Below, in pieces: positions 1 to 64,000 of a stretch of DNA of 64,000 nucleotides. Location of the stretch: positions 1,641 to 65,640 of the forward strand of contig CAWHYG010000007.1 of the NCBI GenBank assembly GCA_963833505.1, read 5' to 3'. The stretch comes from Candidatus Eiseniibacteriota bacterium. GTDB taxonomy: Bacteria; Eisenbacteria; RBG-16-71-46; CAIMUX01. The notes under the pieces are model-generated. The model searched no databases. It was not told where the DNA came from and saw only the letters and a list, made by a program, of their open reading frames with translations. How positions within the stretch are numbered: position 1 is the first letter of the stretch; each line of letters opens with the position of its first letter. Made by a program: the position numbers and the translations under genes.

Positions 1-560
1 GGCCCGTTCAGGCCGCGCCGGAGTCGGCGGTGAAGAGACCTGGGCGACGCGCGTGTGTCGATAGAAGGTGGCCCGTGAAAGCCCGACGGCCGTGCAGGAC
101 GGCTCCACCCCGAGAGCCGGTGCGGCTTCACGCACGGCGATCACGGCTTGTTCCCTTCGAGCCGAGGCTCGGAGACCGGGATTCCCAGGGCGGTCGCAAG
201 TTTTTTGGAGCTCGATCACCAGATGGGCCTTCTCCAGATCGCGCCGCAGCCGCTGATTCTCACGCTCCAACTCGATGAGGCGCGGGTCTGGTCGCTTCGA
301 CTTCGGGCCGCGACGCCGTCCCTGACCGACCAGCGCTCCCTCGTCCCGTTGCTTCCTCCAGGCGCTGAGGACCGACGAGTAGAGCCCCTCCCGTCGCAGA
401 AGCGCCCCGATCTCGCCCGGCTCGCGGCAGGCGTCGGCCTGGCGGACGATCGAGAGCTTGTACTCCTTCGTGAACCGGCGTCGGGTCGCCTTGGCGCAAA
501 CCTCTGGATCGGGACCGGGGAGAGGGACGGGCGCGACCGAGGTAAGTTGCCTCCGCTACG
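1..560 (-). pseudogene. IS3-family transposase remnant (OrfA leucine-zipper region fused in-frame to OrfB N-terminus), truncated by window edge
   Basis: Minus-strand translation gives ...ATRRRFTKEYKLSIVRQADACREPGEIGALLRREGLYSSVLSAWRKQRDEGAL...RLIELERENQRLRRDLEKAHLVIELQK, then REQAVIAVREAAPALGVEPSCTAVGLSRATFYRH. The first block is a typical IS3 OrfA HTH plus leucine zipper; the second is typical of the OrfB N-terminus. An A6 run (caaaaaac) sits at the junction where IS3 elements normally have a -1 programmed frameshift. Here both parts are in one frame, and the usual OrfA tail (KKLATALGIPVSEPRLEGNKP*) is in the +1 frame. No start codon lies between the upstream in-frame stop (556-558) and the conserved N-terminus. 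Confidence 0.6.
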
Positions 561-636
561 CTCCGGGCGACTTACCTCGGCAAGATTCCCGGCTCTCCTG
601 GAACTCCTCTTCTCCATGACAAGACCTCCATGCCCT

Positions 637-1599
637 CTACACTAAACCCGAGGGGGAAAGTGTCTCACTGGATGTTGGCAAAAACTCCCATCCTACCGCC
701 GGGTCCTCACAAGCTCTCCGCAGCTCGCGAGTCATGTCGGCGGAGATCGTGAACTCGACCTTCTCGCGCCATAGGTACTTCAGCACCTTCTCGTCGTAAC
801 AGGCGCTGTCCCCGCGAAAACACCGGCGCTCCACACTCCGGGGCAGAGCCGAAAGCGCACGCGCGGCGATCTCTCGATTCCCCATCCCCGCGGGAACGTT
901 GCCGTCCCGATACTCGTCCGCTACGACCAGGTCGGCCTCCGCCCAAACCACCACCACCGGCTGAAAGCCTCGGCCACCTTCGTAGTGGGACAAGGCTTCC
1001 CGCCGACGACTCTCCACTATCGTCGCGTCCAGATCCAGCGTGGCCAACCGCGGACAATCCATCATCACTCCGCGATGCACGAGCCCGACGTTCCATCGGT
1101 GCAGGCCCACCAGCGGGACGCTCTCTGGTACGATCCATGCCCCTCCCGCCGGCCGCTTCGACAACACCTCCTCGTCGTGAAAGCTCATCAGAAAATCCAA
1201 AAGCGCGTCCGGTGAGGGTGCCCGCCGACCCAGCAGCCGACTCAGGCCCTGATCCCGAGCCAGGACCCGAATGTCCTCGACCCGCTCTCCCCCCGCCGCC
1301 AACATCAAGACAATCCACTGGAGCTTCTCGTAAACCGTGAAACCCCGCCGCCGGGAACCCAACGGCAACTCCCGCGCCGCCAACTCGTCCATGCCCAAGG
1401 CCAGCAGAAGTTCCGCCACCAAGGGCAGGCCCGCCTGAGACGTCATGTCCATCGGCCGAGACGCAGCCTCCATCCGGAACGGCAGCAACCCCTGTCGGTG
1501 CCGTGACCCCATCGCCAACCACCCCTCGGCTCCTTCCGAACGCACCCAGGGGATCGATCCCCCCAAAGTCTCGCAAATCGTCTCCCATCTTTCACCCAA
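637..1599 (-). pseudogene. IS1380-family (DDE_Tnp_1_4-like) transposase, C-terminally truncated copy
   Basis: This 320-aa ORF is identical over its first ~306 aa to the 500-aa ORF at 1785..3287, then diverges into 13 unrelated residues and stops. DNA at 693-1660 is near-identical to 2381-3345. Confidence 0.75.
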
Positions 1600-1660
1600 T
1601 GGGTGAGATCATCCTCAGGCCAGACACCAAACTACGGAGTTAGAGCGGAGTTGGGGAGCG
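693..1660 (-). mobile_element. Truncated IS1380-like element copy 1 (lacks the transposase C-terminal end)
   Basis: Direct near-identical repeat of 2381-3345. It ends at the same terminal sequence ...ctacggagttagagcggagttggggagcg as copy 2. Confidence 0.65.
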
Positions 1661-1678
1661 TCCCCAACTCCGCTCTAA
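1640..1678. repeat. Perfect 18-bp inverted repeat with 3-bp spacer: IS1380-like terminal IR abutted to an inverted solo IR
   Basis: ttagagcggagttgggga (1640-1657) + gcg + tccccaactccgctctaa (1661-1678). The left arm is the terminus of IS copy 1. The same terminus in copy 2 (3325-3345) is followed by unrelated sequence. Confidence 0.8.
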
Positions 1679-1749
1679 GGGGCCTTCGGCGGGCTTCCCG
1701 CCCGCTTTCCCCGCTGTAAGTCCTTGGCAATCCTCATCGCCTCCCTCAC

Positions 1750-3345
1750 CGGTTCCGCATTGGGGAGGGCCGGAAATCTCCGCTCTAAGAGAAGGGCAGT
1801 TCCGGAGACTCATCCGGGCTCGATCTCCAGCTGTCGGCCAATCCCAGCAGCTTGGCTCGCGCCGCGACCAACTCGTCTACCGTCAGGGGAGGCGCCGCCA
1901 GACGAGCGGTCAGCTCCCGGGCATGCTGCCGGATCATCGCGGCCATCGAGAAGAGCTCGTACCGCAGCCGCTTCGGTCTGGCTTCCCGGAGACGCTCGGG
2001 CAGAGCGTGTCGCTTGAGCAGACTGAGAACGTTGTACGTGATCAGGTTCAGACGAAACCAGGCGGCGTTGGCTCCGAATCGCTGACTGGGAACAATGCCC
2101 CCTCCCAGCTCGTTCTTGATCACGCCGTGCGTGTGCTCGATCGTGCCCGCCTTCTGCCAATGCCACCGAAGCAACTCGGTTGTCGACAGGTCTTCCCGAT
2201 TACTCACCACGGCCAAATGCTTCAACTCTTGCCCGCCGGAAAACAACGCCCCTTGCTTGGCCGTGAACCGCACCGCCACGTAACGCATCGGAGGTGCATC
2301 CTTCGGCCAGTCGCCCGGAATAAACTCCACCTCCGCCGCCTCCACGTACTCGCGAGGTCGGTCTTCCAGAAACTCCCATCCTACCGCCGGGTCCTCACAA
2401 GCTCTCCGCAGCTCGCGAGTCATGTCGGCGGAGATCGTGAACTCGACCTTCTCGCGCCATAGGTACTTCAGCACCTTCTCGTCGTAACAGGCGCTGTCCC
2501 CGCGAAAACACCGGCGCTCCACACTCCGGGGCAGAGCCGAAAGCGCACGCGCGGCGATCTCTCGATTCCCCATCCCCGCGGGAACGTTGCCGTCCCGATA
2601 CTCGTCCGCTACGACCAGGTCGGCCTCCGCCCAAACCACCACCACCGGCTGAAAGCCTCGGCCACCTTCGTAGTGGGACAAGGCTTCCCGCCGACGACTC
2701 TCCACTATCGTCGCGTCCAGATCCAGCGTGGCCAACCGCGGACAATCCATCATCACTCCGCGATGCACGAGCCCGACGTTCCATCGGTGCAGGCCCACCA
2801 GCGGGACGCTCTCTGGTACGATCCATGCCCCTCCCGCCGGCCGCTTCGACAACACCTCCTCGTCGTGAAAGCTCATCAGAAAATCCAAAAGCGCGTCCGG
2901 TGAGGGTGCCCGCCGACCCAGCAGCCGACTCAGGCCCTGATCCCGAGCCAGGACCCGAATGTCCTCGACCCGCTCTCCCCCCGCCGCCAACATCAAGACA
3001 ATCCACTGGAGCTTCTCGTAAACCGTGAAACCCCGCCGCCGGGAACCCAACGGCAACTCCCGCGCCGCCAACTCGTCCATGCCCAAGGCCAGCAGAAGTT
3101 CCGCCACCAAGGGCAGGCCCGCCTGAGACGTCATGTCCATCGGCCGAGACGCAGCCTCCATCCGGAACGGCAGCAACCCCTGTCGGTGCCGTGACCCCAT
3201 CGCCAACCACCCCTCGGCTCCTTCCGAACGCACCCAGGGGATCGATCCCCCCAAAGTCTCGCAAATCGTCTCCCATCTTTCACCCAATGGGTGAGATCAT
3301 CCTCAGGCCAGACACCAAACTACGGAGTTAGAGCGGAGTTGGGGA
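1750..3345 (-). mobile_element. IS1380-family insertion sequence, full-length copy 2 (boundaries approximate)
   Basis: Contains the 500-aa transposase. Terminal core cttagagcggag at 3324-3335 is inverted relative to ctccgctctaag at 1778-1789. The low-coordinate boundary is uncertain. Confidence 0.65.
1785..3287 (-). CDS. IS1380-family DDE transposase (500 aa)
   Basis: Motif ...HTHGVIKNELGGGIVPSQRFGANAAWFRLNLITYNVLSLLK is characteristic of DDE_Tnp_1_4 / IS1380-family transposases. The protein is full length. Confidence 0.8.
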   Translation of the reverse strand: MGERWETICETLGGSIPWVRSEGAEGWLAMGSRHRQGLLPFRMEAASRPMDMTSQAGLPLVAELLLALGMDELAARELPLGSRRRGFTVYEKLQWIVLMLAAGGERVEDIRVLARDQGLSRLLGRRAPSPDALLDFLMSFHDEEVLSKRPAGGAWIVPESVPLVGLHRWNVGLVHRGVMMDCPRLATLDLDATIVESRRREALSHYEGGRGFQPVVVVWAEADLVVADEYRDGNVPAGMGNREIAARALSALPRSVERRCFRGDSACYDEKVLKYLWREKVEFTISADMTRELRRACEDPAVGWEFLEDRPREYVEAAEVEFIPGDWPKDAPPMRYVAVRFTAKQGALFSGGQELKHLAVVSNREDLSTTELLRWHWQKAGTIEHTHGVIKNELGGGIVPSQRFGANAAWFRLNLITYNVLSLLKRHALPERLREARPKRLRYELFSMAAMIRQHARELTARLAAPPLTVDELVAARAKLLGLADSWRSSPDESPELPFS

Positions 3346-3624
3346 GCGTGTGGGCTAGCCTCAATGCGTCTTGCGCGGTGTTCGACATCCTGACCGCGTC
3401 CTCGATCAGCGGCGCATTCGCGAGCACCGGCCTTCCCTGCGACCACCCCGGCGGCTGTCTGACCGGTCAGCAGCTCACCGATCGCTGCCGCTCGACGGGC
3501 CACACGCTCGTGATCACCAGCAGCCGCAGAGCCAGGACCGTGCCTGTGGGCCGACCCCGCGGTCTTCACGGTCGCGCTCAGGCCTGTCGCCGCCCGTTTG
3601 GCGGCCTCCTCCGGTACCACTCCC

Positions 3625-4125
3625 TCAAAAGGCCCCCGCCTTCAGATTGCGACGGAATTCGTGGCCGGCCTCGGTGGAACCGACAATCTCGGTTACGACG
3701 CCAATGACCCCGCGCGTGTCGTAGTAGCCGACGCGCAAAATTGGCAACCGGAAGCTCTGGATCTGTTGATGGCCCGAGGACTCCAGGTGAGCGGCCGCGG
3801 CCTCATAGTCGGCATCATCCAGCCAGTACGCCACGTGCTGAACGGCGTCACCATGCCGATCCAGTGACTCCTGGTACATGCTGGCCCCCGAGATAGGCTG
3901 GATCAGTTCGATCTGGGTGTCGCCTGCGTAGGCGATGTGCAGGTTGCAGACCCAGTTCCCCGGCTTCCCGAGATAGGTGCCCTCGGTGTCCTTTGCGGTG
4001 AGGTTGTCCATGTGCAGGAAGCGGCTGACTCCCATCGTTTCAACGAAGAACTTCTCGGCGGCCGCAAGGTCTCGGACGACCCAGGCAACCTGGCAGAACG
4101 CCGGAGCAAGTGGTGTCTTTGTCAT
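3625..4125 (-). CDS. VOC-family (glyoxalase/bleomycin-resistance/dioxygenase fold) protein
   Basis: 166-aa ORF whose length and composition fit the VOC fold (…VAWVVRDLAAAEKFFVETMGV…HVAYWLDD…). Call from family resemblance only. Confidence 0.6.
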   Translation of the reverse strand: MTKTPLAPAFCQVAWVVRDLAAAEKFFVETMGVSRFLHMDNLTAKDTEGTYLGKPGNWVCNLHIAYAGDTQIELIQPISGASMYQESLDRHGDAVQHVAYWLDDADYEAAAAHLESSGHQQIQSFRLPILRVGYYDTRGVIGVVTEIVGSTEAGHEFRRNLKAGAF

Positions 4126-4269
4126 GTCTGGACTCCCGTGGTCTTGTCTGTGTTGAAGCCGTGCCTGGCCTGTCGTCGAGCGGCCCGCGATCCAGCGCTC
4201 GCGGATCGCGGGCCGATCTCCAGATCTTGCCGGTTCGGAGCGTGCCGGCGGACAGCGGTTCGCCGTTCG

Positions 4270-5197
4270 TTAGCGGCTCGCCGTCTGGGCGCCGCCGCCG
4301 CCGAAGGGCGGAGTCAGTCCCGTGAAATCTCCGATGATCTTGGCGTCATAGGGGCCGTACAGGCCCTTCTGGGTTGAGTAGCGATCATAGCCGACGTTGT
4401 TCCCGATCGGCCCGCCTCCGGCCAGTGGCAGCCCGTAGCTCGCCACGATCGTGCCCCCCTGGTTGACGCGGATGACCCGGTTGTTGAACTGATCGCTGAT
4501 CAGGGTGTCTCCGTTGTACAGACGCACGGCCCGGGTCGGCGCAGGTGCCGGAACGCTCAAAGGATCGGTGTTGGTCACATACTGCCAGACCACGATGTCG
4601 TTCTCGTCGACTTCGACCGCCCGCGAGTTCCCGGCGTCGGTGAGCAGGGTGTGGCCGTTCGGCAGGCGGCTGGCGAAGGCGCACGCTCCGAGGGTCCCGC
4701 CCGCCGTGTACACCTTGACGACCTGGTCGTCGTGGTTGACCTCAAGGGCCCGGTTGTTGTTCTCATCCGCGATCAGGACGTCGCCGTTCGCCAGAAGCTC
4801 CGCCGAGTTCGGACTGTTGAGCGAATCGGAGGGGTTGGTGTTCAGGCCGGGATAACTCCAGACGATCTGCTTGTCCGGGGTGACCTCGATGATTCGCTGA
4901 TTTCCCTGGTCGGTGATGAGAACGTCGTCGTCTGGCAGCCAGGTACACTGCACCGGCGTGTTGAGAGAATCAGGTCCCGAGCCCGTCTGACCGAACACGC
5001 CGTATTGCCATACGATGTGGCCGCCGTGATCGACCAGGATGACCCGGTTGTCGACTGCCCCGTTCGGAGCCTGGGGAATCACGCCCGGAGGATCCCCCGT
5101 GCCCGCCATGAGAGTGAGCCCGCCGACGCGCTCGGCATCGTTGACGCCGATGACCGACTGCTCACTGAAGTCGTTCGGCCCGAGCCCGCGGGATCCG
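4270..5197 (-). pseudogene. NHL-repeat beta-propeller lipoprotein, C-terminal portion (gene split by IS256 insertion)
   Basis: Repeated ...IADxxNNR(A/V)IEV... NHL units. The reading frame continues upstream of the annotated Met to the IS boundary (…GSRGLGPNDFSEQSVIGVNDAERVGG…). Confidence 0.75.
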
Positions 5198-6642
5198 TCC
5201 CGCCTTCCGTGGAAAAGAGGAGATGGCGTAACCTCCAGTTAGCCAATAACCAAAGGCTCGGACGAGCCAGGGAGGTTACGCCATGGGGGAGTCTACCACC
5301 GGACTGCGGGTCCTGCCCAGTCCCGAGGACATTCGTCGGTTGCTGAGGGTCAAGATCGTGGCCGCGGTTCAGGAGATCCTGGAGGAGGAGATCGCTCTGC
5401 TCCTGGGCTCGCAGCGGTATGAACGGACGGAGACCCGCAACGGGTATCGGAACGGTCGTGAACGGCGCCGGGTGACGACGGAGAACGGGCCAATGGAGCT
5501 GCAGGTTCCTCGAGCTCGGGTTCAGCAGCCCGACGGATCGACGGCCGAGTTCCGGAGCAGCGTGCTGCCGCGCTACCAGCGGCGCACGAAGCGGGTCGAC
5601 GACGCCATCCTCGGGGCCTACCTGGCCGGGGCGAACACCCGCCGGATCAAGAAAGCTCTGGAGCCGCTGCTGGGGGAATCGAACCTCTCCCGGAGCGCGA
5701 TCTCGCGGGTGGTACAGCGGATCCGGACCTCTTTCGAGACCTGGTCGGCTCGGGATCTGTCGGAAGACCGCTTCAAGGTTCTCTACTTGGACGGGATCCA
5801 CCTGAAGGTGCGGCTGGTTCGTCGGGTGGTCTCGGCGCCGGTCCTGATCGCGCTGGGGGTTCGGGAAGACGGCACCAAGGAGCTGGTCTCGCTCCGGCTG
5901 GCAGCGGCAGAGAGCGGCGCCACCTGGGAGGGGCTGATCGACGACCTGTCGAAGCGCGGCCTGGAGGCGCCGGTGGTGATGGTGAGCGACGGCCACGCCG
6001 GGTTGAAGCGGGCCACCGCCCGTTGGCCGGAGTCGAAGGTGCAGCGCTGCACCTGGCACAAGCTGCAGAACCTCCTGCAGCACTGTCCGCGCCACGCCCG
6101 CCCCGAGCTCAAGCGGGACTACCAGGCGATCGTCGGCTCCAAGGACGGCCTGGCGGCGCGCGAGGCCCGGGGGAAGTTCCTGCGGAAGTGGGGTTCGCTC
6201 TGCGCCGAGGTGGCCCGGAGCCTGGAAGAGGCGGGAGAACAGCTCCTCACCTTCTTCGAGTTTCCCAAGGCGATGTGGAAGTCGCTGCGGACGACGAACC
6301 CGATCGAGAATCTGAACCGGGAATTCCGCCGGCGAACCAAGACCCAGGGCTCGTTCTCCACCGAGGACTCGGCCCTGACCCTGCTCTGGGGCTTGGTGGC
6401 CTTCGGCCAGATCCGGATGCGGAAGATCGACGGGCACCGGAAGGTCTCGACCCTGCAGACCACGGCGAAAGCGAAGGCGGCCTGAATCCAGCGGAAGTTG
6501 ATGGTGGAAACGAATCACGAAACCCTCATGAACGAGGCGAACCGGTCGGAGGACCCGGGCTCCAGAAGGGAAAGTCGCCCTTCCGTGAGGACGATTGAGG
6601 TATCATCCAGTCACCCGGAGGTTACACATCCACTTTTCCACA
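5198..6642 (+). mobile_element. IS256-family insertion sequence (~1.45 kb) with ~27-bp imperfect terminal IRs
   Basis: Left end ...gtggaaaagaggagatggcgtaacctcc is inverted relative to right end ggaggttacacatccacttttccac. Flanked by direct repeat GGATCCG (5191-5197 and 6643-6649). Removing the IS plus one repeat copy rejoins the NHL ORF in frame (…GIRPGS|RGLGPN…). Confidence 0.8.
5283..6485 (+). CDS. IS256-family (Mutator-like) transposase, 400 aa
   Basis: Conserved C-terminal signature ...TTNPIENLNREFRRRTKTQGSF... and the DDE region. An internal hairpin ggcgtaacctcc/ggaggttacgcc (5225-5236 and 5271-5282) overlaps the RBS and start codon. Confidence 0.9.
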   Translation: MGESTTGLRVLPSPEDIRRLLRVKIVAAVQEILEEEIALLLGSQRYERTETRNGYRNGRERRRVTTENGPMELQVPRARVQQPDGSTAEFRSSVLPRYQRRTKRVDDAILGAYLAGANTRRIKKALEPLLGESNLSRSAISRVVQRIRTSFETWSARDLSEDRFKVLYLDGIHLKVRLVRRVVSAPVLIALGVREDGTKELVSLRLAAAESGATWEGLIDDLSKRGLEAPVVMVSDGHAGLKRATARWPESKVQRCTWHKLQNLLQHCPRHARPELKRDYQAIVGSKDGLAAREARGKFLRKWGSLCAEVARSLEEAGEQLLTFFEFPKAMWKSLRTTNPIENLNREFRRRTKTQGSFSTEDSALTLLWGLVAFGQIRMRKIDGHRKVSTLQTTAKAKAA

Positions 6643-6894
6643 GGATCCGGGACGGATCCCGAGCCCGTAGGACCACACAATGTCCCCGGTCGCGGTGGCC
6701 TCGATGACCCGGTTGTTGAACTGGTCAGCGATCAGGATGTCGCCCAGGCGGGTGGCGTAGCCTCCCTGCCCGGCTGACTGATCCAGGGGACCGACGGCGG
6801 AACCCGAAGGCGCCGGAGTCTGCCCCTCCCGCGAGCATCCGGCCGCCAGGATCACAACCGCTGCCAGCACGAGAATTTTCTTGCGACGAATCAT
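6643..6894 (-). pseudogene. NHL-repeat lipoprotein, N-terminal portion (lipoprotein signal peptide + first NHL repeat)
   Basis: MIRRKKILVLAAVVILAAGCSREG... is a lipobox-type signal, followed by ...ILIADQFNNRVIEA... The ORF runs into the IS256 right end, where it terminates. Confidence 0.7.
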
Positions 6895-7443
6895 GCAGCA
6901 CCTCCATCCAGAAACTCGACGACACGAAGGGGGCCAATCCCGGGTTCAGTGGCGGGCCGCCGGAGCGGCCGGCGCAGCACGGAGCCAACCCAATCCGCCG
7001 ATCCACTGAATCGATCTCACCGGGCCGCCGTGAACATATTCCGTTCGGCTATTCCCAGACAAACGCCATCGTTATTTCACCAAGATTGGCCTGAGATTAT
7101 CACATGCATCAATGGAGCGGGGCTTGATCTCACCACCTTCGCGATGCTAAGATTGTGGGTTGCGTTCCGCGGCGACGGCCCTTCGGACCGCCGAAGATGA
7201 GAGTCTTCGGGCACGTGGAGATGAGGGAAACCCCGGTGAAAGAACCAGACTTGCTTTGCATCCTGATGGCCACGGCGTTGATGCCGGTAGTCGCTAGTTC
7301 TCAACAGGTCTACAACCTGGTCAGCGTGACCGCCGGCGACCTTGCCGACTTCTGGGCGTGACGGCCGGCGGCGGGGGAGAAGCCATGGCGATCATTGAGG
7401 ATCTTCGCAAAGCAACAATCGATTCGGGAGACAGGCGGAAGAC

Positions 7444-7848
7444 TTGATGAGGAAGAGCGACACAGCGCAAGAGGCCGAAACACCATCGCGTTTGATCGAC
7501 GCGAGGATCAAGGAACTGGGGGACTGGCGCGGCGAGATGCTTTCCCGGATCCGCTCGCTGATCAAGGAGGCCGACCCCGATGTTGTCGAAGAATGGAAAT
7601 GGCGGGGCGTTCCGGTCTGGTATCACGACGGAATGATATGCACAGGCGAGACCTACAAGGACCACGTGAAAGTGACCTTCGCCAAAGGGTCTGAACTGAA
7701 GGACCCGTCGAGGCTCTTCAATGCCGGTCTCGAGGGCAACGCCAGGCGTGCCATCGACCTTCATGAAGGCGAGAGGCTCGATGGGCGTGCGTTCAAGGCC
7801 CTCATCCGGAATGCGGTGGAGCGGAACAGGTCGCGAGGCCGCGGCTAG
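7444..7848 (+). CDS. DUF1801 (YdhG-like) domain protein
   Basis: 134-aa ORF. The pattern ...WKWRGVPVWYHDGMICTGETYKDHVKVTF... resembles the DUF1801 family. Confidence 0.45.
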   Translation: MMRKSDTAQEAETPSRLIDARIKELGDWRGEMLSRIRSLIKEADPDVVEEWKWRGVPVWYHDGMICTGETYKDHVKVTFAKGSELKDPSRLFNAGLEGNARRAIDLHEGERLDGRAFKALIRNAVERNRSRGRG

Positions 7849-8624
7849 TGCGTTTCGCCATGCCACGCCGCGTCGACTACTCCGCCATCGCCGGAACCTA
7901 CGACCGACGCTACGAAGACCAGGCGTTTGACGGGGTCGAGCGGGCACTGCGCGGTTTCCTGGGCGATCGTCCGGGGGCGGTTCTCGAAGTCGGCTGCGGA
8001 ACCGGCCACTGGCTTCAGATCGCGACCCGGATGGCTTCCTGGGTCGTCGGAGCGGATGCCGCGCTGGCCATGCTCCAACGAGCAGATCACGGGGCTCGGG
8101 CGGCGCTCGCTTGCGCGCGGGCGGAGTCGCTGCCGTGGAAGCACGGGACTCTTGACCGGGTCTTCTGCATCAATGCCTATCATCATTTCGAGAACAGGAT
8201 CGAATTCGTGCGCGAGGCCCACCGGGTGCTCCACTTGCAGGGCGGACTCATGATTGTGGGGTTGGATCCGCACACCAGGCTGGACCGCTGGTGGATCTAT
8301 GACTGGTTTCCGCAGGCGCAGGCCGCCGATCTGGAACGGTATCCGTCCACCCAGACGATCCGCGCGCAGATGCTCGCCGCCGGGTTCCACGACATCCAGG
8401 TTCGAGAAGTCCAGCACCTGCCGGTGGGCCGGGCGGCGACCGAGGTGCTGGCAGGGGGAATGGCCGACCGGGGCTACACCTCCCAGCTGACGCTGCTATC
8501 GGCGGAGGAGTACGCGCAGGGCATCGATCGACTTCGCCGCGCAGTCGAGGCCACGGCGGCCACGGGAGAGGAACTGATCCTCTCGGCCGACCTCCGACTC
8601 TATGGCGTGACCGGTTGGGTCTAG
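7848..8624 (+). CDS. Class I SAM-dependent methyltransferase
   Basis: Motif I LEVGCGTGHW, followed by ...VFCINAYHHF... (Methyltransf_11-like). Confidence 0.75.
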   Translation: MRFAMPRRVDYSAIAGTYDRRYEDQAFDGVERALRGFLGDRPGAVLEVGCGTGHWLQIATRMASWVVGADAALAMLQRADHGARAALACARAESLPWKHGTLDRVFCINAYHHFENRIEFVREAHRVLHLQGGLMIVGLDPHTRLDRWWIYDWFPQAQAADLERYPSTQTIRAQMLAAGFHDIQVREVQHLPVGRAATEVLAGGMADRGYTSQLTLLSAEEYAQGIDRLRRAVEATAATGEELILSADLRLYGVTGWV

Positions 8625-9073
8625 GCCTGGCGCGGAGTCAGCCCGGCTTCCAGTTTCTCCAGCCGCTCCAGAATCGTGTTTATTGCCCCGTCCTGAGCCT
8701 CGAGGTGACTCTGGATCTGCTCGGCCTCGTGAAAGGTGGCTTCAGCGTCCTTGTACGTCAACTCCGCCCGCTTGTCGGAGGTCTGCCCCAGAATGCTCTG
8801 GCCCACCATGATCACCGACAGCATGACCAACTGGATGAACGTCTGGCTTACCCATTGGACCAAGGTGAGCAGGCCGCCGTGGATCGCATCCGGAAGGACC
8901 AGCAGAGCGAGGAGCGCAAAGATGTACGCACACCACATCGTCCCGACCGCTGTGGTCAGAATCAGGGCGATCCGGCCGTTGATGCCGACAAATGTGTCAC
9001 GGGTCTTCGGCGGCCCCGCGTGCTTGCGTTCCTCAATGTGAGGATGACTGTGATGCTGGAAGTTCAATCTCAT
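8621..9073 (-). CDS. DUF1003-like small membrane protein
   Basis: 150-aa ORF with two predicted TM helices and a C-terminal coiled-coil-like tail. Family assignment is tentative. Confidence 0.4.
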   Translation of the reverse strand: MRLNFQHHSHPHIEERKHAGPPKTRDTFVGINGRIALILTTAVGTMWCAYIFALLALLVLPDAIHGGLLTLVQWVSQTFIQLVMLSVIMVGQSILGQTSDKRAELTYKDAEATFHEAEQIQSHLEAQDGAINTILERLEKLEAGLTPRQA

Positions 9074-9203
9074 GGCCTGTCCCTCCCGTAGGCTTCGCGC
9101 CGTTGGATCGGACTGCCCACGCCCGTCCAGCGCCGTCCGGGTAGTATGCCTGGATTCACCCTGGGCGAACCAGCGGAAACGCAGCCAGGGTGTGAGCGGC
9201 CGT

Positions 9204-10733
9204 TCACGGCCGTGAGCGATCAGTGACGTGATTGCGGGGCGCGGCCGAAACCGCTTGTGCCGCCAGTTCGGCGCGCCTTTCCCGACAGGCCGCAGCCTTG
9301 TCCGGTCTACCCGTTGACTTGTACAAGGCGATCATCCAGTCGAGAATCTTGAGCTTGGTCTTCGGCGATTCATCCTTGTCCTCCAGGACCACCAGGGAAT
9401 ACCGCACCAGCAGGGATTCCCCTTCGGCAAAGCGCCTCTCCGCCGACCAACAGGCTCCCAGGGCGCAGGCCGCCTCGGCGGCGTCCAGCGGACTCGAGGG
9501 GACGGCCTTCAGCAGTTCCCGGTCTTCCCGAAGGACCGTATCGGCCTCGCGCAGGTCTCCTTTCTCAGTCAGGAGCATGCCCAGATGCAGCAGCGGATCG
9601 GAGGCCCGGGGATGGCCCATCGGCTGGTTCTTTCGATAGATGCCGATCGCCTCCCGGTAAAGAGCGATGGCTTCGTCGTATCTTCCTTCCGATTCCAACT
9701 CGTGGGCCAGGAAGTCATCGCCGACGGCGACGCTGGGATGATCCGGGCCGTGCGCCTTTCTCTCGATGGCGATCGCCTGGCGGCACATAGACTCCGCTTC
9801 CGCGGTTTCACCCATGTCGGTCAGCAACTGGGTGAAGTTGATCCTGGTGTCTGCAATGTGGGGATCATCGCCGTCGCGGGTTGCGACCTGGGTCGCCAGA
9901 ACATCCCGAAACAGTCTTGCCGCCTGCTCGTTGTCGCCCTTTCGCTCCACGATCATGGCCAGGTTCCCCAGGGGACCGGCGACCCGCGAGCTGTCCGCGC
10001 CCAGGACACGCCGCATCATGGCCACGGACTGGCGGGTGTTGCTTTCGGCGGCCTCGTATTTTCCCTGCAGGTACTGCGCCCAGCCGAGACTCATCAGACA
10101 GCTGGCGACGTAGATGTGCTCGTCGCCGAAGATCCGCCGGCGCATCTCCAACGCGGCGGTTTCGACGGATTCCGCCTTGGCGTATCGGCCGGTCAGGACC
10201 AGGATGCCGGCCTGGGTGTCCATGCTGTTGGCGATGTCCGGATGGTCCCGCCCAAGCAGTCTGCGCCTCAGGGCCAGGGTCGAGTCCTCCAGGCGCCCCG
10301 CCTCCGGCAAGAGCCCCAGGTTCTTCCGGACGCTCGCGAGCAGATTCATGCTGCTGGCCACGTCCACGGTCTCCGGGCCGAGCCGCCGGCGACGGATGCC
10401 GAGGGACAAGGAGACCAGGGAGTCCGCCTCCCGGTAGCGGCCCTGGAAATTCGAGTTGTCGCCCAGGTGGTAGAGGCTGGCGGCGACATCGGCCTGGTCG
10501 GCGCCGAGGCTTTGCTGCCGGATCTTCAGGGCCTCTCGCAGCAGGTGGTCGGCCTTGGCGTAGAAACCGAGGTTCTCGTAAACCTGTCCCATGGTGTCCA
10601 TCAGCTTGGCCCGAACCTCCGGTTGGTCCGCCAGCTCCCGCTCCGCCATCTCGGCGCCGTCATCCAGGATTTCGCGCGCGGTGATTCCGGTGACCAGACG
10701 GCTGTTGGTCGGGTCGGAGATCTCGGGGTTCAT
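9204..10733 (-). CDS. Tetratricopeptide-repeat protein (kinase-less), last gene of the lanthipeptide operon
   Basis: 509 aa of tandem TPR_12-like repeats (…ASSLNNLA…YEEA… pattern). Starts 34 nt after the ECF sigma gene stop, same strand. No kinase or anti-sigma domain is recognisable. Confidence 0.8.
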   Translation of the reverse strand: MNPEISDPTNSRLVTGITAREILDDGAEMAERELADQPEVRAKLMDTMGQVYENLGFYAKADHLLREALKIRQQSLGADQADVAASLYHLGDNSNFQGRYREADSLVSLSLGIRRRRLGPETVDVASSMNLLASVRKNLGLLPEAGRLEDSTLALRRRLLGRDHPDIANSMDTQAGILVLTGRYAKAESVETAALEMRRRIFGDEHIYVASCLMSLGWAQYLQGKYEAAESNTRQSVAMMRRVLGADSSRVAGPLGNLAMIVERKGDNEQAARLFRDVLATQVATRDGDDPHIADTRINFTQLLTDMGETAEAESMCRQAIAIERKAHGPDHPSVAVGDDFLAHELESEGRYDEAIALYREAIGIYRKNQPMGHPRASDPLLHLGMLLTEKGDLREADTVLREDRELLKAVPSSPLDAAEAACALGACWSAERRFAEGESLLVRYSLVVLEDKDESPKTKLKILDWMIALYKSTGRPDKAAACRERRAELAAQAVSAAPRNHVTDRSRP

Positions 10734-10767
10734 TCCTCGGGATCAGCCGGGAGGCCGGACAACGAGC

Positions 10768-11427
10768 TCAAGGCCCCTCCGAATTCGCGCCGGTGGATCC
10801 GGAATGCGTGCCTTCGGAAAGCTCGGCAAACAGCCAGGCCCGGGCAGCACGGGTCTCATTGACCACGGTCGCGGTTGACAGGTTCAGGACGCCGGCCACT
10901 TCCTCGACGCCCAGTCCGCCGAAGAAACGCAGTTCCACGATGCTCGCCTTGCGTGGATCCAGACCCGCCAGTCTGCTCAGGGCCTCGTCCAACTCCAGCA
11001 GATTGTCCGGAGGCTCAAACCCGACCTCCAGGGCCTCGTCCAAGGAGACCTTGCGCAGGCCCCCGCCCCGTTTGGCGTACCGGTGACTCCGGGCGTGATC
11101 GACCAGGATGTGGCGCATGACCTGTGCCGACACGGCAAAGAAGTGGGCCCGGTTTTCCCAACGGGGATCGGTATCGCCCACCATTCTCAGGTAGGCCTCG
11201 TGCACGACCGCGGTTGCCTGGAGCGTGTGGCCAGCGCGCTCCCGCCGCATGTATCGGCCGGCGAGGCGGCGCAGCTCGTCATAGACCAGGGGGAGCAGAT
11301 TCTCCAGAGCCACGGCGTTCCCCTGGCGCCACTGCGAGAGCATCCGGGTCACATCCGTGGGCGGTTCTGTCAATCTCCCTCCCCATCCAGCGCTCACGGA
11401 ACTATAATGCATCCTGAATTGGCGCAT
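10768..11427 (-). CDS. ECF-type RNA polymerase sigma factor (TIGR02999-like subfamily)
   Basis: N-terminus ...DVTRMLSQWRQGNAVALENLLPLVYDELRRLAGRYMRRERAGHTLQATAVVHEAYLRMV... and a C-terminal region-4 HTH (…SIVELRFFGGLGVEEVAGVLNLSTATV…). The true start may be the Met at 11412. It lies 49 nt downstream of the lanT stop on the same strand. Confidence 0.8.
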   Translation of the reverse strand: MRQFRMHYSSVSAGWGGRLTEPPTDVTRMLSQWRQGNAVALENLLPLVYDELRRLAGRYMRRERAGHTLQATAVVHEAYLRMVGDTDPRWENRAHFFAVSAQVMRHILVDHARSHRYAKRGGGLRKVSLDEALEVGFEPPDNLLELDEALSRLAGLDPRKASIVELRFFGGLGVEEVAGVLNLSTATVVNETRAARAWLFAELSEGTHSGSTGANSEGP

Positions 11428-11476
11428 GTCGAGTATTTATGGGGGGCGCTCGCTCGCCCGGGCCTCCGATGGCAGC

Positions 11477-13192
11477 TCAGACAGCCCAGGCCCGTCCGAC
11501 GCCGGCCCGGAGCGGGACCTCCGAGTCGGGCTGCGCGAGGCGCTGGTCTCGTTGCTCCCGCACGAGCGACGCGTAGAAGCCCCGGCGGGCGAGCAACTCC
11601 TCGTGCCGGCCGCGCTCGACGATCCGCCCACCCTCGAAGACCAGGATGAGGTCTGCATCGCGGATGGTGCTCAGCCGGTGAGCGACGACGATCCGGGCGT
11701 AACCGATCCGGCTCAGTCCTCGCTCGACGGCTCGCTCGGAGGTCGCGACGAGGTGACTCGTGGCCTCGTCGAGGATCAGCAGGGCCCGGGGCCGCGCGAG
11801 CGCCCGGGCCAGGCAGAGACGCTGCCGCTGCCCGCCTGACAGCCCCGCCCCGCCTTCGGCGACGCGGGTGTCGTAGGCCAGGGGCATGGCCGTGATTTCC
11901 TCGTGAATGGCCGCCAGGCGCGCGGCCCGCTCGATGTCGGCGGGAGACACCTCCGTCTCGTGAAAGGCGATGTTCTCCCGGATGGTGCCGTCGAAGAGAA
12001 AGGTCTCCTGCGGGACGACGCCGAGTTGCCGGCGCAGGGTGCCGAGATCGAGGTCCTCCAGGGGAACGCCGTCGAACGAGATCCTGCCTTCCGTGGGACG
12101 TTCGAGTCCGAGCAGAAGGCGCGCGAGGGTGCTCTTGCCCGACCCGGAGCGGCCGACGAGGGCGATCTTCCGGCCGGGCTCGAGGTCGAATGAGATGTCC
12201 TTGAGGACCATGGGGGAGGCCGGCCCGTAGCGGAAGCCCACCTGCCGGAAGGCCACCCGGCCGGTCAGCTTCATCCGCCGCCGCAGCGCGCTCGCCGCCT
12301 GCTCGGGATCGGACTCGAGCACGTCGGCGAGGCGGGTGAGTTGCGCTCCCAGGAGCTGGAGCCGTTGCGCATTCGCGGCCAGGGCCGCGCCGGGGGCGAG
12401 GGCGGTCACACCGATTCCGGTCATGGCGAAGAGGCTCCCCATGGTCATCCGGCCGGCCGCCACCTGGGCGGCTCCGCACCAGAGAAGCAGCAAGGGTGCG
12501 GAACTCTGCAGTGCGGTGGTCGCGGCGGTGACCCGCGCGGAGACGTCTCCCCTCCGAAGAGCGATGTCCAGATTGCCGCGAAAGGCGCCGGTCCAGCGCG
12601 CGAGCGCGGTCTCCTCGTTCCCCGACGATTTGACGGTCATGATTCCGTGGAGCATTTCCACGAGACGGCTGTCCACCCGGCCCTGGCTGGCGAGGTCGCG
12701 GTGGGTCAGGTTTCGCAGGGTCCCGTTGGATCGCAGCACGACGGCGGCGTTCCCGACCGAGAGCGCTGCCACGATCAGGGCCAGCTTCGGGGCGGCGAAG
12801 ATCAGGATCCCCAGATAGGCGAAGAAGCAGAGCGCGTCGAGGGCCATCTCCAGCATGCCGGCGGAAAGCGTCTCGCGGATGGTCATGTTGCTCGCCACCC
12901 GATGGATGAGGTCTCCGCTCGTGCGTTGCCGAAAGAACCGGTAGGGGAGGCTGAGGAGATGGGCCAGGAATGCCGGCATCATCTCGGCGTCGAGCCGGCC
13001 GCGAAGATGAAGGAGGAGCACCGAGCGGACATAGCCCGCGACCGCCTGCGCCCCCACCAGCAGCAGGCTCCCGGCGGCGACGGTGGTGACCAGGGCCATC
13101 GTGCGGCCGGGGAGGAGCCGGTCCACCAGCAGCTTGGTGAAAAAGGGAACCGCGAGCCCCAGCGCCTGAAGAGCGAGAGATGCGCCGAACAC
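11477..13192 (-). CDS. lanT: Lanthipeptide exporter LanT, ABC transmembrane + ATPase portion (frame continues upstream to ~13300; separated from its C39 domain by a frameshift)
   Basis: TMD region (…[17 protein letters not shown]…) and NBD ([31 protein letters not shown], Walker B/D-loop) follow. The listed start is GTG. The same frame is open upstream (…[26 protein letters not shown]…), which reads as a natural C39-TMD linker. Confidence 0.8.
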
Positions 13193-13289
13193 CTGATAGA
13201 GGAGCGCCCGGCGGGAGAGGATCTGGCGCCCGAGTTGGTCCCGCGCATTCCCCTCCGGCTCCTTCCATTCGATCCCGGTTCGCGAGGCG

Positions 13290-13763
13290 TCACGACGGAA
13301 ACAGAATGGCCACGCCGGTGAAGGCCTCCTCGAACTCAGCCCAGGGGACCGACCGGCGCCCGTCGGCGGGATCGACGAGGTCCACGCGACGCCGGTGGCA
13401 GCGCTCGACCACCACGAAGTGATCGTGCTTCCAGTGGACGATCGCTGGCATCGACAGTTGAGCCAACGCCAATGGCGGCACCTCGTAGGCCGCGCCGCGC
13501 AAACCGAACTCCTCTCCGGCCCGCAGGAGCGTGAGGGCTCGGACTCCGTCCCGATCGGCCCCGCAGGATTCCGCGCAGCGCGCCACGCTGGAGCGAATCC
13601 CGTGGTGCCGGAGCACCATGGCCAGGCACGCGGGTCCGCACTCGTTCATCGTCATCTGGTGCAGGACCGGCACCCTCCGCCGCGACCGCCGCCAACGCGC
13701 CATGGCCGCGCGGGCCGCATAGGTCAACCGTGCCACCGACTCGACCAGGTGAAGAAGGTTCAT
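13290..13763 (-). CDS. lanT: LanT N-terminal C39 bacteriocin-processing peptidase domain (double-glycine leader peptidase)
   Basis: ...[28 protein letters not shown]... is the catalytic Cys motif of C39 peptidases. A good SD (GAGGAG) sits 7 nt before the Met at 13763. It ends in a different frame from the ABC portion, 97 nt upstream of it. Confidence 0.8.
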
Positions 13764-13958
13764 AGCAATCTCCTCAGAATGCGCGGGCGAGCAGAACCAG
13801 GCCCGCCACTGCGAACAGGATGGCGAGGATGACGGGACGGACGCGGGAGGGGAGCGCGATGTCCGGGGGCGCGGAGACCGGGAGTGCGGTATCCGGCGGC
13901 GCGATCCCGGACAGGCGGCCGGCGTTCCCGCTCGCACGCGGCGCCGTTCTCCTTGCGA

Positions 13959-16900
13959 TCATGGCCGGCCTTCCGACGAAGCCACGGATCCCTGGATCGG
14001 CGGATCGAAGGCCAGCACCGACGGCACACGGCAGGGAGCGGCCAGGCGCAGAAGGCCGTATCCGATTCCCGCGATCCCCTCCATGAAGCCCGGCGTCTCC
14101 GCGCCGAGCGGGACGCCGCAGACCCAACCCTCGGTCCGGATGTCCGCGACCACCCGCATCGCGCGAGCCCGAAGCTCTTTGCCGGCCGCGGCGGAGTGTC
14201 CGTGGCGGGCGGCCTCGGTCAGACACTCCATGACTCCGAACTGCCCGTGCGCGAGCGAGAGGTCACCCGGAGTTGCGGCGCGCGCGATGGCCATCGCCGC
14301 GTCGAACTGCGCGCTGGTATCGCCGCTCCTCCCTTCTTGGAAGGCACGGAGCAGGGCGAGACCGGTACCGGCGGCGCCCCGATCCCACGAGGGATCGTCC
14401 GGCAGGATGTTGTCGCCTTTCAGGGCCTCGAGCGCCAATCGACGCAATCGCTGGTCGCCGCTCATGCGCCCAAGGCGGACGAGGGCCAGAGCGATCCCCG
14501 CGGGTCCGTACGCCAGCCCCGTCGTCGGCTCGTTCCCGCGCCGCTGCCGCGGCCAGAGGGCGATCCCGCAGTCGCGTTCGGCGAAACGGAGCAGGTGCTG
14601 GCCGCAGACCCGCGCGGCCTCCACGGTCTCGCGGGAAGGCGCCACCTGATGGAGCGCAAGCACGCCGGACAGCAGGCCCGCGGTCCCGTCACAAAGGGAG
14701 AAAAGACGATCGGCCCGGATTCGCGGCGTGTTCGCGGCGACCAGGTCGTGCGCCTCGCGCAGCAGTCCCTCCTCGCCGGTGAGCGCGCCCAGGTGAGCCA
14801 GGGTGTAGATGACGCCTCCCCAGCCTTCGAGGGCGCCGAGCGGAACCGCATCCAGCATCCGGGGGGAGAGATGGTACGTTCCGATGCGCAGGGTGCGCAC
14901 TGCCAGGCGGGCGAGAGCCGAGTCATCGCCGTCGCCGGTGACGTCGGCCAGGAGGGCGAGGAAGAGCGCGATTCCGGCAAGGCCGTCCGAGAGCTGATTG
15001 CCGAGGATCTCCATCGACCAGGCTCCGTGCCGGTGGATGGGACCCGCCCAGCAGATCCCGTCCTCATTGCGGTAAGCGATGTCGGCCAGGCGCCGCGCCG
15101 CCGCCCTCGCACCGGCCAGCAGGGCCGCGGAGTCGAACCTGTCGGCGGACGGTGGCGAAGCGCGTCGCGCTATCGGCAGGGCCGGGGTGGCGTTCATGCG
15201 CAGCGTGGCCAGCGCGGTTTCGATCGCGTACCGGTGCCGCTCGAGGTGGCGCTCGTCGATCTGCTTCGCCTGCAGCAGCACCGTCTCCAGGCTCGGTCGG
15301 TCGAAGATCCCCGGCAGGCGTTCGCCCCCGCTGGTCCAGACGTCGCGGGACGAGGGCCGACCGTGAAAGATCGGAATGTCGCCCGCGATCAAGTCCGAGC
15401 GCTCGAACGGGATCAACGGACAGAGAATCCGGCGCTGCTCCACCTCCAGATCGATCCAGAGGTGGTCGAGCATGCGCTCCCGCTCGAGGGCGTCGCAAAG
15501 GAAGTCGGGGTGGTAGCTGTCCTCGAGCACGATGCCGTAGGTGCGCGTGTCCCGGCTCAGGATCCGGATCTCGTCCTGCGCGAACGCCGTCACCGGCCCG
15601 CCGGCGGCGAAGAACTCGACCTTGAGTCGCGCCAGCAGGGAGAAGGCCTCGGAAAAGCCGGCCACAATCTCTCCGGTGAACTCCTCCACGTTCATCTCCA
15701 CCCCGCCGATCCGCGGCCGATTGTGGCCGCCGGAGGAGGTGGCCACGCTCCGGCGGTCGTAACGGCAATCGTCACGGCCGGCGGCCCGAAGCTCGAGGTT
15801 GAAGTCCGGCGATTCGTCGCCGTCGCGCGCGCCCAGGCCGCTGATGTCGACACCGACGTGGGCGTCGTTGGACCAGACCCGCCGGGGCAGAAGGCCGCTG
15901 CGGAACACCGAAACGAAGTCGTCGCCGTCAGCAAGTCTCTTCCCCTCCATGTCGCGAAGGGCATAGAGCCGCGATTGGAAGAGGCATTCCAGGTCGATGA
16001 AAACCGGCTGGTCGCCCGCGGCGATGAGGTTCTCGGCGTGCATGTCTCCCGCATCGAGGGCGCAGAGCACCGCCATCAATCCACCCACCCGATGGTAGAA
16101 GCGGCCGGCCTCCTGCTGATTCACACAGTCGGCGCGGGTGACGAACTCGGCCCAGCCGTACCCGCCGCGGTCGAGGATCCGTATGGTGCGGAAATCCATC
16201 GGCCCGCGCCGGTTGATCCACTCCAGGACCTCCTGGAAGTGGCAGTCCACCGAAAGCGAGCGCGGCTTGTACACCAGCTTGAGGCCGGAGGAGAACTCCA
16301 GGATCGAGACCGTCCGGCCCCGGCGATGGCTGTCGCCCTGCCCGCTGTCGATCGCGGTCAGGCGCTCCACGGCCTCACCGGACGAGAATTGCTCCACCAG
16401 GAGGCGAAAGTCTTCCGCCAGATGGGAAAGGATCTCGAGATGAAAGTCCATCCACCCGCTGAGCCCGTCCGCGAGCTGCTGAGCCAGGACCGGATATTCG
16501 CGCAGGAGCGCGAGCGCGGTCGCGGGGTGCTGCAGCCGGGCACGGAAGGCCTCGAAACGGTCCTCCGGCGTTTCTCCCGCCAGTTCCCCGCGGAGTCGCG
16601 ATACGTTGAGTTCCAGAACGAGCGTGCGGCCGAGCATCGTCCACAGCCGCCCGACGGGCAGGGTACCGAGCAGGATTTCACGGAGGTTACCGGCCTCAAA
16701 GGGGAGGGGCCCGTGCTGCCGTTCCAGGGCTGAAATCAATCGCGGGAGCGGCTCCAGCAACCGCTCCACGATCGGCCTGATGAGCGACCAGAGCGCCGTG
16801 CCGGCCAGTCCGGGCGGGGCGTCGCCCGAGCCCGCGCTCGGCATTTCGAAGCACCTGCTGATCAACTCGAGCCAGGCCGGCGCGACCTCCGTCCGCTCGC

Positions 16901-17147
16901 GCACCGCCTCGATCGGCTCCCCCAGAATCTGGAGGAAGTCACCGGCGTTCAGACCTTCGAAGGCCAGCCGCTGATCGAAGAGCCGGCCCGGCAGCGGTGA
17001 CTGCGGCGCCCGCCACCAGGCCAGGCGTCTCTCCGCCAGGTCCGGGTCGAAACCTCGCCGGCTGTCGCTCCTGCGAAGAGTCTGCACGCGTTCCTGAAGC
17101 GGCAGGGCCTGGTACCACGAAGCCTGGGAAAGGACGGCGGATTTCAT
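13959..17147 (-). CDS. lanM: Class II lanthipeptide synthetase LanM (N-terminal dehydratase/DUF4135 + C-terminal LanC-like cyclase), 1062 aa
   Basis: Kinase-like dehydratase motif ...DAGDMHAENLIAAGDQPVFIDLE...; LanC-like motifs ...GLAGIALFL..., ...SLAHGQFG..., ...EGWVCGVPLG.... The start at 17147 has [10 protein letters not shown] 7 nt upstream. The long ORF listed from 17600 is upstream read-through across lanA. Confidence 0.9.
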   Translation of the reverse strand: MKSAVLSQASWYQALPLQERVQTLRRSDSRRGFDPDLAERRLAWWRAPQSPLPGRLFDQRLAFEGLNAGDFLQILGEPIEAVRERTEVAPAWLELISRCFEMPSAGSGDAPPGLAGTALWSLIRPIVERLLEPLPRLISALERQHGPLPFEAGNLREILLGTLPVGRLWTMLGRTLVLELNVSRLRGELAGETPEDRFEAFRARLQHPATALALLREYPVLAQQLADGLSGWMDFHLEILSHLAEDFRLLVEQFSSGEAVERLTAIDSGQGDSHRRGRTVSILEFSSGLKLVYKPRSLSVDCHFQEVLEWINRRGPMDFRTIRILDRGGYGWAEFVTRADCVNQQEAGRFYHRVGGLMAVLCALDAGDMHAENLIAAGDQPVFIDLECLFQSRLYALRDMEGKRLADGDDFVSVFRSGLLPRRVWSNDAHVGVDISGLGARDGDESPDFNLELRAAGRDDCRYDRRSVATSSGGHNRPRIGGVEMNVEEFTGEIVAGFSEAFSLLARLKVEFFAAGGPVTAFAQDEIRILSRDTRTYGIVLEDSYHPDFLCDALERERMLDHLWIDLEVEQRRILCPLIPFERSDLIAGDIPIFHGRPSSRDVWTSGGERLPGIFDRPSLETVLLQAKQIDERHLERHRYAIETALATLRMNATPALPIARRASPPSADRFDSAALLAGARAAARRLADIAYRNEDGICWAGPIHRHGAWSMEILGNQLSDGLAGIALFLALLADVTGDGDDSALARLAVRTLRIGTYHLSPRMLDAVPLGALEGWGGVIYTLAHLGALTGEEGLLREAHDLVAANTPRIRADRLFSLCDGTAGLLSGVLALHQVAPSRETVEAARVCGQHLLRFAERDCGIALWPRQRRGNEPTTGLAYGPAGIALALVRLGRMSGDQRLRRLALEALKGDNILPDDPSWDRGAAGTGLALLRAFQEGRSGDTSAQFDAAMAIARAATPGDLSLAHGQFGVMECLTEAARHGHSAAAGKELRARAMRVVADIRTEGWVCGVPLGAETPGFMEGIAGIGYGLLRLAAPCRVPSVLAFDPPIQGSVASSEGRP

Positions 17148-17220
17148 CGAATGCCTCCCTTGGCGGTTTCCGGAATCTCGATCGGGGCGGAAGAGGGACA
17201 AGTCTGCTTGGGCAAGGAAG

Positions 17221-17259
17221 AGGCCCGCGAAACCATGAACTCCGAAGCCTCGCGGGCCT
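17221..17259 (-). promoter_or_regulatory. Intergenic stem-loop between lanA and lanM (candidate partial terminator/attenuator or mRNA-stabilising hairpin)
   Basis: Perfect 10-bp GC-rich stem aggcccgcga / tcgcgggcct around a 19-nt loop, in the 131-nt lanA-lanM spacer. Confidence 0.5.
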
Positions 17260-17278
17260 GAACCGATGTCCATCGCGA

Positions 17279-17527
17279 TTAGAAGAGCGTGGAACCCGAG
17301 TCTCCCGATCCGCGCGTCGAGACGTACTTGCAGCAGTCGAAATTGCGGCTCCCGAACCAGGTGTGAGGCCGGTAGAGTTCCATGCCGCCCACGATGGGCG
17401 AGAGCTGCTCGTCGGTGAGGCGGGTTCCGCCGGCCGGGTTCTCCGGCAGTTCGGCTCGTTCGGATTCGCTGAGCTGCGCGCGGAAGTGGGCGTCCTTCCA
17501 GGCCTGGATGACTTTGTTCGGCGACAT
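17279..17527 (-). CDS. lanA: Lanthipeptide precursor LanA with mersacidin/lichenicidin-type leader (82 aa)
   Basis: MSPNKVIQAWKDAHFRAQLSESERAELPENPAGGTRLTDEQLSPIVGG|MELYRPHTWFGSRNFDCCKYVSTRGSGDSGSTLF. Compare the mersacidin leader MSQEAIIRSWKDPFSRENSTQNPAGNPFSELKEAQMDKLVGA|GDMEAA. Shared features are WKD..(F/Y)R, NPAG and a VGG/VGA double-glycine-type site. Strong SD AAGGGAG. Located immediately upstream of lanM. Confidence 0.8.
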   Translation of the reverse strand: MSPNKVIQAWKDAHFRAQLSESERAELPENPAGGTRLTDEQLSPIVGGMELYRPHTWFGSRNFDCCKYVSTRGSGDSGSTLF

Positions 17528-17976
17528 TTTCGGTCTCCCTTCGTCTGGACACGGGGCTGCCGTATCCGAGTTCCTGATTCCGGGTCGTTCCCGGCTTCAA
17601 CCTGTAAGGCGGGAAACGGCGGGGCGGGAGATAACGCCATTGGAAGAATGTTCGAGTTCAGGCTGGCCGGGGCCAACCACTTCATCAATTGCACCTTCAC
17701 GGGGAATGTCTCCTACGAGGGAGGAGCCCTCTTCATCTGCGGCACAGGCCCTGGCGGGCCGCAATTTCGCAGTTGCACCTTTGTCCGCAACCGTGGCGCA
17801 GGGCAGCCGGGCGACGGCTGGAGATCACCCCTTCGGCGGGTCGGAGTCGAACATGCGTCTGAGCCTGTCGGTCGATCGTGAGCCGCGGGTGCAGGGCAGG
17901 TTCTCCAGGGCGAGGCTGGCCCGGGACAGGCAGGCCCTTGTGGCCCCAGGGCGCACATCGGCCCTAAGATGAGTGC

Positions 17977-19857
17977 ATGTCGTTCCTGCCCGCACTTCCC
18001 GGCGATCTCGCCGCCCGCGGCCTTGAGCCTGGCGACCTCGACGCCGTCATCGTCACCGGAGACGCCTATGTCGACCATGCGTCCTTCGGCGCCGCGCTCA
18101 TCGGCAGAGTCCTCGAGGCCGCGGGCTACAAGGTCGGGATCATCGCCCGCCCCGACCCCGACGACTCCGCGGCCTTCCGCCTGCTCGGCCGGCCGCGCCT
18201 TGCATTCCTGGTCACGGCCGGAGCCATCGACTCCATGGTCTCGTCCTACACGGCGAACAAGAAGCCCCGCGCCGAGGACGACTATGCCCCCGGGGGCCGG
18301 CCCGGGCTCTGCCTCCGCGGCGACGGTTCCATCGGTCCTGGCCGGCTCCATCGCGTGTGCGCACGCCCGGACCGGGCCCTGATCGCGTATGCGACGAAGT
18401 GTCGAGAAGCCTACAAGGGCGTCGCCATCATCGTGGGGGGGATCGAGGCTTCGCTCCGTCGCCTCTCGCATTACGACTACTGGTCGGATTCGCCGCGGCG
18501 CTCGGTCCTCCTCGACTCCAAAGCGGATCTTCTCGTCTACGGCATGGGGGAGACGGCCATCCTGGAGATCATGCGCCGCCTCTCCGCGGGGGAGGAGGCC
18601 TCCTCGATTCGCGGGGTCCGAGGCACCGTCTGGTGGAGTTCCTCCAAGCCCAGGTGGACCGACCGCTCCTCGATCGACCTACCCGCCTACGAGAAGATCG
18701 CGGCAGGCAATTCCGACCAGTCAGGCGATGGCGCCGCAGGCAAAGCGGCCTTTGCCGACTCATTTCGTCTTCAGTACCGGAACACGGACCCGCATTCGGC
18801 GAATCTCCTCGTCCAGGAGACTTCCGGGCGTTGGGTCGTCCAGGAGCCGCCCGCGTTTCCTCTCCGCGCGGACGAGCTCGATCGGGTCTACGAGCTTCCC
18901 TATGAGCGGGACTGGCATCCCATGTACGCGCCTTACGGGGGCGTTCCCGCCCTCGCCGAGGTGAAATTCTCCCTGGTATCGAGCCGGGGTTGCTTCGGCG
19001 CCTGCTCCTTCTGCTCCCTGACCTTTCACCAGGGACGAGAAGTCTCCGCCCGAAGCCATGCGTCCATCCTCCGCGAGGCCCGGAGCCTTACCCGCCATCC
19101 TGATTTCAAAGGCTTCATCCACGACGTCGGCGGCCCCACCGCCAACTTCCGCCGAAACGCCTGCGAAAAGATGGCGCGCACCGGCGCGTGCGTCGACCGC
19201 CGTTGTCTCGCGCCCACGCCATGCCCGGCCCTCGAACCGGACCACCGCGACTATCTCGGCCTTCTTCGTCAACTCCGGCGCCTGGCCGGCGTCAAGAAGG
19301 TGTTCGTGCGGTCGGGGCTTCGCTTCGACTACCTCATGATTGACGGGGACCAGGAGTTCCTCCGGGAGCTTGTCCAGCACCATGTGTCCGGTCAGCTCAA
19401 GGTGGCCCCCGAGCATGTCTCCCGGAAAGTGCTGGAGCTGATGGGCAAGCCGCCCCGCGAGATCTACGATGCCTTTGCGCAGCGCTATGCGAGCCTGAAT
19501 CTCCAGCTCGGACTTCGCCAGTACCTCGTTCCGTACTTCATCTCGGCCCACCCCGGGGCGGGGATCATCGATGCGATCGAACTCGCAGAACACCTCCGTG
19601 ATACCGGTTTCACACCCGACCACGTCCAGGACTTCTACCCCACACCGGGGATACTCTCGACCGCGATGTACTGGACCGGTCTTGACCCGATCACGGGGAA
19701 AAGGATCCACGTGGCGCGGGGAGCCCGGGAGCGCGCCATGCAACGGGCTCTCCTCCAGTACCGCAAGCCGGAAAACCACGATCTCGTCCGCGAAGCCCTT
19801 CTCCGGGCGGGTCGCCGGGATCTGATCGGGTCGGGGAAGAAGTGCTTGATCCCATGA
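17977..19857 (+). CDS. YgiQ-family (UPF0313) radical SAM protein
   Basis: 626 aa, diverging from lanA. Radical SAM cysteine cluster ...SSRGCFGACSFCSL.... Length and architecture are typical of YgiQ. Confidence 0.8.
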   Translation: MSFLPALPGDLAARGLEPGDLDAVIVTGDAYVDHASFGAALIGRVLEAAGYKVGIIARPDPDDSAAFRLLGRPRLAFLVTAGAIDSMVSSYTANKKPRAEDDYAPGGRPGLCLRGDGSIGPGRLHRVCARPDRALIAYATKCREAYKGVAIIVGGIEASLRRLSHYDYWSDSPRRSVLLDSKADLLVYGMGETAILEIMRRLSAGEEASSIRGVRGTVWWSSSKPRWTDRSSIDLPAYEKIAAGNSDQSGDGAAGKAAFADSFRLQYRNTDPHSANLLVQETSGRWVVQEPPAFPLRADELDRVYELPYERDWHPMYAPYGGVPALAEVKFSLVSSRGCFGACSFCSLTFHQGREVSARSHASILREARSLTRHPDFKGFIHDVGGPTANFRRNACEKMARTGACVDRRCLAPTPCPALEPDHRDYLGLLRQLRRLAGVKKVFVRSGLRFDYLMIDGDQEFLRELVQHHVSGQLKVAPEHVSRKVLELMGKPPREIYDAFAQRYASLNLQLGLRQYLVPYFISAHPGAGIIDAIELAEHLRDTGFTPDHVQDFYPTPGILSTAMYWTGLDPITGKRIHVARGARERAMQRALLQYRKPENHDLVREALLRAGRRDLIGSGKKCLIP

Positions 19858-19893
19858 GGCCGGTTCGAGGATCAGGGCGACGGAAGGAGAGTC

Positions 19894-21048
19894 ATGGAGC
19901 GATTCTACGCGACCCATGGCGTGGGCGTTGAGCAGATCGTAAAGAGCGAGCTGGCCGGCCTCGGCATCACGGCGAGCAGGGTCGAGCCGGGGCGGGTGCG
20001 TTTCGACGGAACGCTCGATGACTTATACAGAGCGCTCATTCAGCTCCGAACCCCGTCCAAGGTCGTTCGAGAACTGTCCTTCTGCCAGGTTGAAGTCGAA
20101 GAGGACATCTACCACGTGGTCCGGGCCATCGACTGGTCGCGCTGGCTCACTCCGGAAATGACGTTTCGGGTGACCTTCAACGTGCACTCGTCACTCCTGC
20201 ACAGCCCGCGATTCGGCCTCTTCCGGATCAAGGATGCCATCTGCGACGCGATGATGGATCGCCGGGGACGGCGGCCCAACGTGGACACGGAATCGGCCGA
20301 CCTGGACGTTACCTGCTACCTCGAAAACCGACGATTCTCGGTGGGCCTGGACGGGGCCGGCGCGCCGTTACACATGCGGGGCTACCGCAAGGCCGGCCAC
20401 GAGAGCAGCCTCCGGGAGCACCTGGCGGCGGCCATGGTGCTGCAATCGCGTTGGACTCCCGCCTCGCCGCTCCACGATCCCTTTTGCGGTTCCGCCACGA
20501 TTCTCACGGAAGCGGCCATGATTGCGACCAATACGCCTCCGTCGCATTGGCGAAAGCGATTCGGGTGCATGGCCTGGTCGGATTTCGACCGGGCCAGGTT
20601 CGAGGCGCTGCGGGCCGAGGCCGAGTCGGCCGTGGTGGTCCCGGACGGCCTCCGCATCAGCGGTGCGGACTGCTCGGCGCGGTCGATCGAGGCCGCTCGG
20701 GCCAACGTGGCCGCCGCCGGGTTCGCCGACATGGTCGGGCTCAAGGTGCGTGATGTCGCGGAGATGATCCTGGATCCTGGGGCGTGGGTGGTCACCAACC
20801 CCCCTTACGGCATACGGGTTGGGGACGAGGAGACGTCCGCGCCTTCATGGCGTGCCTTTCGGGATCGCCTGCGAGACTATCCCGGGACGCAGATCGCGGT
20901 CTTGGCCGCCGAGGAGGGGTTCGAGCGGGTGTTCGGGCTCAGACCTTTCAAGCGCAATCGCATGAGCAACGGATCGATTCGTTGTGTGTTGTGCCAGTAT
21001 CAGATCCATGAGCATGAAGCCGGCCCGCTCCCGGAGAGAGCCCTGTGA
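19894..21048 (+). CDS. THUMP-domain class I SAM-dependent RNA methyltransferase (RlmL/COG0116-like)
   Basis: An N-terminal THUMP-like region is followed by the NPPYG catalytic motif (…VVTNPPYGIRVG…). Confidence 0.75.
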   Translation: MERFYATHGVGVEQIVKSELAGLGITASRVEPGRVRFDGTLDDLYRALIQLRTPSKVVRELSFCQVEVEEDIYHVVRAIDWSRWLTPEMTFRVTFNVHSSLLHSPRFGLFRIKDAICDAMMDRRGRRPNVDTESADLDVTCYLENRRFSVGLDGAGAPLHMRGYRKAGHESSLREHLAAAMVLQSRWTPASPLHDPFCGSATILTEAAMIATNTPPSHWRKRFGCMAWSDFDRARFEALRAEAESAVVVPDGLRISGADCSARSIEAARANVAAAGFADMVGLKVRDVAEMILDPGAWVVTNPPYGIRVGDEETSAPSWRAFRDRLRDYPGTQIAVLAAEEGFERVFGLRPFKRNRMSNGSIRCVLCQYQIHEHEAGPLPERAL

Positions 21049-21292
21049 TCCGGCGGAGGGCCGCGTTCTCCAGAGCCAAACCGGGTCACGAACGTCGCCC
21101 GGAGGAGGGCGATGAGACTGGATATCAGTGTTCGCCTGGGGGCCGTCCAGCGTACCATGAAACGAGGCAAGTCCGGGTGGGAAGGAGGTGGGGGATGATC
21201 GAGGAGCACGGGATGATCTTCTCGGAGAGCGCACCTCAATCCGGGCCAAAAAGCGCTTTTCATTGTCACCCGATGACGGTTAACTGCTGATC

Positions 21293-22405
21293 ATGTCTGC
21301 AAGGCTCACTTCCGATCTTCGGCTGATGGGAATGCCCGGCACGACCACGATTGTCGGCACCGGAGAGGTGGTACCGCCTCCCGCCGAGATGGTCGGCAAC
21401 GACGAAGTCCTGGACGTGCTGCGGGCCGCGGGCTTCGACATCGGCGACAAGACGGGGGAGAAGACGGAGCGGCTCGTCGGCATTGCCACCCGGTGGCTGA
21501 CACCTCCTGCTGTCTCCAGCTTCGAGTTGGCCCGCGATGCTGCCAAACGGGCGGTGGAAGCAGCCCGCGAAAACGATCCCGAGTTTTCGCTCGCCGGAGT
21601 GCGACTGGTGCACAGCGGAGGATCGACGCCGGACATGCTCTATCCCGCCATCGCCTGCCGCGTCCAGTACGCACTCGATGTACCGGTCGGCAGGTGTGAG
21701 GCGCGCGACATCTCCCTCGCCTGCACCAGCGCCCTCGACGGTCTGGCCCTCGCCGACTCGCGTCTTCGGCACGTCTCCGCCATGGAGCGGGCCCGGGGCC
21801 TCGAGCCGCGGCCGGTTTACGGAATCGTGGCCCTCGGTGAGACCGTCGGCACCCAGGCGAACCTTCCCACCTCCCTCGATTACACCCTGTGGGGATGCGG
21901 AGCCGGCGCCCTCGTCATCAAGTTCGATCCACTGGACGCGCGGCCGGTCGGAATCCTGGGGACGCGAACCCTCTCCGATGGCGAGCGCGCCGACTGGACC
22001 GAGAGCATCGGCATCGGGGCCCGACCGGACTACCGGACCTGCCGGCCCATCGCTTCCATGGGCACCCACGGAAAGGACATCCATCGGTATGGGCTGCGGG
22101 AGGTGACTCGGGCTTTGGGGGTGTTTGCGGAGGAGGAAGGGATCGACGCCTCGGCCGGTAGAAGCGCGTTCCTCTCCCACAATTCGAATCTGTCGATGCA
22201 GATGGGGATCGGCAAGGTCCTGGGATTCCGTCCCGAGCGGATCTTTACGCGCATCCGCGAGCGAGGGAATACGTCCTCCGCATCGGTCCTGATCACTCTC
22301 GACTACTTCACGCGGCAGGGATGTTTCGAATCGGGCGACCGGCTCCTGCTCGCCGCCTTCGGCGGCGGCATGTCCATGGCCTTCGTCGACTACCTCTGGC
22401 CTTGA
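21293..22405 (+). CDS. 3-oxoacyl-ACP synthase III (FabH-like ketosynthase)
   Basis: ...TIVGTGEVVPP... N-terminus, active-site region ...DISLACTSALDGL..., and a C-terminal ...GNTSSASVLITLD... typical of the KAS III / chalcone-synthase-like fold. The true start may be an internal Met (…MGMPGTTTIVGTG). Confidence 0.75.
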   Translation: MSARLTSDLRLMGMPGTTTIVGTGEVVPPPAEMVGNDEVLDVLRAAGFDIGDKTGEKTERLVGIATRWLTPPAVSSFELARDAAKRAVEAARENDPEFSLAGVRLVHSGGSTPDMLYPAIACRVQYALDVPVGRCEARDISLACTSALDGLALADSRLRHVSAMERARGLEPRPVYGIVALGETVGTQANLPTSLDYTLWGCGAGALVIKFDPLDARPVGILGTRTLSDGERADWTESIGIGARPDYRTCRPIASMGTHGKDIHRYGLREVTRALGVFAEEEGIDASAGRSAFLSHNSNLSMQMGIGKVLGFRPERIFTRIRERGNTSSASVLITLDYFTRQGCFESGDRLLLAAFGGGMSMAFVDYLWP

Positions 22406-22415
22406 ATTCCCTGCC

Positions 22416-23090
22416 ATGCGCGTGCTCCTCTCCTGGTCCAGCGGCAAGGATAGCGCGTGGACGCTGCGCGTCTTGCGTCATCGCCGCGACACCGAGGTCG
22501 TCGGACTGCTTACGACCATCAACCGCGACATGAAGCGCGTCGCGATGCACGCCGTCCGCGAGGACCTGCTCCGAGCGCAGGCCGAAGCGGCCGGCCTCCC
22601 GCTCTGGGAGGTCCCGATTCCGCATGGCTGCTCCAACGAGGAGTACGAGCGCACGATGGGGGAGGCGATGGCCCGAGCACGGCGGGAGAAGATCGATGCC
22701 GTGGCTTTCGGCGACCTCTTCCTCGATGACATCCGCCGGTACCGCGAGGAGAAACTGAAGGACACGGGCATCGAGCCGCTCTTCCCGGTCTGGGGGCGTC
22801 CGACCCACGATCTGGCCCGTGAGATGATTGCGGGCGGATTGAAGGCTCGCCTCACCTGCGTCGATCCCAAGCAGCTCGACGGATCGTTCGCCGGGCGCGA
22901 GTTCGACCACGCCCTGCTTCGCGACCTGCCGGCGACCGTGGATCCGTGTGGTGAGCGTGGAGAGTTCCACACCTTCGCGTACGCCGGGCCGATGTTTCGC
23001 TGGCCGATCGGGGTGGTCGGAGGCGAGGTCGTCACGCGCGACGGATTCGTGTTTGCCGATCTCACCAATGTTGGCCGGACGGATCGCTGA
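22416..23090 (+). CDS. Adenine-nucleotide alpha-hydrolase (Dph6/MJ0570-type ATP pyrophosphatase domain) protein
   Basis: PP-loop SGGKDS motif at the N-terminus (MRVLLSWSSGKDSAW). Confidence 0.65.
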   Translation: MRVLLSWSSGKDSAWTLRVLRHRRDTEVVGLLTTINRDMKRVAMHAVREDLLRAQAEAAGLPLWEVPIPHGCSNEEYERTMGEAMARARREKIDAVAFGDLFLDDIRRYREEKLKDTGIEPLFPVWGRPTHDLAREMIAGGLKARLTCVDPKQLDGSFAGREFDHALLRDLPATVDPCGERGEFHTFAYAGPMFRWPIGVVGGEVVTRDGFVFADLTNVGRTDR

Positions 23091-23170
23091 TGAGGCCGGC
23101 GCCGCTCGTGGCCCCCGGAGCTAGGGTCGGAGCTGATCCCTCGGCAGCTCCGACCCTTCCACGAGTCAGA

Positions 23171-24043
23171 TCATTCATACAGATGCTTGATCGCGCCCCA
23201 GGTGCTCCGGTGAACCGGCACTTCGAGACAAGGACTCGGAGTGCAGTTCGTGTTCGGGCCTTGCCAGACGCCCGGAGGAAGGCAATCGCCCTCGGTCTCG
23301 AGCGTGCAGTTGCCGGACGGTTGGCAGCAGGCACCGATGGGCGCGCCGATGTCAACCGTGATCTCATCGAACCACGCAACGGGGCTGTCGCCATGGCCCG
23401 TGGTCGCCTCAAACGCGGTTGGGCTTCCCTCGTCCTGGATCGGTAGCCCGGTGCCCTTGAGTTGTCCATTGATGTATACCTCAAAAGATCGTGATGCGAG
23501 GTCGGCAACGACGCGAACGCGATACCACTGTCGAGGCGCATAGGACATGAGCGGCACCAGCTGAAGAGGGTACGTGCGGGTGCACGCGTCGATCTCCCCG
23601 TTGCTGTCAAAATAGACGAGGCCGTAGTATGTGCCCCATTCATCCAGCCCCGGATTGCTCAGGGCGACATGGGCAATGGCTGGGGTACATCCGCCGCTGA
23701 CGATCGCATCGACGAAAACCGCCGCTTCGAATTCGACCACGGATGAGTCGGGGATGACGAGGGGCCGGTAGGCTTCGGCCGCCCAGCAGGATGAACCGGC
23801 CAGATGGAGACTCTGGGCTCCGGACGCGGCATGGGTATTGTCGACGTATTGGTACTGGGTTCCTGACCCCTCATAGGCCAGAACCCAGCCACCATTGGTG
23901 GGGAACGAGCCCAGAGGATAGCTTTCGAAGCCCTCGCTCCACTGAGATGAAACCAGAGCTCCCCAGCAGAATGAAGAGAAGAGCAGGGTCAGAACGAGAG
24001 AGGCCGTGGCGTTCCCCAGCAAGGTCCGTATTCCGTGGGTCAT
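23171..24043 (-). CDS. Secreted hypothetical protein with Cys-rich C-terminal region ending in RSTWGAIKHLYE
   Basis: N-terminal signal peptide (…LVLTLLFSSFCWGA). Cys-rich tail ...CCQPSGNCTLETEGDCLPPGVWQGPNTNCTPSPC. The extreme C-terminus is ...VHRSTWGAIKHLYE*. Confidence 0.55.
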   Translation of the reverse strand: MTHGIRTLLGNATASLVLTLLFSSFCWGALVSSQWSEGFESYPLGSFPTNGGWVLAYEGSGTQYQYVDNTHAASGAQSLHLAGSSCWAAEAYRPLVIPDSSVVEFEAAVFVDAIVSGGCTPAIAHVALSNPGLDEWGTYYGLVYFDSNGEIDACTRTYPLQLVPLMSYAPRQWYRVRVVADLASRSFEVYINGQLKGTGLPIQDEGSPTAFEATTGHGDSPVAWFDEITVDIGAPIGACCQPSGNCTLETEGDCLPPGVWQGPNTNCTPSPCLEVPVHRSTWGAIKHLYE

Positions 24044-24394
24044 GGGACAGCTCCTTTCCTGACTTCCTCCGCACGGCCGGGTGCGGAGCGCAACAGACTT
24101 GATCGTCCCGACGGAGGCCCTGTCCGTCGTCGTCTGCCAGTACGGAGAATCGATGCGAATACCGCTCGCGGACTGGACATTTCGAGGTGGGCGATGCTCC
24201 TGGAGCGCTTCACCTGCGGGAACGAGCTGCCGGCGGCGTATAGTAGTCGGAGGACTCGCGGACTCCGGCGGCGCGGGCCGCGGTATCTTGGAGTTCGGCT
24301 ACGACAGCCGGATGCACCGGGGGGCGTCACCGGGCGGCCCGCCGTGCCTCTGTCCGAAACGGCGCCGGCCAGGAAGGAGCGGCCCTTGGCAAAG

Positions 24395-25126
24395 ATGGAA
24401 TCTCCTTCCCCGCGGCCGACCCGGACCTGCTGGGAGAGGAACTTTCCGGCCACCTCCTGGCCGTTGCTGCAGGACATCCGGCTCGGCGGGAAGCAAGGAC
24501 AGGAAGCGCTGGAAGAATTCTCCCAACGCTACTACGCGCCCGCGTTTGCCTATGTCGCCGCCATCGTGGGAGACCGCACCAAAGCCGAGGATATCGTCCA
24601 GAGTTTCTTCCATGTGGCCGTGCTTTGCCGTGGGCTTCTGGCCAGAGCGGACGCCAGCAGAGGCGGCTTCCGTCCCTACTTCAAGATGGCGCTCAGAAAC
24701 TACGTCAAGGACTTCTGGCGGGGTGAGCGGCGTCAACCGGACGCGGGTGTCCGGCCAGAAGCGGCGCCCGGAGGGTGGGATCGGATCAGCCTCCCTTCGT
24801 TTTCGGTGCCCGACCGGGAGTTTCAGATCGCCTGGGCCCGCACCCTCCTCGAGGAGGCGTTCGTCAGATTGCGATCAATCTGCGAAAGCAGGGGCCAGCG
24901 CGAGCATCTCGATCTCTTCCAAGCGCGTTATGTCTGCGCCTCTGCGGAACCTCCGTCGTGGGACGAGTTGGGACGGACCTACGCGATCGATGGAAAGACC
25001 GCCCGTCACCGGGCGGAAACGGTGGCGCGCCATCTCCGGGCCGTGCTCCGCGAACTGATCGATGAGCAGGTCGGTTCCGGCGCCGCGGTCGACGAAGAGC
25101 TGACGATGCTTCAGGCGTACTTGTGA
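24395..25126 (+). CDS. ECF-family sigma-70 factor
   Basis: Region 2-like ...EALEEFSQRYYAPAFAYVAAIVGDRTKAEDIVQSFFHV... and a region 4-like C-terminus. The listed ORF starts at 24035, but the Met at 24395 gives a typical ECF length (243 aa). Confidence 0.65.
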   Translation: MESPSPRPTRTCWERNFPATSWPLLQDIRLGGKQGQEALEEFSQRYYAPAFAYVAAIVGDRTKAEDIVQSFFHVAVLCRGLLARADASRGGFRPYFKMALRNYVKDFWRGERRQPDAGVRPEAAPGGWDRISLPSFSVPDREFQIAWARTLLEEAFVRLRSICESRGQREHLDLFQARYVCASAEPPSWDELGRTYAIDGKTARHRAETVARHLRAVLRELIDEQVGSGAAVDEELTMLQAYL

Positions 25127-25136
25127 GGTCACGGCC

Positions 25137-25613
25137 ATGGACGAATTCGGACGAACCGCCATCGGAAACTGCTCCTCGACCCAACTCAAGACGCTGCTGG
25201 ATCTGGCCCGCGCCCCCGGCGGTATTGAGGGCTCGGTGCTGAGCCAGGCGATGAATCTCCCGGCGCTCCCAGGTCTCCTGGACGGACTTACCGGGGATAT
25301 GGCCCGATCGGGTTCGTCTCTTCTCGGTGCGGTCTGCGCGCCCGAGTCCTCGGCGGCCTCGCTCTGCGGGATCAAGGACGCCGCGAAGGCTCTCCTGTTG
25401 AAAGCGCAGCGGAACGATGAGCGAGCGGCCGCGACGTTTCTCTATCACGCCGCGATCGCTGCCGCGTTCGGGAGGCACGGCGTGAACATCTCCAGCTTCC
25501 CCATTGACGCCCGATGGACCCTTTACGAGGATCTGGCCACGGTCATGAAAGGAAGCGCGTTCGGCCTGATCTTCCGGGAGGCGGCAGATCGGATCGAGGC
25601 CACGCCTGCGTAG
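25137..25613 (+). CDS. Hypothetical protein downstream of the ECF sigma factor gene at 24395..25126 (possible cognate regulator)
   Basis: 158-aa ORF 10 nt after the sigma factor gene stop. No recognisable domain. Confidence 0.35.
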   Translation: MDEFGRTAIGNCSSTQLKTLLDLARAPGGIEGSVLSQAMNLPALPGLLDGLTGDMARSGSSLLGAVCAPESSAASLCGIKDAAKALLLKAQRNDERAAATFLYHAAIAAAFGRHGVNISSFPIDARWTLYEDLATVMKGSAFGLIFREAADRIEATPA

Positions 25614-25808
25614 TGCGCTCTTCCAGGACGGCTTGATCACCTTCTAGCCGCGGTCCTGTACCGCTCCCACCGAAGATCCCTTGGACCGCGTCCTCGTTCG
25701 CGTTATGATCGTCAGGTCTACTGAGACGGTCGCGCAGGTATCGGCCTGGTAGCGCCGGCCGAAGCCCACGCGGGAACGCAATGCGGCAGTGACCGATGAG
25801 GCAACGGA

Positions 25809-28268
25809 ATGATGAATGACGCCGGCGCCGCGCCGCTCGTGCCCATCGAACCCAACCCGTTCATCGTCGGCAACCCGGTGCGCGACCCGGCCATGTTCTT
25901 CGGGCGCGAGGCCGAGTTCGAACTGATCCGCGGCCGCTTCCAGCAATCCGAGCACGGCGGACTGATCGTGCTCTGCGGCGAGCGGCGCAGCGGCAAGACC
26001 TCGATTCTCTTTCAGGCGGTCTCCGGCCGGCTCGGCCCGGACTTCATTCCGGTGCTCATCGACATGCAGTCGATGGTGATCGCCAATGAAACCGGTTTCC
26101 TGCAGAGGGTGATGGAGGAGATCCTGCTTGCGCTCGGTTCCCGCCGGGCGCAACTCCCTCTTCCGGCTCTCTCCACATCCGTCATGCCCGCGAAAGCCCT
26201 CTATGACTTCGTCGGCGCACTGACCGCGAGCTTCCCTGCATGCAAACTCATCCTCCTCTTTGACGAATACGAGCTCTTTGAAAGCAAGATCGACGCGGGC
26301 ATCCTCACCGAGGACGTCCTCAACGTGCTCGCTGGAATCATGGAGCGATACGGCGTCTTCCTCATCTTCACCGGGTCGCAGGACATTGAGGAACGACGGC
26401 GCCGTTATTGGAGGATCCTACCCAAATCGATCTATCGCAGGATCAGCTATCTGCAACGGACCGACGCCGTCAACCTGATTCAGCAGCCTGTGGCGGGGAG
26501 GGTGGCTTACGATCCGGACGCCATCGAAGCCATCTGCCGGCTGACGGCCGGACAGCCCTTCTACACCCAGTTGATCTGTCAGAATCTGATCGACCATCTG
26601 AACGAGAGGCGAACCAACCGGGCCACTCGGTCTGTCGTCTCCGCCGTGGTCGAGGCGGTGGTGGAAAATCCGCCCCCCCAGATGATCTCGTTGTTTGACA
26701 GCCTCCCGGCGGACGAGAAGCTCGCGCTCGCTCACCTGGCCGAGCGTCTGTCCGGGCCCGACGATCAGCAACCCGCGGTGGCCCTGGCGCGACAGGCCCG
26801 CGGTTCGAAGTACTCCACCAACCTGACTTCGCAGCGGATCGGATCGGCGCTCGAGAGCCTCTTTGGCCGGGAGCTTCTGGACAAGGGGCCGGGGCCGGAT
26901 CCCGGCTACGCCTTCCGCATGGATCTCTGGCGGCTCTGGATCGCCCGGCGCCACTCGGTCTGGCAGGTCGTGCGCGAGATCTCCTCGGGCCGGGACCCGA
27001 ACCTGCGCTCCCCGCATCTGTCCAAGCTCGGAAGAATCGCGGCGGTTCTTCTTGGGGGCGCCGCCCTCCTGGTTCTCGGGTTGCTCAGCTTCCAAAACCG
27101 GCGGGGCATCGCGCCGGCGTTCTCCTCGAGGTCAATGTCTGCGAAGCAGTCTTCCTCAGATACGGGACGGACGGCGCACGTCGCGGCGACCAGGACGCCT
27201 CTGGTCTATGGCCATTGGGTGCGATGGGCTCAAGCCGATTCGGCTTACCCTGCCCGTAGCGGGCAGGGGGTCGTCTACGACCCAGGCGGCCACCGGATGA
27301 TTGCGTTCGGTGGCGGTTTTCAGCGGCGGAAATGGAACGACGATGTGTGGCAGCTCGCGTTGTCCCAACACGGGGTTTGGACGAGGGTTCATCCGCTGGG
27401 AACTCCGCCGACCGCCACCGAGTGCATCTGGCCGGTACAGGATTCCGCCCGGAATCGATTGCTGACCTTTGGCGGGGCGGATCGTTCCGGCGTCCGTCAC
27501 AACGAGACGTGGGCCCTTCTGCTCGACGGACCTCCTCGCTGGGAGCTGCTGAGCCCGGCTGGGCCCTATCCACCCCCGCGCGCGAGCCACGTGGCGGTGC
27601 TCGACCCGCGGCGGTATCGTATGATCGTCTTCGGCGGGTTCGATTGGGCCGCGGACAAGGATGTTATGAACGACGTCTGGTCCTTGTCGTTGGCTGGCGG
27701 TCCCCGGTGGATCCAACTCTCGCCCGCCGGCGATCCGCCCTGGCCGCGCTCCGACTTCGCCGGTGATTACGATCCGGTTCGCGATCAGATCATCTACTTC
27801 GGAGGCAACTACCGGCCGGATGGTTCCTTTCACTTGCAATACACCAACGAGGTCTGGGCGCTTTCCCTTCATGAACCCATCACCTGGACTCAGCTCCATC
27901 CTTCTGGACCGCCGCCGACCCCGCGCAAGGGTCACAACTTCGTCTTTGACGCCGGCAATGACCGGATGATCCTGTTCGGCGGCCAGGACTCGACCGGCTT
28001 CTGTAATGACGTCTGGCAGCTCACCCTCTCCGGAAGTCCGGCCTGGCGACAGCTTGATCCGCACGGGCCGCTTCCCGCCCCTCGTCAGAACGCGGGGATG
28101 ATCTACGATCCGCCGGACAAGGTGATGGTTCTCTCCGGGGGAGAGCTGGATGCCCAACGATTCCATGAAACCTGGGCGTTGACCCTGACCCCGGACCAAC
28201 CTGCGCCTGCCTCTGGCCAGGCGGACACGAGTCGAGCGGACTCCCGAGCGGAGAGAAGACGGCCATGA
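25809..28268 (+). CDS. AAA/STAND-like NTPase - transmembrane - Kelch-repeat beta-propeller protein
   Basis: N-terminus ...FFGREAEFELI...IVLCGERRSGKTSIL (Walker A). Mid-protein TM segment (…IAAVLLGGAALLVLGLL…). C-terminal repeated ...RMI(A/V)FGG...DVW(Q/S)L... Kelch-like blades. Confidence 0.75.
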   Translation: MMNDAGAAPLVPIEPNPFIVGNPVRDPAMFFGREAEFELIRGRFQQSEHGGLIVLCGERRSGKTSILFQAVSGRLGPDFIPVLIDMQSMVIANETGFLQRVMEEILLALGSRRAQLPLPALSTSVMPAKALYDFVGALTASFPACKLILLFDEYELFESKIDAGILTEDVLNVLAGIMERYGVFLIFTGSQDIEERRRRYWRILPKSIYRRISYLQRTDAVNLIQQPVAGRVAYDPDAIEAICRLTAGQPFYTQLICQNLIDHLNERRTNRATRSVVSAVVEAVVENPPPQMISLFDSLPADEKLALAHLAERLSGPDDQQPAVALARQARGSKYSTNLTSQRIGSALESLFGRELLDKGPGPDPGYAFRMDLWRLWIARRHSVWQVVREISSGRDPNLRSPHLSKLGRIAAVLLGGAALLVLGLLSFQNRRGIAPAFSSRSMSAKQSSSDTGRTAHVAATRTPLVYGHWVRWAQADSAYPARSGQGVVYDPGGHRMIAFGGGFQRRKWNDDVWQLALSQHGVWTRVHPLGTPPTATECIWPVQDSARNRLLTFGGADRSGVRHNETWALLLDGPPRWELLSPAGPYPPPRASHVAVLDPRRYRMIVFGGFDWAADKDVMNDVWSLSLAGGPRWIQLSPAGDPPWPRSDFAGDYDPVRDQIIYFGGNYRPDGSFHLQYTNEVWALSLHEPITWTQLHPSGPPPTPRKGHNFVFDAGNDRMILFGGQDSTGFCNDVWQLTLSGSPAWRQLDPHGPLPAPRQNAGMIYDPPDKVMVLSGGELDAQRFHETWALTLTPDQPAPASGQADTSRADSRAERRRP

Positions 28269-28346
28269 ACCGCGCCGGAAAGCGACAGCCATGATCGGCA
28301 CCGGGAAGCAGCGACCATGATCGGAGCGGAGAAGCAGCGTCCATGA
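28265..28346 (+). repeat. Three tandem 26-bp repeats forming a relay of three 9-codon mini-ORFs, each stop overlapping the next start as ATGA
   Basis: ATG positions 28265, 28291, 28317 and 28343 are spaced exactly 26 nt apart. Mini-ORFs encode MNRAGKRQP*, MIGTGKQRP* and MIGAEKQRP*. The upstream gene stop (TGA 28266-28268) overlaps the first ATG, and the last TGA overlaps the kinase ATG. Confidence 0.85.
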
Positions 28347-30286
28347 TCGGCACTGTGATCGACGGCGAGTACCGCGTCCTCTCCTGTCTCGGCGCGGGAG
28401 GCAGTGGCACGGCCTACCTCTGCGAGGAGATCTCCCTCGAGCGTACCGTCGTCTTGAAGATGCTCACGTCGAAGACGCTGAGCGCGGCCGCAATCGAGGC
28501 GTTCCTGGCGGAGGGACGAACCCTGGCCTCGCTCAACCACCCCAATGTCGTCGTCATCCACCGGCTCGGCCTTCACGACGGCACGCCCTACATCGTGATG
28601 GAACACATCACGGGCCCCACCCTGCGGGGTTTCCAGACAGCCCAGCGGCCGAGCCTACCGGCGGCCTTGACCGTCATGGCCCAGGTGGCGGGGGGCCTGG
28701 CCGCGATCCACCGCAAGGGGATCGTTCACCGCGACCTCTCGGCCAACAACGTGATGATCACGCGGGATGGGGTGGCGAAGATTCTCGACCTCGGCCTTTC
28801 TCGAAGCGTGCTCCCGCGGGGCACAGCGGAGGACGAAACGGCGCCGGCCGGGACGATTCCCTACCTGGCGCCAGAGGTGATTCAGGGCGCCCCAGCGACC
28901 TTCGCCAGCGACGCCTTCTCCTTTGGCATCCTCCTCTATGAGACGCTGGCCGGCGCGCATCCCTTCGGCGGAGACCACTACCTGTCCATGCTGGCCAACA
29001 TCGTCCACGCCGAGTCGGCGCCGATCGAGGTCCACCGCAGCGATCTCCCGTCCGAGCTTCGGAGCCTGGTATCAGCCTGTCTCCGCAAGGACCCGAGGGC
29101 ACGGCTCCAGGACATGAAGCACGTCGCGGAGACACTCCGGAGGGTGATCGCGACGCTCGATCCGGGGGTGGTTTCCGGCCCGGTCGAACCCTTCTTGCCC
29201 GCGCGGCGCTTTCCCGCAAGCTCCAATCCGTACCTCAACCGGGTGATGATCCAGCGGCCGGAAGACTTTTTCGGCCGCACCCAGGAGATCCGCCGCATCT
29301 TCACCCGACTCAACATCAATCCCCCCGGATCCATGGCCATCGTGGGCGACCGGCGGATCGGGAAGTCGTCGCTCCTCAATTACGTCCAACTCCCGGCGAT
29401 TCGGGAACGCCATCTGGCCAGGCCGGAACGATTCATCATGATCTTCGTCGACTTCCAGGAGCGGAGGGGGCTTGCCCTCACCTCGTTCATCCAGCTTCTG
29501 TTGGATGGCGCCGGCATGGAGCTTCGGGGCCGGATCGACATTTCCGACTGTCCGCCCGACCTGGACGGAGTCAAGACGCTGGTGCAGCGTCTCGACCGGG
29601 CCGGTTACAAGCTGGCCCTCATCCTCGACGAGTTCGAGGCCATCACCCAGAATCGGGAGTTCAACCTCGAGTTTTATTCATTCCTGCGCTACCTGGCCAA
29701 CCATTTCAACGTCGCCTACCTCACTTCTTCGACCAGGGACCTGCAGGTTCTCTGTCACACGCGGGAGATCGCCGACTCGCCGTTCTTCAACATCTTCACT
29801 CCGATGCAGCTCTCTGCGTTCAAGCGCGAGGAGGCGCTGGAGCTGATCAGCGTCCCATCCGAGAGCGTGGGGAAGCCCCTGGCCCGTTACGCGGAAGAGC
29901 TTCTGGACCTGGCCGGGATGTTCCCCTTCTTCCTCCAGATCGCATGCTCCCATGCCATCGAGTTTCTGGAGGAGCAGCCCGGCCGGAAGGAGCTCGACCT
30001 GCCGGACGTCGCGCGACGTTTTCTCCAGGAGGCCGGCCCGCACTTCCAGCACATTTGGGAGAACCTGGAACCGTATGAGCGTGCGGTGGTGAGCCGTCTG
30101 GCCCGGCGCAGCGAGGTTCCGGGCAGCCTGAAGGACGTGCTCGAGGAGCTTGGTCGGAGGCAGTACGTCCTCTTGGACGCGAGCCGCCCCCGGCTCTTCA
30201 GCTCGTGCTTCCAGAAGTTCGTGCGCACGCGGCCCGACGCCCTGCACCGGAGATTCCTGGTGAAGCGACTCTTCGGCCGATCCTGA
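28343..30286 (+). CDS. Ser/Thr protein kinase fused to a C-terminal AAA/STAND-like NTPase domain
   Basis: Kinase subdomains (GAGGSGTAY, VLKM, HRDLSANNVMI, DLGLS, PYLAPE), then ...FFGRTQEIRRIF...MAIVGDRRIGKSSLL (Walker A). This NTPase domain is paralogous to the N-terminal domain of the preceding gene. Confidence 0.85.
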   Translation: MIGTVIDGEYRVLSCLGAGGSGTAYLCEEISLERTVVLKMLTSKTLSAAAIEAFLAEGRTLASLNHPNVVVIHRLGLHDGTPYIVMEHITGPTLRGFQTAQRPSLPAALTVMAQVAGGLAAIHRKGIVHRDLSANNVMITRDGVAKILDLGLSRSVLPRGTAEDETAPAGTIPYLAPEVIQGAPATFASDAFSFGILLYETLAGAHPFGGDHYLSMLANIVHAESAPIEVHRSDLPSELRSLVSACLRKDPRARLQDMKHVAETLRRVIATLDPGVVSGPVEPFLPARRFPASSNPYLNRVMIQRPEDFFGRTQEIRRIFTRLNINPPGSMAIVGDRRIGKSSLLNYVQLPAIRERHLARPERFIMIFVDFQERRGLALTSFIQLLLDGAGMELRGRIDISDCPPDLDGVKTLVQRLDRAGYKLALILDEFEAITQNREFNLEFYSFLRYLANHFNVAYLTSSTRDLQVLCHTREIADSPFFNIFTPMQLSAFKREEALELISVPSESVGKPLARYAEELLDLAGMFPFFLQIACSHAIEFLEEQPGRKELDLPDVARRFLQEAGPHFQHIWENLEPYERAVVSRLARRSEVPGSLKDVLEELGRRQYVLLDASRPRLFSSCFQKFVRTRPDALHRRFLVKRLFGRS

Positions 30287-30296
30287 ATAATGGGTT

Positions 30297-31016
30297 CTAG
30301 CGGAACAGAGACCGGACGCGTCCCCAGGTCATGGAGCGCACCGCAGTCGGCTCGTCGACAATCAGACAGTACGCCAGGTCGGCCGGAATGCCGTAGCTCC
30401 AGTTGCAGAGCGATCCCGGGGTCCAGCGCGGATAGCCCTGGAAGGCGTCGTCCACGTACAGCTCACAACCGGTCACCACGTTGGCGCTCGTGATCACAAG
30501 TCCGGCCCAGCCGTGCTGGTCGTAGCTCCAGTTCTCCACCGCGTACCCCCCGATCGACATCGGCGATGCGATCGTGACCGCGTTGGGCAACTGGGCCGTC
30601 ACCTTGCGCACATACCAGAACGGCGGACCGCTGTTCTGCACGACTTCGACCTGCAGGGCGCTCCACGGGATCTCGAAATGGATCGAAGGCGTCATGGCGG
30701 GCGGGCAGGCCTGGTTGTAGAAATTGACGACCAGTCCTTGCGGATCCCACCACGAGGCGCAATCCCACTCCGAGACGTAAAGGATGACCTGCCTGATCAG
30801 TTTGCCATTCAGGTTGCGCGGGATGTCGTCCGCCATCTCGGTTTGGTAGTAGCTCATGGCGTTGTATGCCCACCACCGGTCTTCACCCGGCTGCTGGCAG
30901 TAGAACGGGTCGCGCTCTCCTGCCCAGCGCGCGGCCGAAGCAACCGGGCCCATGTTCCTCGCCTGGCCGGCGGCGGCGAGAAGCAGGAGCGAGAACGCAA
31001 GAGCGATGGTTTTCAT
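30297..31016 (-). CDS. Secreted hypothetical protein ending in RSMTWGRVRSLFR
   Basis: Signal peptide MKTIALAFSLLLLAAAGQA. No known domain. The extreme C-terminus is ...AVRSMTWGRVRSLFR*. Confidence 0.55.
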   Translation of the reverse strand: MKTIALAFSLLLLAAAGQARNMGPVASAARWAGERDPFYCQQPGEDRWWAYNAMSYYQTEMADDIPRNLNGKLIRQVILYVSEWDCASWWDPQGLVVNFYNQACPPAMTPSIHFEIPWSALQVEVVQNSGPPFWYVRKVTAQLPNAVTIASPMSIGGYAVENWSYDQHGWAGLVITSANVVTGCELYVDDAFQGYPRWTPGSLCNWSYGIPADLAYCLIVDEPTAVRSMTWGRVRSLFR

Positions 31017-31239
31017 GGGCTGTCCCTCCTCGTTTGGACCAGAGACCCGTTCCGTCACCAGCGCGGCTGCGACGTCCGCGACCTCAGCTACCCGGTTTCC
31101 TCTACGCCGGAGCCCGGCCTGGTGCCGGACAGAAAATGATCCGGGGTTGGCAATCCGCTCCGGTCAAACGAAGATCGCTCGCGGGATTCGGTCGCCCTTG
31201 GCGTATAGGTCCCGCCGCCGCTTGTCGATCTACCAGGCC

Positions 31240-33306
31240 TCACGTCCCGCCGATGCGGTCCTCGGCCTGCTTCTGCAACCTCTCCAGCTCACCCGGGTCC
31301 TGGCCCACACGATCGGGCGGGACCTTTGCCTCCGCGAAGCGCAGCGTCTCCAAGCAGCCCTTGGCGTCTCCCTCCTCGAGCTGGGTCCGCGCCAAGGACA
31401 GGAGAGCATCGAGGTAGTTGCGGCACATGCCCTGGGAGTCGGGATCCATGGGTACGTTCGGATCTGCGACCCCGCCGTAGCGCACCTCTTCGAGAAGTTG
31501 GGAGCGAAGGTGCTCCAGGTCACGAGCCCGCGGGTCGGTCGAGGGCACGACGCGGGCGGCCATCCCGTCCAGACGAAGGTACGGTTGAAGCCACTGAAGC
31601 TGCCACGTAGGCACCGTGTTGGCGATGTAGAGGGGACGCGTGCCCGAGCACCGGAGAAGATCGAGGACCACGAAATCCTGCGCCAGCACCCGCCCGCCCA
31701 GCTTGACCCGGATCGAGTCCGGCGGGGTGAATGAGGCTGGAAGCCCGGCCCGCATGCTCGCCCCCACCGGGATCGCCACCATCGTGTCCGGGAGGTTGGC
31801 CACGAACTCTCTGCGTCCGGGCGGCCGCTCCGTCCCGGCCAGCTCCCGCCGCCAGACCTTCGCGGCGTACTCGTCGAGGTTCGACAGCGAGAGGTTGACC
31901 ACGCCGACGTCTCGGCGCACACCCTCCGCCTCCTGCAGGTACCAGAGCGGGAAGGTATCGTTGTCGCCGTTGGTGATCAGGATGGCCCGCGGCGGCAGCG
32001 TCGCGAGCACGTCCCGTGCCGTGTTCTCGGCGAAACGGAAGCGTGAAAGGTCGCACGCCCGATGATTGGCCACCCAAGAGCTGACCGGGGTGATCACGAA
32101 AGCGGCTCCGAGGAGCACCGGCCACACCCGCGATCGCCGCGCTGATCGGGCGGCGAGAAGCGCGGTCGTCCGCCGGAAGCACGCCGCCATTCCGGCTGCT
32201 GCGAGCGGAGTGAAGAGAACCAGCGAGGGAAGGTAGTGCCGGTCCATGCCCCGAAAGTAGTGCGCGGGCAGGTTGAAATAGACGACCGCTCCCAGGCTGG
32301 AGCAGAGGAAGAGCGCCAGCACCCCGAGGAGGCGGCGCCGGTCGGCTCGGGTATGCAGGACCCAGCCGGTCACGATCAGTGCCGCAGGCAGCAGGGCAAA
32401 TGGGATCCGGCCGAAGCTCGGAAGCACGTTCTTCACGAAGAACTGCGCATAGTCCGCGAGCTGCACCCGCAGCAGGTCGGCCTGCCGGGGCAGGATCCGA
32501 AGGAGAAACCCGCCTCCCATCTGCTGCATCGACACGTAGGACCAGAGGCGCGCCAGGTTCCGGGGCTCGCCGATGTCGAGGGCCGGGCCGCGCCGTGAAA
32601 GCGGGATCAGAAGGAGCTGCAGGGCGAGCGGAATGGCGAGCCCCGCCGCCATGACGCCCCAGTTTTTCGGTCGCCGCCATACGGAGGCACGGCGCAAGGC
32701 GATCCAGAGGACCGCTCCGGGAAGGAGGAGGGAGTTCGTGCGGTGCACGCTGAAGTCAAGCCCGAGGAGGAGAAAGATCGCAAAGATCCGCCCCGGCCTG
32801 TCGGAATCCGCCGCGCACCGCCACCAGGACAGGGACGCCGCCAGAATCAGCGCCGTGAAGCACGCGGTCAGGATGTAGGGCTTGAACTGCACGGCGTGCG
32901 TCCAGATCGAGAGGCTGAAGGCGAGGGCCAGCCCGCCCAGAACGCCCGCAGCTACTTCGGGCCTTCCCGCCGGCCTGCCCTCGGGCGTGGCCAGGTCGAT
33001 GGACAGCCGGGTCACGAGGGCCGCCGTGATCGCGGCGAGCAGGGATGCGCCCAGGTTCAGCCGGAACGCCACCGGGTGAGCGAAGGGGATGTGGGCCACG
33101 AGCCAGCCGTAGAGCGTGAGCAGAAGTGATCCGGGAGGCGGCGTGACGCCGAGAGTCCAGGCCGCCAGCGAGTACTGGCTTCCTTCCCACCAGGTGATCG
33201 AGCGCGCGGCCGTGGTTGCGTAGACCACGAAGGCGCCGAGGCCGAGCGCGAGCGAAAAGAGGCCTGCTGCTCCGGTGGCTCGCCGCGGGGTTCGGACAGG
33301 CGCCAT
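31240..33306 (-). CDS. DUF2723 (TMEM260-like) polytopic membrane protein, putative glycosyltransferase-like
   Basis: ...ITWWEGSQYSLAAWTLGVTPPPGSLLLTLYGWLVAHIPF... and multiple TM helices. Probable start at Met 33306. The long ORF to 33828 is unlikely to be coding. Confidence 0.65.
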   Translation of the reverse strand: MAPVRTPRRATGAAGLFSLALGLGAFVVYATTAARSITWWEGSQYSLAAWTLGVTPPPGSLLLTLYGWLVAHIPFAHPVAFRLNLGASLLAAITAALVTRLSIDLATPEGRPAGRPEVAAGVLGGLALAFSLSIWTHAVQFKPYILTACFTALILAASLSWWRCAADSDRPGRIFAIFLLLGLDFSVHRTNSLLLPGAVLWIALRRASVWRRPKNWGVMAAGLAIPLALQLLLIPLSRRGPALDIGEPRNLARLWSYVSMQQMGGGFLLRILPRQADLLRVQLADYAQFFVKNVLPSFGRIPFALLPAALIVTGWVLHTRADRRRLLGVLALFLCSSLGAVVYFNLPAHYFRGMDRHYLPSLVLFTPLAAAGMAACFRRTTALLAARSARRSRVWPVLLGAAFVITPVSSWVANHRACDLSRFRFAENTARDVLATLPPRAILITNGDNDTFPLWYLQEAEGVRRDVGVVNLSLSNLDEYAAKVWRRELAGTERPPGRREFVANLPDTMVAIPVGASMRAGLPASFTPPDSIRVKLGGRVLAQDFVVLDLLRCSGTRPLYIANTVPTWQLQWLQPYLRLDGMAARVVPSTDPRARDLEHLRSQLLEEVRYGGVADPNVPMDPDSQGMCRNYLDALLSLARTQLEEGDAKGCLETLRFAEAKVPPDRVGQDPGELERLQKQAEDRIGGT

Positions 33307-34032
33307 GTTTTCCCCCTTGTGGATACTGAACCCGCCCCAGCGTACGTGACCCGCGCTACCAACGCCACAGCTGCGCCGCGGGGCTCGCTGCGGACGATGC
33401 GCCATGTTCTCCTGTCCGCAAACTCCTGCGAGCGGCGGCTGAGGGCACGTGGACGCATCGAGGGTAGGGGGTGCCGCCTGAGAAGGCTGAACACCTCTGC
33501 CCGCTGGAAGGCAGCGGCGCACGAAAGGCTCCGAAGGCGGACTCGGCGGGCATACTGGCTTGCGAAGACTTCGTCCGTATTCCGCGGGGCGCCGGCGAGC
33601 TGACGCCGGTGAAAGGCAAGAGGGCCGGTGAAGAACCAGACACTTCTGAGCGCAGCCGTGTTGGCTCTCGGGTTGGCGTTGGCGGGGCTTTTCATCGGTC
33701 GCGGCGTGATGCAGGGCCGCACCGCCGATTCTTGAAAGTGGGAGAGTCGCCCAGGCCCGCTGGGAAGGCCGCCGGTTTCGAGGGAGATCCGGGACCTCAT
33801 CGGCCGCATGTTGCAGGCCAATCTGCATGTCGCAGCCTGGACGAGACAGCAGGTCATCGAGACATTCCCGTCGGCCGGAGAAACAGCGTCTGGTCTGCCG
33901 GAACTGGACCGACTATCATTGGATGTGCGGGATCCGGTGATCGCTTGGACCCGCGTTCTGGCCGGTTTCACGGTCGGATGGGGTTTGTAGGATGGGCAGG
34001 TACTGTAGCGGGAATCGCGATGGAGCCACCGA

Positions 34033-36015
34033 ATGACGCGACTCCGTTCCTTGCCAGGAAGCGCAAACAGGCCAGCCAGGTATTGGCTCCTGCTGGTCTG
34101 TGGGGTCGCATTCTCGGCCTTCCAGGCCCGCGCCGCGGGATCGCCTCCGCCAGTCACGCAGGCAGCACGTTCAAGCCAGGCGACCGGCGGGGCGCCGCGA
34201 GTTCGCTCCGACCGGTCGTTGTCCGGCAACGCGCCGCGCCAGGTGCTGATTCTCTACGCCGGGGATCGACTCCTCTCCTCGAACACGCTGTTCGACGAGA
34301 GTCTTCGGCTCGCCTTCGCCCAAGGTGCCCGGGAGTCGCTGCAGTGTGACGGCGAGTTCCTCGATGAGGTGCGTTTCCCCGACGGCTACCAGGAGCGAAT
34401 GCGCGATCTGTTGCGCGCGAAGTACGCCGGTCATCCGCCCGACGTCATCGTGGCCGTCGGATCATCCAGCCTGGCGTTTTGCCTGAGGCACCGTTCCGAC
34501 GCGTTCCCCGGTGTTGAAGTCCCGATCGTCTTCGCAGTTTCGGGCGGGGATAGCGCGGCCTCCCGGAACCACAGTGTCACCGGGGTGCTCTCCAGCTTTG
34601 ACGGTCCCGCGACCTTGCGTCTGGCCCTGCGCCTCCATCCCCACACCCGGCAGGTCTTCGTGATCACGTCCGCGCGACCTGATTCGGCTGACGGCGGCCC
34701 GGAGACGATGTTGCTGAGCTCCACCTTGCACGAGGCTCCGGGCGCGCCGATTCCCTTCCCTCGACTTTCAGCGCAGCCGCTTTCCGCGCTCCTGGACACG
34801 CTGCGCCGGCTCCCCGAGAACAGCCTTGTGATCGACCTGTCGGATCCCAAGAACGCCGCAAGGCAGGGAATCCCGCTCGAGGTGGTCTCACGGCGGATTT
34901 CGGAAGCTTCGACCGCCCCCGTCTACGGCACGTTCGATCCGCTCGCCGGAGAAGGGTTCGTGGGCGCGGTGACGACGCCGCTGGAAACGGTCGGTTGGGC
35001 CACCGGCGCGATGGTCCTGAAAGTTCTCTCGCGATCGGACGCCGAGGCGCTGCCGGCCGTCGAGATGTTGGCCGCGAAGCCTCTGATCGACTGGCGCCAG
35101 CTCCGCCGCTGGGCCGGCTTGCGCCAACTCCCGCCCGACAGCGTCGTGCGCTTCCGGCCCCCCTCGTTCTGGAGGCAACACCTGCTGCTCGTCGTAACCA
35201 CCAGCGTTCTCTTTCTGCTCCAGAGCGGCCTGATCCTCTCCCTCGTCCTGCAAAGCCGGCGTCGTCATCGCGCGGAAATCGAGGTGCGCCGCCGGCGCGA
35301 GGAGCTGGCCCACATGACGCGAGTCGCCACCATGGGGGAGCTTACGGCGTCTCTCGCCCACGAGATCAACCAGCCGCTGACCGCCATTCTCAGCAACGCG
35401 CAGGCCGCTCAGCGCCTGCTCAGCAGCGGTTCCTGCCAGCTCGACGAAATCAGCGAGATCCTGACGGACATCGCGGCGGATGACCAGCGCGCGGGCGAGG
35501 TGATCCGCCGCATGCGCGCGTTGATCCGGAAGGGGGAGTTCAGCCCGACCGAGTTGGAAGTGAACGATCTGGTCGACGAAGTGATCGGACTCTTGCGCGG
35601 AGAATTGATCATCCAGAACGTCGCCCTCGCCCTCGATCTGTCCCCGCATCACCTGCCGGTGCACGGAGACCGGGTGCAGCTTCAGCAGGTCCTGCTGAAC
35701 CTGATGGTCAATGCCATGGACGCCATGAAGGATTCATCCGGCGGCATCCGCCGGCTGGTCGTGCGCACCGCCCCCTCCGGCGACCGGGCGGTCGAGGTGA
35801 GCATTCGGGACAGCGGCGTGGGTTTGCCCGCCGACCTGAGCGAGCGGGTCTTCGAGCCGCTCTTTACCACCAAGCCGCAGGGCCTGGGGCTGGGTCTGGC
35901 CATCTGCCGATCGATCATCCAGGCCCACGGCGGGCGCATCGGCTCTCGGAACAATGACGATCGGGGCGCGACCTTCTGGTTCACGCTTCCGGTGCTTGAG
36001 GAGGCGAAGTCGTGA
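34033..36015 (+). CDS. Sensor histidine kinase with periplasmic solute-binding-like sensor domain
   Basis: Signal/TM, periplasmic domain, TM (…LLVVTTSVLFLLQSGLILSLVL…), HisKA H-box ...ELTASLAHEINQPLTAI..., HATPase_c (…GVGLPADLSERVFEPLFTTKPQGLGLGLAICRSII…). Confidence 0.85.
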   Translation: MTRLRSLPGSANRPARYWLLLVCGVAFSAFQARAAGSPPPVTQAARSSQATGGAPRVRSDRSLSGNAPRQVLILYAGDRLLSSNTLFDESLRLAFAQGARESLQCDGEFLDEVRFPDGYQERMRDLLRAKYAGHPPDVIVAVGSSSLAFCLRHRSDAFPGVEVPIVFAVSGGDSAASRNHSVTGVLSSFDGPATLRLALRLHPHTRQVFVITSARPDSADGGPETMLLSSTLHEAPGAPIPFPRLSAQPLSALLDTLRRLPENSLVIDLSDPKNAARQGIPLEVVSRRISEASTAPVYGTFDPLAGEGFVGAVTTPLETVGWATGAMVLKVLSRSDAEALPAVEMLAAKPLIDWRQLRRWAGLRQLPPDSVVRFRPPSFWRQHLLLVVTTSVLFLLQSGLILSLVLQSRRRHRAEIEVRRRREELAHMTRVATMGELTASLAHEINQPLTAILSNAQAAQRLLSSGSCQLDEISEILTDIAADDQRAGEVIRRMRALIRKGEFSPTELEVNDLVDEVIGLLRGELIIQNVALALDLSPHHLPVHGDRVQLQQVLLNLMVNAMDAMKDSSGGIRRLVVRTAPSGDRAVEVSIRDSGVGLPADLSERVFEPLFTTKPQGLGLGLAICRSIIQAHGGRIGSRNNDDRGATFWFTLPVLEEAKS

Positions 36016-36125
36016 AAGAGGTCATGAAGGGGGCCGTGTGAGAGGTCGTGAAAGAGGTCGTGAAAGAGATCGTGAAAGCGGAGATGCCGTGCGGGCAATG
36101 AGGCCATGAAAGCGGCGAGGTCGTA

Positions 36126-36743
36126 GTGGCGACCGAACCGACCGTGTTCGTGATCGATGACGAGCCATCGGTCCGGAAGAGTCTGCAGCGGTTGCTGCGG
36201 GCCGCCGGCTTTCGCGTCGAGGCCTTTCCTTCGGCCCGCGAGTTCCTTGCCCAGGGCGGAGACAAAGCCTGGGGCTGCCTGGTGCTGGACATCCAGATGC
36301 CCGAGGTCAACGGCCTGGAGCTCCAGCAACTCCTCGGCGAAAAGGAGTGCGCCCTTCCCATCATCTTCATCACCGGCCACGGAGACGTCCCGACCAGCGT
36401 GCGCGCCATGAAGGCCGGCGCCATCGACTTTCTCTCGAAGCCGTTCGATCAGAAGGACCTCCTCGAGGCGGTGAACCGCGCCCTGGTCAAGGCCCGGCGC
36501 GAGACCGGAGAACAGGAGGCGGCGCACGGGGCGAGGGCCCGGCTGGCGATGCTGACACCGCGGGAGCACGAGGTGCTGCTTCAGGTGATTGCGGGGAGGA
36601 TGAACAAGCAGATCGCTGCTGACCTCGGGACCGCCGAGAAGACGATCAAGGTGCATCGTGGCCGGGTCATGCACAAGATGGGCGTCCAATCGGTCGCCGA
36701 TCTCGTCCGCCTCTGTGAAAAGGCCGGCATTAGAGTCGGTTGA
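36126..36743 (+). CDS. FixJ/NarL-type response regulator (REC + LuxR HTH)
   Basis: Receiver Asp pocket ...VFVIDDE...LVLDIQMPEVNG... and LuxR-type HTH ...NKQIAADLGTAEKTIKVHRGRVMHKMG.... Confidence 0.9.
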   Translation: MATEPTVFVIDDEPSVRKSLQRLLRAAGFRVEAFPSAREFLAQGGDKAWGCLVLDIQMPEVNGLELQQLLGEKECALPIIFITGHGDVPTSVRAMKAGAIDFLSKPFDQKDLLEAVNRALVKARRETGEQEAAHGARARLAMLTPREHEVLLQVIAGRMNKQIAADLGTAEKTIKVHRGRVMHKMGVQSVADLVRLCEKAGIRVG

Positions 36744-36760
36744 TGCCGGGGCCCCCCTGA

Positions 36761-37201
36761 GTGTCAATCTCACGGCTTTGCGACGGCCGGCGGCACCAAG
36801 GTCTCATATCGCATTCCCCTCCCACGGTCCATAGTGGCCTTGTGAACCGGACCATCTTAACAATCGTGGTCGATGACGATCCCTCCGTTTGCAAGGCGCT
36901 GCGGCGGCTTCTGCGGTCAGCCCGGATGGAGGTGGAAGCCTATGCCTCCGGCGAGAGCTTCCTGGCCGCCGTCCTTCCCCGCGAACCCGACTGTCTGATC
37001 CTCGATATCCGCATGCCGGGCATGACCGGTCCGGAGCTCCGGGACCGGCTCCAGGCCTCGGGCCGGCAGATCCCGATCGTCTTCATCACGGCCCACGCGG
37101 AGGACGAGGAAATTGCCGCCGGCAAGTCGGCCATCGTCCTGCACAAGCCTTTCGACGATCAGGCGCTGCTGGCCGCGATCGAGCAGACGGTCGGCGCCTA
37201 G
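36761..37201 (+). CDS. Single-domain response regulator (REC only)
   Basis: ...ILTIVVDDDPSVCKALRRLL...CLILDIRMPGMTG...IPIVFITAH.... The true start is probably an internal GTG/ATG near 36840. Confidence 0.7.
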   Translation: MSISRLCDGRRHQGLISHSPPTVHSGLVNRTILTIVVDDDPSVCKALRRLLRSARMEVEAYASGESFLAAVLPREPDCLILDIRMPGMTGPELRDRLQASGRQIPIVFITAHAEDEEIAAGKSAIVLHKPFDDQALLAAIEQTVGA

Positions 37202-37454
37202 CTGGCCCGCATTATTGATCCCGCGTCGACGCGCGGCCGGTCCTCCCTGGAACCTCACAAGCCCTCAACGATGCTGTTGATTCAGCCCGGCTCAGTCTTT
37301 CCGGGCTGCGCGGACCGCGCCGAGAGTACGACCAAAGGCCAATGGGGCACGCGGCTCCGACTTGCGAGGATGTCTACAGGGCTGCAAGGGGGCAAGTTGC
37401 CGTCGGGCGCGCGCCCGGAGGTTTCATGCCTCCCCCGGTGCGCCAGGAGGTCTC

Positions 37455-39083
37455 ATGCATATACATCTCGTGTGTCCTCGGTTCCCCGACTCGCTCTGGA
37501 GTTTCCATGGAATCCAGAAACTCGTCGGGGTGGACTCAGCGCAGTCCCCGATCGGCCTCGCGACCATCGCGGCCCTCACTCCACCGGAGATCGAGGTCTC
37601 GCTGCTGGATGAGAACATCGAGGCCGTAGACTTCGGGGTGAAATGCGACGTCGTGGCGATTTCCTGCTTCAACGTGCAATGGGCGCGGGCGCTGGAACTG
37701 GCCGCCGAGTTCCGCCGCCGCGGTCGACTCGTCGTGATCGGCGGGCCGTATCCGACCCTGTGTCCCGAGCGGTTCGAAAACGCCGCCGACGTCATCTTCG
37801 TCGGAGAGGCCGAGTACACCTGGCCGCGGTTCTGCCGGGACCTCCTCGACGGCACCCGGCCTGCCCCGGTGTACACCCAGGAACGGGGACGAGTGAAACT
37901 CACCGACTCGCCGGTCCCGCGTTACGAGCTGCTGGCGAAAGGACGCTATCTCTATTACTACGTCCAGACCACCCGCGGCTGCCCGTTCCAATGCGAGTTC
38001 TGCGACATCATCATCACCGATGGCCGTGTTCCCCGCACCAAGAGCGTGGCTCAGGTGATGAACGAGATCGAGACGATCCACCGGCTCGGGGGGGAGTACA
38101 TCTCCTTCTCCGATGCCAATCTGATCGCGAACCCCCGGTATGCGGAGCAGCTTCTCACGGCCCTGAGAGAATTCGGCGTGCAGAACGGCTACCCGATCCG
38201 CTTTTCCGCCGAGCTGACGCTCAACATCGCCTCCCAGCCGCGGCTTCTCGAGCTTCTGCGGGACTGCAACTTCGAAAGCGTCTTCATCGGCGTCGAGTCG
38301 CCGCGTGCCGCCAGCCTGCTTGAGACGAAGAAGTCGCAGAACCTCCGCGGCCCGCTGCTCGAGAACATTCGCCGGGTGCAGTCGTACAACCTGATCGTGA
38401 TCGCCGGGATGATCGTCGGCTTCGACAGCGACGATACCGGCATCTTCCAGGACACGTTTGATTTCCTGCAGGAGGCCGGGATCCCGTTCACGACGGCCGG
38501 GGTGTTGTTCGCCATCGAGCATACGCCGCTTTACGCGCGGATGGAACGGGAGGGGCGCCTGCGACCGTTTGACGTGACCAGGGCGCAGGTCCACGGCAGC
38601 GCCGATCTGAACTTCATCCCCAAGCAGATGACCTCGGAAGAGCTGCTGCACGGATACCGGTGGATGATCCAGGCCCTCTACCGCTACGATGCGTACGGCG
38701 ATCGTCTGGTCAAGGCCCTCGAGTCGTTCACGGCAGCGCCGGAGATGGCGCAGCGGTCGTGGAAGCGTCTTTCCGGCGGGAATCTGGGCAGGACGGCCCG
38801 CATTCTCTCGTACTTCTTGCTCACCAGGGACCAGGCGCGGAGGAAGTTCTTCGTCAAGACCCTGTGGCGGGTGATGCGGCACGAGCCTTCGGTGCAGAAG
38901 CTGTTCGTGGCGGTCTCGTACATGACCGTGCACAAGCACTTCCACGAGTACGTGCAGGCGACCCATGGGGACGTGGAGTCGACCGGGTTTGTGTCGCCGT
39001 ACGCGGGCCGGACGATGGCGCTGGCGTTGCCGGAGCCGTCCGTTCCCCAGGCGGAAGGCGTCACGGCGAATTCGGCGGTCTGA
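37455..39083 (+). CDS. B12-binding domain-containing radical SAM protein
   Basis: N-terminal cobalamin-binding-like domain, radical SAM motif ...TTRGCPFQCEFCD.... SD AGGAGG 6 nt upstream of the Met at 37455. Confidence 0.85.
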   Translation: MHIHLVCPRFPDSLWSFHGIQKLVGVDSAQSPIGLATIAALTPPEIEVSLLDENIEAVDFGVKCDVVAISCFNVQWARALELAAEFRRRGRLVVIGGPYPTLCPERFENAADVIFVGEAEYTWPRFCRDLLDGTRPAPVYTQERGRVKLTDSPVPRYELLAKGRYLYYYVQTTRGCPFQCEFCDIIITDGRVPRTKSVAQVMNEIETIHRLGGEYISFSDANLIANPRYAEQLLTALREFGVQNGYPIRFSAELTLNIASQPRLLELLRDCNFESVFIGVESPRAASLLETKKSQNLRGPLLENIRRVQSYNLIVIAGMIVGFDSDDTGIFQDTFDFLQEAGIPFTTAGVLFAIEHTPLYARMEREGRLRPFDVTRAQVHGSADLNFIPKQMTSEELLHGYRWMIQALYRYDAYGDRLVKALESFTAAPEMAQRSWKRLSGGNLGRTARILSYFLLTRDQARRKFFVKTLWRVMRHEPSVQKLFVAVSYMTVHKHFHEYVQATHGDVESTGFVSPYAGRTMALALPEPSVPQAEGVTANSAV

Positions 39084-39481
39084 GGAGAGATGCCGGTGGC
39101 CTCGATCTCGGCCACGACGGCGCGGTTGTCTTCGGTCAGCGTGAAGTCGGATCGTTGCGCCTGAGCGCGCTGCACGAACAGCTCGACCCCGTCCCTCTCC
39201 GGTTCCAGGTTGACGAGCTGCTCCGGCAGCAGTATAACTCCGTTGGATCTCACCGAGTTCGCATGCGGGGGCGACCTCAAGTCGACCACATCGGCCCGTA
39301 CGACGTGGTCCGGATCGCAAGATCCAAGTCATTGGGTCATTGTGGACGATGACCGAACAATCGTTCGCACGATTCGGGAAACAACGCCGAAGTCCTGGCG
39401 GGAATCACCGATGAACGCGAGTCGTCGAGACGGCCCGCCGGGACCTGGTCGGTCGGTTCCGGCGGCGAGGAATTCACAGGC

Positions 39482-42016
39482 ATGGCAGAAGATACCGCTT
39501 CGCAAACCACCGGCGGTACTCCGACCGGTGCGCGATCATTACCGGACGGGCAATCGGCCCGGAGGCCGGTCTTCTCGATCGTGGGGATCGGCGCTTCGGC
39601 AGGTGGCCTGGAAGCGCTGAAGGAGTTCTTCGGCGCCCTGCCCCCGGACAGCGGCATGGCCTTCGTGGTCGTTCAGCACCTGGATCCGAGCCACAAGAGC
39701 CACATGGCGGAGATACTGGACAAATGCACGACGATGAACGTCGTGCAGGCCGAGGACGGCATGGCTGTCCAGCCGAACGCGGTCTTCACCAACCCGGCGG
39801 GCAAGACTCTGAGGATCCGCGACGGCCGGTTTGGCCTGGGCGGCACCACACGAGGCCACGTCGAAGGAGCCATCGACCATTTCATGACTTCTTTGGCCGA
39901 CAACCTGGGCCCCAGGGCCATCTTCGTCATCCTCTCAGGCGGCAGCGGATCCGACGGCCTGCGGGGCGTCCGGGCGGTCCGCACCGCCGGCGGGCTTTGT
40001 ATCGCGCAGGAACCGAGCACAGCGCAGTTTCCGTCGATGCCACAGGCCGCGATCGACACCGGGCTGGTGGACTTTGTCCTCCGGCCCGCGGAGATGCCCG
40101 CGGCACTGATGGAGTTCGAGACGCGCCCGCAGGTCCGCGAGGGCATGCCGGAGGAGGACGCGGTCGAAGGGGCCTCGGGCGATCTGGACGCCGTCCTCAG
40201 GCTGCTGCGCGTCCGCACCAAGGGAGATTTCCGGTCCTATAAACGACCGACGATCTTGCGCCGCATCCAGCGAAGGATGGGTGTCCGGCACGTCGAAACC
40301 ATGGGTGACTACGTCAAACTGCTCCAGAAGGACCCGGTCGAGCTCACGCAACTGGCCAAGGACATGCTGATCGGGGTCAGCTCGTTCTTCCGGGATGCCC
40401 CGGCATTGGAGGCGCTGAAGAAAGGGGTCCTCGTGCCCCTGGTGGAAGGCCGGTCGGACGATCAGCCGCTGCGCGTGTGGGTTCCGGGCTGCGCCACCGG
40501 CGAGGAAGCCTATTCCATTGCCATGCTGCTGCTCGAGGCCAGGACAGATGCCGCCAAGACCTTCAGTATTCAAGTCTTCGCGACCGACGTTGATGACCAC
40601 GCTCTGGACGTGGCCCGGGCCGGAGTCTATCCCCCGAGCATTGCCGGTGACGTTCCGGCCTCACGGCTGGAGGCGTTCTTCACCAGGCAGGACCAGACCT
40701 ACCGGGTCGACAAGGATCTTCGCGAGGCGGTGGTCTTCTCCCGGCACAACCTGCTGACCGATCCGCCATTTTCCAAGCTCGATTTGATCAGTTGCTGCAA
40801 CGTCATGATCTACTTCGACGCGGCGGCTCAAAAGAAGGTCCTCACCCTGTTCAGCTTCGGGCTGAAGGTCGGCGGGTGCCTGCTCTTGGGCAGGTCCGAA
40901 GGCATCGCCGGGATGGAGGATCTCTTCGAGCCGGTCGACAAACAGAATCGCCTGTATCGGTTGATGCGGTCCAACCGGCGGGCGGCCGGGGAGTTTCCGC
41001 TTTACCCCGGCGGCAGGCAGCCAGGCGGAATGGAGCGAGAGCGGCCCCAGGTCAATGGGGCCTTGATCCAGGCGAACTTGGAGGTGTTGCTGCGGCACTT
41101 CGACGCCAGCGTCGTGCTGGTTGATCCCGAGGGCAAGATCCTGCATTTTCACGGCCGGACCCAGAAATATCTTAGCCATCCGACCAGCCCGGCCAGCCTG
41201 AACATCCTCGACATGATCGGCGGATCGCTTGCGGCCAGGTTGCGCAAGGCGATGGGAAGGGCCCTCCAGCAGAATGAGCCGGTTCGTCTCTATCGAGTTC
41301 CGTTGCCACAAGATCGCTCCTCGCTGGCCAACCTGACCGTGTCGAGGGTGTCGGACCGCCTCGGCGGCGGAATGCTGCTGGCGATCGTCTTCGAGGACGG
41401 GCGGAGGAGCCCGCCGGTGGGCGGCGAGTCCGTCGCACCCGAAGGCGAGGCTTTGCTGGTGGAGATGGAGGCAGAAATCAAGGTCCTCCGCAGCGAGCTG
41501 CGGTCCAACGCGGAGGGCTTTGACGCGGCCAGCGAGGAACTCAAGGCGGCCAACGAAGAAGTCACGTCCATGAACGAGGAGCTTCAGTCGGCCAACGAGG
41601 AACTGGAGGCATCGAAGGAGGAGTTGCAGTCGCTCAACGAGGAGCTGATCACGGTCAACAACGAGCTTACCGAGAAGGTGGGCGAGTTGACGGAGAGCAA
41701 CGACGACCTCGCCAATCTGCTGGTGGCCACGGAGATCGCCACTGTTTTCCTGGACGGCCGATTGCGGATCAAGCGCTTCACGGCCGGCGCGACTTCGCTC
41801 TTGAACCTGATCGGCACGGATCTTGGTCGCCCGGTCGGCGACATCACCCAGAACTTCACGGGCATCGATCTCGCCGCCGAATCGATGGAAGTTCTGAAAA
41901 GCCTCTCACAACGGGAGATCGAGGTGGAGAGCCGGGCCGGAGAGTAGTACACGGTCCGGATCCTGCCGTATCGCACGCTGGACGATCGGATTGACGGAGT
42001 CGTCATCACCTTTTTT
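39482..42016 (+). pseudogene. CheB-methylesterase/CheR-methyltransferase/PAS hybrid chemotaxis-kinase gene, 5' part (in-frame TAG at 41945-41947, then interrupted by ISL3 elements at 42017)
   Basis: CheB domain (…GASAGGLEALKEFFGALP…), CheR domain (…LRVWVPGCATGEEAYSIAMLL…), coiled coil, PAS. Reading ...ESRAGE*YTVRILPYRTLDDRIDGVVITFF places the stop where the PAS consensus has Trp (RWY..RI.PYRT), which implies TGG changed to TAG. Confidence 0.75.
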
Positions 42017-42046
42017 GGCGCCTCTCGATTTCCCGTGGAATCAAGC

Positions 42047-43315
42047 TCATAGGATGATTTGCGCCCAGGGGTCATGATCGAGAGAGCACCGTTGGTAGAT
42101 CTTCAGTTTGAAGTACTCGGGATCCCGGAACCCATGAGCGCGGCGGCGTATCTGGCCGATAATGCCGTTGATCGACTCGACCAGCCCCATCTTGATTCCG
42201 TGCTCGAACCCACCCATCAACTTGTCCAGGTTGTCGCGGATACGGTAGCCGATCTTTACCAGCGGCCGCAGCCGGCTGTAGATGGCCATGTGGCACCAGG
42301 TGAGAAGTGCATTGCGGAGCGCTCCCAGACGGACCCACGGGTAGTGGAAGATCCCGCGGAGATTCTCCTTCAAGAGGTAAGCCCGCTCCAGCTGGCGGTT
42401 GCGCGTGAGCAATCGCCCGAGGAGACGTTTGGACGAGAGATCAAGGGCCTCCCGCGCCATGAGCAGCATCCACTTCTTCACCTTGAGGGTTCGTCCGAGA
42501 TCATCCTTCGGTGCGGCCCCGAAAGTCTCGCGCCGGATCTCGTCCACCGCCTCGTTCACCCACTTGATGATGTGGAACCGGTCGAGCAAGTGAATGGCGT
42601 GGGGAACGGCGCGATCAATCGCGTTGCGATAGGCCTGGCTCAGATCACTCACCACCCCGATGATCTTCCGCCGGCCTTTCGGCCCGAGCTCCCGGAAGAA
42701 GGCCAGCAGCGTCTCCTCCTTCTTTCCTTCACCGATCCACACCACCTTGCCCGTTTCCAGGTCCGTCACCACCGTGAAGTAGACATGTCCGCCGGTCCGG
42801 GAGACCTCGTCCACTCCGATCCAGCGCAAGCCGTCCAGAGAGGGAGCGGGCCCTCCCAGCGCCAGCTCGATCGACTCCTTGTCCAACCGCGCCACCGTGT
42901 CCCAGGAAAGCCTCGCCATGCGCGCGACCTCCGAGATCGCCAGGCGACGGCAAAGACCGACGATCAACTCGAAGAAGTGCCGGGTCATCCGGTGGCCGGG
43001 AGACTCCCAGGGCATCCGCTCCACCCGGGTCCCACCGCAACAGAACACGCGCCAAGGCGTGTAGACCACCCAGCTCTCGAAGTCGCCCATCGACCGCTCC
43101 CGCCAGCGCCGCTCCTCCGCCTCCTGGAACGCCAACTCGCGATGGCTTTTCCCACACTCCGGACACTGGTGCCCCTCACGCAAATCTCGAATCCGGATAA
43201 GTTTGATCGGTGGCCGCCCGGCCACGGCCGCCTCCTCGGTCTCGACTTCCACCACCGCAAACCCTTGCAGACCCCAGACGTTTCTGAGAACGTCTCTTTG
43301 CTCCTGGCCACCCAT
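42047..43315 (-). CDS. ISL3-family transposase (copy A)
   Basis: Full-length ISL3-family transposase (DDE_Tnp_ISL3). Zinc-finger-like N-terminus (…CPECGKSH…) and core region ...WIGVDEVSRTGGHVYFTVVTDLETGKVVW.... Probable start MGGQEQRD. Confidence 0.8.
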   Translation of the reverse strand: MGGQEQRDVLRNVWGLQGFAVVEVETEEAAVAGRPPIKLIRIRDLREGHQCPECGKSHRELAFQEAEERRWRERSMGDFESWVVYTPWRVFCCGGTRVERMPWESPGHRMTRHFFELIVGLCRRLAISEVARMARLSWDTVARLDKESIELALGGPAPSLDGLRWIGVDEVSRTGGHVYFTVVTDLETGKVVWIGEGKKEETLLAFFRELGPKGRRKIIGVVSDLSQAYRNAIDRAVPHAIHLLDRFHIIKWVNEAVDEIRRETFGAAPKDDLGRTLKVKKWMLLMAREALDLSSKRLLGRLLTRNRQLERAYLLKENLRGIFHYPWVRLGALRNALLTWCHMAIYSRLRPLVKIGYRIRDNLDKLMGGFEHGIKMGLVESINGIIGQIRRRAHGFRDPEYFKLKIYQRCSLDHDPWAQIIL

Positions 43316-43401
43316 CCGTGCCCTCCTTCTTGGACGAAGAAGGCACCATGGAAAACCAGGAGCTTTCTCTTTGGGCTCTTCCGGAAACCGTGTGGCTGAA
43401 T

Positions 43402-44646
43402 TCATTGGGTAAACATGGTGGTGCGTGGGTGTAGATCGAGCCCCCCGCAGTGGAAGTAGATGGCCATGCAGAAGCGTTCGGGGTTGCGGAAGCCTCGCGC
43501 CATGCTCTTGACTCGCTGGATGCTGGCGTTGAGTCCCTCGGCGGCGGCGTTGGTGATGGGATGTTCGAAGTAGGTGACGATGTTGTTGTAGTGGCTCTTG
43601 ATCATGCGGGCGACCTGCTTGATCGGTTGGAGCCGGCTGCGAATGGCCCAGCTATACCAGGCGCGGAAGTGGCGATCGGCGGCACCCTGGTACTGGTAAT
43701 CCCAGAAGCGCATGAACTCCTCCTTGAGGCTCCAGGCTCGGGCCGTCTTCAAGTCGCTCCGTCGAGCCAGGTGGAGGAACTGACGCCACTCACCGAGGGA
43801 GAAGGTGTCGGGGTTGCGGAGCCAGTCGTACTTCGTTCCTTTGAGCCAATCCTTGCCCTCGAGCTGAAGAGCCCGGTTCTCGCGGCGCCGAATCTTGTCG
43901 ACCGCGTCCCCCAGGTGCTTGGCCACATGGAACTTGTCGAAGACGATCTTCGCTTGGCCCCGGGGAAGACTCTCGGTCACCGAACCGATGTAAGGCTCCC
44001 ACATATCCATGGCCACGCCCTGGACGGCCTGCAGTTGTTCCGGCGTCTGGCTGGTCCAGAAGTCATCCAGGCTTTCCCTGCGTCGGTCCTGGCTCACAAA
44101 AAGAACACGAGGCTTCTCCAGGTCGCTGACGACGGTCACGTACTGGTGGCCGCGCCGGAAGGAGGTCTCGTCAATTCCGAGATACGGCACGGGCTCGGCC
44201 TGGCGACGAAGGAGTCCGCGGCGGACCGATCGCTCCTGGATCCCCGCCGCTTCGTCCCAGCTCAGCCGCAGCTGTTTTCGCACGGCAGAGAGCGAGGCCT
44301 GCTTCATCCAGTCAATGGCCAGGGCTTCGAAGAGGGCGGTGAAGCGCGAACTGTCCTCAGCCCAGGGAACCTGGATCTGCTTGACCCCGTGGGTCGGGCA
44401 GTTCAGCCGCGGAACCCGGGCATGGAGGAGGGTCTTGTACTGAAAGGTGTCAAGGTGGCGCCAGATCCGCTCCCGATGATCATGGATGGGCGCTCGCTCC
44501 AGGCACTCCGGGCAGACCCACAGCTCCTTCGCGGGAAGCGCAACCCAGACGTGAACCTCTCCCTCGGCCAGCTTCAGCTCCACCTTCTCGACACCCCAAG
44601 GATCCATCAAGCCGAGCAGCTTGGCATACAGCGTCTTGTCGTCCAT
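43402..44646 (-). CDS. ISL3-family transposase (copy B, ~30% identical to copy A)
   Basis: N-terminal zinc-finger-like CPECLERAP...CPTHG, ...YLGIDETSFRRGHQYVTVVSDLEKPRV..., C-terminal ...VTYFEHPITNAAAEGLNASIQ.... Confidence 0.85.
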   Translation of the reverse strand: MDDKTLYAKLLGLMDPWGVEKVELKLAEGEVHVWVALPAKELWVCPECLERAPIHDHRERIWRHLDTFQYKTLLHARVPRLNCPTHGVKQIQVPWAEDSSRFTALFEALAIDWMKQASLSAVRKQLRLSWDEAAGIQERSVRRGLLRRQAEPVPYLGIDETSFRRGHQYVTVVSDLEKPRVLFVSQDRRRESLDDFWTSQTPEQLQAVQGVAMDMWEPYIGSVTESLPRGQAKIVFDKFHVAKHLGDAVDKIRRRENRALQLEGKDWLKGTKYDWLRNPDTFSLGEWRQFLHLARRSDLKTARAWSLKEEFMRFWDYQYQGAADRHFRAWYSWAIRSRLQPIKQVARMIKSHYNNIVTYFEHPITNAAAEGLNASIQRVKSMARGFRNPERFCMAIYFHCGGLDLHPRTTMFTQ

Positions 44647-44820
44647 GACCGGTCCTCCATCGGGCCCCCGCAGCCCGACGGAACCGTACCACCGGCCGGA
44701 TCACTCAACAAATCCGGCCACCCGAAAGCCGGAAGCGCCTCTCTTTGCAACCCTGCTCTCACCAGCACATTCCGGCCCCAAGCCCTTTCAGCACGGAAAT
44801 TCGAGAGGAGCCCCTTTTTT

Positions 44821-46428
44821 GACGTGAACCGCCTGAAACAGACCGAGGTCAAGCTCCGGTACGAGAAGGCCTATGCCGAAAGCATTGTGGAAACGGTGCG
44901 GCATCCCCTCGTCGTCCTGGACGAGAAACTGCGGGTCACGTCGGCCAACCGGGCCTTCTGCGATATTTCGCAGGTCGAATCGGACCTGGCGACGGGCCGA
45001 CCGCTCTATGAACTGAGCAACGGGCTATGGGATGTCCCGCACCTGAGAGAGCTGCTGGAGGATGTGATTCCCCGTCAATCCGCATTCCAGGACTTTCGGA
45101 TGGACTACGAGTTTCCGCAGATCGGCCGCAAGATCATGCTCTTGAGTGGCCGGCGGATTGAACCGGTCGGCGGCGTGCCGGCGCGTCTCCTTCTGGTGAT
45201 CGAGGATGTCACGCGGCGCGAACGGGATCGCGCGGCGCTCGCGGCGCTCAACCGCGACCTGGAGCAGAGAGTGGCGGACCGCACGGCCCTGGTGATGCAT
45301 CGCTCGCGACAGCTTCGTTCACTGGCGTCTGAACTGGCGCGCGGCGAACAGCGCGAGCGGGAACGCCTCACGCGAATGCTCCACGACGACCTGCAGCAAC
45401 TCCTGGTCGGTGCGAAGATCCAATTGGCCACGATGCGATCGAAAGGGGGAAGTGAGTTCTCGCAGGAAGCGGTCGATCTGATGGAGACTCTGCTCAACCA
45501 GTCCATGGAGGCCACCCGTTCGCTGACCATGGAGTTGAGCCCCGCGGTCCTCTACGAGGGGGGACTGGACGCCGCCATCCAGTGGCTGGCCCGCCAGAAC
45601 CAGACCCGGTACGGGGTGACCGTGCAGACGGACATCAACACCAAAGTGGAAAGAGACGAGGAGGGTGTCGCGATCCTGCTTTTTCAGGCGGTCCGCGAGC
45701 TTCTCCTCAACGTCGTCAAACACGCGCAGGTCCAGTCGGCCCGAGTCCAGTTGGACCGTGACGCCGATGACCAGGTCCACATCGTGGTCAGTGACGAAGG
45801 AGTCGGCTTCGACCCGGCCGGATTCCAGGCCGGCGGGCATTCAGGCACAGGCCTCGGGCTGCTCGGTCTCCGCGAACGGATGGAGCAGATCGGCGGCACG
45901 TGTGACATCGACAGCCGTCCCGGACACGGCACTCGCGTCACGCTGGCGGTCAAGGTGGAGCGACCACCGGCTCGACCTGCGACAGTTGCCGCCCGCCAAC
46001 CGCGGGAGGAGATCGCAGCAGCCGCACTCGGCAGTCCGGGTACGCGGAGCGGGAAGATTCGTTTACTCCTGGCTGATGATTGTGCGACCGTACGTCAGCT
46101 GCTGGCAGGGTTCCTGAGCCAGGAGGCGGACATCGAGGTGGCGGCCGAGGCGGTCGACGGGCGTGAGGCGATCACGCTGGCGCGGAAACTCGGTCCCGAC
46201 GTCATCCTGATGGATTCCAACATGCCGGTGGTCAACGGCTGGGAGGCGACCCTGGAGATCACCTCCGCTCTTCCGGGGATCCGTGTGATTGCGTTGTCCG
46301 CGTTTGAGGACGATGCGGCCGCAAGTGCCATGCTCGATGCCGGCGCAGTCGCTTGCGTGACCAAGGGAGGTCCGTCGGAGCAACTACTGGCCGCGATACG
46401 TTCGGCAGCAGGCCGTTCGGAAGGTTAG
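44821..46428 (+). pseudogene. 3' part of the disrupted chemotaxis-kinase hybrid gene: PAS - histidine kinase (HisKA_3 + HATPase_c) - receiver
   Basis: PAS (…IVETVRHPLVVLDEKLRVTSANRAF…), H-box ...RERLTRMLHDDLQQLLVGAKI..., HATPase (…LLNVVKHAQV…GTGLGLLGLRERME…), REC (…IRLLLADDCATVRQLL…ILMDSNMPVVNG…). The upstream part of the listed ORF (43450-44820) is antisense to the ISL3 and is not real. Confidence 0.75.
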
Positions 46429-46771
46429 CCTCTCCGAAAGAAAGAGCGGGCCGTACCGTCGCCGGAGAAGCTCGTGTTCGACTGCGAACCGGGCCGGACG
46501 TTCAAGCCAGTTGTTTCTGACGCATTGAGGTTAGGGCGTTGAGCGGATCCGACAACCCGCGACTTCACCAGGCGTTGACCTTCCGGGTGGGATGCCGGGA
46601 CGGCATCGCGACGGAATCCGCGGATCGGAAGCGGACTTGATCTCGACAAGTCTCGGTCTTCCGGAAGAAATTGATGCCGGGCCTGAACTCGTCTATGCTT
46701 ATACAGAGTTATTTCAACTTGAATCGACACGGGCAGGCACCGGTGGGGCAGGGGCGAGGAAGGGCATTCCA

Positions 46772-47005
46772 ATGGTAGAGCCGACGATGGAACTGGAAGC
46801 GCTGACGATGACCGACTCCGGGCTGGCCAGAGCGCAGTCGGAAATGGTGACGGCGATTGTCGATGACGTGCAGCGAATTAGACGGCTCCACGGCAATGCC
46901 AGCGTGGCCTCCGTGACCTCGGCGCTCCGGTTGAAGCTTGGACTTCTCGAAACGCTCAACAGTGAACGGCGGTCACGCCGCGCTCTGGCCAGGTCCAGGA
47001 GCTGA
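46772..47005 (+). CDS. Small hypothetical ORF (77 aa)
   Basis: Preceded by a locally AT-richer stretch with TTGATG...(17 nt)...TATGCT promoter-like hexamers (46670-46712). No homology recognised. Confidence 0.25.
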   Translation: MVEPTMELEALTMTDSGLARAQSEMVTAIVDDVQRIRRLHGNASVASVTSALRLKLGLLETLNSERRSRRALARSRS

Positions 47006-48208
47006 CGCGGCCAGGAGCGGTCCCGATTCCGCTCGCTGCGGGATCGCTTCCGCGAGATACTTCATGATGGCCGCGACGATGGGGTCCGCTTCCAATCCCT
47101 CAAAACAGCGCGGTACGCGGCAGGTCTTCTGGAGCTTGTTGAGGCAAGTGATGTTCCGGCAACGCGCACCGGAGATGAAGGTGATGGAGGGGGCGTCCTG
47201 CCAGGCAGGCAAGAAACCCGGTTGGCGGGAATCATAACCCGACATCCGGGCCGGAGTCGCGCCGAAGAGACAGACCACGAACGTCCGATTGCGACCGGGA
47301 GAACGGACGGAAGAAAAGTACTTTCGAGCTGCCGCCCAATGCAGTGGACCTGTGTCTCCCGACACGAATGCGTCCACCAGGTCAGTCAGGGCCGCGAAGG
47401 AGTCTGCCGGCAGCGAGGCGGGCACGATGGTGACCCGGTCCGCCGCCCGTCGCGAAAGGACCGCGAGCAGCCGGTGTCCGACCCCGTGGTCGGTGTGCCC
47501 CTCTCCCAGCAGGACGCGCGTGGGGTCAATGGCGACTCCCTCAAGCAGCCGCGCCAGGAGCCCGAAGGGCGGGCGGGTGAAGGGAGAGCCGGTGTCGGGA
47601 TTGACCAGCACGAGAGGACCCTCTGCATCACCGCGCACAGTCGCAAGAAAGGCCGTAGCCTCGAGGCGCGCCCTCTCGGTCAGCCCCAAACCGACCCCGA
47701 GGAGCGGTCTCCGGCGAACGGGGTGGAAACGCCGGCGGAGAACCCGGTGCAAGAAGACATGGGCCTGATAGAGGAAGTGATTCGGCTTCGAGGGCGCCTG
47801 CTCGTTGCGCAGGAGCTGCGGCGCGTGTCCGGTAAAGTCGAGGACGGGCAGATCGCGCGGAATGGGATTCCCGTGATGAAAGAAGGGACAGGCGTTCACC
47901 ACCAGGTCGAATCCTCCGCCCCGGCAGAGGTCGGCAACGTTTTGTAGATCTGATGCGCTGGGCAGCGGGCTCCCGGTATAAAGGGGCTGCAATCGAGTGA
48001 TCTCAGGGTTGCCCGCGACCAGGCAGACCGCGGATCGGGAAACGGCGTAGTCGATCTCCGCGCTTGGGAAGAAGTCACGCAATGCGGTGACCATGGACTG
48101 GTGCATCACGGCGTCACCCAAATGGACGTCGGCCAGAACGAGGATTCGGCGGATGCACCCCAATTGAGAGAGAGCGTGTTCTTCCCGAGCAAAGTAACGC
48201 CGTTCCAT
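46973..48208 (-). CDS. Glycosyltransferase family 9 (ADP-heptose:LPS heptosyltransferase-like)
   Basis: ...RRILVLADVHLGDAV... N-terminus and ...SGDTGPLHWAAA... motif typical of GT9. Confidence 0.7.
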   Translation of the reverse strand: MERRYFAREEHALSQLGCIRRILVLADVHLGDAVMHQSMVTALRDFFPSAEIDYAVSRSAVCLVAGNPEITRLQPLYTGSPLPSASDLQNVADLCRGGGFDLVVNACPFFHHGNPIPRDLPVLDFTGHAPQLLRNEQAPSKPNHFLYQAHVFLHRVLRRRFHPVRRRPLLGVGLGLTERARLEATAFLATVRGDAEGPLVLVNPDTGSPFTRPPFGLLARLLEGVAIDPTRVLLGEGHTDHGVGHRLLAVLSRRAADRVTIVPASLPADSFAALTDLVDAFVSGDTGPLHWAAARKYFSSVRSPGRNRTFVVCLFGATPARMSGYDSRQPGFLPAWQDAPSITFISGARCRNITCLNKLQKTCRVPRCFEGLEADPIVAAIMKYLAEAIPQRAESGPLLAASAPGPGQSAA

Positions 48209-48704
48209 CGAGCGGCTGGCAATGAAAGGGACAATCGTCGCGTCCAGAAGGCGCGCGCCCGCGCCGGGCAGGCGGTCGGTCAAGCTGCTGGAAAGTCGAA
48301 AGAGCGTGCTCTGAAGGGCCAAACCCAGCCAGACCTTTCTCGTGAGCGGACAGCAGATTCTGTCAGGTCGAAACGATCGATCGAACCGCCCAGCCACATG
48401 ATCTCACGAACCGGTGCAACATCGGATCTTCCGGCAAGCGGTGCCGATCGCCCGGCCCGGTCGTCGGGTGCCGTCCTGCGCCGGTCCATGAGGGAGAGCT
48501 TATCAGGCTTACCTCTGGTCCAGAAGCGTATGGAGTGCAGGCAATCGACCCTCGGTTCGGAGAGCCGTTCACACTGAACCCACCCACGCATCTTGAAGCC
48601 GTGGATACAGCATGGCGATTCCGCCAACCACCCCCAGCCTCGTCGTTTCCGACCATCGCGTGATCTTCCCGGCTCGTTCGGCGGCCCTTGGCGCTGAGTG
48701 GAGA

Positions 48705-49428
48705 TCAGCGCACTCGAAAACGCGACACGCCCAGAGATGCCGCCAGGCGGCGGGCCCGCTCGATCTCACCCGCGGTCATGGTGAAGCCCACCACGCTGGC
48801 CTGCACGATGGGAATGTAGGTCTTTGCCCGGGTCAGAAAGTCGAGCAGCGCTTCCCAGAAACGCTCGGGCGACAGCGATCGTCCCGAAGCAGAGGGCAAT
48901 CGAAAGTGACTTTCGAGCTCGAGCGCGTCCGCCTCAGACTCGCCGGGGAGGACGGTCGGGACGGGCTTTTGTTCCGTCCTCACCGGCTCGAAGGATGTGA
49001 CCGGACGGCTCAGTTCCACGTAACGCGCGCAATTCGGGGCGTTCAGCGAGACGGACACCTCGTCCACGGCCCCGGCAAGCTCGGGCAGAACGTCCCGTCC
49101 ATGAATGAGACAGGCATGTCCATTTGTGTTCAACCGCACCCGGCATCCGGCGTCATGAAAGAGGGGAGCGGCCTGCGTGATCAGATCCCACCGGAAGGTC
49201 GGCTCTCCGAATCCGCACCAGAATGATCTCCCGGAACGATCCAGGACCTCCGCGAGCCTGCACGGCGGAACGCAGGTCGTCGAGAGTTGGCTCCTCTCCG
49301 CCATGCAGGGTGGATCCGCCGAGCCCTTCCCGCTGGTAGCGGATGCAGAAGGAGCAGCGGTTCGTGCAACGGTTGGTGACGTTGAGGTAGAGTCTGGTCG
49401 GATCCTCATAGATGTAGGTAGAGTCCAT
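48705..49428 (-). pseudogene. Radical SAM protein (TatD-associated/TIGR04038-like) with internal +1 frameshift
   Basis: N-terminal ORF MDSTYIYEDPTRLYLNVTNRCTNRCSFCIRY...TLDDLRSAV switches near 49255-49265 to the frame of ORF 48705..49409 (…LAEVLDRSGRSFWCGFGEPTFRW…NTNGH…). A single extra base accounts for the shift. Confidence 0.6.
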
Positions 49429-49491
49429 GGGTCAAGTCTACACCGAACCGATCCGCGAAGGGCGAATCAACCCGAGAGGTGCCCGGCTATC

Positions 49492-49971
49492 ATGTCGACG
49501 AGCAAGCGCGCCCCCAAGTATTGGCTGAGCGCCTGGCTGCCGGTGGTTCTCGGGGCCGTTGTCATCGTGCTGGAGTCGACGGAATTCATGAGCGCCGAGC
49601 ACACCAGTGGCCCGCTGCGGTGGCTCTTCGAGGCCGTCTTCGGGCACGTGAACAACGCCCGATGGGAGATCGTGCATCACCTGATCCGCAAGTCCGGGCA
49701 CTTTCTCGGCTATGGGACCATCGGGTTGGCCTGGCTGCGCGCCTGGTGGATGTCCCTGCCCCGCTATGGTTTCTTCCAGGACGCCTTTCTCGCGCTCCTG
49801 GGAACCGCGCTCATGGCGAGCGCCGATGAGTTCCACCAGACCTTCCTGCCAAACCGGACGGGCCGTGCGTTGGACGTGCTGCTGGACTGCTCCGGCGCCG
49901 TCACGTTGCAGCTCGTGGTCTATCTCCTTCTGCGGAGGCGCCTGCGCGACCGGCTGGCTCGTGCTGTCTGA
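49492..49971 (+). CDS. VanZ-family membrane protein
   Basis: ...HHLIRKSGHFLGYGTIGLAW... is a conserved VanZ-like motif, in a ~160-aa protein with 4 TM segments. Confidence 0.65.
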   Translation: MSTSKRAPKYWLSAWLPVVLGAVVIVLESTEFMSAEHTSGPLRWLFEAVFGHVNNARWEIVHHLIRKSGHFLGYGTIGLAWLRAWWMSLPRYGFFQDAFLALLGTALMASADEFHQTFLPNRTGRALDVLLDCSGAVTLQLVVYLLLRRRLRDRLARAV

Positions 49972-49974
49972 GTA

Positions 49975-50190
49975 TCATCTTGTAATAGGTGCCCGCGCGT
50001 ACGCGGACCGGACCACGGCCATCAGATCGTCGATCGGCGCGTTCTTGCTGATGTAGTCCACGGCGCCGGCCTCGCGCATCCTCTGGCCGAGCTCGCCCTC
50101 CTCCTTCGAATGTCCCAGCGCCGGACCCGTCGTCGTCGAGGTCCTCGATGTCGGTGGTCGCGTGGTTCGCCGCCTGCTGGATGGCTTCAT
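49975..50190 (-). pseudogene. Orphan fragment resembling the C-terminal end of a receiver (REC) domain
   Basis: ...MREAGAVDYISKNAPIDDLMAVVRSAY... with no upstream REC portion. Confidence 0.3.
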
Positions 50191-50331
50191 GACAGCCGGC
50201 CGTCATTCCATCGTCTGGGACGGGCGAGACGATGCGGGCCGTGACGTCGCGTCCGGGGTCCACCTGGCTCGCGTCTCGGCGGCTTCCGGGACGAGGACGG
50301 CGAGGATCGTGGTCTTGAAGTGAGATCCGGG
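50110..50331 (+). pseudogene. Orphan FlgD-Ig/T9SS-like C-terminal sorting-domain fragment
   Basis: + strand reads PVVVEVLDVGGRVVRRLLDGFMTAGRHSIVWDGRDDAGRDVASGVHLARVSAASGTRTARIVVLK*. This matches the CTDs of the FG-GAP and BNR proteins in this window, but no upstream passenger domain is present. Confidence 0.5.
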
Positions 50332-50536
50332 CAGGTGAGGCGCCCGGCGGAGCCGGAACGGCGGGAGCGGGCGGGGGAGTCCCGAAGTGTGCCACGGCGG
50401 TCCTGGACCGTGCCCCGGTGAGCCATTCCGGTGGACAGGGACGTCCTGAGGACATAGTGTCATGTGGGGATGCTGCTGCCGAGAGGGACATCAGCGACCT
50501 TGTGACCCAATAATCCAGGAAAGTCAGGTGACACCT

Positions 50537-50764
50537 ATGGCGATGACTCAGGGAGATGCTGTAACCAACGCCAAATGCCCGGATTGGGGCACGGGGGTGA
50601 TTCTCTCCATCGGGGCGACTTCAGTCGAAGTCCGGTTCCCGGTGGTCGGCCAGAAGCGTCTTCGGATGGAAGTGCTCGTCCGCTCTTCCGAACCGGCGCC
50701 GACCTTCGCCAAGGCGGGCAAGAAAACGGACACCGCGGCTAAACGGACCAAGCAGGCCCGCTGA
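50537..50764 (+). CDS. Small DUF3553-like protein
   Basis: ...KCPDWGTGVILSIGATSVEVRFPVVGQKRLRMEVL.... Start ambiguous (Met 50537 or 50543). Confidence 0.4.
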   Translation: MAMTQGDAVTNAKCPDWGTGVILSIGATSVEVRFPVVGQKRLRMEVLVRSSEPAPTFAKAGKKTDTAAKRTKQAR

Positions 50765-51054
50765 GAACGCGTCATCGTTGCAGCCCTGAGCCCGAACGAG
50801 GACTGAGGACTACGGCCCCCCGCCTTGCGACCCGATCCGCGAATTGCCGCGGGCGATAGATTGCCGGCAGACTGAGGTGAACAGGCGATCTCCTGTCCAT
50901 CGGGGAAATCCTCCCTGATCACCTTCCGGGACGGCCGCATTCGCCAGGATGAGCCGTGTCGTCGCGGCTCCAGGCTGCGGACGTGCTCAAGACCATGCCG
51001 ATCCTCGAGGACCAGCCGGAGGCGAACGAAACCAACGTGGATCGTAGGTCATGA

Positions 51055-51885
51055 TCACCGGGCGGCCCGGCCGGCTGATCCGGCCTCAAGTCTGGCCCGA
51101 AGTTCTCGCTTGTCGGTCCTTGCGAGCTCCGCTCGCAGCCATCGCCCCGCAGCCCGGTTCTTCCGCTGGAGATCTTCCGGGTCGCGGACGTAGGAGAGCC
51201 GGGTGAATCTCCGCATCACGGCCGGCGGCAGCTCGTAGTGCACGTAGCGGGAACCGAAGTCGTAGTGCAACGGAGCATAGCGCATCCGTAGCACCTCGAG
51301 CAGCGTGTCCAGGATCACCCTGCGGTAGTTGTCGATCGCCTCGATGTCGTTTCCGCGCTGGATCTCCTTTTGGACGAAGCAGCCAAACATTCGATGGCGC
51401 AGGGACAGCCGCTCCCGGCGGGCCTGGATCCGGTTCAAGAAAGCGGGGCCGTCGATCGGGCGGGCGACGCCGACCTTCGATTTGTCAAACAAGAACACCG
51501 GTGGACCGTGCACCGCCGGGTCGAGGTACTTGTCCTCGGCGCTGTGCTTGAACACCGCCAGATCGACGATCAGATACGGGCTGGCGCCGCGCAGGCGATA
51601 GAAAGCCTGCTGATAATTGTGTTCCGCGGGAAAGGGAATGGACACCTTGAGCTCGATCGGCGAGAGCGCGACCAGGGCGCGTTCGACGGCGGGGAACACC
51701 TCGTGCACCCGTGGATCGTCGGCGTCGGCATTCAGATCGATGTCGGACCAGCGGTCGATCCGGCCCCAGCTCGCGGCTCCGGCTTCCCACAGCGCGTGCA
51801 CGAAATCCAGCGGCCGCAGCGCCTGGGTGATCGCCTGGGTCACATCCGTTCGCTGCGGCGTGTGTTTCCTCACCATGGCGCGCAT
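51055..51885 (-). CDS. Nucleotidyltransferase-domain protein (aminoglycoside/antibiotic adenylyltransferase-like)
   Basis: ...ALWEAGAASWGRIDRWSDIDLN... G[S/A]...D.D nucleotidyltransferase signature. The size (~277 aa) is similar to ANT(6)/LinB-type enzymes. Confidence 0.5.
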   Translation of the reverse strand: MRAMVRKHTPQRTDVTQAITQALRPLDFVHALWEAGAASWGRIDRWSDIDLNADADDPRVHEVFPAVERALVALSPIELKVSIPFPAEHNYQQAFYRLRGASPYLIVDLAVFKHSAEDKYLDPAVHGPPVFLFDKSKVGVARPIDGPAFLNRIQARRERLSLRHRMFGCFVQKEIQRGNDIEAIDNYRRVILDTLLEVLRMRYAPLHYDFGSRYVHYELPPAVMRRFTRLSYVRDPEDLQRKNRAAGRWLRAELARTDKRELRARLEAGSAGRAAR

Positions 51886-52293
51886 TGTGGATGAATTTGG
51901 AAAGTGCGGCAACCGTTCTCATAGGGTCGTGAAGCGCAGGCAGGGGTCCTTCCCAACCCGGCGCGGGACCGATCACCATTCGATTCGCCTTGCCTCAGGC
52001 CGGCCTGGTCCGTCTGCGGGAGAATGGTGCCAGCCTGAGGAGTCGCCCCATCGTCGTGCGATGACAGCGAAGCCTGTGCCGTCTCTTGACTCGTCCCTGA
52101 TGTGAGAGCAGCCTGGATGGGCCGAAGCCCGGCGACCTCCCGCCGTCGTGGTCTGGTCGGCGTTATGGCTTGTACGTCCTCGGAGCAACGCTTCAAGGAG
52201 GCGTCCATGCTGGCGATCAAGTCCTCGATCGTATGTCGATCCGTAGTCACATTGGTCATGCGTACGGTAGGTCGATCCAGAAACAACCGGGTC

Positions 52294-55200
52294 ATGCGTG
52301 TGCTGCCGGTTGTCTTCCTCGTCGGGAGCGCCGTTTCGGCCGATTCTCCGGCGAGAGCAGAGCTCCTCATGGCGGCTCCGTTCCTTTCCTATGACGCGGG
52401 AGGTGGACCCTGTTCCGTCGCCGTCGGAGACTTGAACGGGGACGGGAAGCCGGATCTGGCGGTGGCAAACAACAGCGACAGCACGGTGTCGATTCTCCTG
52501 GGCAACGGGGACGGGACATTCGGGGAGAAACACGACTTCCCGACGGGGAGCGGTCCCTATTCCGTGTCCATCGGGGATTTGAACGGGGACGGGAAGCCGG
52601 ATCTGGCGGTGGCGAACAACGGCGACAACACGGTTTCGATTCTCCCGGGCAACGGGGACGGGACATTCGAGGCGAGGACCGACTACGGAGCCGGGAGCTC
52701 TCCCGAGTTCGTGGCCATCGGAGACTTGAACGGGGACGGGAAGCCGGACCTGGCCGTGGCCAACCTGAATTCCCGGACGGTATCGGTGTTCCTGGGCAAC
52801 GGGGATGGGACCTTCGGGGCGAAGAACGACTACGGAGCGGAAAGCAGTCCCACTTCCGTGGCCATCGGGGACCTGAACGGGGACGGGAAGCCCGACCTGG
52901 TGGTCGCGAATTCGAACTGCTGCTACCCCGGCTCCAACGCGGTGTCGGTGATGTTGGGCAACGGGGATGGGACCTTTGGGACCAGGCACGACTATGGAAC
53001 GGGGCTCTGGCCGCTCTCCGTGGCCATCGGGGACTTGAACGGGGATGGGAAGCCGGACCTGGCGCTGGCGAACAACGGGGACAAGACAGTGTCCGTGCTG
53101 TTGGGCAACGGGGACGGGACCTTCGGCGTGAGGCACGACTACGGAACCGGGGGCAGTCCCTCTTCCGTGGCCATCGGGGATTTGAACGGGGACGGGAAAC
53201 CGGACCTGGCTGCGTCGAACTTCGGACCCAACACGGTGTCTGTGTTCCTGGGCAACGGGGACGGGACTCTTGGGGCGGCCAACGACTACGGAACCGGGAC
53301 GAAGCCCAGTTCCGTGGTCATCTGGGACTTGAACGGGGACGGGAAGCCGGACCTGGCCGTGGCGAATGAGTCGTCGAGTACGGTGTCTGTGATGCCGGGC
53401 AACGGGAACGGAACCTTCGGGGCGAAGAACGCTTACGGGACGGGAACCGGCCCCACCTTCGTGGCCATCGGAGACTTGAACAGCGACGGGAAGTCGGACC
53501 TGGCTGCGACGAACTACAGCCCCAGCACCGTGTCGGTGCTGGTGGGCAACGGAGACGGGACCTTCGGGGCGAAGAACGACTACGGAACCGGGATGGACCC
53601 CAGTTGCGTGGCCATCGGGGACTTGAACAGGGACGGGAATCCGGACCTGGCCGTGACGAACTCCGGCTCCAGCACGGTGTCGGTGCTGCTGGGCAACGGG
53701 GACGGGACCCTCACAGGGAAGAACGACTACGGAACCGGGAGCCGTCCCCAGTCCGTGGCCATCGGAGACTTGAACGGGGACGGGAAGCCGGACCTGGCCG
53801 TGGCGAACTCCGGCTCCAACACGGTGTCGGTGCTGGTGGGCAACGGGGACGGGACCTTCGGGGCGAAGCACGACTACGGAACCGGGAGCGCTCCGAGTTC
53901 CGTGGCGATCGGGGATTTGAACGGGGATGGAAACCTGGACCTGGCCGTGGCGAACGATGGCGCCAACACGGTGTCGATCCTTCTGGGCAACGGAGATGGG
54001 ACGTTCGGGACGAAGAACGACTACGGAACAGGGAGCGGTCCGGCTTCCGTGGCCGTCGGAGACTTGAACGAGGACGGGAAGCCGGACCTGGCCGTCGCGA
54101 ACTACGGCTCCAACACAGTGTCGGTGCTGCTGGGCGACGGGGATGGGACCTTCGAGGCGAAAAGTGACTTCGAAACACTGCACAAGCCACATTCCGTGGC
54201 GATCGGAGACTTGAACGGGGACGGGAAACTGGATCTGGCCGCGGCGAGCCCCCAATCCAACGCCGCATCGGTGCTGCTGGGCAACGGGGACGGAACCTTC
54301 GGAGCGAAGCACGACTACGGAACAGGGAGCGAGCCCTTTGCTGTGGCCATCGGGGACTTGAACGGGGATGGGAATCCGGACCTGGCCGCGGCGAACAATG
54401 GCTCCAGCACGGTTTCGGCGCTGCTCAACATCGGACCCGGTTCCGGATGCCTCCATCCGTTCAACGCCGTGTGTCCCGCGAATGCCGACTCCTTGCACAC
54501 CACCCAGCCGGAGTTGCGGTGGAGCGGCACGCCCGGCTGCGCCGGCTCGGAGCAATACACGGTGTTCTGGGAGCGCGGGCCTGGATTCACCGAGGCAGAC
54601 TCCGCGACCGCCGGCGCCGACACGTTCTTCGTGTTCCCGCCCGACTCCTTGAAGACGCACCAGCTTTACTACTGGCGAATCGTGGCTCGCGATGGACAGG
54701 GACACGTCGTCCGGTCGGATCCACAGGCGGGCGATTGGTTCTACATCATCGACGACAGCACGCCGGTGCTTTTGGAACCGGCCGTCGCAGCTCAGCAGGA
54801 TGGGATCATGGTTTCCTGGAAGATCGCTGATGGAGCCGGCTTGACTGGATTCAAGATCTACCGGCGCGTCGACGCGGCGCAGGGAGCGGCTGCCGAGTGG
54901 ACCTGCATCGCCCCGAGCGTTCCGAGCTGTGGGCAGTCCTGCCGGTACCTGGATAGCGGCGTCGATCCCGGCGTTCGATACGACTACGAGGTCGAGGCCT
55001 TTGGTCCGACAGGCTCGATCGGCCGGTTCGGCCCGGTGTCCGCGCAGGCGGCGACTGTGAGTCTGGCGCTCAGGGTGCTGCCGAACCCGGGAACGGGCGT
55101 GATGACCCTGTCCCTGGGCTTGCCGAAGAGCGGGGACGTGATCCTCCGCGTCTTCGACTCGGCCGGACGCGAGGTCTCGCGGGACTTCCTTGCCGGGCTG

Positions 55201-55332
55201 AAGGCCGGAGTGCGGCAGGAGAGGTGGGACGTTCGCGATCGCCTGGGCCATCCGCTACCGAGCGGCAGCTACTACGTGCGGTTGGAGGCGCCGTCCGGAC
55301 AGAGGCTCGCCAGGTGGTTGGTGTTGAGGTAG
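52294..55332 (+). CDS. Secreted FG-GAP/VCBS-like repeat protein with FlgD-Ig/T9SS-like C-terminal domain
   Basis: Signal peptide MRVLPVVFLVGSAVSA. About 14 tandem 48-aa units GDLNGDGKPDLAVAN...TVSVLLGNGDGTFGAKNDYGTGS.P.SVAI. C-terminal ...LRVLPNPGTGVMTLSLGLP...ILRVFDSAGREV...SGSYYVRLEAPSGQRLARWLVLR. Confidence 0.85.
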   Translation: MRVLPVVFLVGSAVSADSPARAELLMAAPFLSYDAGGGPCSVAVGDLNGDGKPDLAVANNSDSTVSILLGNGDGTFGEKHDFPTGSGPYSVSIGDLNGDGKPDLAVANNGDNTVSILPGNGDGTFEARTDYGAGSSPEFVAIGDLNGDGKPDLAVANLNSRTVSVFLGNGDGTFGAKNDYGAESSPTSVAIGDLNGDGKPDLVVANSNCCYPGSNAVSVMLGNGDGTFGTRHDYGTGLWPLSVAIGDLNGDGKPDLALANNGDKTVSVLLGNGDGTFGVRHDYGTGGSPSSVAIGDLNGDGKPDLAASNFGPNTVSVFLGNGDGTLGAANDYGTGTKPSSVVIWDLNGDGKPDLAVANESSSTVSVMPGNGNGTFGAKNAYGTGTGPTFVAIGDLNSDGKSDLAATNYSPSTVSVLVGNGDGTFGAKNDYGTGMDPSCVAIGDLNRDGNPDLAVTNSGSSTVSVLLGNGDGTLTGKNDYGTGSRPQSVAIGDLNGDGKPDLAVANSGSNTVSVLVGNGDGTFGAKHDYGTGSAPSSVAIGDLNGDGNLDLAVANDGANTVSILLGNGDGTFGTKNDYGTGSGPASVAVGDLNEDGKPDLAVANYGSNTVSVLLGDGDGTFEAKSDFETLHKPHSVAIGDLNGDGKLDLAAASPQSNAASVLLGNGDGTFGAKHDYGTGSEPFAVAIGDLNGDGNPDLAAANNGSSTVSALLNIGPGSGCLHPFNAVCPANADSLHTTQPELRWSGTPGCAGSEQYTVFWERGPGFTEADSATAGADTFFVFPPDSLKTHQLYYWRIVARDGQGHVVRSDPQAGDWFYIIDDSTPVLLEPAVAAQQDGIMVSWKIADGAGLTGFKIYRRVDAAQGAAAEWTCIAPSVPSCGQSCRYLDSGVDPGVRYDYEVEAFGPTGSIGRFGPVSAQAATVSLALRVLPNPGTGVMTLSLGLPKSGDVILRVFDSAGREVSRDFLAGLKAGVRQERWDVRDRLGHPLPSGSYYVRLEAPSGQRLARWLVLR
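52420..54420 (+). repeat. ~14 tandem 144-bp coding repeats (FG-GAP units) inside the 52294..55332 gene
   Basis: The strings gacttgaacggggacgggaagccggacctggc and ctgggcaacggggacgggaccttcgg recur at ~144-bp period. Confidence 0.85.
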
Positions 55333-55439
55333 CGACAAGAGCGATTCTGATGTCCTCGCTTGCGACAGCCAAACGTCGTATAATGAGTCTGGGTACGTCT
55401 ACCGCTTGAGAGTCCCCCAACAGCCCATGGAGGTCCACA

Positions 55440-58271
55440 TTGCGCCGGGCTAAGCCGTTCTCCAGGCATGGTTCCCTTGTCCTCGGTGTCGGATTCGCGT
55501 TTGTCCTTGGCCTCGCCGCAGCCGTCGGACTCGCCCGGGCGGGCGAGCCCAAAGGTGATCCCGACCAGGAAGGCCCGCCGCAGCACATCACGCCGGACGA
55601 GCTTCTCCGACGGGCGGTCCGCGGGGCCGAGCAGGCCCCGATCGGGCCGATCCTGACGCGGCCGCAGACGGGCGCGCCCGGAGGGGTCAACTGGACCTTC
55701 CTCGGCCCGCAACCGATCACGAACGAATACTGGTCGGGCAACGCCGACGCTTCCGGCCGTGTCTCCGCGGTGATCGCCGATCCACGCAATCCCGCCCGGG
55801 TCTACCTGGCCGCGGCCCAGGGGGGCGTGTGGAAGAGCACTGACACCGGCGTCACCTGGACGCCGATGGGCGACGGTCTCTCCTCGCTGGCTTCCGGCTC
55901 GATCGCCTTCGATCCCGCCAATCCCGACGTGATCTACTACGGCACGGGCGAGCAGCACTACTCCGGGGACAGCTTCTACGGCGACGGGCTATTCCGCAGC
56001 GCCGACCAGGCCGTGACCTGGAGCAAGATCGCCACCACCACCGAGGTCGGCTCCTACATCGCCCGCGTGCTCGTGCAGCCGGGCAGCACCGGCGTCATCC
56101 TTGTCGCCAGCGACATGGGGATCGTGCGGAGCACCGACGGCGGCAACAGCTGGGCCGTGGCCCTTTCGGGCAACTGGGGCAACGATCTGGGCATCGATCC
56201 CATCACACCGACGAACTTCTACGCCTCCGTCTACGGTCAGGGGATCTATGAGTCGACGGACAGCGGCGCCACCTGGGCGCTGCTTTCCGGCGGCCTTCCG
56301 GTCAGCGGGTTCGCCCGCATCAACTTCGCCGTCGGCCACGCCCAGCCGCAGAACAACGTGGTCCTCTACGCCGGCTTCCTGACCGCCGAAGGCAACCTCT
56401 ACGGGATGTACAAGTCGGTCAACGGCGGCGTCGCCTGGACGCAGCTTCCGTCGACCCCGAACTACCCCAACGGCCAGGGGTGGTATGACAACACGGTGGT
56501 TATCGATCCGTCGTCCGCCGATGCCAGCGTCTGCCTCGCCGGCGGGGTTTTCCCCTACCAGCTGGGCTACTACGGGGTCGTCCGCACCACCGACGGCGGC
56601 GCGACCTGGACCGACGTCACCATCGGCATCGACGGCAGCCAGGTGCACCCGGACCAGCACTTCCTCTCCTACGGACCCGACGACCGGCTCTGGTTGGGGA
56701 ACGACGGCGGAGTCTGGAACTCCACCGACAACGGCGATCACTGGACCGACTGCAACCACACTCTCGCCATCACGCAGTTCTACACCGCCGGACTCCATCC
56801 CAGCAATCCGGACTTCATGCTCGGCGGCAACCAGGACAACGGGACCGTTCGCTACGACGGCAACCTGGCCTGGCCGCAGCTGGACTCGGGCGACGGCGGC
56901 CCCTGCCCGGTGGAGGTGAACAGCTCGAACTACTACTACTCGTCCTACGTCCTGCTCGATCCGCTCAGCAAGTGGTACAACGGGAACTACCTGGGCAACT
57001 ACACGGGTCCCTGGCTCGGCGACCGCGTGAGCTGGGCCAACGCGCCCTGCTTCGCCGATCCGAACGGCGCCCACACCATCCTTGCCGGCACCCATCGCGT
57101 CTGGCGTACGACCAACGGCGGAAGCAACTGGACGGCGATCAGCGGCGATCTGGCCGCGCCCGATGGCTACCTTCTTTCGTTGGCGGTGGCCCACGGCGCA
57201 TCCAACACGCTCTACAGCGGGAGCAGCAACGGCCTGGTCTACGTCACCACGGACGCTGTCACCTGGAATCCTCGCGATAACGGTATCCCGGCGGCCGCGA
57301 TCCCGAGTATCTGCGTCGATCCTTCGAACTGGCAGACCGCCTATCTCTGCGTCACCGCGCCTTCGGGAGGGCGGGTCTACCGGACGCCGAACGCCGGCGT
57401 CACCTGGACGTCGATCACCGGCGATCTTCCCACCGGTGTAAGGGGGATGTCGCTCGCGGTCGACTTCCGGGTCCATCCCAGCCGGCTCTATCTCGGTACG
57501 GACTACGGAGTCTACATGTCCATCAACGGCGGCGTGAACTGGGTCAAGACCGCCGGCATTCCGAGCCTGGCCATGTTCAACCTCTGGATCGATGTCGCCA
57601 ACAGCTACCTGGTGGCGGCCAGCCACGGACGCGGCATGTGGCGCGCCCCGCTGGATGTAACGCCGCCGGCGGTGGCCGTGACCTCGCCGGTCGGCGGGGA
57701 GATCTGGAACATCGGCAGCGACCAGAACATCACCTGGACCGCAACCGACCCCTCCGGGGTCGACTCCGTCTCCATCCGGCTCTCGCGCGACGGCGGGATC
57801 TCCTACCCCACGATCATCGCGCAAGGGGTGTCCAACACCGGGACGTATCCCTGGATTGTTGCCGGCCCGGCCTCCACGACCTGCCGGGTTCAGGTGACAG
57901 CCTACGATCTCGCGGGGAATCATGGGGCCGGAAACAGCCCGGCGAACTTCACCATCGCCGACACCACGACCGTGGGCGTGCCGCTCTCGGCCGCAAGTGG
58001 CGGGACGCGGCTGCAGGTGGTCAATCCGTTCCGTCCGCCAGCCGTCATCCGGTACCGGCTGCCGCAGCAACGGGCCGTACAGGTGGAGATCCTCGATCCC
58101 GCCGGCCGCTGCGTGGCGCACCTGGAGAGCGGCGTGCACGATGCCGGCAGCTACCAGATTGAGTGGAAGGGTCAGGATGACGCCGGCCGCAACCTGCCCG
58201 CCGGCGCGTATTTCTGCCGCATGACCGTGGGCGGGCAGACCCTGGTCAGGCGGTTGGCCCTGCTGAGGTGA
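55440..58271 (+). CDS. Secreted BNR/Asp-box repeat beta-propeller protein (sortilin/GH74-like) with FlgD-Ig/T9SS-like C-terminal domain
   Basis: Signal/TM anchor. Multiple S-x-D-x-G-x-T-W boxes (STDTGVTW, STDGGNSW, STDSGATW, TTDGGATW, STDNGDHW, TTNGGSNW). C-terminal ...VNPFRPPAVIRYRLP...VEILDPAGRCV...AGAYFCRMTVGGQTLVRRLALLR. Confidence 0.85.
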   Translation: MRRAKPFSRHGSLVLGVGFAFVLGLAAAVGLARAGEPKGDPDQEGPPQHITPDELLRRAVRGAEQAPIGPILTRPQTGAPGGVNWTFLGPQPITNEYWSGNADASGRVSAVIADPRNPARVYLAAAQGGVWKSTDTGVTWTPMGDGLSSLASGSIAFDPANPDVIYYGTGEQHYSGDSFYGDGLFRSADQAVTWSKIATTTEVGSYIARVLVQPGSTGVILVASDMGIVRSTDGGNSWAVALSGNWGNDLGIDPITPTNFYASVYGQGIYESTDSGATWALLSGGLPVSGFARINFAVGHAQPQNNVVLYAGFLTAEGNLYGMYKSVNGGVAWTQLPSTPNYPNGQGWYDNTVVIDPSSADASVCLAGGVFPYQLGYYGVVRTTDGGATWTDVTIGIDGSQVHPDQHFLSYGPDDRLWLGNDGGVWNSTDNGDHWTDCNHTLAITQFYTAGLHPSNPDFMLGGNQDNGTVRYDGNLAWPQLDSGDGGPCPVEVNSSNYYYSSYVLLDPLSKWYNGNYLGNYTGPWLGDRVSWANAPCFADPNGAHTILAGTHRVWRTTNGGSNWTAISGDLAAPDGYLLSLAVAHGASNTLYSGSSNGLVYVTTDAVTWNPRDNGIPAAAIPSICVDPSNWQTAYLCVTAPSGGRVYRTPNAGVTWTSITGDLPTGVRGMSLAVDFRVHPSRLYLGTDYGVYMSINGGVNWVKTAGIPSLAMFNLWIDVANSYLVAASHGRGMWRAPLDVTPPAVAVTSPVGGEIWNIGSDQNITWTATDPSGVDSVSIRLSRDGGISYPTIIAQGVSNTGTYPWIVAGPASTTCRVQVTAYDLAGNHGAGNSPANFTIADTTTVGVPLSAASGGTRLQVVNPFRPPAVIRYRLPQQRAVQVEILDPAGRCVAHLESGVHDAGSYQIEWKGQDDAGRNLPAGAYFCRMTVGGQTLVRRLALLR

Positions 58272-58279
58272 ACCGGGGG

Positions 58280-58307
58280 CATGCGCCGGCGCAGTCACCG
58301 GCGCATG
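58280..58307. terminator. GC-rich hairpin between convergent genes (candidate bidirectional terminator)
   Basis: catgcgccgg cgcagtca ccggcgcatg: 10-bp perfect stem immediately after the stop at 58271 and before the minus-strand ORF end at 58311. No U-tract. Confidence 0.4.
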
Positions 58308-58310
58308 GCC

Positions 58311-58445
58311 CTACCTGAATAACAGCAACTTCCGATTCGCCGAACCATCCGCCATGGTGAGGCGAGCCAGATAGATCCCGCTCTGGGCCACGGCGCCCCG
58401 GTCGGTTTGTCCGTTCCACAGGATCGAGTGTTCGCCCGGGGTCAA
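58311..58445 (-). pseudogene. Orphan FlgD-Ig/T9SS-like C-terminal domain fragment
   Basis: Minus strand reads ...LTPGEHSILWNGQTDRGAVAQSGIYLARLTMADGSANRKLLLFR*. It has the CTD signature (W.G.D..G..V.SG.Y..RL...K.LL) and no passenger domain upstream. Confidence 0.45.
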
Positions 58446-58576
58446 CAGCCTGTCGAGTGGATTGCGTGTTGTGTCTTGGCGCGCCGTTGCGCCGTTGTGA
58501 CCCGGCTTTGCCGCTGCCATACTGCCGCGTTTTCGAAAGCCGGAGCTCGGGGCCTGGGCAACACGGGAGTGGAGGT

Positions 58577-61165
58577 ATGAAGCCGCCGTTCGTGGTGATG
58601 AAGTTCGGAGGAACCTCCGTCGCTTCGGCCGAAGGTTGGAAGACGATCTCCCGCCAGGTGTCGGAACGGAGCGGGCGCCATCGCGTAATCCTGGTCTGCT
58701 CCGCCCTGGCCGGAGTCACGGACCAGCTTCTGGCCGCGATCGAACAAGCGAAAGCGGGCGAGGAGCCGGCCGCTCTTCGCTGGATCGAAGAGCGCCACGC
58801 CGCCTTGGCGGTCGCGGGCGGCGCGGGGCCCGAGGCCATCAGCGCGCTCCGCCCGTTTTTCGAGTCCGCCGAACAGCGCCTGCAGGGAATCCGCCTGACC
58901 GGCGAGGCCTCGCCCCGGCTGACGGCCCTTGTCCTGGCCACCGGAGAGCTCGCTTGCACCACCCTCGGGCGTTTCCTTCTCGCCCGTTCCGGCGTGCAGG
59001 CCCGCTGGATCGACGCGCGCGAGCTGGTGGAGACGGTCTCCGCGCCGCGCGCCTCCGCCGAACGCCGCTATCTCGAGGCTTCGGCGCGCCCGCTTTCCGA
59101 TCCCGCGCGAGTGGAGCAGGCGGCATCGGACGCGGATGTGGTTCTTACCCAGGGGTTCATCGCCCGCACCAAGGACGGCGAGACCTGTCTCTTGGGTCGC
59201 GGCGGGAGCGACACCTCGGGCGCGGTCATTGCCGAGCTGGCCGGGGCTGCGCGGCTCGAGATCTGGACCGACGTGCCGGGCCTCTTCACCGCCAATCCGC
59301 GGGAAGTCCCGAGTTCGCGCCTCATCCGCCACATTGGTTACCGCGAGGCGCGCGAGCTGGCCACCCTCGGGGCCAAGGTTCTACACCCCCCGTGCCTCGT
59401 GCCGGTGGAGCGCGCCCGCATTCCGGTGCACGTGCAGAGCACACTCCTGCCCGACGCGCCGGGCACCATCATCGAGCCGGAGAGCGATGATCATCCCGCC
59501 GTCACCGCCGTCACCGGACGCCGGGGCGTGACCCTGCTCACCCTTTCGACCGTGGCCATGTGGGACGTTTCCGGGTTCCTTGCGCGCACCTTCGCCCCGT
59601 TCGAGGAGCTCGGAATCTCCGTCGATCTCGTCGGCACGTCCCAGGCTGCGGTCAGCATCACCATCGATCGCTTGCCGGGCGGGATGGAGGGGGAGCCCTT
59701 CCGCCGGCTGCTCGAACGGCTGCGCGAGCTGGGCGAGGTTCGGGTGGTGCATCCCTGCGCCGTGGTCTCCATCGTCGGACGCCGCATCCGCTCGGTGCTG
59801 CCGGAATTGGGGGGCGCGTTGGCCGCCTTCGCGGAGAAGCCGGTGCACCTGGTGAGCGACTCCTCCGAGGACCTGAACCTCTCGTTCGTGGTCGACGAGG
59901 AGGACGGCGCGGTGCTCGTGCAGCGCCTCCATCAGAAGCTCATGCTCGACCGGGAGGAGAACCCGCGCCTCGGGCCCACCTGGGAGGAGCTGCGCGCTGA
60001 GGGCTCTCCACCTCCCGCCAGCGAGACCGACTGGTGGCGCGCCCGGCGAACGGAGTTGCTGGAGATCTGTTCCGACGGCGACCCGCGCTACGTCTACCAT
60101 CTCCCCACGGTGCGGGCGCGGGCGGAAGTGCTGCGCCGGGAGATTCCGAGCGTCGACCGCTTCTTCTATTCCATGAAGGCCAACCCGCATCCACGGATCC
60201 TGGAGGTCGCAGCCGCCGCCGGGTTCGGCATCGAGTGCGTCTCCGCCGGGGAAATCCGGCGGGCGCGCGAGGTGCTGGGGGAGTCGGTCCCGCTGCTTTT
60301 CACGCCCAACTTCTGCCCGGTCTCCGAGTTCGAGATCGCTCTGAAGGCAGGCGCCGAGGTGACCCTGGACGGGCCGCAGGTCCTGGCCCTGGCCCCGGCC
60401 CTCTTCCGGGGGGTCGAGATCGGCCTGAGGATCGATCCCGGCTTCGGGCTCGGCCACCACGAGAAGGTCCACACCGGAGGCGCGCAGTCGAAATTCGGCC
60501 AGCCGCTTTCCGAGTTGCACGGGCTGCTCGAAGCCGCCTCAGCGGCGGGGACGCGCGTGGCCGGCCTGCACGCGCACATCGGCAGCGGCGTCTTCGATCC
60601 CTCAGCCTGGACGGCGGTGGCGCGCGCGCTCGGCGCCGCTGCCACGCTCGCCGGTCCCTCGCTTCGCTGGCTGGACTTGGGAGGAGGGCTCGGCGTTCCC
60701 GAACGTCCCGGCCAGCCGCCCCTCGACCTGGCCGCGGTGGAGGCGAGCCTCCGCTCGGTGCGCGCGGCTCTCGGCCCGGTTGAGCTGCGGATGGAGCCGG
60801 GACGCTTCCTGGTGAGCGAGGCGGGCGTCCTTGTGGCGCCGGTCACGCAGATCCGGCGCAAGGGGGACAAGACCTTCGTGGGCGCGGCCACGGGGATGAA
60901 TTCGCTCATCCGCCCGGCGCTCTACGGCGCGTGGCACCACATCGTCAACCTGTCCCGTCTGGAGGATCCGACATCCGAGCGCGTGCAGGTGGTCGGACCG
61001 ATCTGCGAGAGCGCCGACGTGCTGGGGCGCGACCGCTGGCTACCGGCGACCAGAAGCGGGGACGTGCTCCTCATCGCCTGTGCCGGGGCCTACGGTGCCG
61101 CCATGGCTTCGCGCTACAACCTCCGGGAGCCCGCCGCGGAAGTCATCCTCGATGTCCTGTGCTGA
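58577..61165 (+). CDS. Bifunctional aspartate kinase / diaminopimelate decarboxylase (LysC-LysA fusion)
   Basis: N-terminus MKPPFVVMKFGGTSV (aspartokinase) with ACT regions. C-terminal PLP fold-III decarboxylase (…FYSMKANPHP…, …HIGSG…, …EPGRFLV…, …CESADVLG…). SD GGAGG before the Met at 58577. Confidence 0.85.
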   Translation: MKPPFVVMKFGGTSVASAEGWKTISRQVSERSGRHRVILVCSALAGVTDQLLAAIEQAKAGEEPAALRWIEERHAALAVAGGAGPEAISALRPFFESAEQRLQGIRLTGEASPRLTALVLATGELACTTLGRFLLARSGVQARWIDARELVETVSAPRASAERRYLEASARPLSDPARVEQAASDADVVLTQGFIARTKDGETCLLGRGGSDTSGAVIAELAGAARLEIWTDVPGLFTANPREVPSSRLIRHIGYREARELATLGAKVLHPPCLVPVERARIPVHVQSTLLPDAPGTIIEPESDDHPAVTAVTGRRGVTLLTLSTVAMWDVSGFLARTFAPFEELGISVDLVGTSQAAVSITIDRLPGGMEGEPFRRLLERLRELGEVRVVHPCAVVSIVGRRIRSVLPELGGALAAFAEKPVHLVSDSSEDLNLSFVVDEEDGAVLVQRLHQKLMLDREENPRLGPTWEELRAEGSPPPASETDWWRARRTELLEICSDGDPRYVYHLPTVRARAEVLRREIPSVDRFFYSMKANPHPRILEVAAAAGFGIECVSAGEIRRAREVLGESVPLLFTPNFCPVSEFEIALKAGAEVTLDGPQVLALAPALFRGVEIGLRIDPGFGLGHHEKVHTGGAQSKFGQPLSELHGLLEAASAAGTRVAGLHAHIGSGVFDPSAWTAVARALGAAATLAGPSLRWLDLGGGLGVPERPGQPPLDLAAVEASLRSVRAALGPVELRMEPGRFLVSEAGVLVAPVTQIRRKGDKTFVGAATGMNSLIRPALYGAWHHIVNLSRLEDPTSERVQVVGPICESADVLGRDRWLPATRSGDVLLIACAGAYGAAMASRYNLREPAAEVILDVLC

Positions 61166-61288
61166 CCTGGCACGGTTGATCGCATCGACGAGATCCGGCC
61201 TGATCCGCTGCCGCAGCAAGGGGTTCATGAATAATGCGAGCTGTGCCGCAGCCGGCGGGAAGCTTCCCGGGGCGGGCTCTCCACGGAT

Positions 61289-61966
61289 TCACGCCGATGC
61301 TTCGCGGCGGGGCCCGGCTTGCGTCTCCGTCGCCCTCCGCTTCAATCGTCCCACCAGGACCCGCATGACCACGATGAAGGGGACCGCGCAGAAGAGGGCG
61401 TATTTCTCATTGAAAAACACGGCCGGAGTGTAGATCGCAAAGAACGCCGGAAGCGCGAGCAGTCTCAATCGGACCAGACGCACCGTGTACCGATCGAGCG
61501 TGGCGTCCACCAATCTGCGCCCGCGGGAGACGTACTCCCAGAAGATGCTCTGCACGATCCCGGTGACGGCCATGGAAGCGGCATAGAAGACAAGGGCCGG
61601 AAGGTAGCGGTGGAACGATCCGAACAGGGCCACGGGAAACGGCAGGAAGGCGACGCAGAGAAGCAGGATGAGGTTGAAGAGGATCAACCGGCCATCGGAG
61701 CGGCGGATGTAGCGGAACATGGTGTGATGCATGTACCAGTAGTAGCCGATGAAGAGAAAACTCAGGGCGAAGGCGAAGAACTTTGGGGTCAACGCTCCGA
61801 TCGCATGAAGGAGCGCGGGTCCGGAGGCGACGGCGTCACGTTCGGGCACCTTGATCTCGAGCACCAAGAGCGTGATCGCGATGGCAAAGACGCCGTCGCT
61901 GAAGAACATCAAGCGTTCCAGCTCGTGGCCGCCGGCGTGTGGGGAATGGGTGTCTGGATGGCTCAT
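61289..61966 (-). CDS. TMEM175/DUF1211-family putative potassium channel
   Basis: ...RLMFFSDGVFAIAITLLVLEI... is the hallmark of the first TM helix of the family, and it recurs in the second half of the protein. Confidence 0.7.
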   Translation of the reverse strand: MSHPDTHSPHAGGHELERLMFFSDGVFAIAITLLVLEIKVPERDAVASGPALLHAIGALTPKFFAFALSFLFIGYYWYMHHTMFRYIRRSDGRLILFNLILLLCVAFLPFPVALFGSFHRYLPALVFYAASMAVTGIVQSIFWEYVSRGRRLVDATLDRYTVRLVRLRLLALPAFFAIYTPAVFFNEKYALFCAVPFIVVMRVLVGRLKRRATETQAGPRREASA

Positions 61967-62022
61967 GACGAATTTCGAAAACTCGTTTCCAAAAGGTGCC
62001 GCCCGATCGGATCAAAGGCGTA

Positions 62023-64000
62023 TCATACACTGGGCTCAGCCACAACCTCGTGGTTCGCGGCGTCGGCCGCCTCGTCCATCGTCAGGGCCTGCCCATGCGC
62101 CCACGCGGCCGCGAACGCCTCCTCGCCGACCGTCCGACGGGAGTCCTCGATGTCACGGTTCCGTGTTTCCTGTTCCTCCGGGGGAGCCGGAGCGCCGATG
62201 TCGGCGCGGATCCGGGCGGCGGCGGCCCACAGGCGCACAGCCTGGATCGGAGCGCTGGTCTGGGCGGCGACGGGCGCGAGCCCTTCGAGGGCGCTGGCGA
62301 TGCCAAGCTGGTTTCCCAGGACCTGGGCAATGCGCAGGCTCTCCAGAAAGCGCGCGCGGGCCAGAGCACGATTGCCCTGGGCCAGGGCGAGAGCGCCCAG
62401 GGTGTGGAGCGTCGTGGCGGATCCGGACCGATCTCCGAGCTCGTTTCGGATCGACAGGGCCTCCTCCCAAAGGGCGCGGGCGGACTCGTGGTCCCCCTGC
62501 AGCATCGCCATGACCCCGAGATTGTGGAGCGAGGCGGCGACGCCCGATCGATCGCCCACTTCGCGCCGGAGGGCGAGGCTTTCCGCCAGGTGCGTTTGGG
62601 CCGATGCGAGGTCGTTCTGCTTCTGGGCGATGAGCGCGAGGTTGTTCAGGGATGAGGCGATGTCGCGCCGTTCTCCGAGCCGCCTCCGGATCCGGAGGCT
62701 CTCCTCGAGCAGCGCCCGGGCCGAGGTCATGTCGCCCTGACAGAAGCTGACCGCACAGAGGTTGTTGAGCGAGGTCGCGATTCCCGTCTGATCGCCGAGC
62801 GTGCGCCGGATGGCAAGGCTCTCCTCGTGCAGCGCCCGCGCCGCGACATAGTCGGCCTGGGCGAAGGCGAGGTTGGCCGCGCCGTTGAGGGCGCGGGCCC
62901 GGGCAGGGAGATCGCCGCCCGAATCACGCGCCAGCGCGCGCGCCATCCGCTCCCGTCCTTCGAAGAAGTGGCCGTGGGTCATCCAGAATGTCTGCAGCGC
63001 CCCGCTCAACCGCAAGCCAAGGGCGCTGCGGGCGGGATCGTCCTCGCTCCACTCCAATGCCGCGCGCAGGTTGCCGTGTTCGGCCTCGAGCCGCGCGAGC
63101 CAGGTCTGCTGGTCCGCTCCCGTCATCTGTGGCGCCGCTGCCTCCGCCAGGGCGAGGAAATGTTCCAGATGGCGGTCCCTCCACTCCGCCGCGTTTCCCC
63201 TCTCCAACAGCCGGTCGTGCGCGTACTGCCGGACCGTTTCCAGAAAACGATAGCGGGACGTCGCCTCCGCCTCCTCGTACAACGCCAGGCTCTTGTCCAC
63301 CAGCGAGGTCAGGAGGTCCAGCACCTCCCATGAATCGAGGCCCTCGCTCTGGCAGACCTTCTCCGCGGACGCCAAAGTCCAGCCGCCGGAGAAGATGGAG
63401 AGCCGGCAGAACAGCTCTTTCTCCGGTTCCTGGAGCAGGTCGTACGACCAGTCGATCAGGGCCCGCAGGGTCTGTTGCCGGGGCAGCGCCGTGCGGCTGC
63501 CGCCGGTGAGAAGCCGGAAGCGACTGTCCAGTCGCGCTTCGATCTGTTCCATCGGGAGGGTGCGCACGCGCGCGGCGGCCAGCTCGATGGCCAGGGGCAG
63601 ACCGTCCAGGCGCCGGCAGACCGAGGCGACAGCGATGGCATTGTGAGCGGTCAAACCGAAGTCCGGCTTGACCGCGGCGGCCCGCTCGAGAAAGAGGCGC
63701 ACCGCGGACGACGCTGCGATCGCATCGGGGGTTTGGGGTCCCTGCGCATCCGGCAGCGGCAACGACGGAACCTTGAAGGAGACCTCTCCGCCGATGCCCA
63801 ACGCTTCGCGGCTGCTCGCAATCAGGCGGAGCGCCGGGCAGGATCTGAGCAGGAGACCGGCCAACTGCGCCGCAGCGTCGATGACATGTTCGCAGTTGTC
63901 GAGCACCAGCAACGCCCGCTTGTCGCCGATGGCGGAGACCAGCGTCTGCGCGATCCCTTCTCCCGGCGTTTCACGGAGCCCGATGGCCGCAGCCGTTGCC
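62023..64000 (-). CDS. STAND-type NTPase C-terminal region with TPR repeats (AfsR/MalT-like regulator), N-terminus beyond window
   Basis: ...RLDGLPLAIELAAARVRTLPMEQI... and ...ELFCRLSIFSGGWTLASAE... (NB-ARC-like arm and winged helix), followed by ~9 TPR units (…SLNNLA…YEEA…). The ORF is open to the window edge. Confidence 0.65.
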   Translation of the reverse strand, partial: ATAAAIGLRETPGEGIAQTLVSAIGDKRALLVLDNCEHVIDAAAQLAGLLLRSCPALRLIASSREALGIGGEVSFKVPSLPLPDAQGPQTPDAIAASSAVRLFLERAAAVKPDFGLTAHNAIAVASVCRRLDGLPLAIELAAARVRTLPMEQIEARLDSRFRLLTGGSRTALPRQQTLRALIDWSYDLLQEPEKELFCRLSIFSGGWTLASAEKVCQSEGLDSWEVLDLLTSLVDKSLALYEEAEATSRYRFLETVRQYAHDRLLERGNAAEWRDRHLEHFLALAEAAAPQMTGADQQTWLARLEAEHGNLRAALEWSEDDPARSALGLRLSGALQTFWMTHGHFFEGRERMARALARDSGGDLPARARALNGAANLAFAQADYVAARALHEESLAIRRTLGDQTGIATSLNNLCAVSFCQGDMTSARALLEESLRIRRRLGERRDIASSLNNLALIAQKQNDLASAQTHLAESLALRREVGDRSGVAASLHNLGVMAMLQGDHESARALWEEALSIRNELGDRSGSATTLHTLGALALAQGNRALARARFLESLRIAQVLGNQLGIASALEGLAPVAAQTSAPIQAVRLWAAAARIRADIGAPAPPEEQETRNRDIEDSRRTVGEEAFAAAWAHGQALTMDEAADAANHEVVAEPSV

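Follow-up and report, generated by a model that had tools for sequence, protein, structure and literature searches.

A class II LanM-type synthetase with a substituted zinc site in a probable lanthipeptide-type RiPP operon of a Candidatus Eiseniibacteriota bacterium

The window analysed here, a stretch of 64,000 nt from a Candidatus Eiseniibacteriota bacterium (GCA_963833505.1, CAWHYG010000007.1:1641-65640), carries on one strand the genes for a LanA precursor, a LanM synthetase and a C39 peptidase-ABC exporter (LanT), a small open reading frame (ORF) between the latter two, and, further downstream, the genes for an ECF sigma factor and a TPR protein (Table 1). In a preliminary description of this DNA, five of these genes had been read as a compact class II lanthipeptide operon. 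The LanA, LanM and C39-ABC exporter of that claim are real and correctly placed, and the proposed HMM search matched DUF4135, LANC_like, Peptidase_C39 and ABC_membrane; two of the three zinc ligands of the LanM, however, are replaced. The sigma factor and TPR genes were likewise recovered by profile matches. Of the reported spacers of 34-131 nt, those of 131 nt (lanA lying upstream of lanM by this distance) and 34 nt are accurate, whereas the gap between lanM and lanT is really 195 nt and contains a conserved ORF. As had been claimed, neither a second LanA nor a second LanM is present, and a stand-alone LanC is also missing from the 64-kb window; Pfam searches of the window ORFs scanned detected no LanD or LanFEG, again in agreement with the earlier reading, and no LanJ or YcaO domain.

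Table 1. Features of the locus, with positions counted from the first nucleotide of the window.
Feature	Position	Strand	Evidence
TPR protein, 509 aa	9204..10733	-	TPR_12 E 1e-53, TPR_10
ECF sigma factor, TIGR02999 (Sig-70_X6) type	10768..11427	-	TIGR02999, 220 bits vs 126
Sigma-70-like promoter match TCGACA-17-CATTAT, lanT-sigma spacer	11404..11432	-	consensus match only
lanT, C39 peptidase-ABC exporter (PCAT)	11477..13763	-	Peptidase_C39, ABC_membrane and ABC_tran domains
Small ORF, 62 aa	13774..13962	-	gene call in Logan assembly, conservation in L003
lanM, 1062 aa, class II synthetase-type	13959..17147	-	TIGR03897, PDB matches, AF2 fold
LanC-like domain of LanM, residues 714-1045, without canonical zinc site	14013..15008	-	PF05147, alignments
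DUF4135 dehydratase (kinase/lyase) domain of LanM, residues 218-595	15363..16496	-	alignment to CylM
GC-rich hairpin directly after lanA stop, then UCUUCCUU	17221..17259	-	fold
lanA precursor, 82 aa	17279..17527	-	TIGR03898 leader match
FlgD_ig C-terminal domains	52102-55332 and 55440-58271

Transposase genes are situated 3-8 kb from the cluster, and the GC content of the lan genes is higher than that of their flanks. No repeats bracket the cluster, those of the window belonging solely to insertion sequence copies and an NHL-repeat gene, and the window gave no match in Rfam or tRNA scans. The host had been described as an FlgD-CTD-bearing, Gemmatimonadota-like lineage; FlgD_ig C-terminal domains are indeed encoded, but the taxonomic guess found no support. 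In a scan that gave 80 loci, the neighbouring YgiQ protein was closest (<=74%) to Spirochaetota MAGs, and 21 other window proteins had no match beside the YgiQ relatives, save weak (31%) ABC matches in one locus (L043).

The LanA leader, of the short NHLP-like type, comprises residues 1-48 and closes with the double-glycine site IVGG. TIGR03898, the mersacidin/lichenicidin leader model, matches it at 63.3 bits (cutoff 23.5), covering residues 5-48 and ending exactly at IVGG. The 34-aa core that follows, MELYRPHTWFGSRNFDCCKYVSTRGSGDSGSTLF, contains eight Ser/Thr and two adjacent Cys residues. By exhaustive HMMER search, a leader of this type was found in 1102 representatives at 50% identity; relatives of the core were limited to two metagenomic peptides, P0001 (90%) and P0242 (54%), whose contigs end before the LanM cyclase halves. 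A word-index search with LanA returned one homologue. The window core and these two peptides share the motif PxTxxxSRxFxCCKYxSxR, so that the Cys pair (Cys17-Cys18), Thr8, Ser12 and Ser22 are conserved across three lineages. The dN/dS of lanA is 0.20 for the leader and about 1.0 for the core, with few sites available. The core had been described as unlike any recognised lanthipeptide, and this holds against the PDB, where it has no match; to our knowledge, it also matches none of the named lantibiotics. On direct reading it lacks the CTxTxEC-type lipid II-binding ring motif of mersacidin-like peptides. The LanA core represents a tiny family apart from solved structures and the named lantibiotics known to us.

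Stems such as the one found directly after lanA are usual downstream of lanA genes. With 13-14 bp, it is also present in L012 and L099, and L099 carries two compensatory pairs, as judged from these three sequences only. The folding energy of the whole lanA-lanM spacer is no better than that of shuffled sequences (z 0.37), conservation being confined to the local hairpin, which is probably an attenuator or a transcript-stabilising stem. An ECF-type promoter candidate ahead of lanA (GGAAC-N16-CGTGTC) was rejected, being too loose a match and one that L099 does not conserve.

By sequence, LanM belongs to class II, with TIGR03897 matching at 718 bits (cutoff 304) against only 53 bits for the class III model. 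DUF4135 (PF13575, E 8e-113) and LANC_like (PF05147, E 9.5e-34) domains were detected, and PDB searches retrieved lichenicidin LicM2 (6st5, E 1e-92) and cytolysin CylM (5dzt, E 1e-45), which were also the best folds for the AF2 model (pLDDT 90.7; TMt 0.78 and 0.73, respectively). Identity to any relative outside its own lineage does not exceed 42-44%. This lineage consists of two LanM sequences only, that of the window and metagenomic L003, and a scan of the genome-contig collection revealed no LanM relatives there. In the dehydratase half, the catalytic residues D272, H274, K294, D368, H370, N373 and D385 are all present, aligning in that order to CylM D252, H254, K274, D347, H349, N352 and D364, while R528 and T534, just beyond the Pfam match, pair with CylM R506 and T512; the roles of these residues have been described for the CylM dehydratase (PMC4550811). 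The columns are invariant or nearly so in 120 LanMs, and the window codons were checked. The dehydratase motif D.H.EN of the preliminary description was thereby located as DMHAEN at residues 368-373. Judged by these alignments, the dehydratase active site of LanM is complete and ATP-dependent.

The LanC-like half is different. Two of its three zinc ligands are replaced, Cys by D922 (CylM C875) and Cys by A966 (CylM C911), and H967 is kept (CylM H912). Further replacements are S817 for the family Asp, R923 for His and Y880 for the acid/base His, a position equivalent to the active-site His of NisC, H212. The LanC-like motifs put forward earlier, SLAHG and WCG, did not survive alignment: SLAHG occupies the CHG position with Cys changed to Ala, the true WC motif position reads SWDRG, and the cited WCG, which reads WVCG, lies elsewhere. 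In addition, alignment with LicM2 and CylM shows that the catalytic His motif position reads GLAYG. A LanM without zinc ligands or dehydratase motifs had been named as what would speak against the lanthipeptide proposal; two of the three ligands and the acid/base His are in fact replaced, whereas the dehydratase motifs are intact. If a zinc cyclase is required, lanthipeptide identity therefore remains unproven. The canonical H/C/C/H set occurs in 116 of 119 LanM relatives, and two other relatives among the 119 (P0087 and P0091) have lost the zinc site independently. Among the metagenomic relatives L004-L011, WC(H/R)G is kept in all eight and CHG in seven, not being detected in L009.

The substituted site is shared by L003, which, at 84% amino acid identity, keeps S817, D922, R923, A966 and H967 and has no stops; position 880 is Tyr in the window LanM versus Cys in L003. 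Between the two, dN/dS is 0.46 in the cyclase half (95% bootstrap interval 0.33-0.62) and 0.24 in the dehydratase half, a twofold difference (bootstrap P 0.99) that would also fit slow decay. Nearly invariant family columns are changed more often in the cyclase (29%) than in the dehydratase half (18%). The AF2 model gives pLDDT values of about 80-98 across the LanC-like domain. By sequence, the LanC-like half is folded and under purifying selection, and its zinc-less state is taken to be inherited and maintained, not a single error, because L003 keeps Asp, Ala and His at the ligand positions and dN/dS in the cyclase half is 0.46. A point against a zinc-less site is that two Cys residues specific to the lineage, C699 and C975 (Ser/Thr and Leu, respectively, in relatives), recur in L003; in principle, they could rebuild a metal site together with D922 and H967.

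The start codon of the small ORF overlaps the lanM stop (ATGA), and its end lies 10 nt before the lanT ATG. The N-terminus of the encoded peptide is basic and Pro-rich, a hydrophobic helix forms its C-terminal part, and no Pfam or NCBIfam match was obtained for it. In L003, the counterpart is 47 aa long, with an indel of 45 nt that preserves the frame; within the helix, most differences are either synonymous or conservative. It may be regarded as a candidate accessory or immunity peptide. Both this ORF and a frameshift in the exporter gene were overlooked in the earlier reading. The C39-ABC exporter does contain all three expected domains, but it is not a single ORF in the window: the C39 part (13290-13763) and the ABC part (about 13290 to 11477, with an ORF at 11477-13192) are in different frames. 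The break stems from a single inserted T at 13303: an independent assembly, L002 (Logan ERR11594402), which is 99.95% identical over 5.5 kb, lacks this T and encodes lanT as one ORF. The repaired protein, of 761 aa, is matched by TIGR03796 over positions 1-710 in one stretch at 596 bits, below the equivalog cutoff of 853. As in the window, lanA, lanM and the small ORF are uninterrupted in three further assemblies.

For the sigma factor, a public gene call (P0122) gives 191 aa beginning at M29 (11343), which is probably the true start. Together with the TPR gene it resembles modules in which an ECF sigma factor of the TIGR02999 type is paired with a Ser/Thr kinase-TPR protein. The window sigma factor is 67-84% identical to members of such modules, and its TPR neighbour shares 39% identity with residues 392-719 of a 759-aa Pkinase-TPR protein (L095). 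In contrast to these modules, no Pkinase domain and no membrane segment are present here, and the pair directly follows lanT. By sequence, the TPR protein is the counterpart of the C-terminal sensor portion found in sigma-linked Ser/Thr kinase-TPR proteins. The sigma relatives P0124 (76%) and P0127 (67%) have Pkinase or Pkinase-TPR genes on one side and folate or rpoBC genes on the other, and no lan genes as neighbours; at L098, an 84% relative, DNA similarity is lost upstream of the sigma gene and no lanT-like DNA is found there. The promoter match in the lanT-sigma spacer is the only one in 8500-18200 (9.7 kb), with 0.4 expected from shuffles, and lies upstream of the start at 11343. No terminator was found in this spacer, which measures 49-133 nt depending on the sigma start. 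The sigma and TPR genes most likely form a regulatory module distinct from the lan genes and partly degenerate, a kinase-less copy of a widespread type with a putative promoter of its own, and read-through from lanT is possible.

We consider lanA, lanM, the 62-aa membrane ORF and lanT to be the functional unit, a class II lanthipeptide-type RiPP operon; a probability of about 65% is given to this explanation as a whole, including the zinc-less LanM and the separate sigma/TPR module. Its gene set is that of canonical class II systems such as those of LicM2 and CylM, with a TIGR03898-type leader and GG site, a LanM and a C39-ABC exporter, and the LanM shares their fold and dehydratase residues. 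It departs from them in the LanC-like domain, with Asp and Ala for the zinc cysteines and Tyr for the acid/base His.

Departures of this kind have been described elsewhere. In the passages of later papers that cite the work, zinc-ligand mutants of LctM are said to retain dehydration but to be poor at cyclisation (Paul et al., 2007, through PMC10301443 and PMC11356792). The LanMbC protein CcaM of the dehydrazoles (carnazolamide) likewise fuses DUF4135 to a zinc-free LanC-like domain; dehydration depends on this zinc-independent domain, and the enzyme forms no lanthionine (PMC10676384). Of the systems compared, CcaM offers the closest functional parallel to a scaffold role. Unlike the present enzyme, CcaM has a class III-type C-terminal domain and a YcaO partner and acts independently of a leader on azole-containing cores, whereas the window LanM is of class II by sequence, its precursor has a normal leader and the scanned ORFs include no YcaO. 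Class III LanKC cyclase domains, as in ThurKC, form thioethers without zinc (PMC10604976), and metal-free cyclisation is therefore possible on a LanC fold. The ThurKC replacement residues are Ser/Phe/Asp, compared with Asp/Ala/His here, and its dehydration machinery differs, consisting of separate lyase and Ser/Thr kinase domains; the structural resemblance to the window LanM is weak (whole-protein TM about 0.3). Zinc-less proteins have also been predicted, from sequence alone, in Pseudanabaena galeata (PMC11356792), where a LanM accompanies a precursor without Cys, in contrast to the conserved Cys-Cys pair of the window core family. Clostridial CA_C0082-type LanM-like proteins lack the zinc ligands, again as seen from sequence (PMC10301443), but are shorter, also lack the dehydratase residues and act in Agr signalling, whereas the window LanM has an intact dehydratase and an adjacent precursor and exporter.

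On this basis, LanM would phosphorylate several of the eight core Ser/Thr residues and eliminate them to Dha/Dhb, while the zinc-less C-terminal domain may have been retained chiefly as a scaffold that binds the substrate and is necessary for dehydration, by analogy with CcaM. Cys17 and Cys18 might react without zinc with the Thr8, Ser12 or Ser22 positions, and such ring closure could be spontaneous, substrate-controlled or, as in class III, assisted by the domain. Through its C39 domain, LanT is expected to cleave behind IVGG and to export the 34-aa core. The predicted product is most likely a dehydrated, GG-cleaved and exported peptide in which any thioether rings would be zinc-free; the odds between rings and a linear dehydropeptide are roughly even. 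The stronger proposal that this zinc-less class II lineage retains a LanC-like domain which still directs thioether or other Cys chemistry on the Cys-Cys-Lys-Tyr core is held tentatively, as a minority possibility. If true, metal-independent cyclisation would have arisen inside class II, independently of class III, and the losses in P0087 and P0091 among the 119 relatives would point to a recurrent evolutionary route.

Very improbable is a canonical class II system, in which LanM dehydrates the core and a zinc-activated thiolate closes (methyl)lanthionine rings. The full-length LanM with its LANC_like domain and LicM2/CylM fold, a core containing both Cys and Ser/Thr, the retained His967 and the extra Cys699 and Cys975 would all suit it. 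However, Asp and Ala stand in for the Cys ligands and Tyr for the acid/base His, where 116 of 119 relatives keep all four residues; the motifs cited earlier lie at wrong positions; and zinc-ligand loss impairs cyclisation in LctM, as far as the citing papers report. A decaying relic, acquired horizontally beside insertion sequences and losing function without a mature product, is unlikely. The frameshift at 13303, the raised dN/dS and excess of changed columns in the cyclase half, the nearby transposases with the GC contrast, and the TPR gene without a kinase part could all be read as decay. Against this, lanT is intact in the 99.95%-identical assembly and lanA, lanM and the small ORF are uninterrupted both here and in three further assemblies; cyclase dN/dS is significantly below 1, with the same replacement residues at 84% identity; the dehydratase residues are all intact; and conservation extends to the leader, the core motif and the hairpin after lanA.

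The five-gene operon originally proposed, with the ECF sigma factor and TPR protein as dedicated peptide regulators or sensors, like MibX/MibW for microbisporicin, is rather improbable, and gained no support from comparison. The genes are co-directional, with spacers of 49 and 34 nt and no terminator-like site between lanT and the sigma gene, ECF sigma factors within a cluster do control a class I lantibiotic (PMC5742136), the zinc-less LanM P0087 lies 3.6 kb from a sigma and kinase-TPR pair, and a loose GGAAC-N16-CGTGTC motif precedes lanA. This motif, however, is not conserved in L099, the closest sigma relatives lie in non-lan contexts by kinase-TPR genes, and no lanT-like DNA lies upstream in L098. 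The TPR protein aligns to kinase-TPR proteins, and a promoter-like site stands ahead of the sigma gene. Moreover, sigma/kinase modules are very numerous (all 8000 of the 8000 candidates scored pass E <= 1e-10), and adjacency of a sigma gene to lan genes can therefore arise by chance.

Class II lanthipeptide clusters are known by the thousand, and another one with a new core is routine. The interest of this locus lies in a bona fide LanM without zinc ligands, kept under selection, beside a precursor with a conserved Cys pair, given that LanC-type zinc ligands have been described as strictly conserved outside class III (PMC10604976). It further highlights that LanC motifs must be identified by position, since the plausible SLAHG proved wrong. 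Ring formation would mean that class II enzymes can evolve cyclisation without a metal. Without rings, this would instead be a natural LanM used as a leader-dependent dehydratase, its cyclase fold kept as a scaffold, a case useful for enzyme engineering and also for annotation, since antiSMASH-type tools would call the product a lanthipeptide regardless.

The open reading frames (ORFs) that a preliminary description had named as a lanthipeptide gene set are present on the minus strand at 9204-17527, and on sequence grounds the gene content of the lan region is evidently real and far beyond chance. The precursor assignment of LanA is borne out by the curated model TIGR03898 (mersacidin/lichenicidin family; 63.3 bits, cutoff 23.5), the match covering residues 5-48 and ending exactly at the double-glycine site IVGG. 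The synthetase assignment of LanM holds equally, with 718 bits against TIGR03897 (cutoff 304) and the Pfam domains DUF4135 (E 8e-113) and LANC_like (E 9.5e-34). The sequence of the LicM2 crystal structure matches LanM at E 1e-92 and that of CylM at E 1e-45, and the same two proteins are the best structural matches (TMt 0.78 and 0.73, respectively) of an AlphaFold model made with an alignment of 120 relatives (pLDDT 90.7). Located 3' of lanM are Peptidase_C39 and ABC_membrane/ABC_tran domains, an ECF sigma factor (TIGR02999) and a TPR_12/TPR_10 protein.

Features of the lan region and of its surroundings
Feature	Position	Strand	Description
lanA	17279-17527	-	82-aa ORF, lanthipeptide precursor
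lanM	13959-17147	-	1062-aa ORF, synthetase
Small ORF	13774-13962	-	62 aa, between lanM and lanT
Transposase gene pair	637-3287	-	two DDE_Tnp_1_4 ORFs (320, 500 aa); identical 300-nt segment, 679-978 = 2367-2666
IS256-type element	5189-6661		Mutator/IS256-type transposase gene, 5283-6485; 33-nt inverted repeats, 5189-5221 and 6629-6661
NTPase genes	25809-30286	+	AAA/STAND-Kelch protein (819 aa), then Ser/Thr kinase-nSTAND2 NTPase fusion (647 aa)
Chemotaxis-type fusion	39482-41947	+	821 aa; CheB methylesterase, CheR methyltransferase, PAS
Transposase gene pair	42047-44646	-	ISL3 family, adjacent, 452 and 414 aa
Two large secreted-type proteins	52102-58271	+	1076-aa FG-GAP repeat protein and 943-aa Sortilin/BNR-like protein, each ending in FlgD_ig
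Kinase-decarboxylase ORF	58457-61165	+	902-aa single ORF; amino-acid (aspartate) kinase, ACT domain, Orn/DAP/Arg decarboxylase
Second TPR_12/TPR_10 protein	62023-63912	-	629 aa; N-terminal ~300 residues without Pfam match

The two halves of LanM differ when aligned residue by residue. In the dehydratase half, D272, H274, K294, D368, H370, N373, D385, R528 and T534 correspond, in that order, to CylM D252, H254, K274, D347, H349, N352, D364, R506 and T512, residues found by mutagenesis of CylM to be needed for phosphorylation and phosphate elimination (PMC4550811). The cyclase half lacks the canonical zinc site. As read from HMMER alignments to LicM2 and CylM, with CylM zinc ligands (C875, C911, H912) numbered after PMC4550811, the acid/base His motif is TTGLAYGPAGIA against LTGFSHGLTGIA in LicM2 (His to Tyr880), the first zinc Cys motif is PSWDRGAAGT against YWCHGAPGI in LicM2 and NSWCKGTVGE in CylM (C875 to Asp922), and the CHG motif is SLAHGQFGVME against SLCHGLIGNLN in LicM2 and CLCHGNAGTLE in CylM (C911 to Ala966), while His967, the equivalent of H912, is retained. 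The preliminary description had taken SLAHG and WCG for LanC-like motifs; the former is the CHG motif without its cysteine, and the latter (GWVCG, residue 1010) is a separate conserved site with no ligand role. The claimed dehydratase motif is found on alignment, whereas both zinc cysteines are missing. Across the 119 best relatives, His/Cys/Cys/His occupies the four active-site columns in 116, against Tyr/Asp/Ala/His in the window, where position 817 is furthermore Ser (Asp in the family) and position 923 Arg (His in the family). Among the eight other metagenomic relatives compared as DNA (L004-L011), WC(H/R)G is present in all and the CHG motif in seven, being undetected in L009. Cys699 and Cys975, both specific to this lineage, could conceivably combine with Asp922 and His967 into a new metal site.

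Sequence error, decay and maintenance of the zinc-less state can be weighed on related DNA. A LanM relative on a 2761-bp JGI metagenome contig (L003) is 84% identical over residues 227-1062, contains no stops and shares Ser817, Asp922, Arg923, Ala966 and His967, with Cys at position 880. By the Nei-Gojobori method, dN/dS between the window and this contig is 0.24 for the dehydratase half (95% bootstrap 0.16-0.34) and 0.46 for the cyclase half (0.33-0.62); the latter is the more relaxed (bootstrap P 0.99), and its value clearly below 1 argues that the LanC-like domain is still selected for something, though apparently not for canonical chemistry. In addition, the zinc cysteines are gone in two further LanM relatives, P0087 (Arg/Ala/Gly/His) and P0091 (His/Ser/Ser/His), which are 57-58% identical to canonical LanMs, 40-42% to the window LanM and 50% to each other. 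As each is nearer to canonical LanMs than to the window LanM or to the other, the zinc cysteines have been lost at least three times. At the P0087 locus (JGI sample 3300047160), an ECF sigma gene and a 1283-aa Pkinase-TPR gene lie 3.6 kb away, and the LanM is followed by a 585-aa protein without family match in place of a C39-ABC exporter.

The LanA core, after IVGG, is MELYRPHTWFGSRNFDCCKYVSTRGSGDSGSTLF. When 1.84 billion representatives were searched exhaustively with HMMER, 1102 proteins had the LanA leader in common, and only two among the matches examined were relatives in the core: P0001 (90% identical to LanA; core MDVNRPHTWFGSRRFDCCKYLSTRGAGDSGSTLF) and P0242 (54% identical; core VAGFAPGTHIRSRSFTCCKYISGRVISHTFLV). 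All three cores conserve the pattern PxTxxxSRxFxCCKYxSxR, and no match to the LanA core was found among PDB chains. Because Cys17-Cys18 is conserved along with Thr8, Ser12 and Ser22, the alignment argues that the core cysteines still matter. Vicinal Cys-Cys also occurs in LanA cores beside the canonical LanMs of three metagenomic loci, L005, L006 and L008 (e.g., MCCNCSDCTK, WWCCGG), so that such a pair does not set the zinc-less lineage apart. The leader has a weak resemblance to those of the nitrile-hydratase type (NHLP), which fits an NHLP-type exporter. Directly 3' of the lanA stop lies a GC-rich hairpin of 13-14 bp, seen in both relatives, the more distant of which shows two compensatory pairs. 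Some 30 nt 5' of the lanA ATG, GGAAC-N16-CGTGTC (17545-17580, minus strand) was considered as an ECF promoter, with CGCGTC in the lanA relative locus L012; this resemblance is generic, absent in a second such locus (L099) and too loose to be significant, and the candidate was rejected.

A C39-peptidase/ABC exporter had also been described, and both domains are present, but lanT is split in the window: one frame holds the C39 ORF, which ends at 13290, and another the ABC ORF, from 13192, and the ABC frame stays open upstream of 13192. A Logan assembly locus of run ERR11594402 (L002), 99.95% identical over 5.5 kb, is one T shorter at window position 13303, and its exporter forms a single ORF. 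Two more single-base differences fall at 13443 and at 16421, the latter synonymous and leaving the LanM protein unchanged. Without the extra T, lanT encodes a 761-aa protein matching positions 1-710 of the peptidase/permease/ATPase profile TIGR03796 in one stretch; the T may be either a genuine variant or a mistake of the assembly. The small ORF between lanM and lanT, overlooked in the preliminary description, is translationally coupled, its ATG overlapping the lanM stop and its 3' end lying 10 nt before the lanT start. Its product, basic and rich in proline at the N-terminus, carries a hydrophobic C-terminal helix, and family profile searches gave no match. The ORF is also predicted as a gene in the Logan assembly, and its counterpart in L003 encodes 47 aa owing to an in-frame 45-nt indel, with mostly synonymous or conservative changes in the helix. 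An immunity or accessory role is a guess.

Comparison does not support membership of the sigma and TPR genes in a five-gene operon: both ORFs are present, but the closest sigma relatives do not adjoin lan genes. P0124 (76% identical) has a pterin-binding enzyme gene on one side and a convergent TPR/Pkinase pair on the other. P0127 (67% identical) is found ~4.8 kb downstream of rpoB and rpoC, from which two opposite-strand genes separate it, and has a 759-aa Pkinase-TPR protein gene 3' of it. At the locus of an 84% sigma relative (L098), all DNA similarity is gone just upstream of the sigma gene, whereas lanA-lanM relatives keep 86-87% identity through the spacers. Over residues 392-719 of the 759-aa kinase-TPR protein, the alignment with the window TPR protein shows 39% identity; the window protein corresponds to the sensor part and has neither the kinase nor the membrane segment. 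The sole sigma-70-like promoter match in 8500-18200 (0.4 expected by chance) falls in the lanT-sigma spacer, upstream of the sigma start in the public gene call. The best reading of the sigma-TPR pair is as a very common module, present next to the lan genes in a partly degenerate copy; its co-transcription with them is possible, and ECF sigma factors are situated in the microbisporicin gene cluster (PMC5742136). The second TPR_12/TPR_10 protein may belong to the sigma-associated TPR class as well.

GC content is 0.675-0.70 in the lan genes and about 0.64-0.65 in the flanking DNA. IS elements occur 3-8 kb past the TPR gene; the DDE_Tnp_1_4 pair is a duplicated or nested IS, and repeat units of 42-43 nt on either side of the IS256-type element (4445-5054, 6677-6744) suggest that it has inserted into an NHL-repeat gene. 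On the other flank are a divergent YgiQ-type radical SAM gene, with best relatives in Spirochaetota MAGs (<=74%, without synteny), and housekeeping genes; the kinase-decarboxylase ORF farther along resembles a LysC-LysA-type fusion. Where LanM relatives are named, most come from Cyanobacteria and Acidobacteriota (Pyrinomonadaceae); sigma relatives with names are from Acidobacteriota. The FlgD C-terminal domains on which the earlier host guess was based are indeed present, and the host is a bacterium of high GC content from an uncultured lineage.

The locus thus encodes a leader-bearing precursor, a complete LanM dehydratase site and a folded LanC-like domain without the canonical zinc site. 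LanM would turn several core Ser/Thr into Dha/Dhb, and the C39-ABC exporter should cleave after GG. By analogy with CcaM, the LanM C-terminal domain may persist as a substrate-binding scaffold; CcaM, one characterised zinc-free DUF4135 fusion, shares the zinc-free state with the window LanM; it needs its zinc-independent cyclase domain in order to dehydrate, although no rings are made (PMC10676384). Any thioethers would form without zinc. Class III cyclase domains cyclise without metal (PMC10604976), and LctM zinc-ligand mutants, as cited in PMC10301443 and PMC11356792, keep dehydration and cyclise poorly. Zinc-less LanM-like proteins have already been reported in silico (PMC11356792, PMC10301443). 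Altogether, the preliminary observation is confirmed for gene content but not for the cyclase motifs or an intact exporter, and its interpretation is partly supported. A novel core alone is commonplace in this lanthipeptide family; by its sequence, the cluster represents an operon of the class II lanthipeptide type in which LanM has secondarily lost its zinc site and is paired with a Cys-containing core from a small, undescribed family.

What the first reader, a model, noticed from the sequence alone, without database searches (positions are those of the whole stretch)
17279..17527. LanA precursor: mersacidin/lichenicidin-alpha-type leader but an atypical core with a single Cys pair
The leader MSPNKVIQAWKDAHFRAQLSESERAELPENPAGGTRLTDEQLSPIVGG aligns motif-for-motif with MrsA/LicA1 leaders (W-K-D/N-P...R, (H/N)PAG, ..L..I/LVG(G/A)). 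The predicted core (MELYRPH)TWFGSRNFDCCKYVSTRGSGDSGSTLF has only two adjacent Cys and 8 Ser/Thr. It lacks the CTxTxEC lipid-II-binding ring of mersacidin-like peptides. At most two (Me)Lan rings could form (Thr/Ser at -8/-4 to the DCC pair), leaving a Ser/Thr/Gly-rich tail that could carry several dehydro residues. A mersacidin-family leader on an unrelated core suggests leader/core shuffling and a novel product.
Basis: partly seen in the sequence, partly recalled or inferred. Interest (0 to 1): 0.8.

Follow-up and report, generated by a model that had tools for sequence, protein, structure and literature searches.

The report
Lanthipeptide precursor beside a zinc-less LanM
This is a real gene for a small lantibiotic-type precursor peptide next to its modifying enzyme and exporter; its leader and Cys-poor core are fairly ordinary for the family, but the enzyme has lost the zinc site that normally closes the peptide's sulfur rings.

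Summary
The ORF exists as described, but on the minus strand (17279..17527, 82 aa, ATG, AGGGAG RBS). Its residues 5-48 match TIGR03898, the mersacidin/lichenicidin leader model (63 bits, cutoff 23.5). It sits in a lanA-hairpin-lanM-lanT operon, so it is a genuine class II precursor.

The "mersacidin leader on a foreign core" is not special. The same leader occurs in at least 1102 protein clusters with hypervariable cores, and about 35% of 148 sampled cores have two or fewer Cys. The core itself is rare. Only two relatives were found (90% and 54% identical), both followed by a homologous lanM. They share P-T-x3-SRxFxCCKYxSxR.

The adjacent LanM keeps every invariant dehydratase residue. In its LanC-like domain it has Tyr880/Asp922/Ala966 where 116 of 120 homologues have the catalytic His and the two zinc-ligand Cys. 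That domain has also diverged disproportionately.

The most likely product is therefore a dehydrated peptide. Its thioether rings (two at most) would form without zinc catalysis, or not at all. A metal-independent or rewired cyclase is not excluded, nor is a decaying cluster.

The source is probably a high-GC spirochaete (tentative). Verdict: new variant of a known kind, moderate interest.

The parts
17279..17527 (-). lanA: 82-aa class II lanthipeptide-type precursor (stop codon included)
   Evidence: ORF list and translation. TIGR03898 63.3 bits. Two homologues, each with the same downstream lanM.
17384..17527 (-). Leader, residues 1-48, ending in IVGG (double-glycine cleavage site)
   Evidence: TIGR03898 aligns to residues 5-48 over model positions 1-44/44. 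A leader HMM built from 147 family members scores 85 bits, and this is the only such ORF in the window. Leader dN/dS is about 0.2 against L001.
17282..17383 (-). Predicted core, residues 49-82: MELYRPHTWFGSRNFDCCKYVSTRGSGDSGSTLF. Residues invariant in all 3 known members: P54 T56 S60 R61 F63 C65 C66 K67 Y68 S70 R72.
   Evidence: Alignment A2; codon coordinates.
17330..17335 (-). The only two Cys codons (C65, C66; TGC TGC), invariant in the three homologues
17535..17540 (-). Shine-Dalgarno AGGGAG, 7 nt before the ATG
17221..17259 (-). 14-bp GC-rich stem-loop between lanA and lanM; probable attenuator or transcript-stabilising hairpin
   Evidence: Fold of -28 kcal/mol, z = -2.2. Equivalent hairpins follow lanA in L001 and L002 (z = -2.2 and -2.6). 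The function is inferred.
13959..17147 (-). lanM: 1062-aa class II lanthipeptide synthetase homologue with its own GGGAGG RBS
   Evidence: TIGR03897 718 bits. Pfam DUF4135 plus LANC_like. Identical protein in an independent Logan assembly. AF2 model pLDDT 85.7; best PDB folds are LicM2 and CylM.
15363..16496 (-). DUF4135 dehydratase domain (residues 218-595). All invariant catalytic-region residues are present: D272 K294 D368 H370 N373 D385 E387 R528 R532 T534.
   Evidence: column counts over 119 homologues.
14013..15008 (-). LanC-like domain (residues 714-1045). The fold and GxxG repeats are retained, but active-site residues are replaced.
   Evidence: 34 of 116 highly conserved columns are mismatched. 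Cyclase/dehydratase identity ratio is 0.85 against 1.03+-0.06 for other pairs. HMM score ratio is 0.52 against 0.79+-0.025.
14508..14510 (-). Tyr880 (TAC) at the position of the catalytic His (His in 116/120 homologues; 'SHG' motif in LicM2)
   Evidence: The equivalence of this His across NisC H212, CylM H835 and LanCL1 H219 is stated in PMC9934072.
14382..14384 (-). Asp922 (GAT) at the position of the first zinc-ligand Cys (W-C motif; CylM C875)
14250..14252 (-). Ala966 (GCG) at the position of the second zinc-ligand Cys (C-H-G motif; CylM C911). The neighbouring His967 is retained.
11477..13763 (-). lanT: C39 peptidase + ABC membrane + ATPase exporter. In the window it is split into two frames by one extra base at 13303.
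   Evidence: Pfam on the two ORFs; frames. The Logan contig L003 is 99.95% identical and lacks the extra T. Removing it gives one 761-aa ORF.
10768..11427 (-). ECF sigma factor (TIGR02999 type) 50 nt downstream of lanT on the same strand; possible regulator. Association is inferred from position only.
9204..10733 (-). TPR protein downstream of the ECF sigma on the same strand. Association is uncertain.

Best explanation
The ORF is a genuine, functional class II (LanM-type) RiPP precursor.

Shown:
- It has a TIGR03898 leader ending in GG.
- It has a rare core with an invariant vicinal Cys pair and invariant Thr56, Ser60 and Ser70.
- lanM lies immediately downstream, and a C39-ABC lanT follows it.
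- The LanM has an intact dehydratase domain. Its LanC-like domain has lost the catalytic His (to Tyr880) and both zinc-ligand Cys (to Asp922 and Ala966).

Inferred mechanism:
1. The leader docks on LanM.
2. The DUF4135 domain phosphorylates and eliminates Ser/Thr of the core to Dha/Dhb.
3. LanM cannot activate Cys thiols through a Cys2His zinc site. The product is therefore mainly a dehydrated peptide.
4. Its two Cys either stay free or oxidised, or add spontaneously to nearby Dha60, Dhb56 or Dha70, giving two rings at most.
5. The cyclase-like domain is kept as a structural or substrate-binding module.
6. LanT cleaves after Gly48 and exports the 34-aa product. The variable N-terminal heptapeptide may be trimmed later.
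For: - LanA identity.
- Operon.
- lanA-lanM synteny in two other lineages, with LanM N-terminus dN/dS about 0.26 and leader about 0.2.
- All ten invariant dehydratase-region residues are retained.
- Y880/D922/A966 where 116/120 homologues have H/C/C. The mapping to LicM2 and CylM zinc ligands comes from pairwise HMMER alignments.
- These changes need several nucleotide substitutions, and an independent assembly gives the identical protein.
- The cyclase domain diverged disproportionately. The identity ratio is the lowest of 119 sequences, and the HMM score ratio is more than 10 SD below the others.
- The fold is retained.
- No other LanC-like domain exists in the 64 kb.
- Literature. LctM zinc-ligand mutants keep dehydration but lose most cyclisation (as cited in PMC11356792; title in PMC9934072). 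CcaM/LanMbC has a zinc-less cyclase domain that is required for dehydration, and its product has no lanthionine (PMC10676384).
Against: - The CC pair and the upstream Thr/Ser are invariant across the three homologues. That pattern is what one expects if thioethers are still made.
- Class III enzymes cyclise without zinc (PMC10604976).
- Lineage-specific Cys819/Asp820 and Cys975 appear near the lost residues and could form a substitute site.
- The C-terminal halves of the LanMs in the two related lineages are unknown, so I cannot say whether the loss is old and maintained or recent.
- lanT is frameshifted in this assembly.
- A stand-alone LanC elsewhere in the genome is not excluded.
Confidence: 0.45

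Rival explanations
1. The system is functional and still makes a true lanthipeptide. The LanC-like domain would catalyse addition of Cys65/Cys66 to Dhb56/Dha60 (or Dha70) without the canonical zinc site. It would do so either metal-independently, as class III LanKC enzymes do, or through a rewired ligand set (for example Asp922, His967, Cys819, Asp820).
For: The Cys-Cys pair and Thr56/Ser60/Ser70 are invariant in all three core homologues, although only 54% of the third peptide is conserved. The cyclase domain is a full-length, confidently folded toroid with retained GxxG repeats rather than a truncated remnant. There is precedent for zinc-free cyclisation: ThurKC has its ligands replaced by Ser/Phe/Asp (PMC10604976). 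Cys819/Asp820/Cys975 are lineage-specific, where homologues have Ile/Gly/Leu. The 'D-Unk' synthetase type has been catalogued with 47 predicted peptides (PMC11251773).
Against: The domain is class II in sequence and fold, not class III. In class II enzymes, mutation of these ligands impairs cyclisation (cited). The catalytic His is also gone, as is the nearly invariant Asp817. The domain shows accelerated divergence, consistent with relaxed constraint.
Confidence: 0.3
2. The cluster is a decaying remnant. The cyclase active site is dead, the exporter is frameshifted, and no mature product is made.
For: lanT is split by a 1-bp insertion in this assembly. Cyclase catalytic residues are lost. IS transposases lie 5-15 kb away. 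No lanM sits next to ygiQ in the nearest relatives, which suggests a sporadic island. The core dN/dS is about 1 against L001, based on only 9 substitutions.
Against: lanA, lanM (1062 codons) and their RBSs are intact. Every invariant dehydratase residue is kept. LanM N-terminus dN/dS is about 0.26 and leader about 0.2. The lanA-hairpin-lanM unit is conserved in lineages down to about 65% DNA identity. The lanT frameshift is absent from an independent 99.95%-identical assembly, so it is probably an assembly error or a minor variant.
Confidence: 0.15
3. A canonical LanM dehydrates the core and closes two (Me)Lan rings by the usual zinc-dependent route, and the unusual leader/core pairing results from a shuffling event.
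For: Leader family and operon layout. Thr56/Ser60 lie upstream of the Cys pair.
Against: The zinc ligands and catalytic His are absent from this LanM. Hypervariable cores, including 35% with two or fewer Cys, are the norm behind this leader.
Confidence: 0.05
4. The ORF is not a RiPP precursor but a chance ORF or a conserved small protein of other function.
For: No Pfam family hit.
Against: TIGR03898 E = 1.4e-17. Good RBS. The ORF is conserved with a downstream LanM in three loci. All 1102 relatives are LanA-like small peptides, apart from one spurious repeat protein.
Confidence: 0.02

Closest known systems
Mersacidin (MrsA/MrsM/MrsT), lichenicidin alpha and haloduracin alpha precursors (TIGR03898 leader family)
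   Same: The leader architecture is the same (WKD...R, xP[AV]G, ...L..VGG) and scores well above the family cutoff. The precursor is processed by a LanM, with a C39-ABC LanT and double-Gly cleavage. A short variable stretch after GG may be trimmed in a second step, as in mersacidin (by analogy only).
   Different: The core has no TxTxEC lipid-II ring, only two Cys, and no sequence similarity to these cores. There is no LanD/MrsD. The LanM lacks the Cys-Cys-His zinc site. The source is probably a high-GC spirochaete, not Bacillus.
Prochlorosin/ProcM-type systems and other 'one leader, many cores' class II families (including actinopeptins, PMC13509491)
   Same: A conserved leader is coupled to hypervariable cores. 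That pattern explains the leader/core mismatch without any special shuffling event.
   Different: Prochlorosins use NHLP/Nif11 leaders and a CCC zinc site. Here there is a single precursor, a single LanM and no zinc ligands. The window peptide does not hit Pfam DUF6229, the actinopeptin domain.
LanMbC / CcaM of the dehydrazoles (PMC10676384)
   Same: A DUF4135 dehydratase is fused to a cyclase-like domain without zinc ligands. In that system the cyclase-like domain is needed for dehydration, and the product carries dehydro residues but no lanthionine. It is a working model for a dehydratase-only LanM.
   Different: CcaM partners a YcaO, acts only on azole-containing cores, and is leader-independent. 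Its domain is described as class III-type. Here no YcaO was found. The leader is a classical class II one. The enzyme is a full-length TIGR03897 match whose nearest relatives are canonical H/C/C/H LanMs.
'D-Unk' synthetases (DUF4135 + cyclase without a defined triad; PMC11251773) and the Pseudanabaena galeata LanM-like/N11P pair (PMC11356792)
   Same: This is the same bioinformatic category: a class II-type dehydratase with a cyclase domain that lacks the zinc triad, uncharacterised biochemically.
   Different: The P. galeata precursor has no Cys and a Nif11 leader. Here the core keeps an invariant Cys-Cys pair and the leader is mersacidin-type.
Class III LanKC (for example ThurKC, PMC10604976)
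   Same: A LanC-fold domain without zinc ligands still cyclises, so loss of zinc does not by itself prove loss of ring formation.
   Different: The dehydration machinery is different (kinase plus lyase). The leader type and the Ser-xx-Ser-xxx-Cys labionin motif are absent here.

Membership tests
TIGR03898 mersacidin/lichenicidin-family type 2 lantibiotic precursor (leader family) | HMM score above the curated cutoff across the whole leader model | tested here: met
   63.3 bits against a cutoff of 23.5; residues 5-48 align to model positions 1-44/44.
TIGR03898 mersacidin/lichenicidin-family type 2 lantibiotic precursor (leader family) | Double-Gly-type cleavage site at the leader end and a C39-peptidase exporter in the cluster | tested here: met
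   IVGG at residues 45-48. PF03412 C39 domain with the Cys (NECGPAC) and His (HWKHDHF) motifs, fused to ABC domains once the 1-bp insertion is removed.
TIGR03898 mersacidin/lichenicidin-family type 2 lantibiotic precursor (leader family) | Encoded next to a LanM | tested here: met
   lanM starts 131 nt downstream. The same arrangement is seen in L001 and L002.
Mersacidin-like lipid-II-binding lantibiotics (product family) | TxTxEC / CTxTxEC ring motif in the core | tested here: not met
   The motif is absent from the 34-aa core. The motif definition is from PMC7268733.
Class II lanthipeptide synthetase LanM (D-CCH) | DUF4135 dehydratase domain with its invariant catalytic-region residues | tested here: met
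   PF13575, 378 bits. D272 K294 D368 H370 N373 D385 E387 R528 R532 T534 are all present.
Class II lanthipeptide synthetase LanM (D-CCH) | C-terminal LanC-like alpha/alpha-toroid domain | tested here: met
   PF05147, 117 bits. The AF2 model has LicM2 and CylM as top PDB hits (TM 0.75 and 0.72) and matches LanCL and NisC on this domain.
Class II lanthipeptide synthetase LanM (D-CCH) | Zinc triad Cys-Cys-His plus the catalytic His in the cyclase domain | tested here: not met
   Y880/D922/A966/H967 where 116/120 homologues have H/C/C/H. Direct alignments to LicM2 and CylM agree.
Class II lanthipeptide synthetase LanM (D-CCH) | Dehydration and cyclisation activity on the cognate LanA | not testable with these tools
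   Needs co-expression or in vitro assay with MS.
Lanthipeptide (product definition) | At least one (methyl)lanthionine thioether in the mature peptide | not testable with these tools
   The core has the needed Ser/Thr and two Cys, but the cyclase site is degenerate. Only MS/MS or NMR can decide.
LanMbC (CcaM-type dehydrazole dehydratase) | Co-occurrence with a YcaO cyclodehydratase, and a class III-type cyclase domain | tested here: not met
   No YcaO was found among the annotated ORFs of the window. The enzyme matches the class II model over its full length, and the class II structures are its best folds.

The most novel reading that the evidence does not exclude
A LanM that descends from the canonical Cys-Cys-His clade has abandoned its zinc site (H880Y, C922D, C966A, D817S) and gained lineage-specific Cys819/Asp820. 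It nevertheless still installs cross-links on an invariant vicinal Cys-Cys pair. That would be either zinc-independent or rewired-site lanthionine formation within class II, or a different Cys chemistry on a dehydrated scaffold. It would yield a new peptide scaffold from a phylum (Spirochaetota) for which I found no lanthipeptide reports in the searched literature.
Probability: 0.2. Interest if true: 0.8.

Novelty: new variant of a known kind. Interest (0 to 1): 0.5.

Why it matters
If the LanM is active, this pair is a compact natural test case with one precursor, one enzyme and only two Cys. It addresses a standing question in lanthipeptide enzymology: what a LanC-fold domain does once its zinc site is gone. 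The options are a scaffold for dehydration only (as in CcaM), metal-free cyclisation (as in class III), or nothing. Zinc-less DUF4135 synthetases ('D-Unk') have been counted bioinformatically but hardly studied. This one has a classical, well-understood leader, which makes heterologous reconstitution straightforward. The core family (P-T-x3-SRxFxCCKYxSxR) has no characterised member, so the product would be a new scaffold. For the original claim, the practical lesson is that a mersacidin-type leader on an unrelated core is the rule in this family, not a sign of novelty.

Tried and rejected
- Close relatives of the LanM in 185,579 species genomes: none. In plasmids: none.
- More core homologues. 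Word-indexed searches with the peptide and with a 3-sequence profile returned only P0001 and P0002. A degenerate DNA pattern for T-x3-SRxFxCCKY[VIL]SxR in JGI metagenomes returned only the already known contig plus one chance hit inside an unrelated gene.
- Exact look-up of the window's LanA contig: not on record. Cluster-member names gave no organism.
- Hypothesis that zinc-less LanMs go with Cys-free cores. The contexts of the two other zinc-less LanMs were uninformative, with no DNA for P0238 and a contig starting at lanM for P0242. The LanM next to a Cys-free Ser-rich precursor (P0011, L089) has an intact H/C/C/H site. No simple correlation was found, so the hypothesis was dropped.
- P0154, the closest full-length LanM at 41% identity, has Arg for the catalytic His but keeps both Cys, and its LanA has five Cys. 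It is not a parallel case.
- Second precursor or stand-alone LanC in the window: none, by custom HMMs on all six frames and by a regex scan.
- Sigma-70 promoter and intrinsic-terminator consensus scan around lanA: nothing.
- Rfam and tRNA scans of the window: nothing.
- ECF-type GGAAC-N16-CGT motif 24 nt upstream of lanA. It is present but low in information: 11 matches in the window against 5.2 expected. It is kept only as a lead.
- Synteny with the nearest ygiQ-bearing genomes: none, and no lanM there.
- The LctM zinc-ligand paper (PMC2517114) was not available, so it is cited second-hand.
Full report
OBSERVATION

The reported interval holds an 82-codon ORF on the minus strand (17279..17527). 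It has an ATG start and an AGGGAG ribosome-binding site 7 nt upstream. After the IVGG at residues 45-48 comes a 34-residue tail, MELYRPHTWFGSRNFDCCKYVSTRGSGDSGSTLF. It has two adjacent Cys, eight Ser/Thr and no TxTxEC motif. NCBIfam TIGR03898 is a 44-position model of the mersacidin/lichenicidin leader. It aligns end to end with residues 5-48 at 63.3 bits (cutoff 23.5, E = 1.4e-17).

SURROUNDINGS (all on the minus strand)

- A 14-bp GC-rich hairpin lies at 17221..17259.
- A 1062-aa LanM is at 13959..17147 (TIGR03897 718 bits; Pfam DUF4135 plus LANC_like).
- A LanT exporter follows at 11477..13763. Its C39 peptidase part and its ABC membrane/ATPase part sit in different frames.
- An ECF sigma factor is at 10768..11427 and a TPR protein at 9204..10733.
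- Upstream and divergent are housekeeping-type genes: a YgiQ radical-SAM protein and an RlmL-like methyltransferase.

An independent short-read assembly (Logan contig L003) is 99.95% identical over 5.5 kb and encodes the same LanM. It lacks a single T that the window has at position 13303. Without that base, LanT is one intact 761-aa C39-TMD-NBD protein. The frameshift is therefore probably an assembly error or a minor variant. Custom HMMs run over all six frames find no second leader-bearing ORF and no other LanC-like domain in the 64 kb. No YcaO, LanD or LanJ-type gene turned up among the annotated ORFs.

HOW UNUSUAL IS THE PRECURSOR?

An exhaustive phmmer search of 1.84 billion representative proteins found 1102 clusters at E<=1e-3. 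Reading the best 150 shows the same leader (IIRAWKD.EYR.SLSE.ERA.LPENPAG.IELTD.EL..V.GG) followed by cores with no detectable similarity to one another. With an approximate regex cut at the GG site, 148 cores have 0 Cys (12), 1 Cys (15), 2 Cys (25) or 3 or more Cys (96). A two-Cys core behind this leader is therefore common, and leader/core "shuffling" is the general condition of the family. A 2026 survey makes the same point: a shared xP[AV]Gx leader motif across mersacidin, actagardine, haloduracin, lichenicidin and actinopeptin groups, with highly variable cores (PMC13509491).

The specific core is what is rare. Only two relatives share it:
- P0001: 90% identical, on 1-kb metagenome contigs L001/L004.
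- P0002: 54% identical, on L002.

These were the only relatives among about 15 billion proteins. A degenerate DNA-motif scan of the JGI metagenomes added nothing new. All three share P54, T56, S60, R61, F63, C65, C66, K67, Y68, S70 and R72. In both relatives the next gene is a homologue of the window's LanM (87% and about 65% DNA identity), preceded by an equivalent hairpin. Against L001, dN/dS is about 0.2 for the leader, about 1 for the core (nine substitutions in all, clustered at residues 50-52) and about 0.26 for the LanM N-terminus. That is the usual RiPP pattern of a constrained leader and enzyme with a fast-evolving core.

THE LANM

This is where the locus departs from the textbook. 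HMMER alignments to the solved class II enzymes LicM2 (6ST5) and CylM (5DZT) give these replacements:

| Motif in solved enzymes | Role | Window LanM |
|---|---|---|
| LicM2 'FSHG' | catalytic His (NisC H212 / CylM H835, PMC9934072) | 'LAYG' (Tyr880) |
| 'WCHG' / 'WCKG' | first zinc ligand, CylM C875 | 'WDRG' (Asp922) |
| 'LCHG' | zinc ligands, CylM C911/H912 | 'LAHG' (Ala966, His967) |

In a MAFFT alignment of the 120 best LanM homologues, these four columns read H/C/C/H in 116 sequences. The window's enzyme is the only one with Y/D/A/H. Other nearly invariant cyclase residues are also replaced: Y720S, W790T, D817S, C825L, H963L, D969Q and N972V. In contrast, ten invariant or nearly invariant residues of the dehydratase region are all present: D272, K294, D368, H370, N373, D385, E387, R528, R532 and T534.

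The cyclase domain has diverged disproportionately:
- The ratio of cyclase to dehydratase identity is 0.85, against 1.03+-0.06 for other LanM pairs. It is the lowest of 119 sequences.
- The ratio of domain HMM scores is 0.52, against 0.79+-0.025. The other sequences were in the training set, which inflates their scores somewhat.

The replacements need several nucleotide changes (TAC, GAT, GCG) and are identical in the independent assembly, so they are not sequencing noise. The domain is not falling apart. The ORF is intact and the GxxG repeats are kept. An AlphaFold2 model (pLDDT 85.7, pTM 0.86) has LicM2 and CylM as best PDB matches (TM 0.75 and 0.72), and its C-terminal part matches LanCL1/2, NisC and MadC. 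The closest full-length homologues are only 38-42% identical and come from Pyrinomonadaceae, cyanobacteria and Archangium. This LanM therefore sits on a long branch within canonical class II.

MECHANISM

Shown:
- a leader of a family known to be processed by LanM enzymes;
- an apparently competent dehydratase;
- a double-Gly site and a C39 exporter;
- a LanC-fold domain without its catalytic His and without two of its three zinc ligands.

Inferred:
1. LanM binds the leader and dehydrates some of the eight Ser/Thr. The three invariant ones, T56, S60 and S70, are the best candidates.
2. Zinc-assisted thiolate activation is not available.
3. LanT cuts after G48 and exports the peptide.

Three outcomes remain for the two Cys.

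(a) No enzymatic cyclisation. The product would be a dehydropeptide with free, oxidised or spontaneously added Cys. This fits the report that LctM zinc-ligand mutants dehydrate but cyclise poorly (cited in PMC11356792). It also fits CcaM, whose zinc-less cyclase domain is needed for dehydration but makes no lanthionine (PMC10676384).

(b) Metal-independent or rewired catalysis. Class III ThurKC shows that this is possible (PMC10604976). The invariant CC pair with upstream Thr/Ser argues for it, as do the lineage-specific Cys819/Asp820/Cys975.

(c) A relic cluster.

I rate these at 0.45, 0.30 and 0.15.

COMPARISON WITH WHAT IS KNOWN

The peptide belongs to the TIGR03898 leader family. It is not a mersacidin-like lantibiotic, because it has no lipid-II motif. 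The enzyme has the architecture of LanM but fails the zinc-triad criterion. It falls in the 'D-Unk' category (DUF4135 plus a cyclase without a triad). That category has been counted bioinformatically, with 47 associated predicted peptides, but hardly characterised (PMC11251773). A comparable observation was made for a Pseudanabaena LanM-like enzyme with a Cys-free Nif11-type precursor (PMC11356792). The window's enzyme differs from CcaM/LanMbC in four ways: no YcaO, a classical leader, a class II-type domain, and nearest relatives that are canonical LanMs. I tested whether Cys-free cores behind the same leader go with zinc-less LanMs. The one locus I could read (L089) has an intact H/C/C/H site, so there is no simple rule.

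SOURCE ORGANISM

The exact LanM is on record from a 2.45-Mb NCBI/ENA contig without a name. No housekeeping protein of the window has a relative at 90% identity or more that carries an organism name. The neighbouring YgiQ protein finds its best matches (62-74% identity) only in MAGs labelled Spirochaetaceae, Rectinemataceae or Treponemataceae. Many of these have 63-71% G+C, like the window at about 65%. Firmicutes follow at 52-57%. None of those relatives has a lanM near ygiQ. An older survey of anaerobes found only LAP-type RiPP clusters in Spirochaetes (PMC4289311).

VERDICT

- It misses the main point, the zinc-less cyclase domain of the partner LanM.
- Novelty: new variant of a known kind.
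- Interest: moderate (0.5). It would rise to about 0.8 if the enzyme proves to cross-link the Cys pair without the canonical zinc site.

Noticed in passing
window 13303 (within lanT, 11477..13763, minus strand): A single extra T (minus strand) splits the C39-ABC exporter into two frames. A 99.95%-identical Logan contig (L003) lacks it and encodes an intact 761-aa LanT. This is likely an assembly error or a population variant.
   Followed up: yes
window 17221..17259 (-); L001 ~477-513; L002 ~669-716: A strong stem-loop directly after lanA is present in all three loci (z = -2.2 to -2.6), although the loop sequences differ. It is probably an attenuator or stabiliser that sets the lanA:lanM ratio.
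   Followed up: partly
window 14688..14693 and 14223..14225 (LanM Cys819/Asp820, Cys975): These are lineage-specific Cys/Asp residues at positions where 119 homologues have Ile/Gly/Leu. They lie close in sequence to the lost Asp817 and Cys966. They could be parts of a rewired metal site or mere drift.
   Followed up: partly
P0006, P0011, P0013, P0090, P0144; locus L089 4247-4621 and neighbours: The same mersacidin-type leader also precedes long, Cys-free, Ser/Arg-rich repetitive cores (for example SxSRSxS repeats). In L089 the gene order is acyltransferase - LanT - LanA - LanM (zinc site intact) - M20 peptidase. This may be a lanthionine-free product class made by a canonical LanM.
   Followed up: partly
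P0119, P0098 (leader-family hits): P0119 carries two tandem copies of the leader in one 135-aa ORF. P0098 has a His/Gly-rich core (GHHGHGHH...) ending in a single Cys.
   Followed up: no
P0238 and P0242 (LanM homologues): Two other LanMs among the 120 closest also lack both zinc-ligand Cys (R/A/G/H and H/S/S/H). Their precursors could not be read: no DNA was available for one, and the contig of the other starts at lanM.
   Followed up: partly
window 17551..17574 (-): A GGAAC-N16-CGT motif (ECF-sigma-like -35/-10) lies 24 nt upstream of the lanA ATG, and an ECF sigma gene lies downstream in the same operon direction. L001 has GGAAC-N16-CGCGTC at the same place. The motif is low in information: 11 matches in the window against 5.2 expected.
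   Followed up: partly
window 9204..11427 (-): An ECF sigma factor (TIGR02999 type) and a 509-aa TPR protein follow lanT on the same strand with short gaps. They may be cluster regulators.
   Followed up: no
window 679-978 and 2367-2666; 1785..3287 (-); 5283..6485 (+); 42047..43405 (-) and 43402..44646 (-): Mobile-element load: a 300-nt exact direct repeat, a DDE_Tnp_1_4 transposase, a Mutator-family transposase (five near-identical copies on record) and two tandem ISL3 transposases. These are consistent with a plastic region around the cluster.
   Followed up: partly
window 17977..19857 (+) and loci L006-L028: The best relatives of YgiQ are high-GC MAGs labelled Spirochaetaceae, Rectinemataceae or Treponemataceae (62-74% identity). 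No gene order is shared with the window and no lanM lies nearby. The lanthipeptide cluster looks like a sporadic island in a probably spirochaetal genome.
   Followed up: partly
window 58457..61165 (+); 39482..41947 (+); 37362..39083 (+); 52102..55332 (+); 25809..28268 (+): Other genes seen while annotating: a bifunctional aspartate kinase/diaminopimelate decarboxylase (990 bits), a CheB-CheR fusion, a B12-binding radical SAM protein (DUF4070), a 1076-aa FG-GAP repeat protein with a FlgD-Ig C-terminus, and an AAA+Kelch protein next to a Ser/Thr kinase.
   Followed up: no
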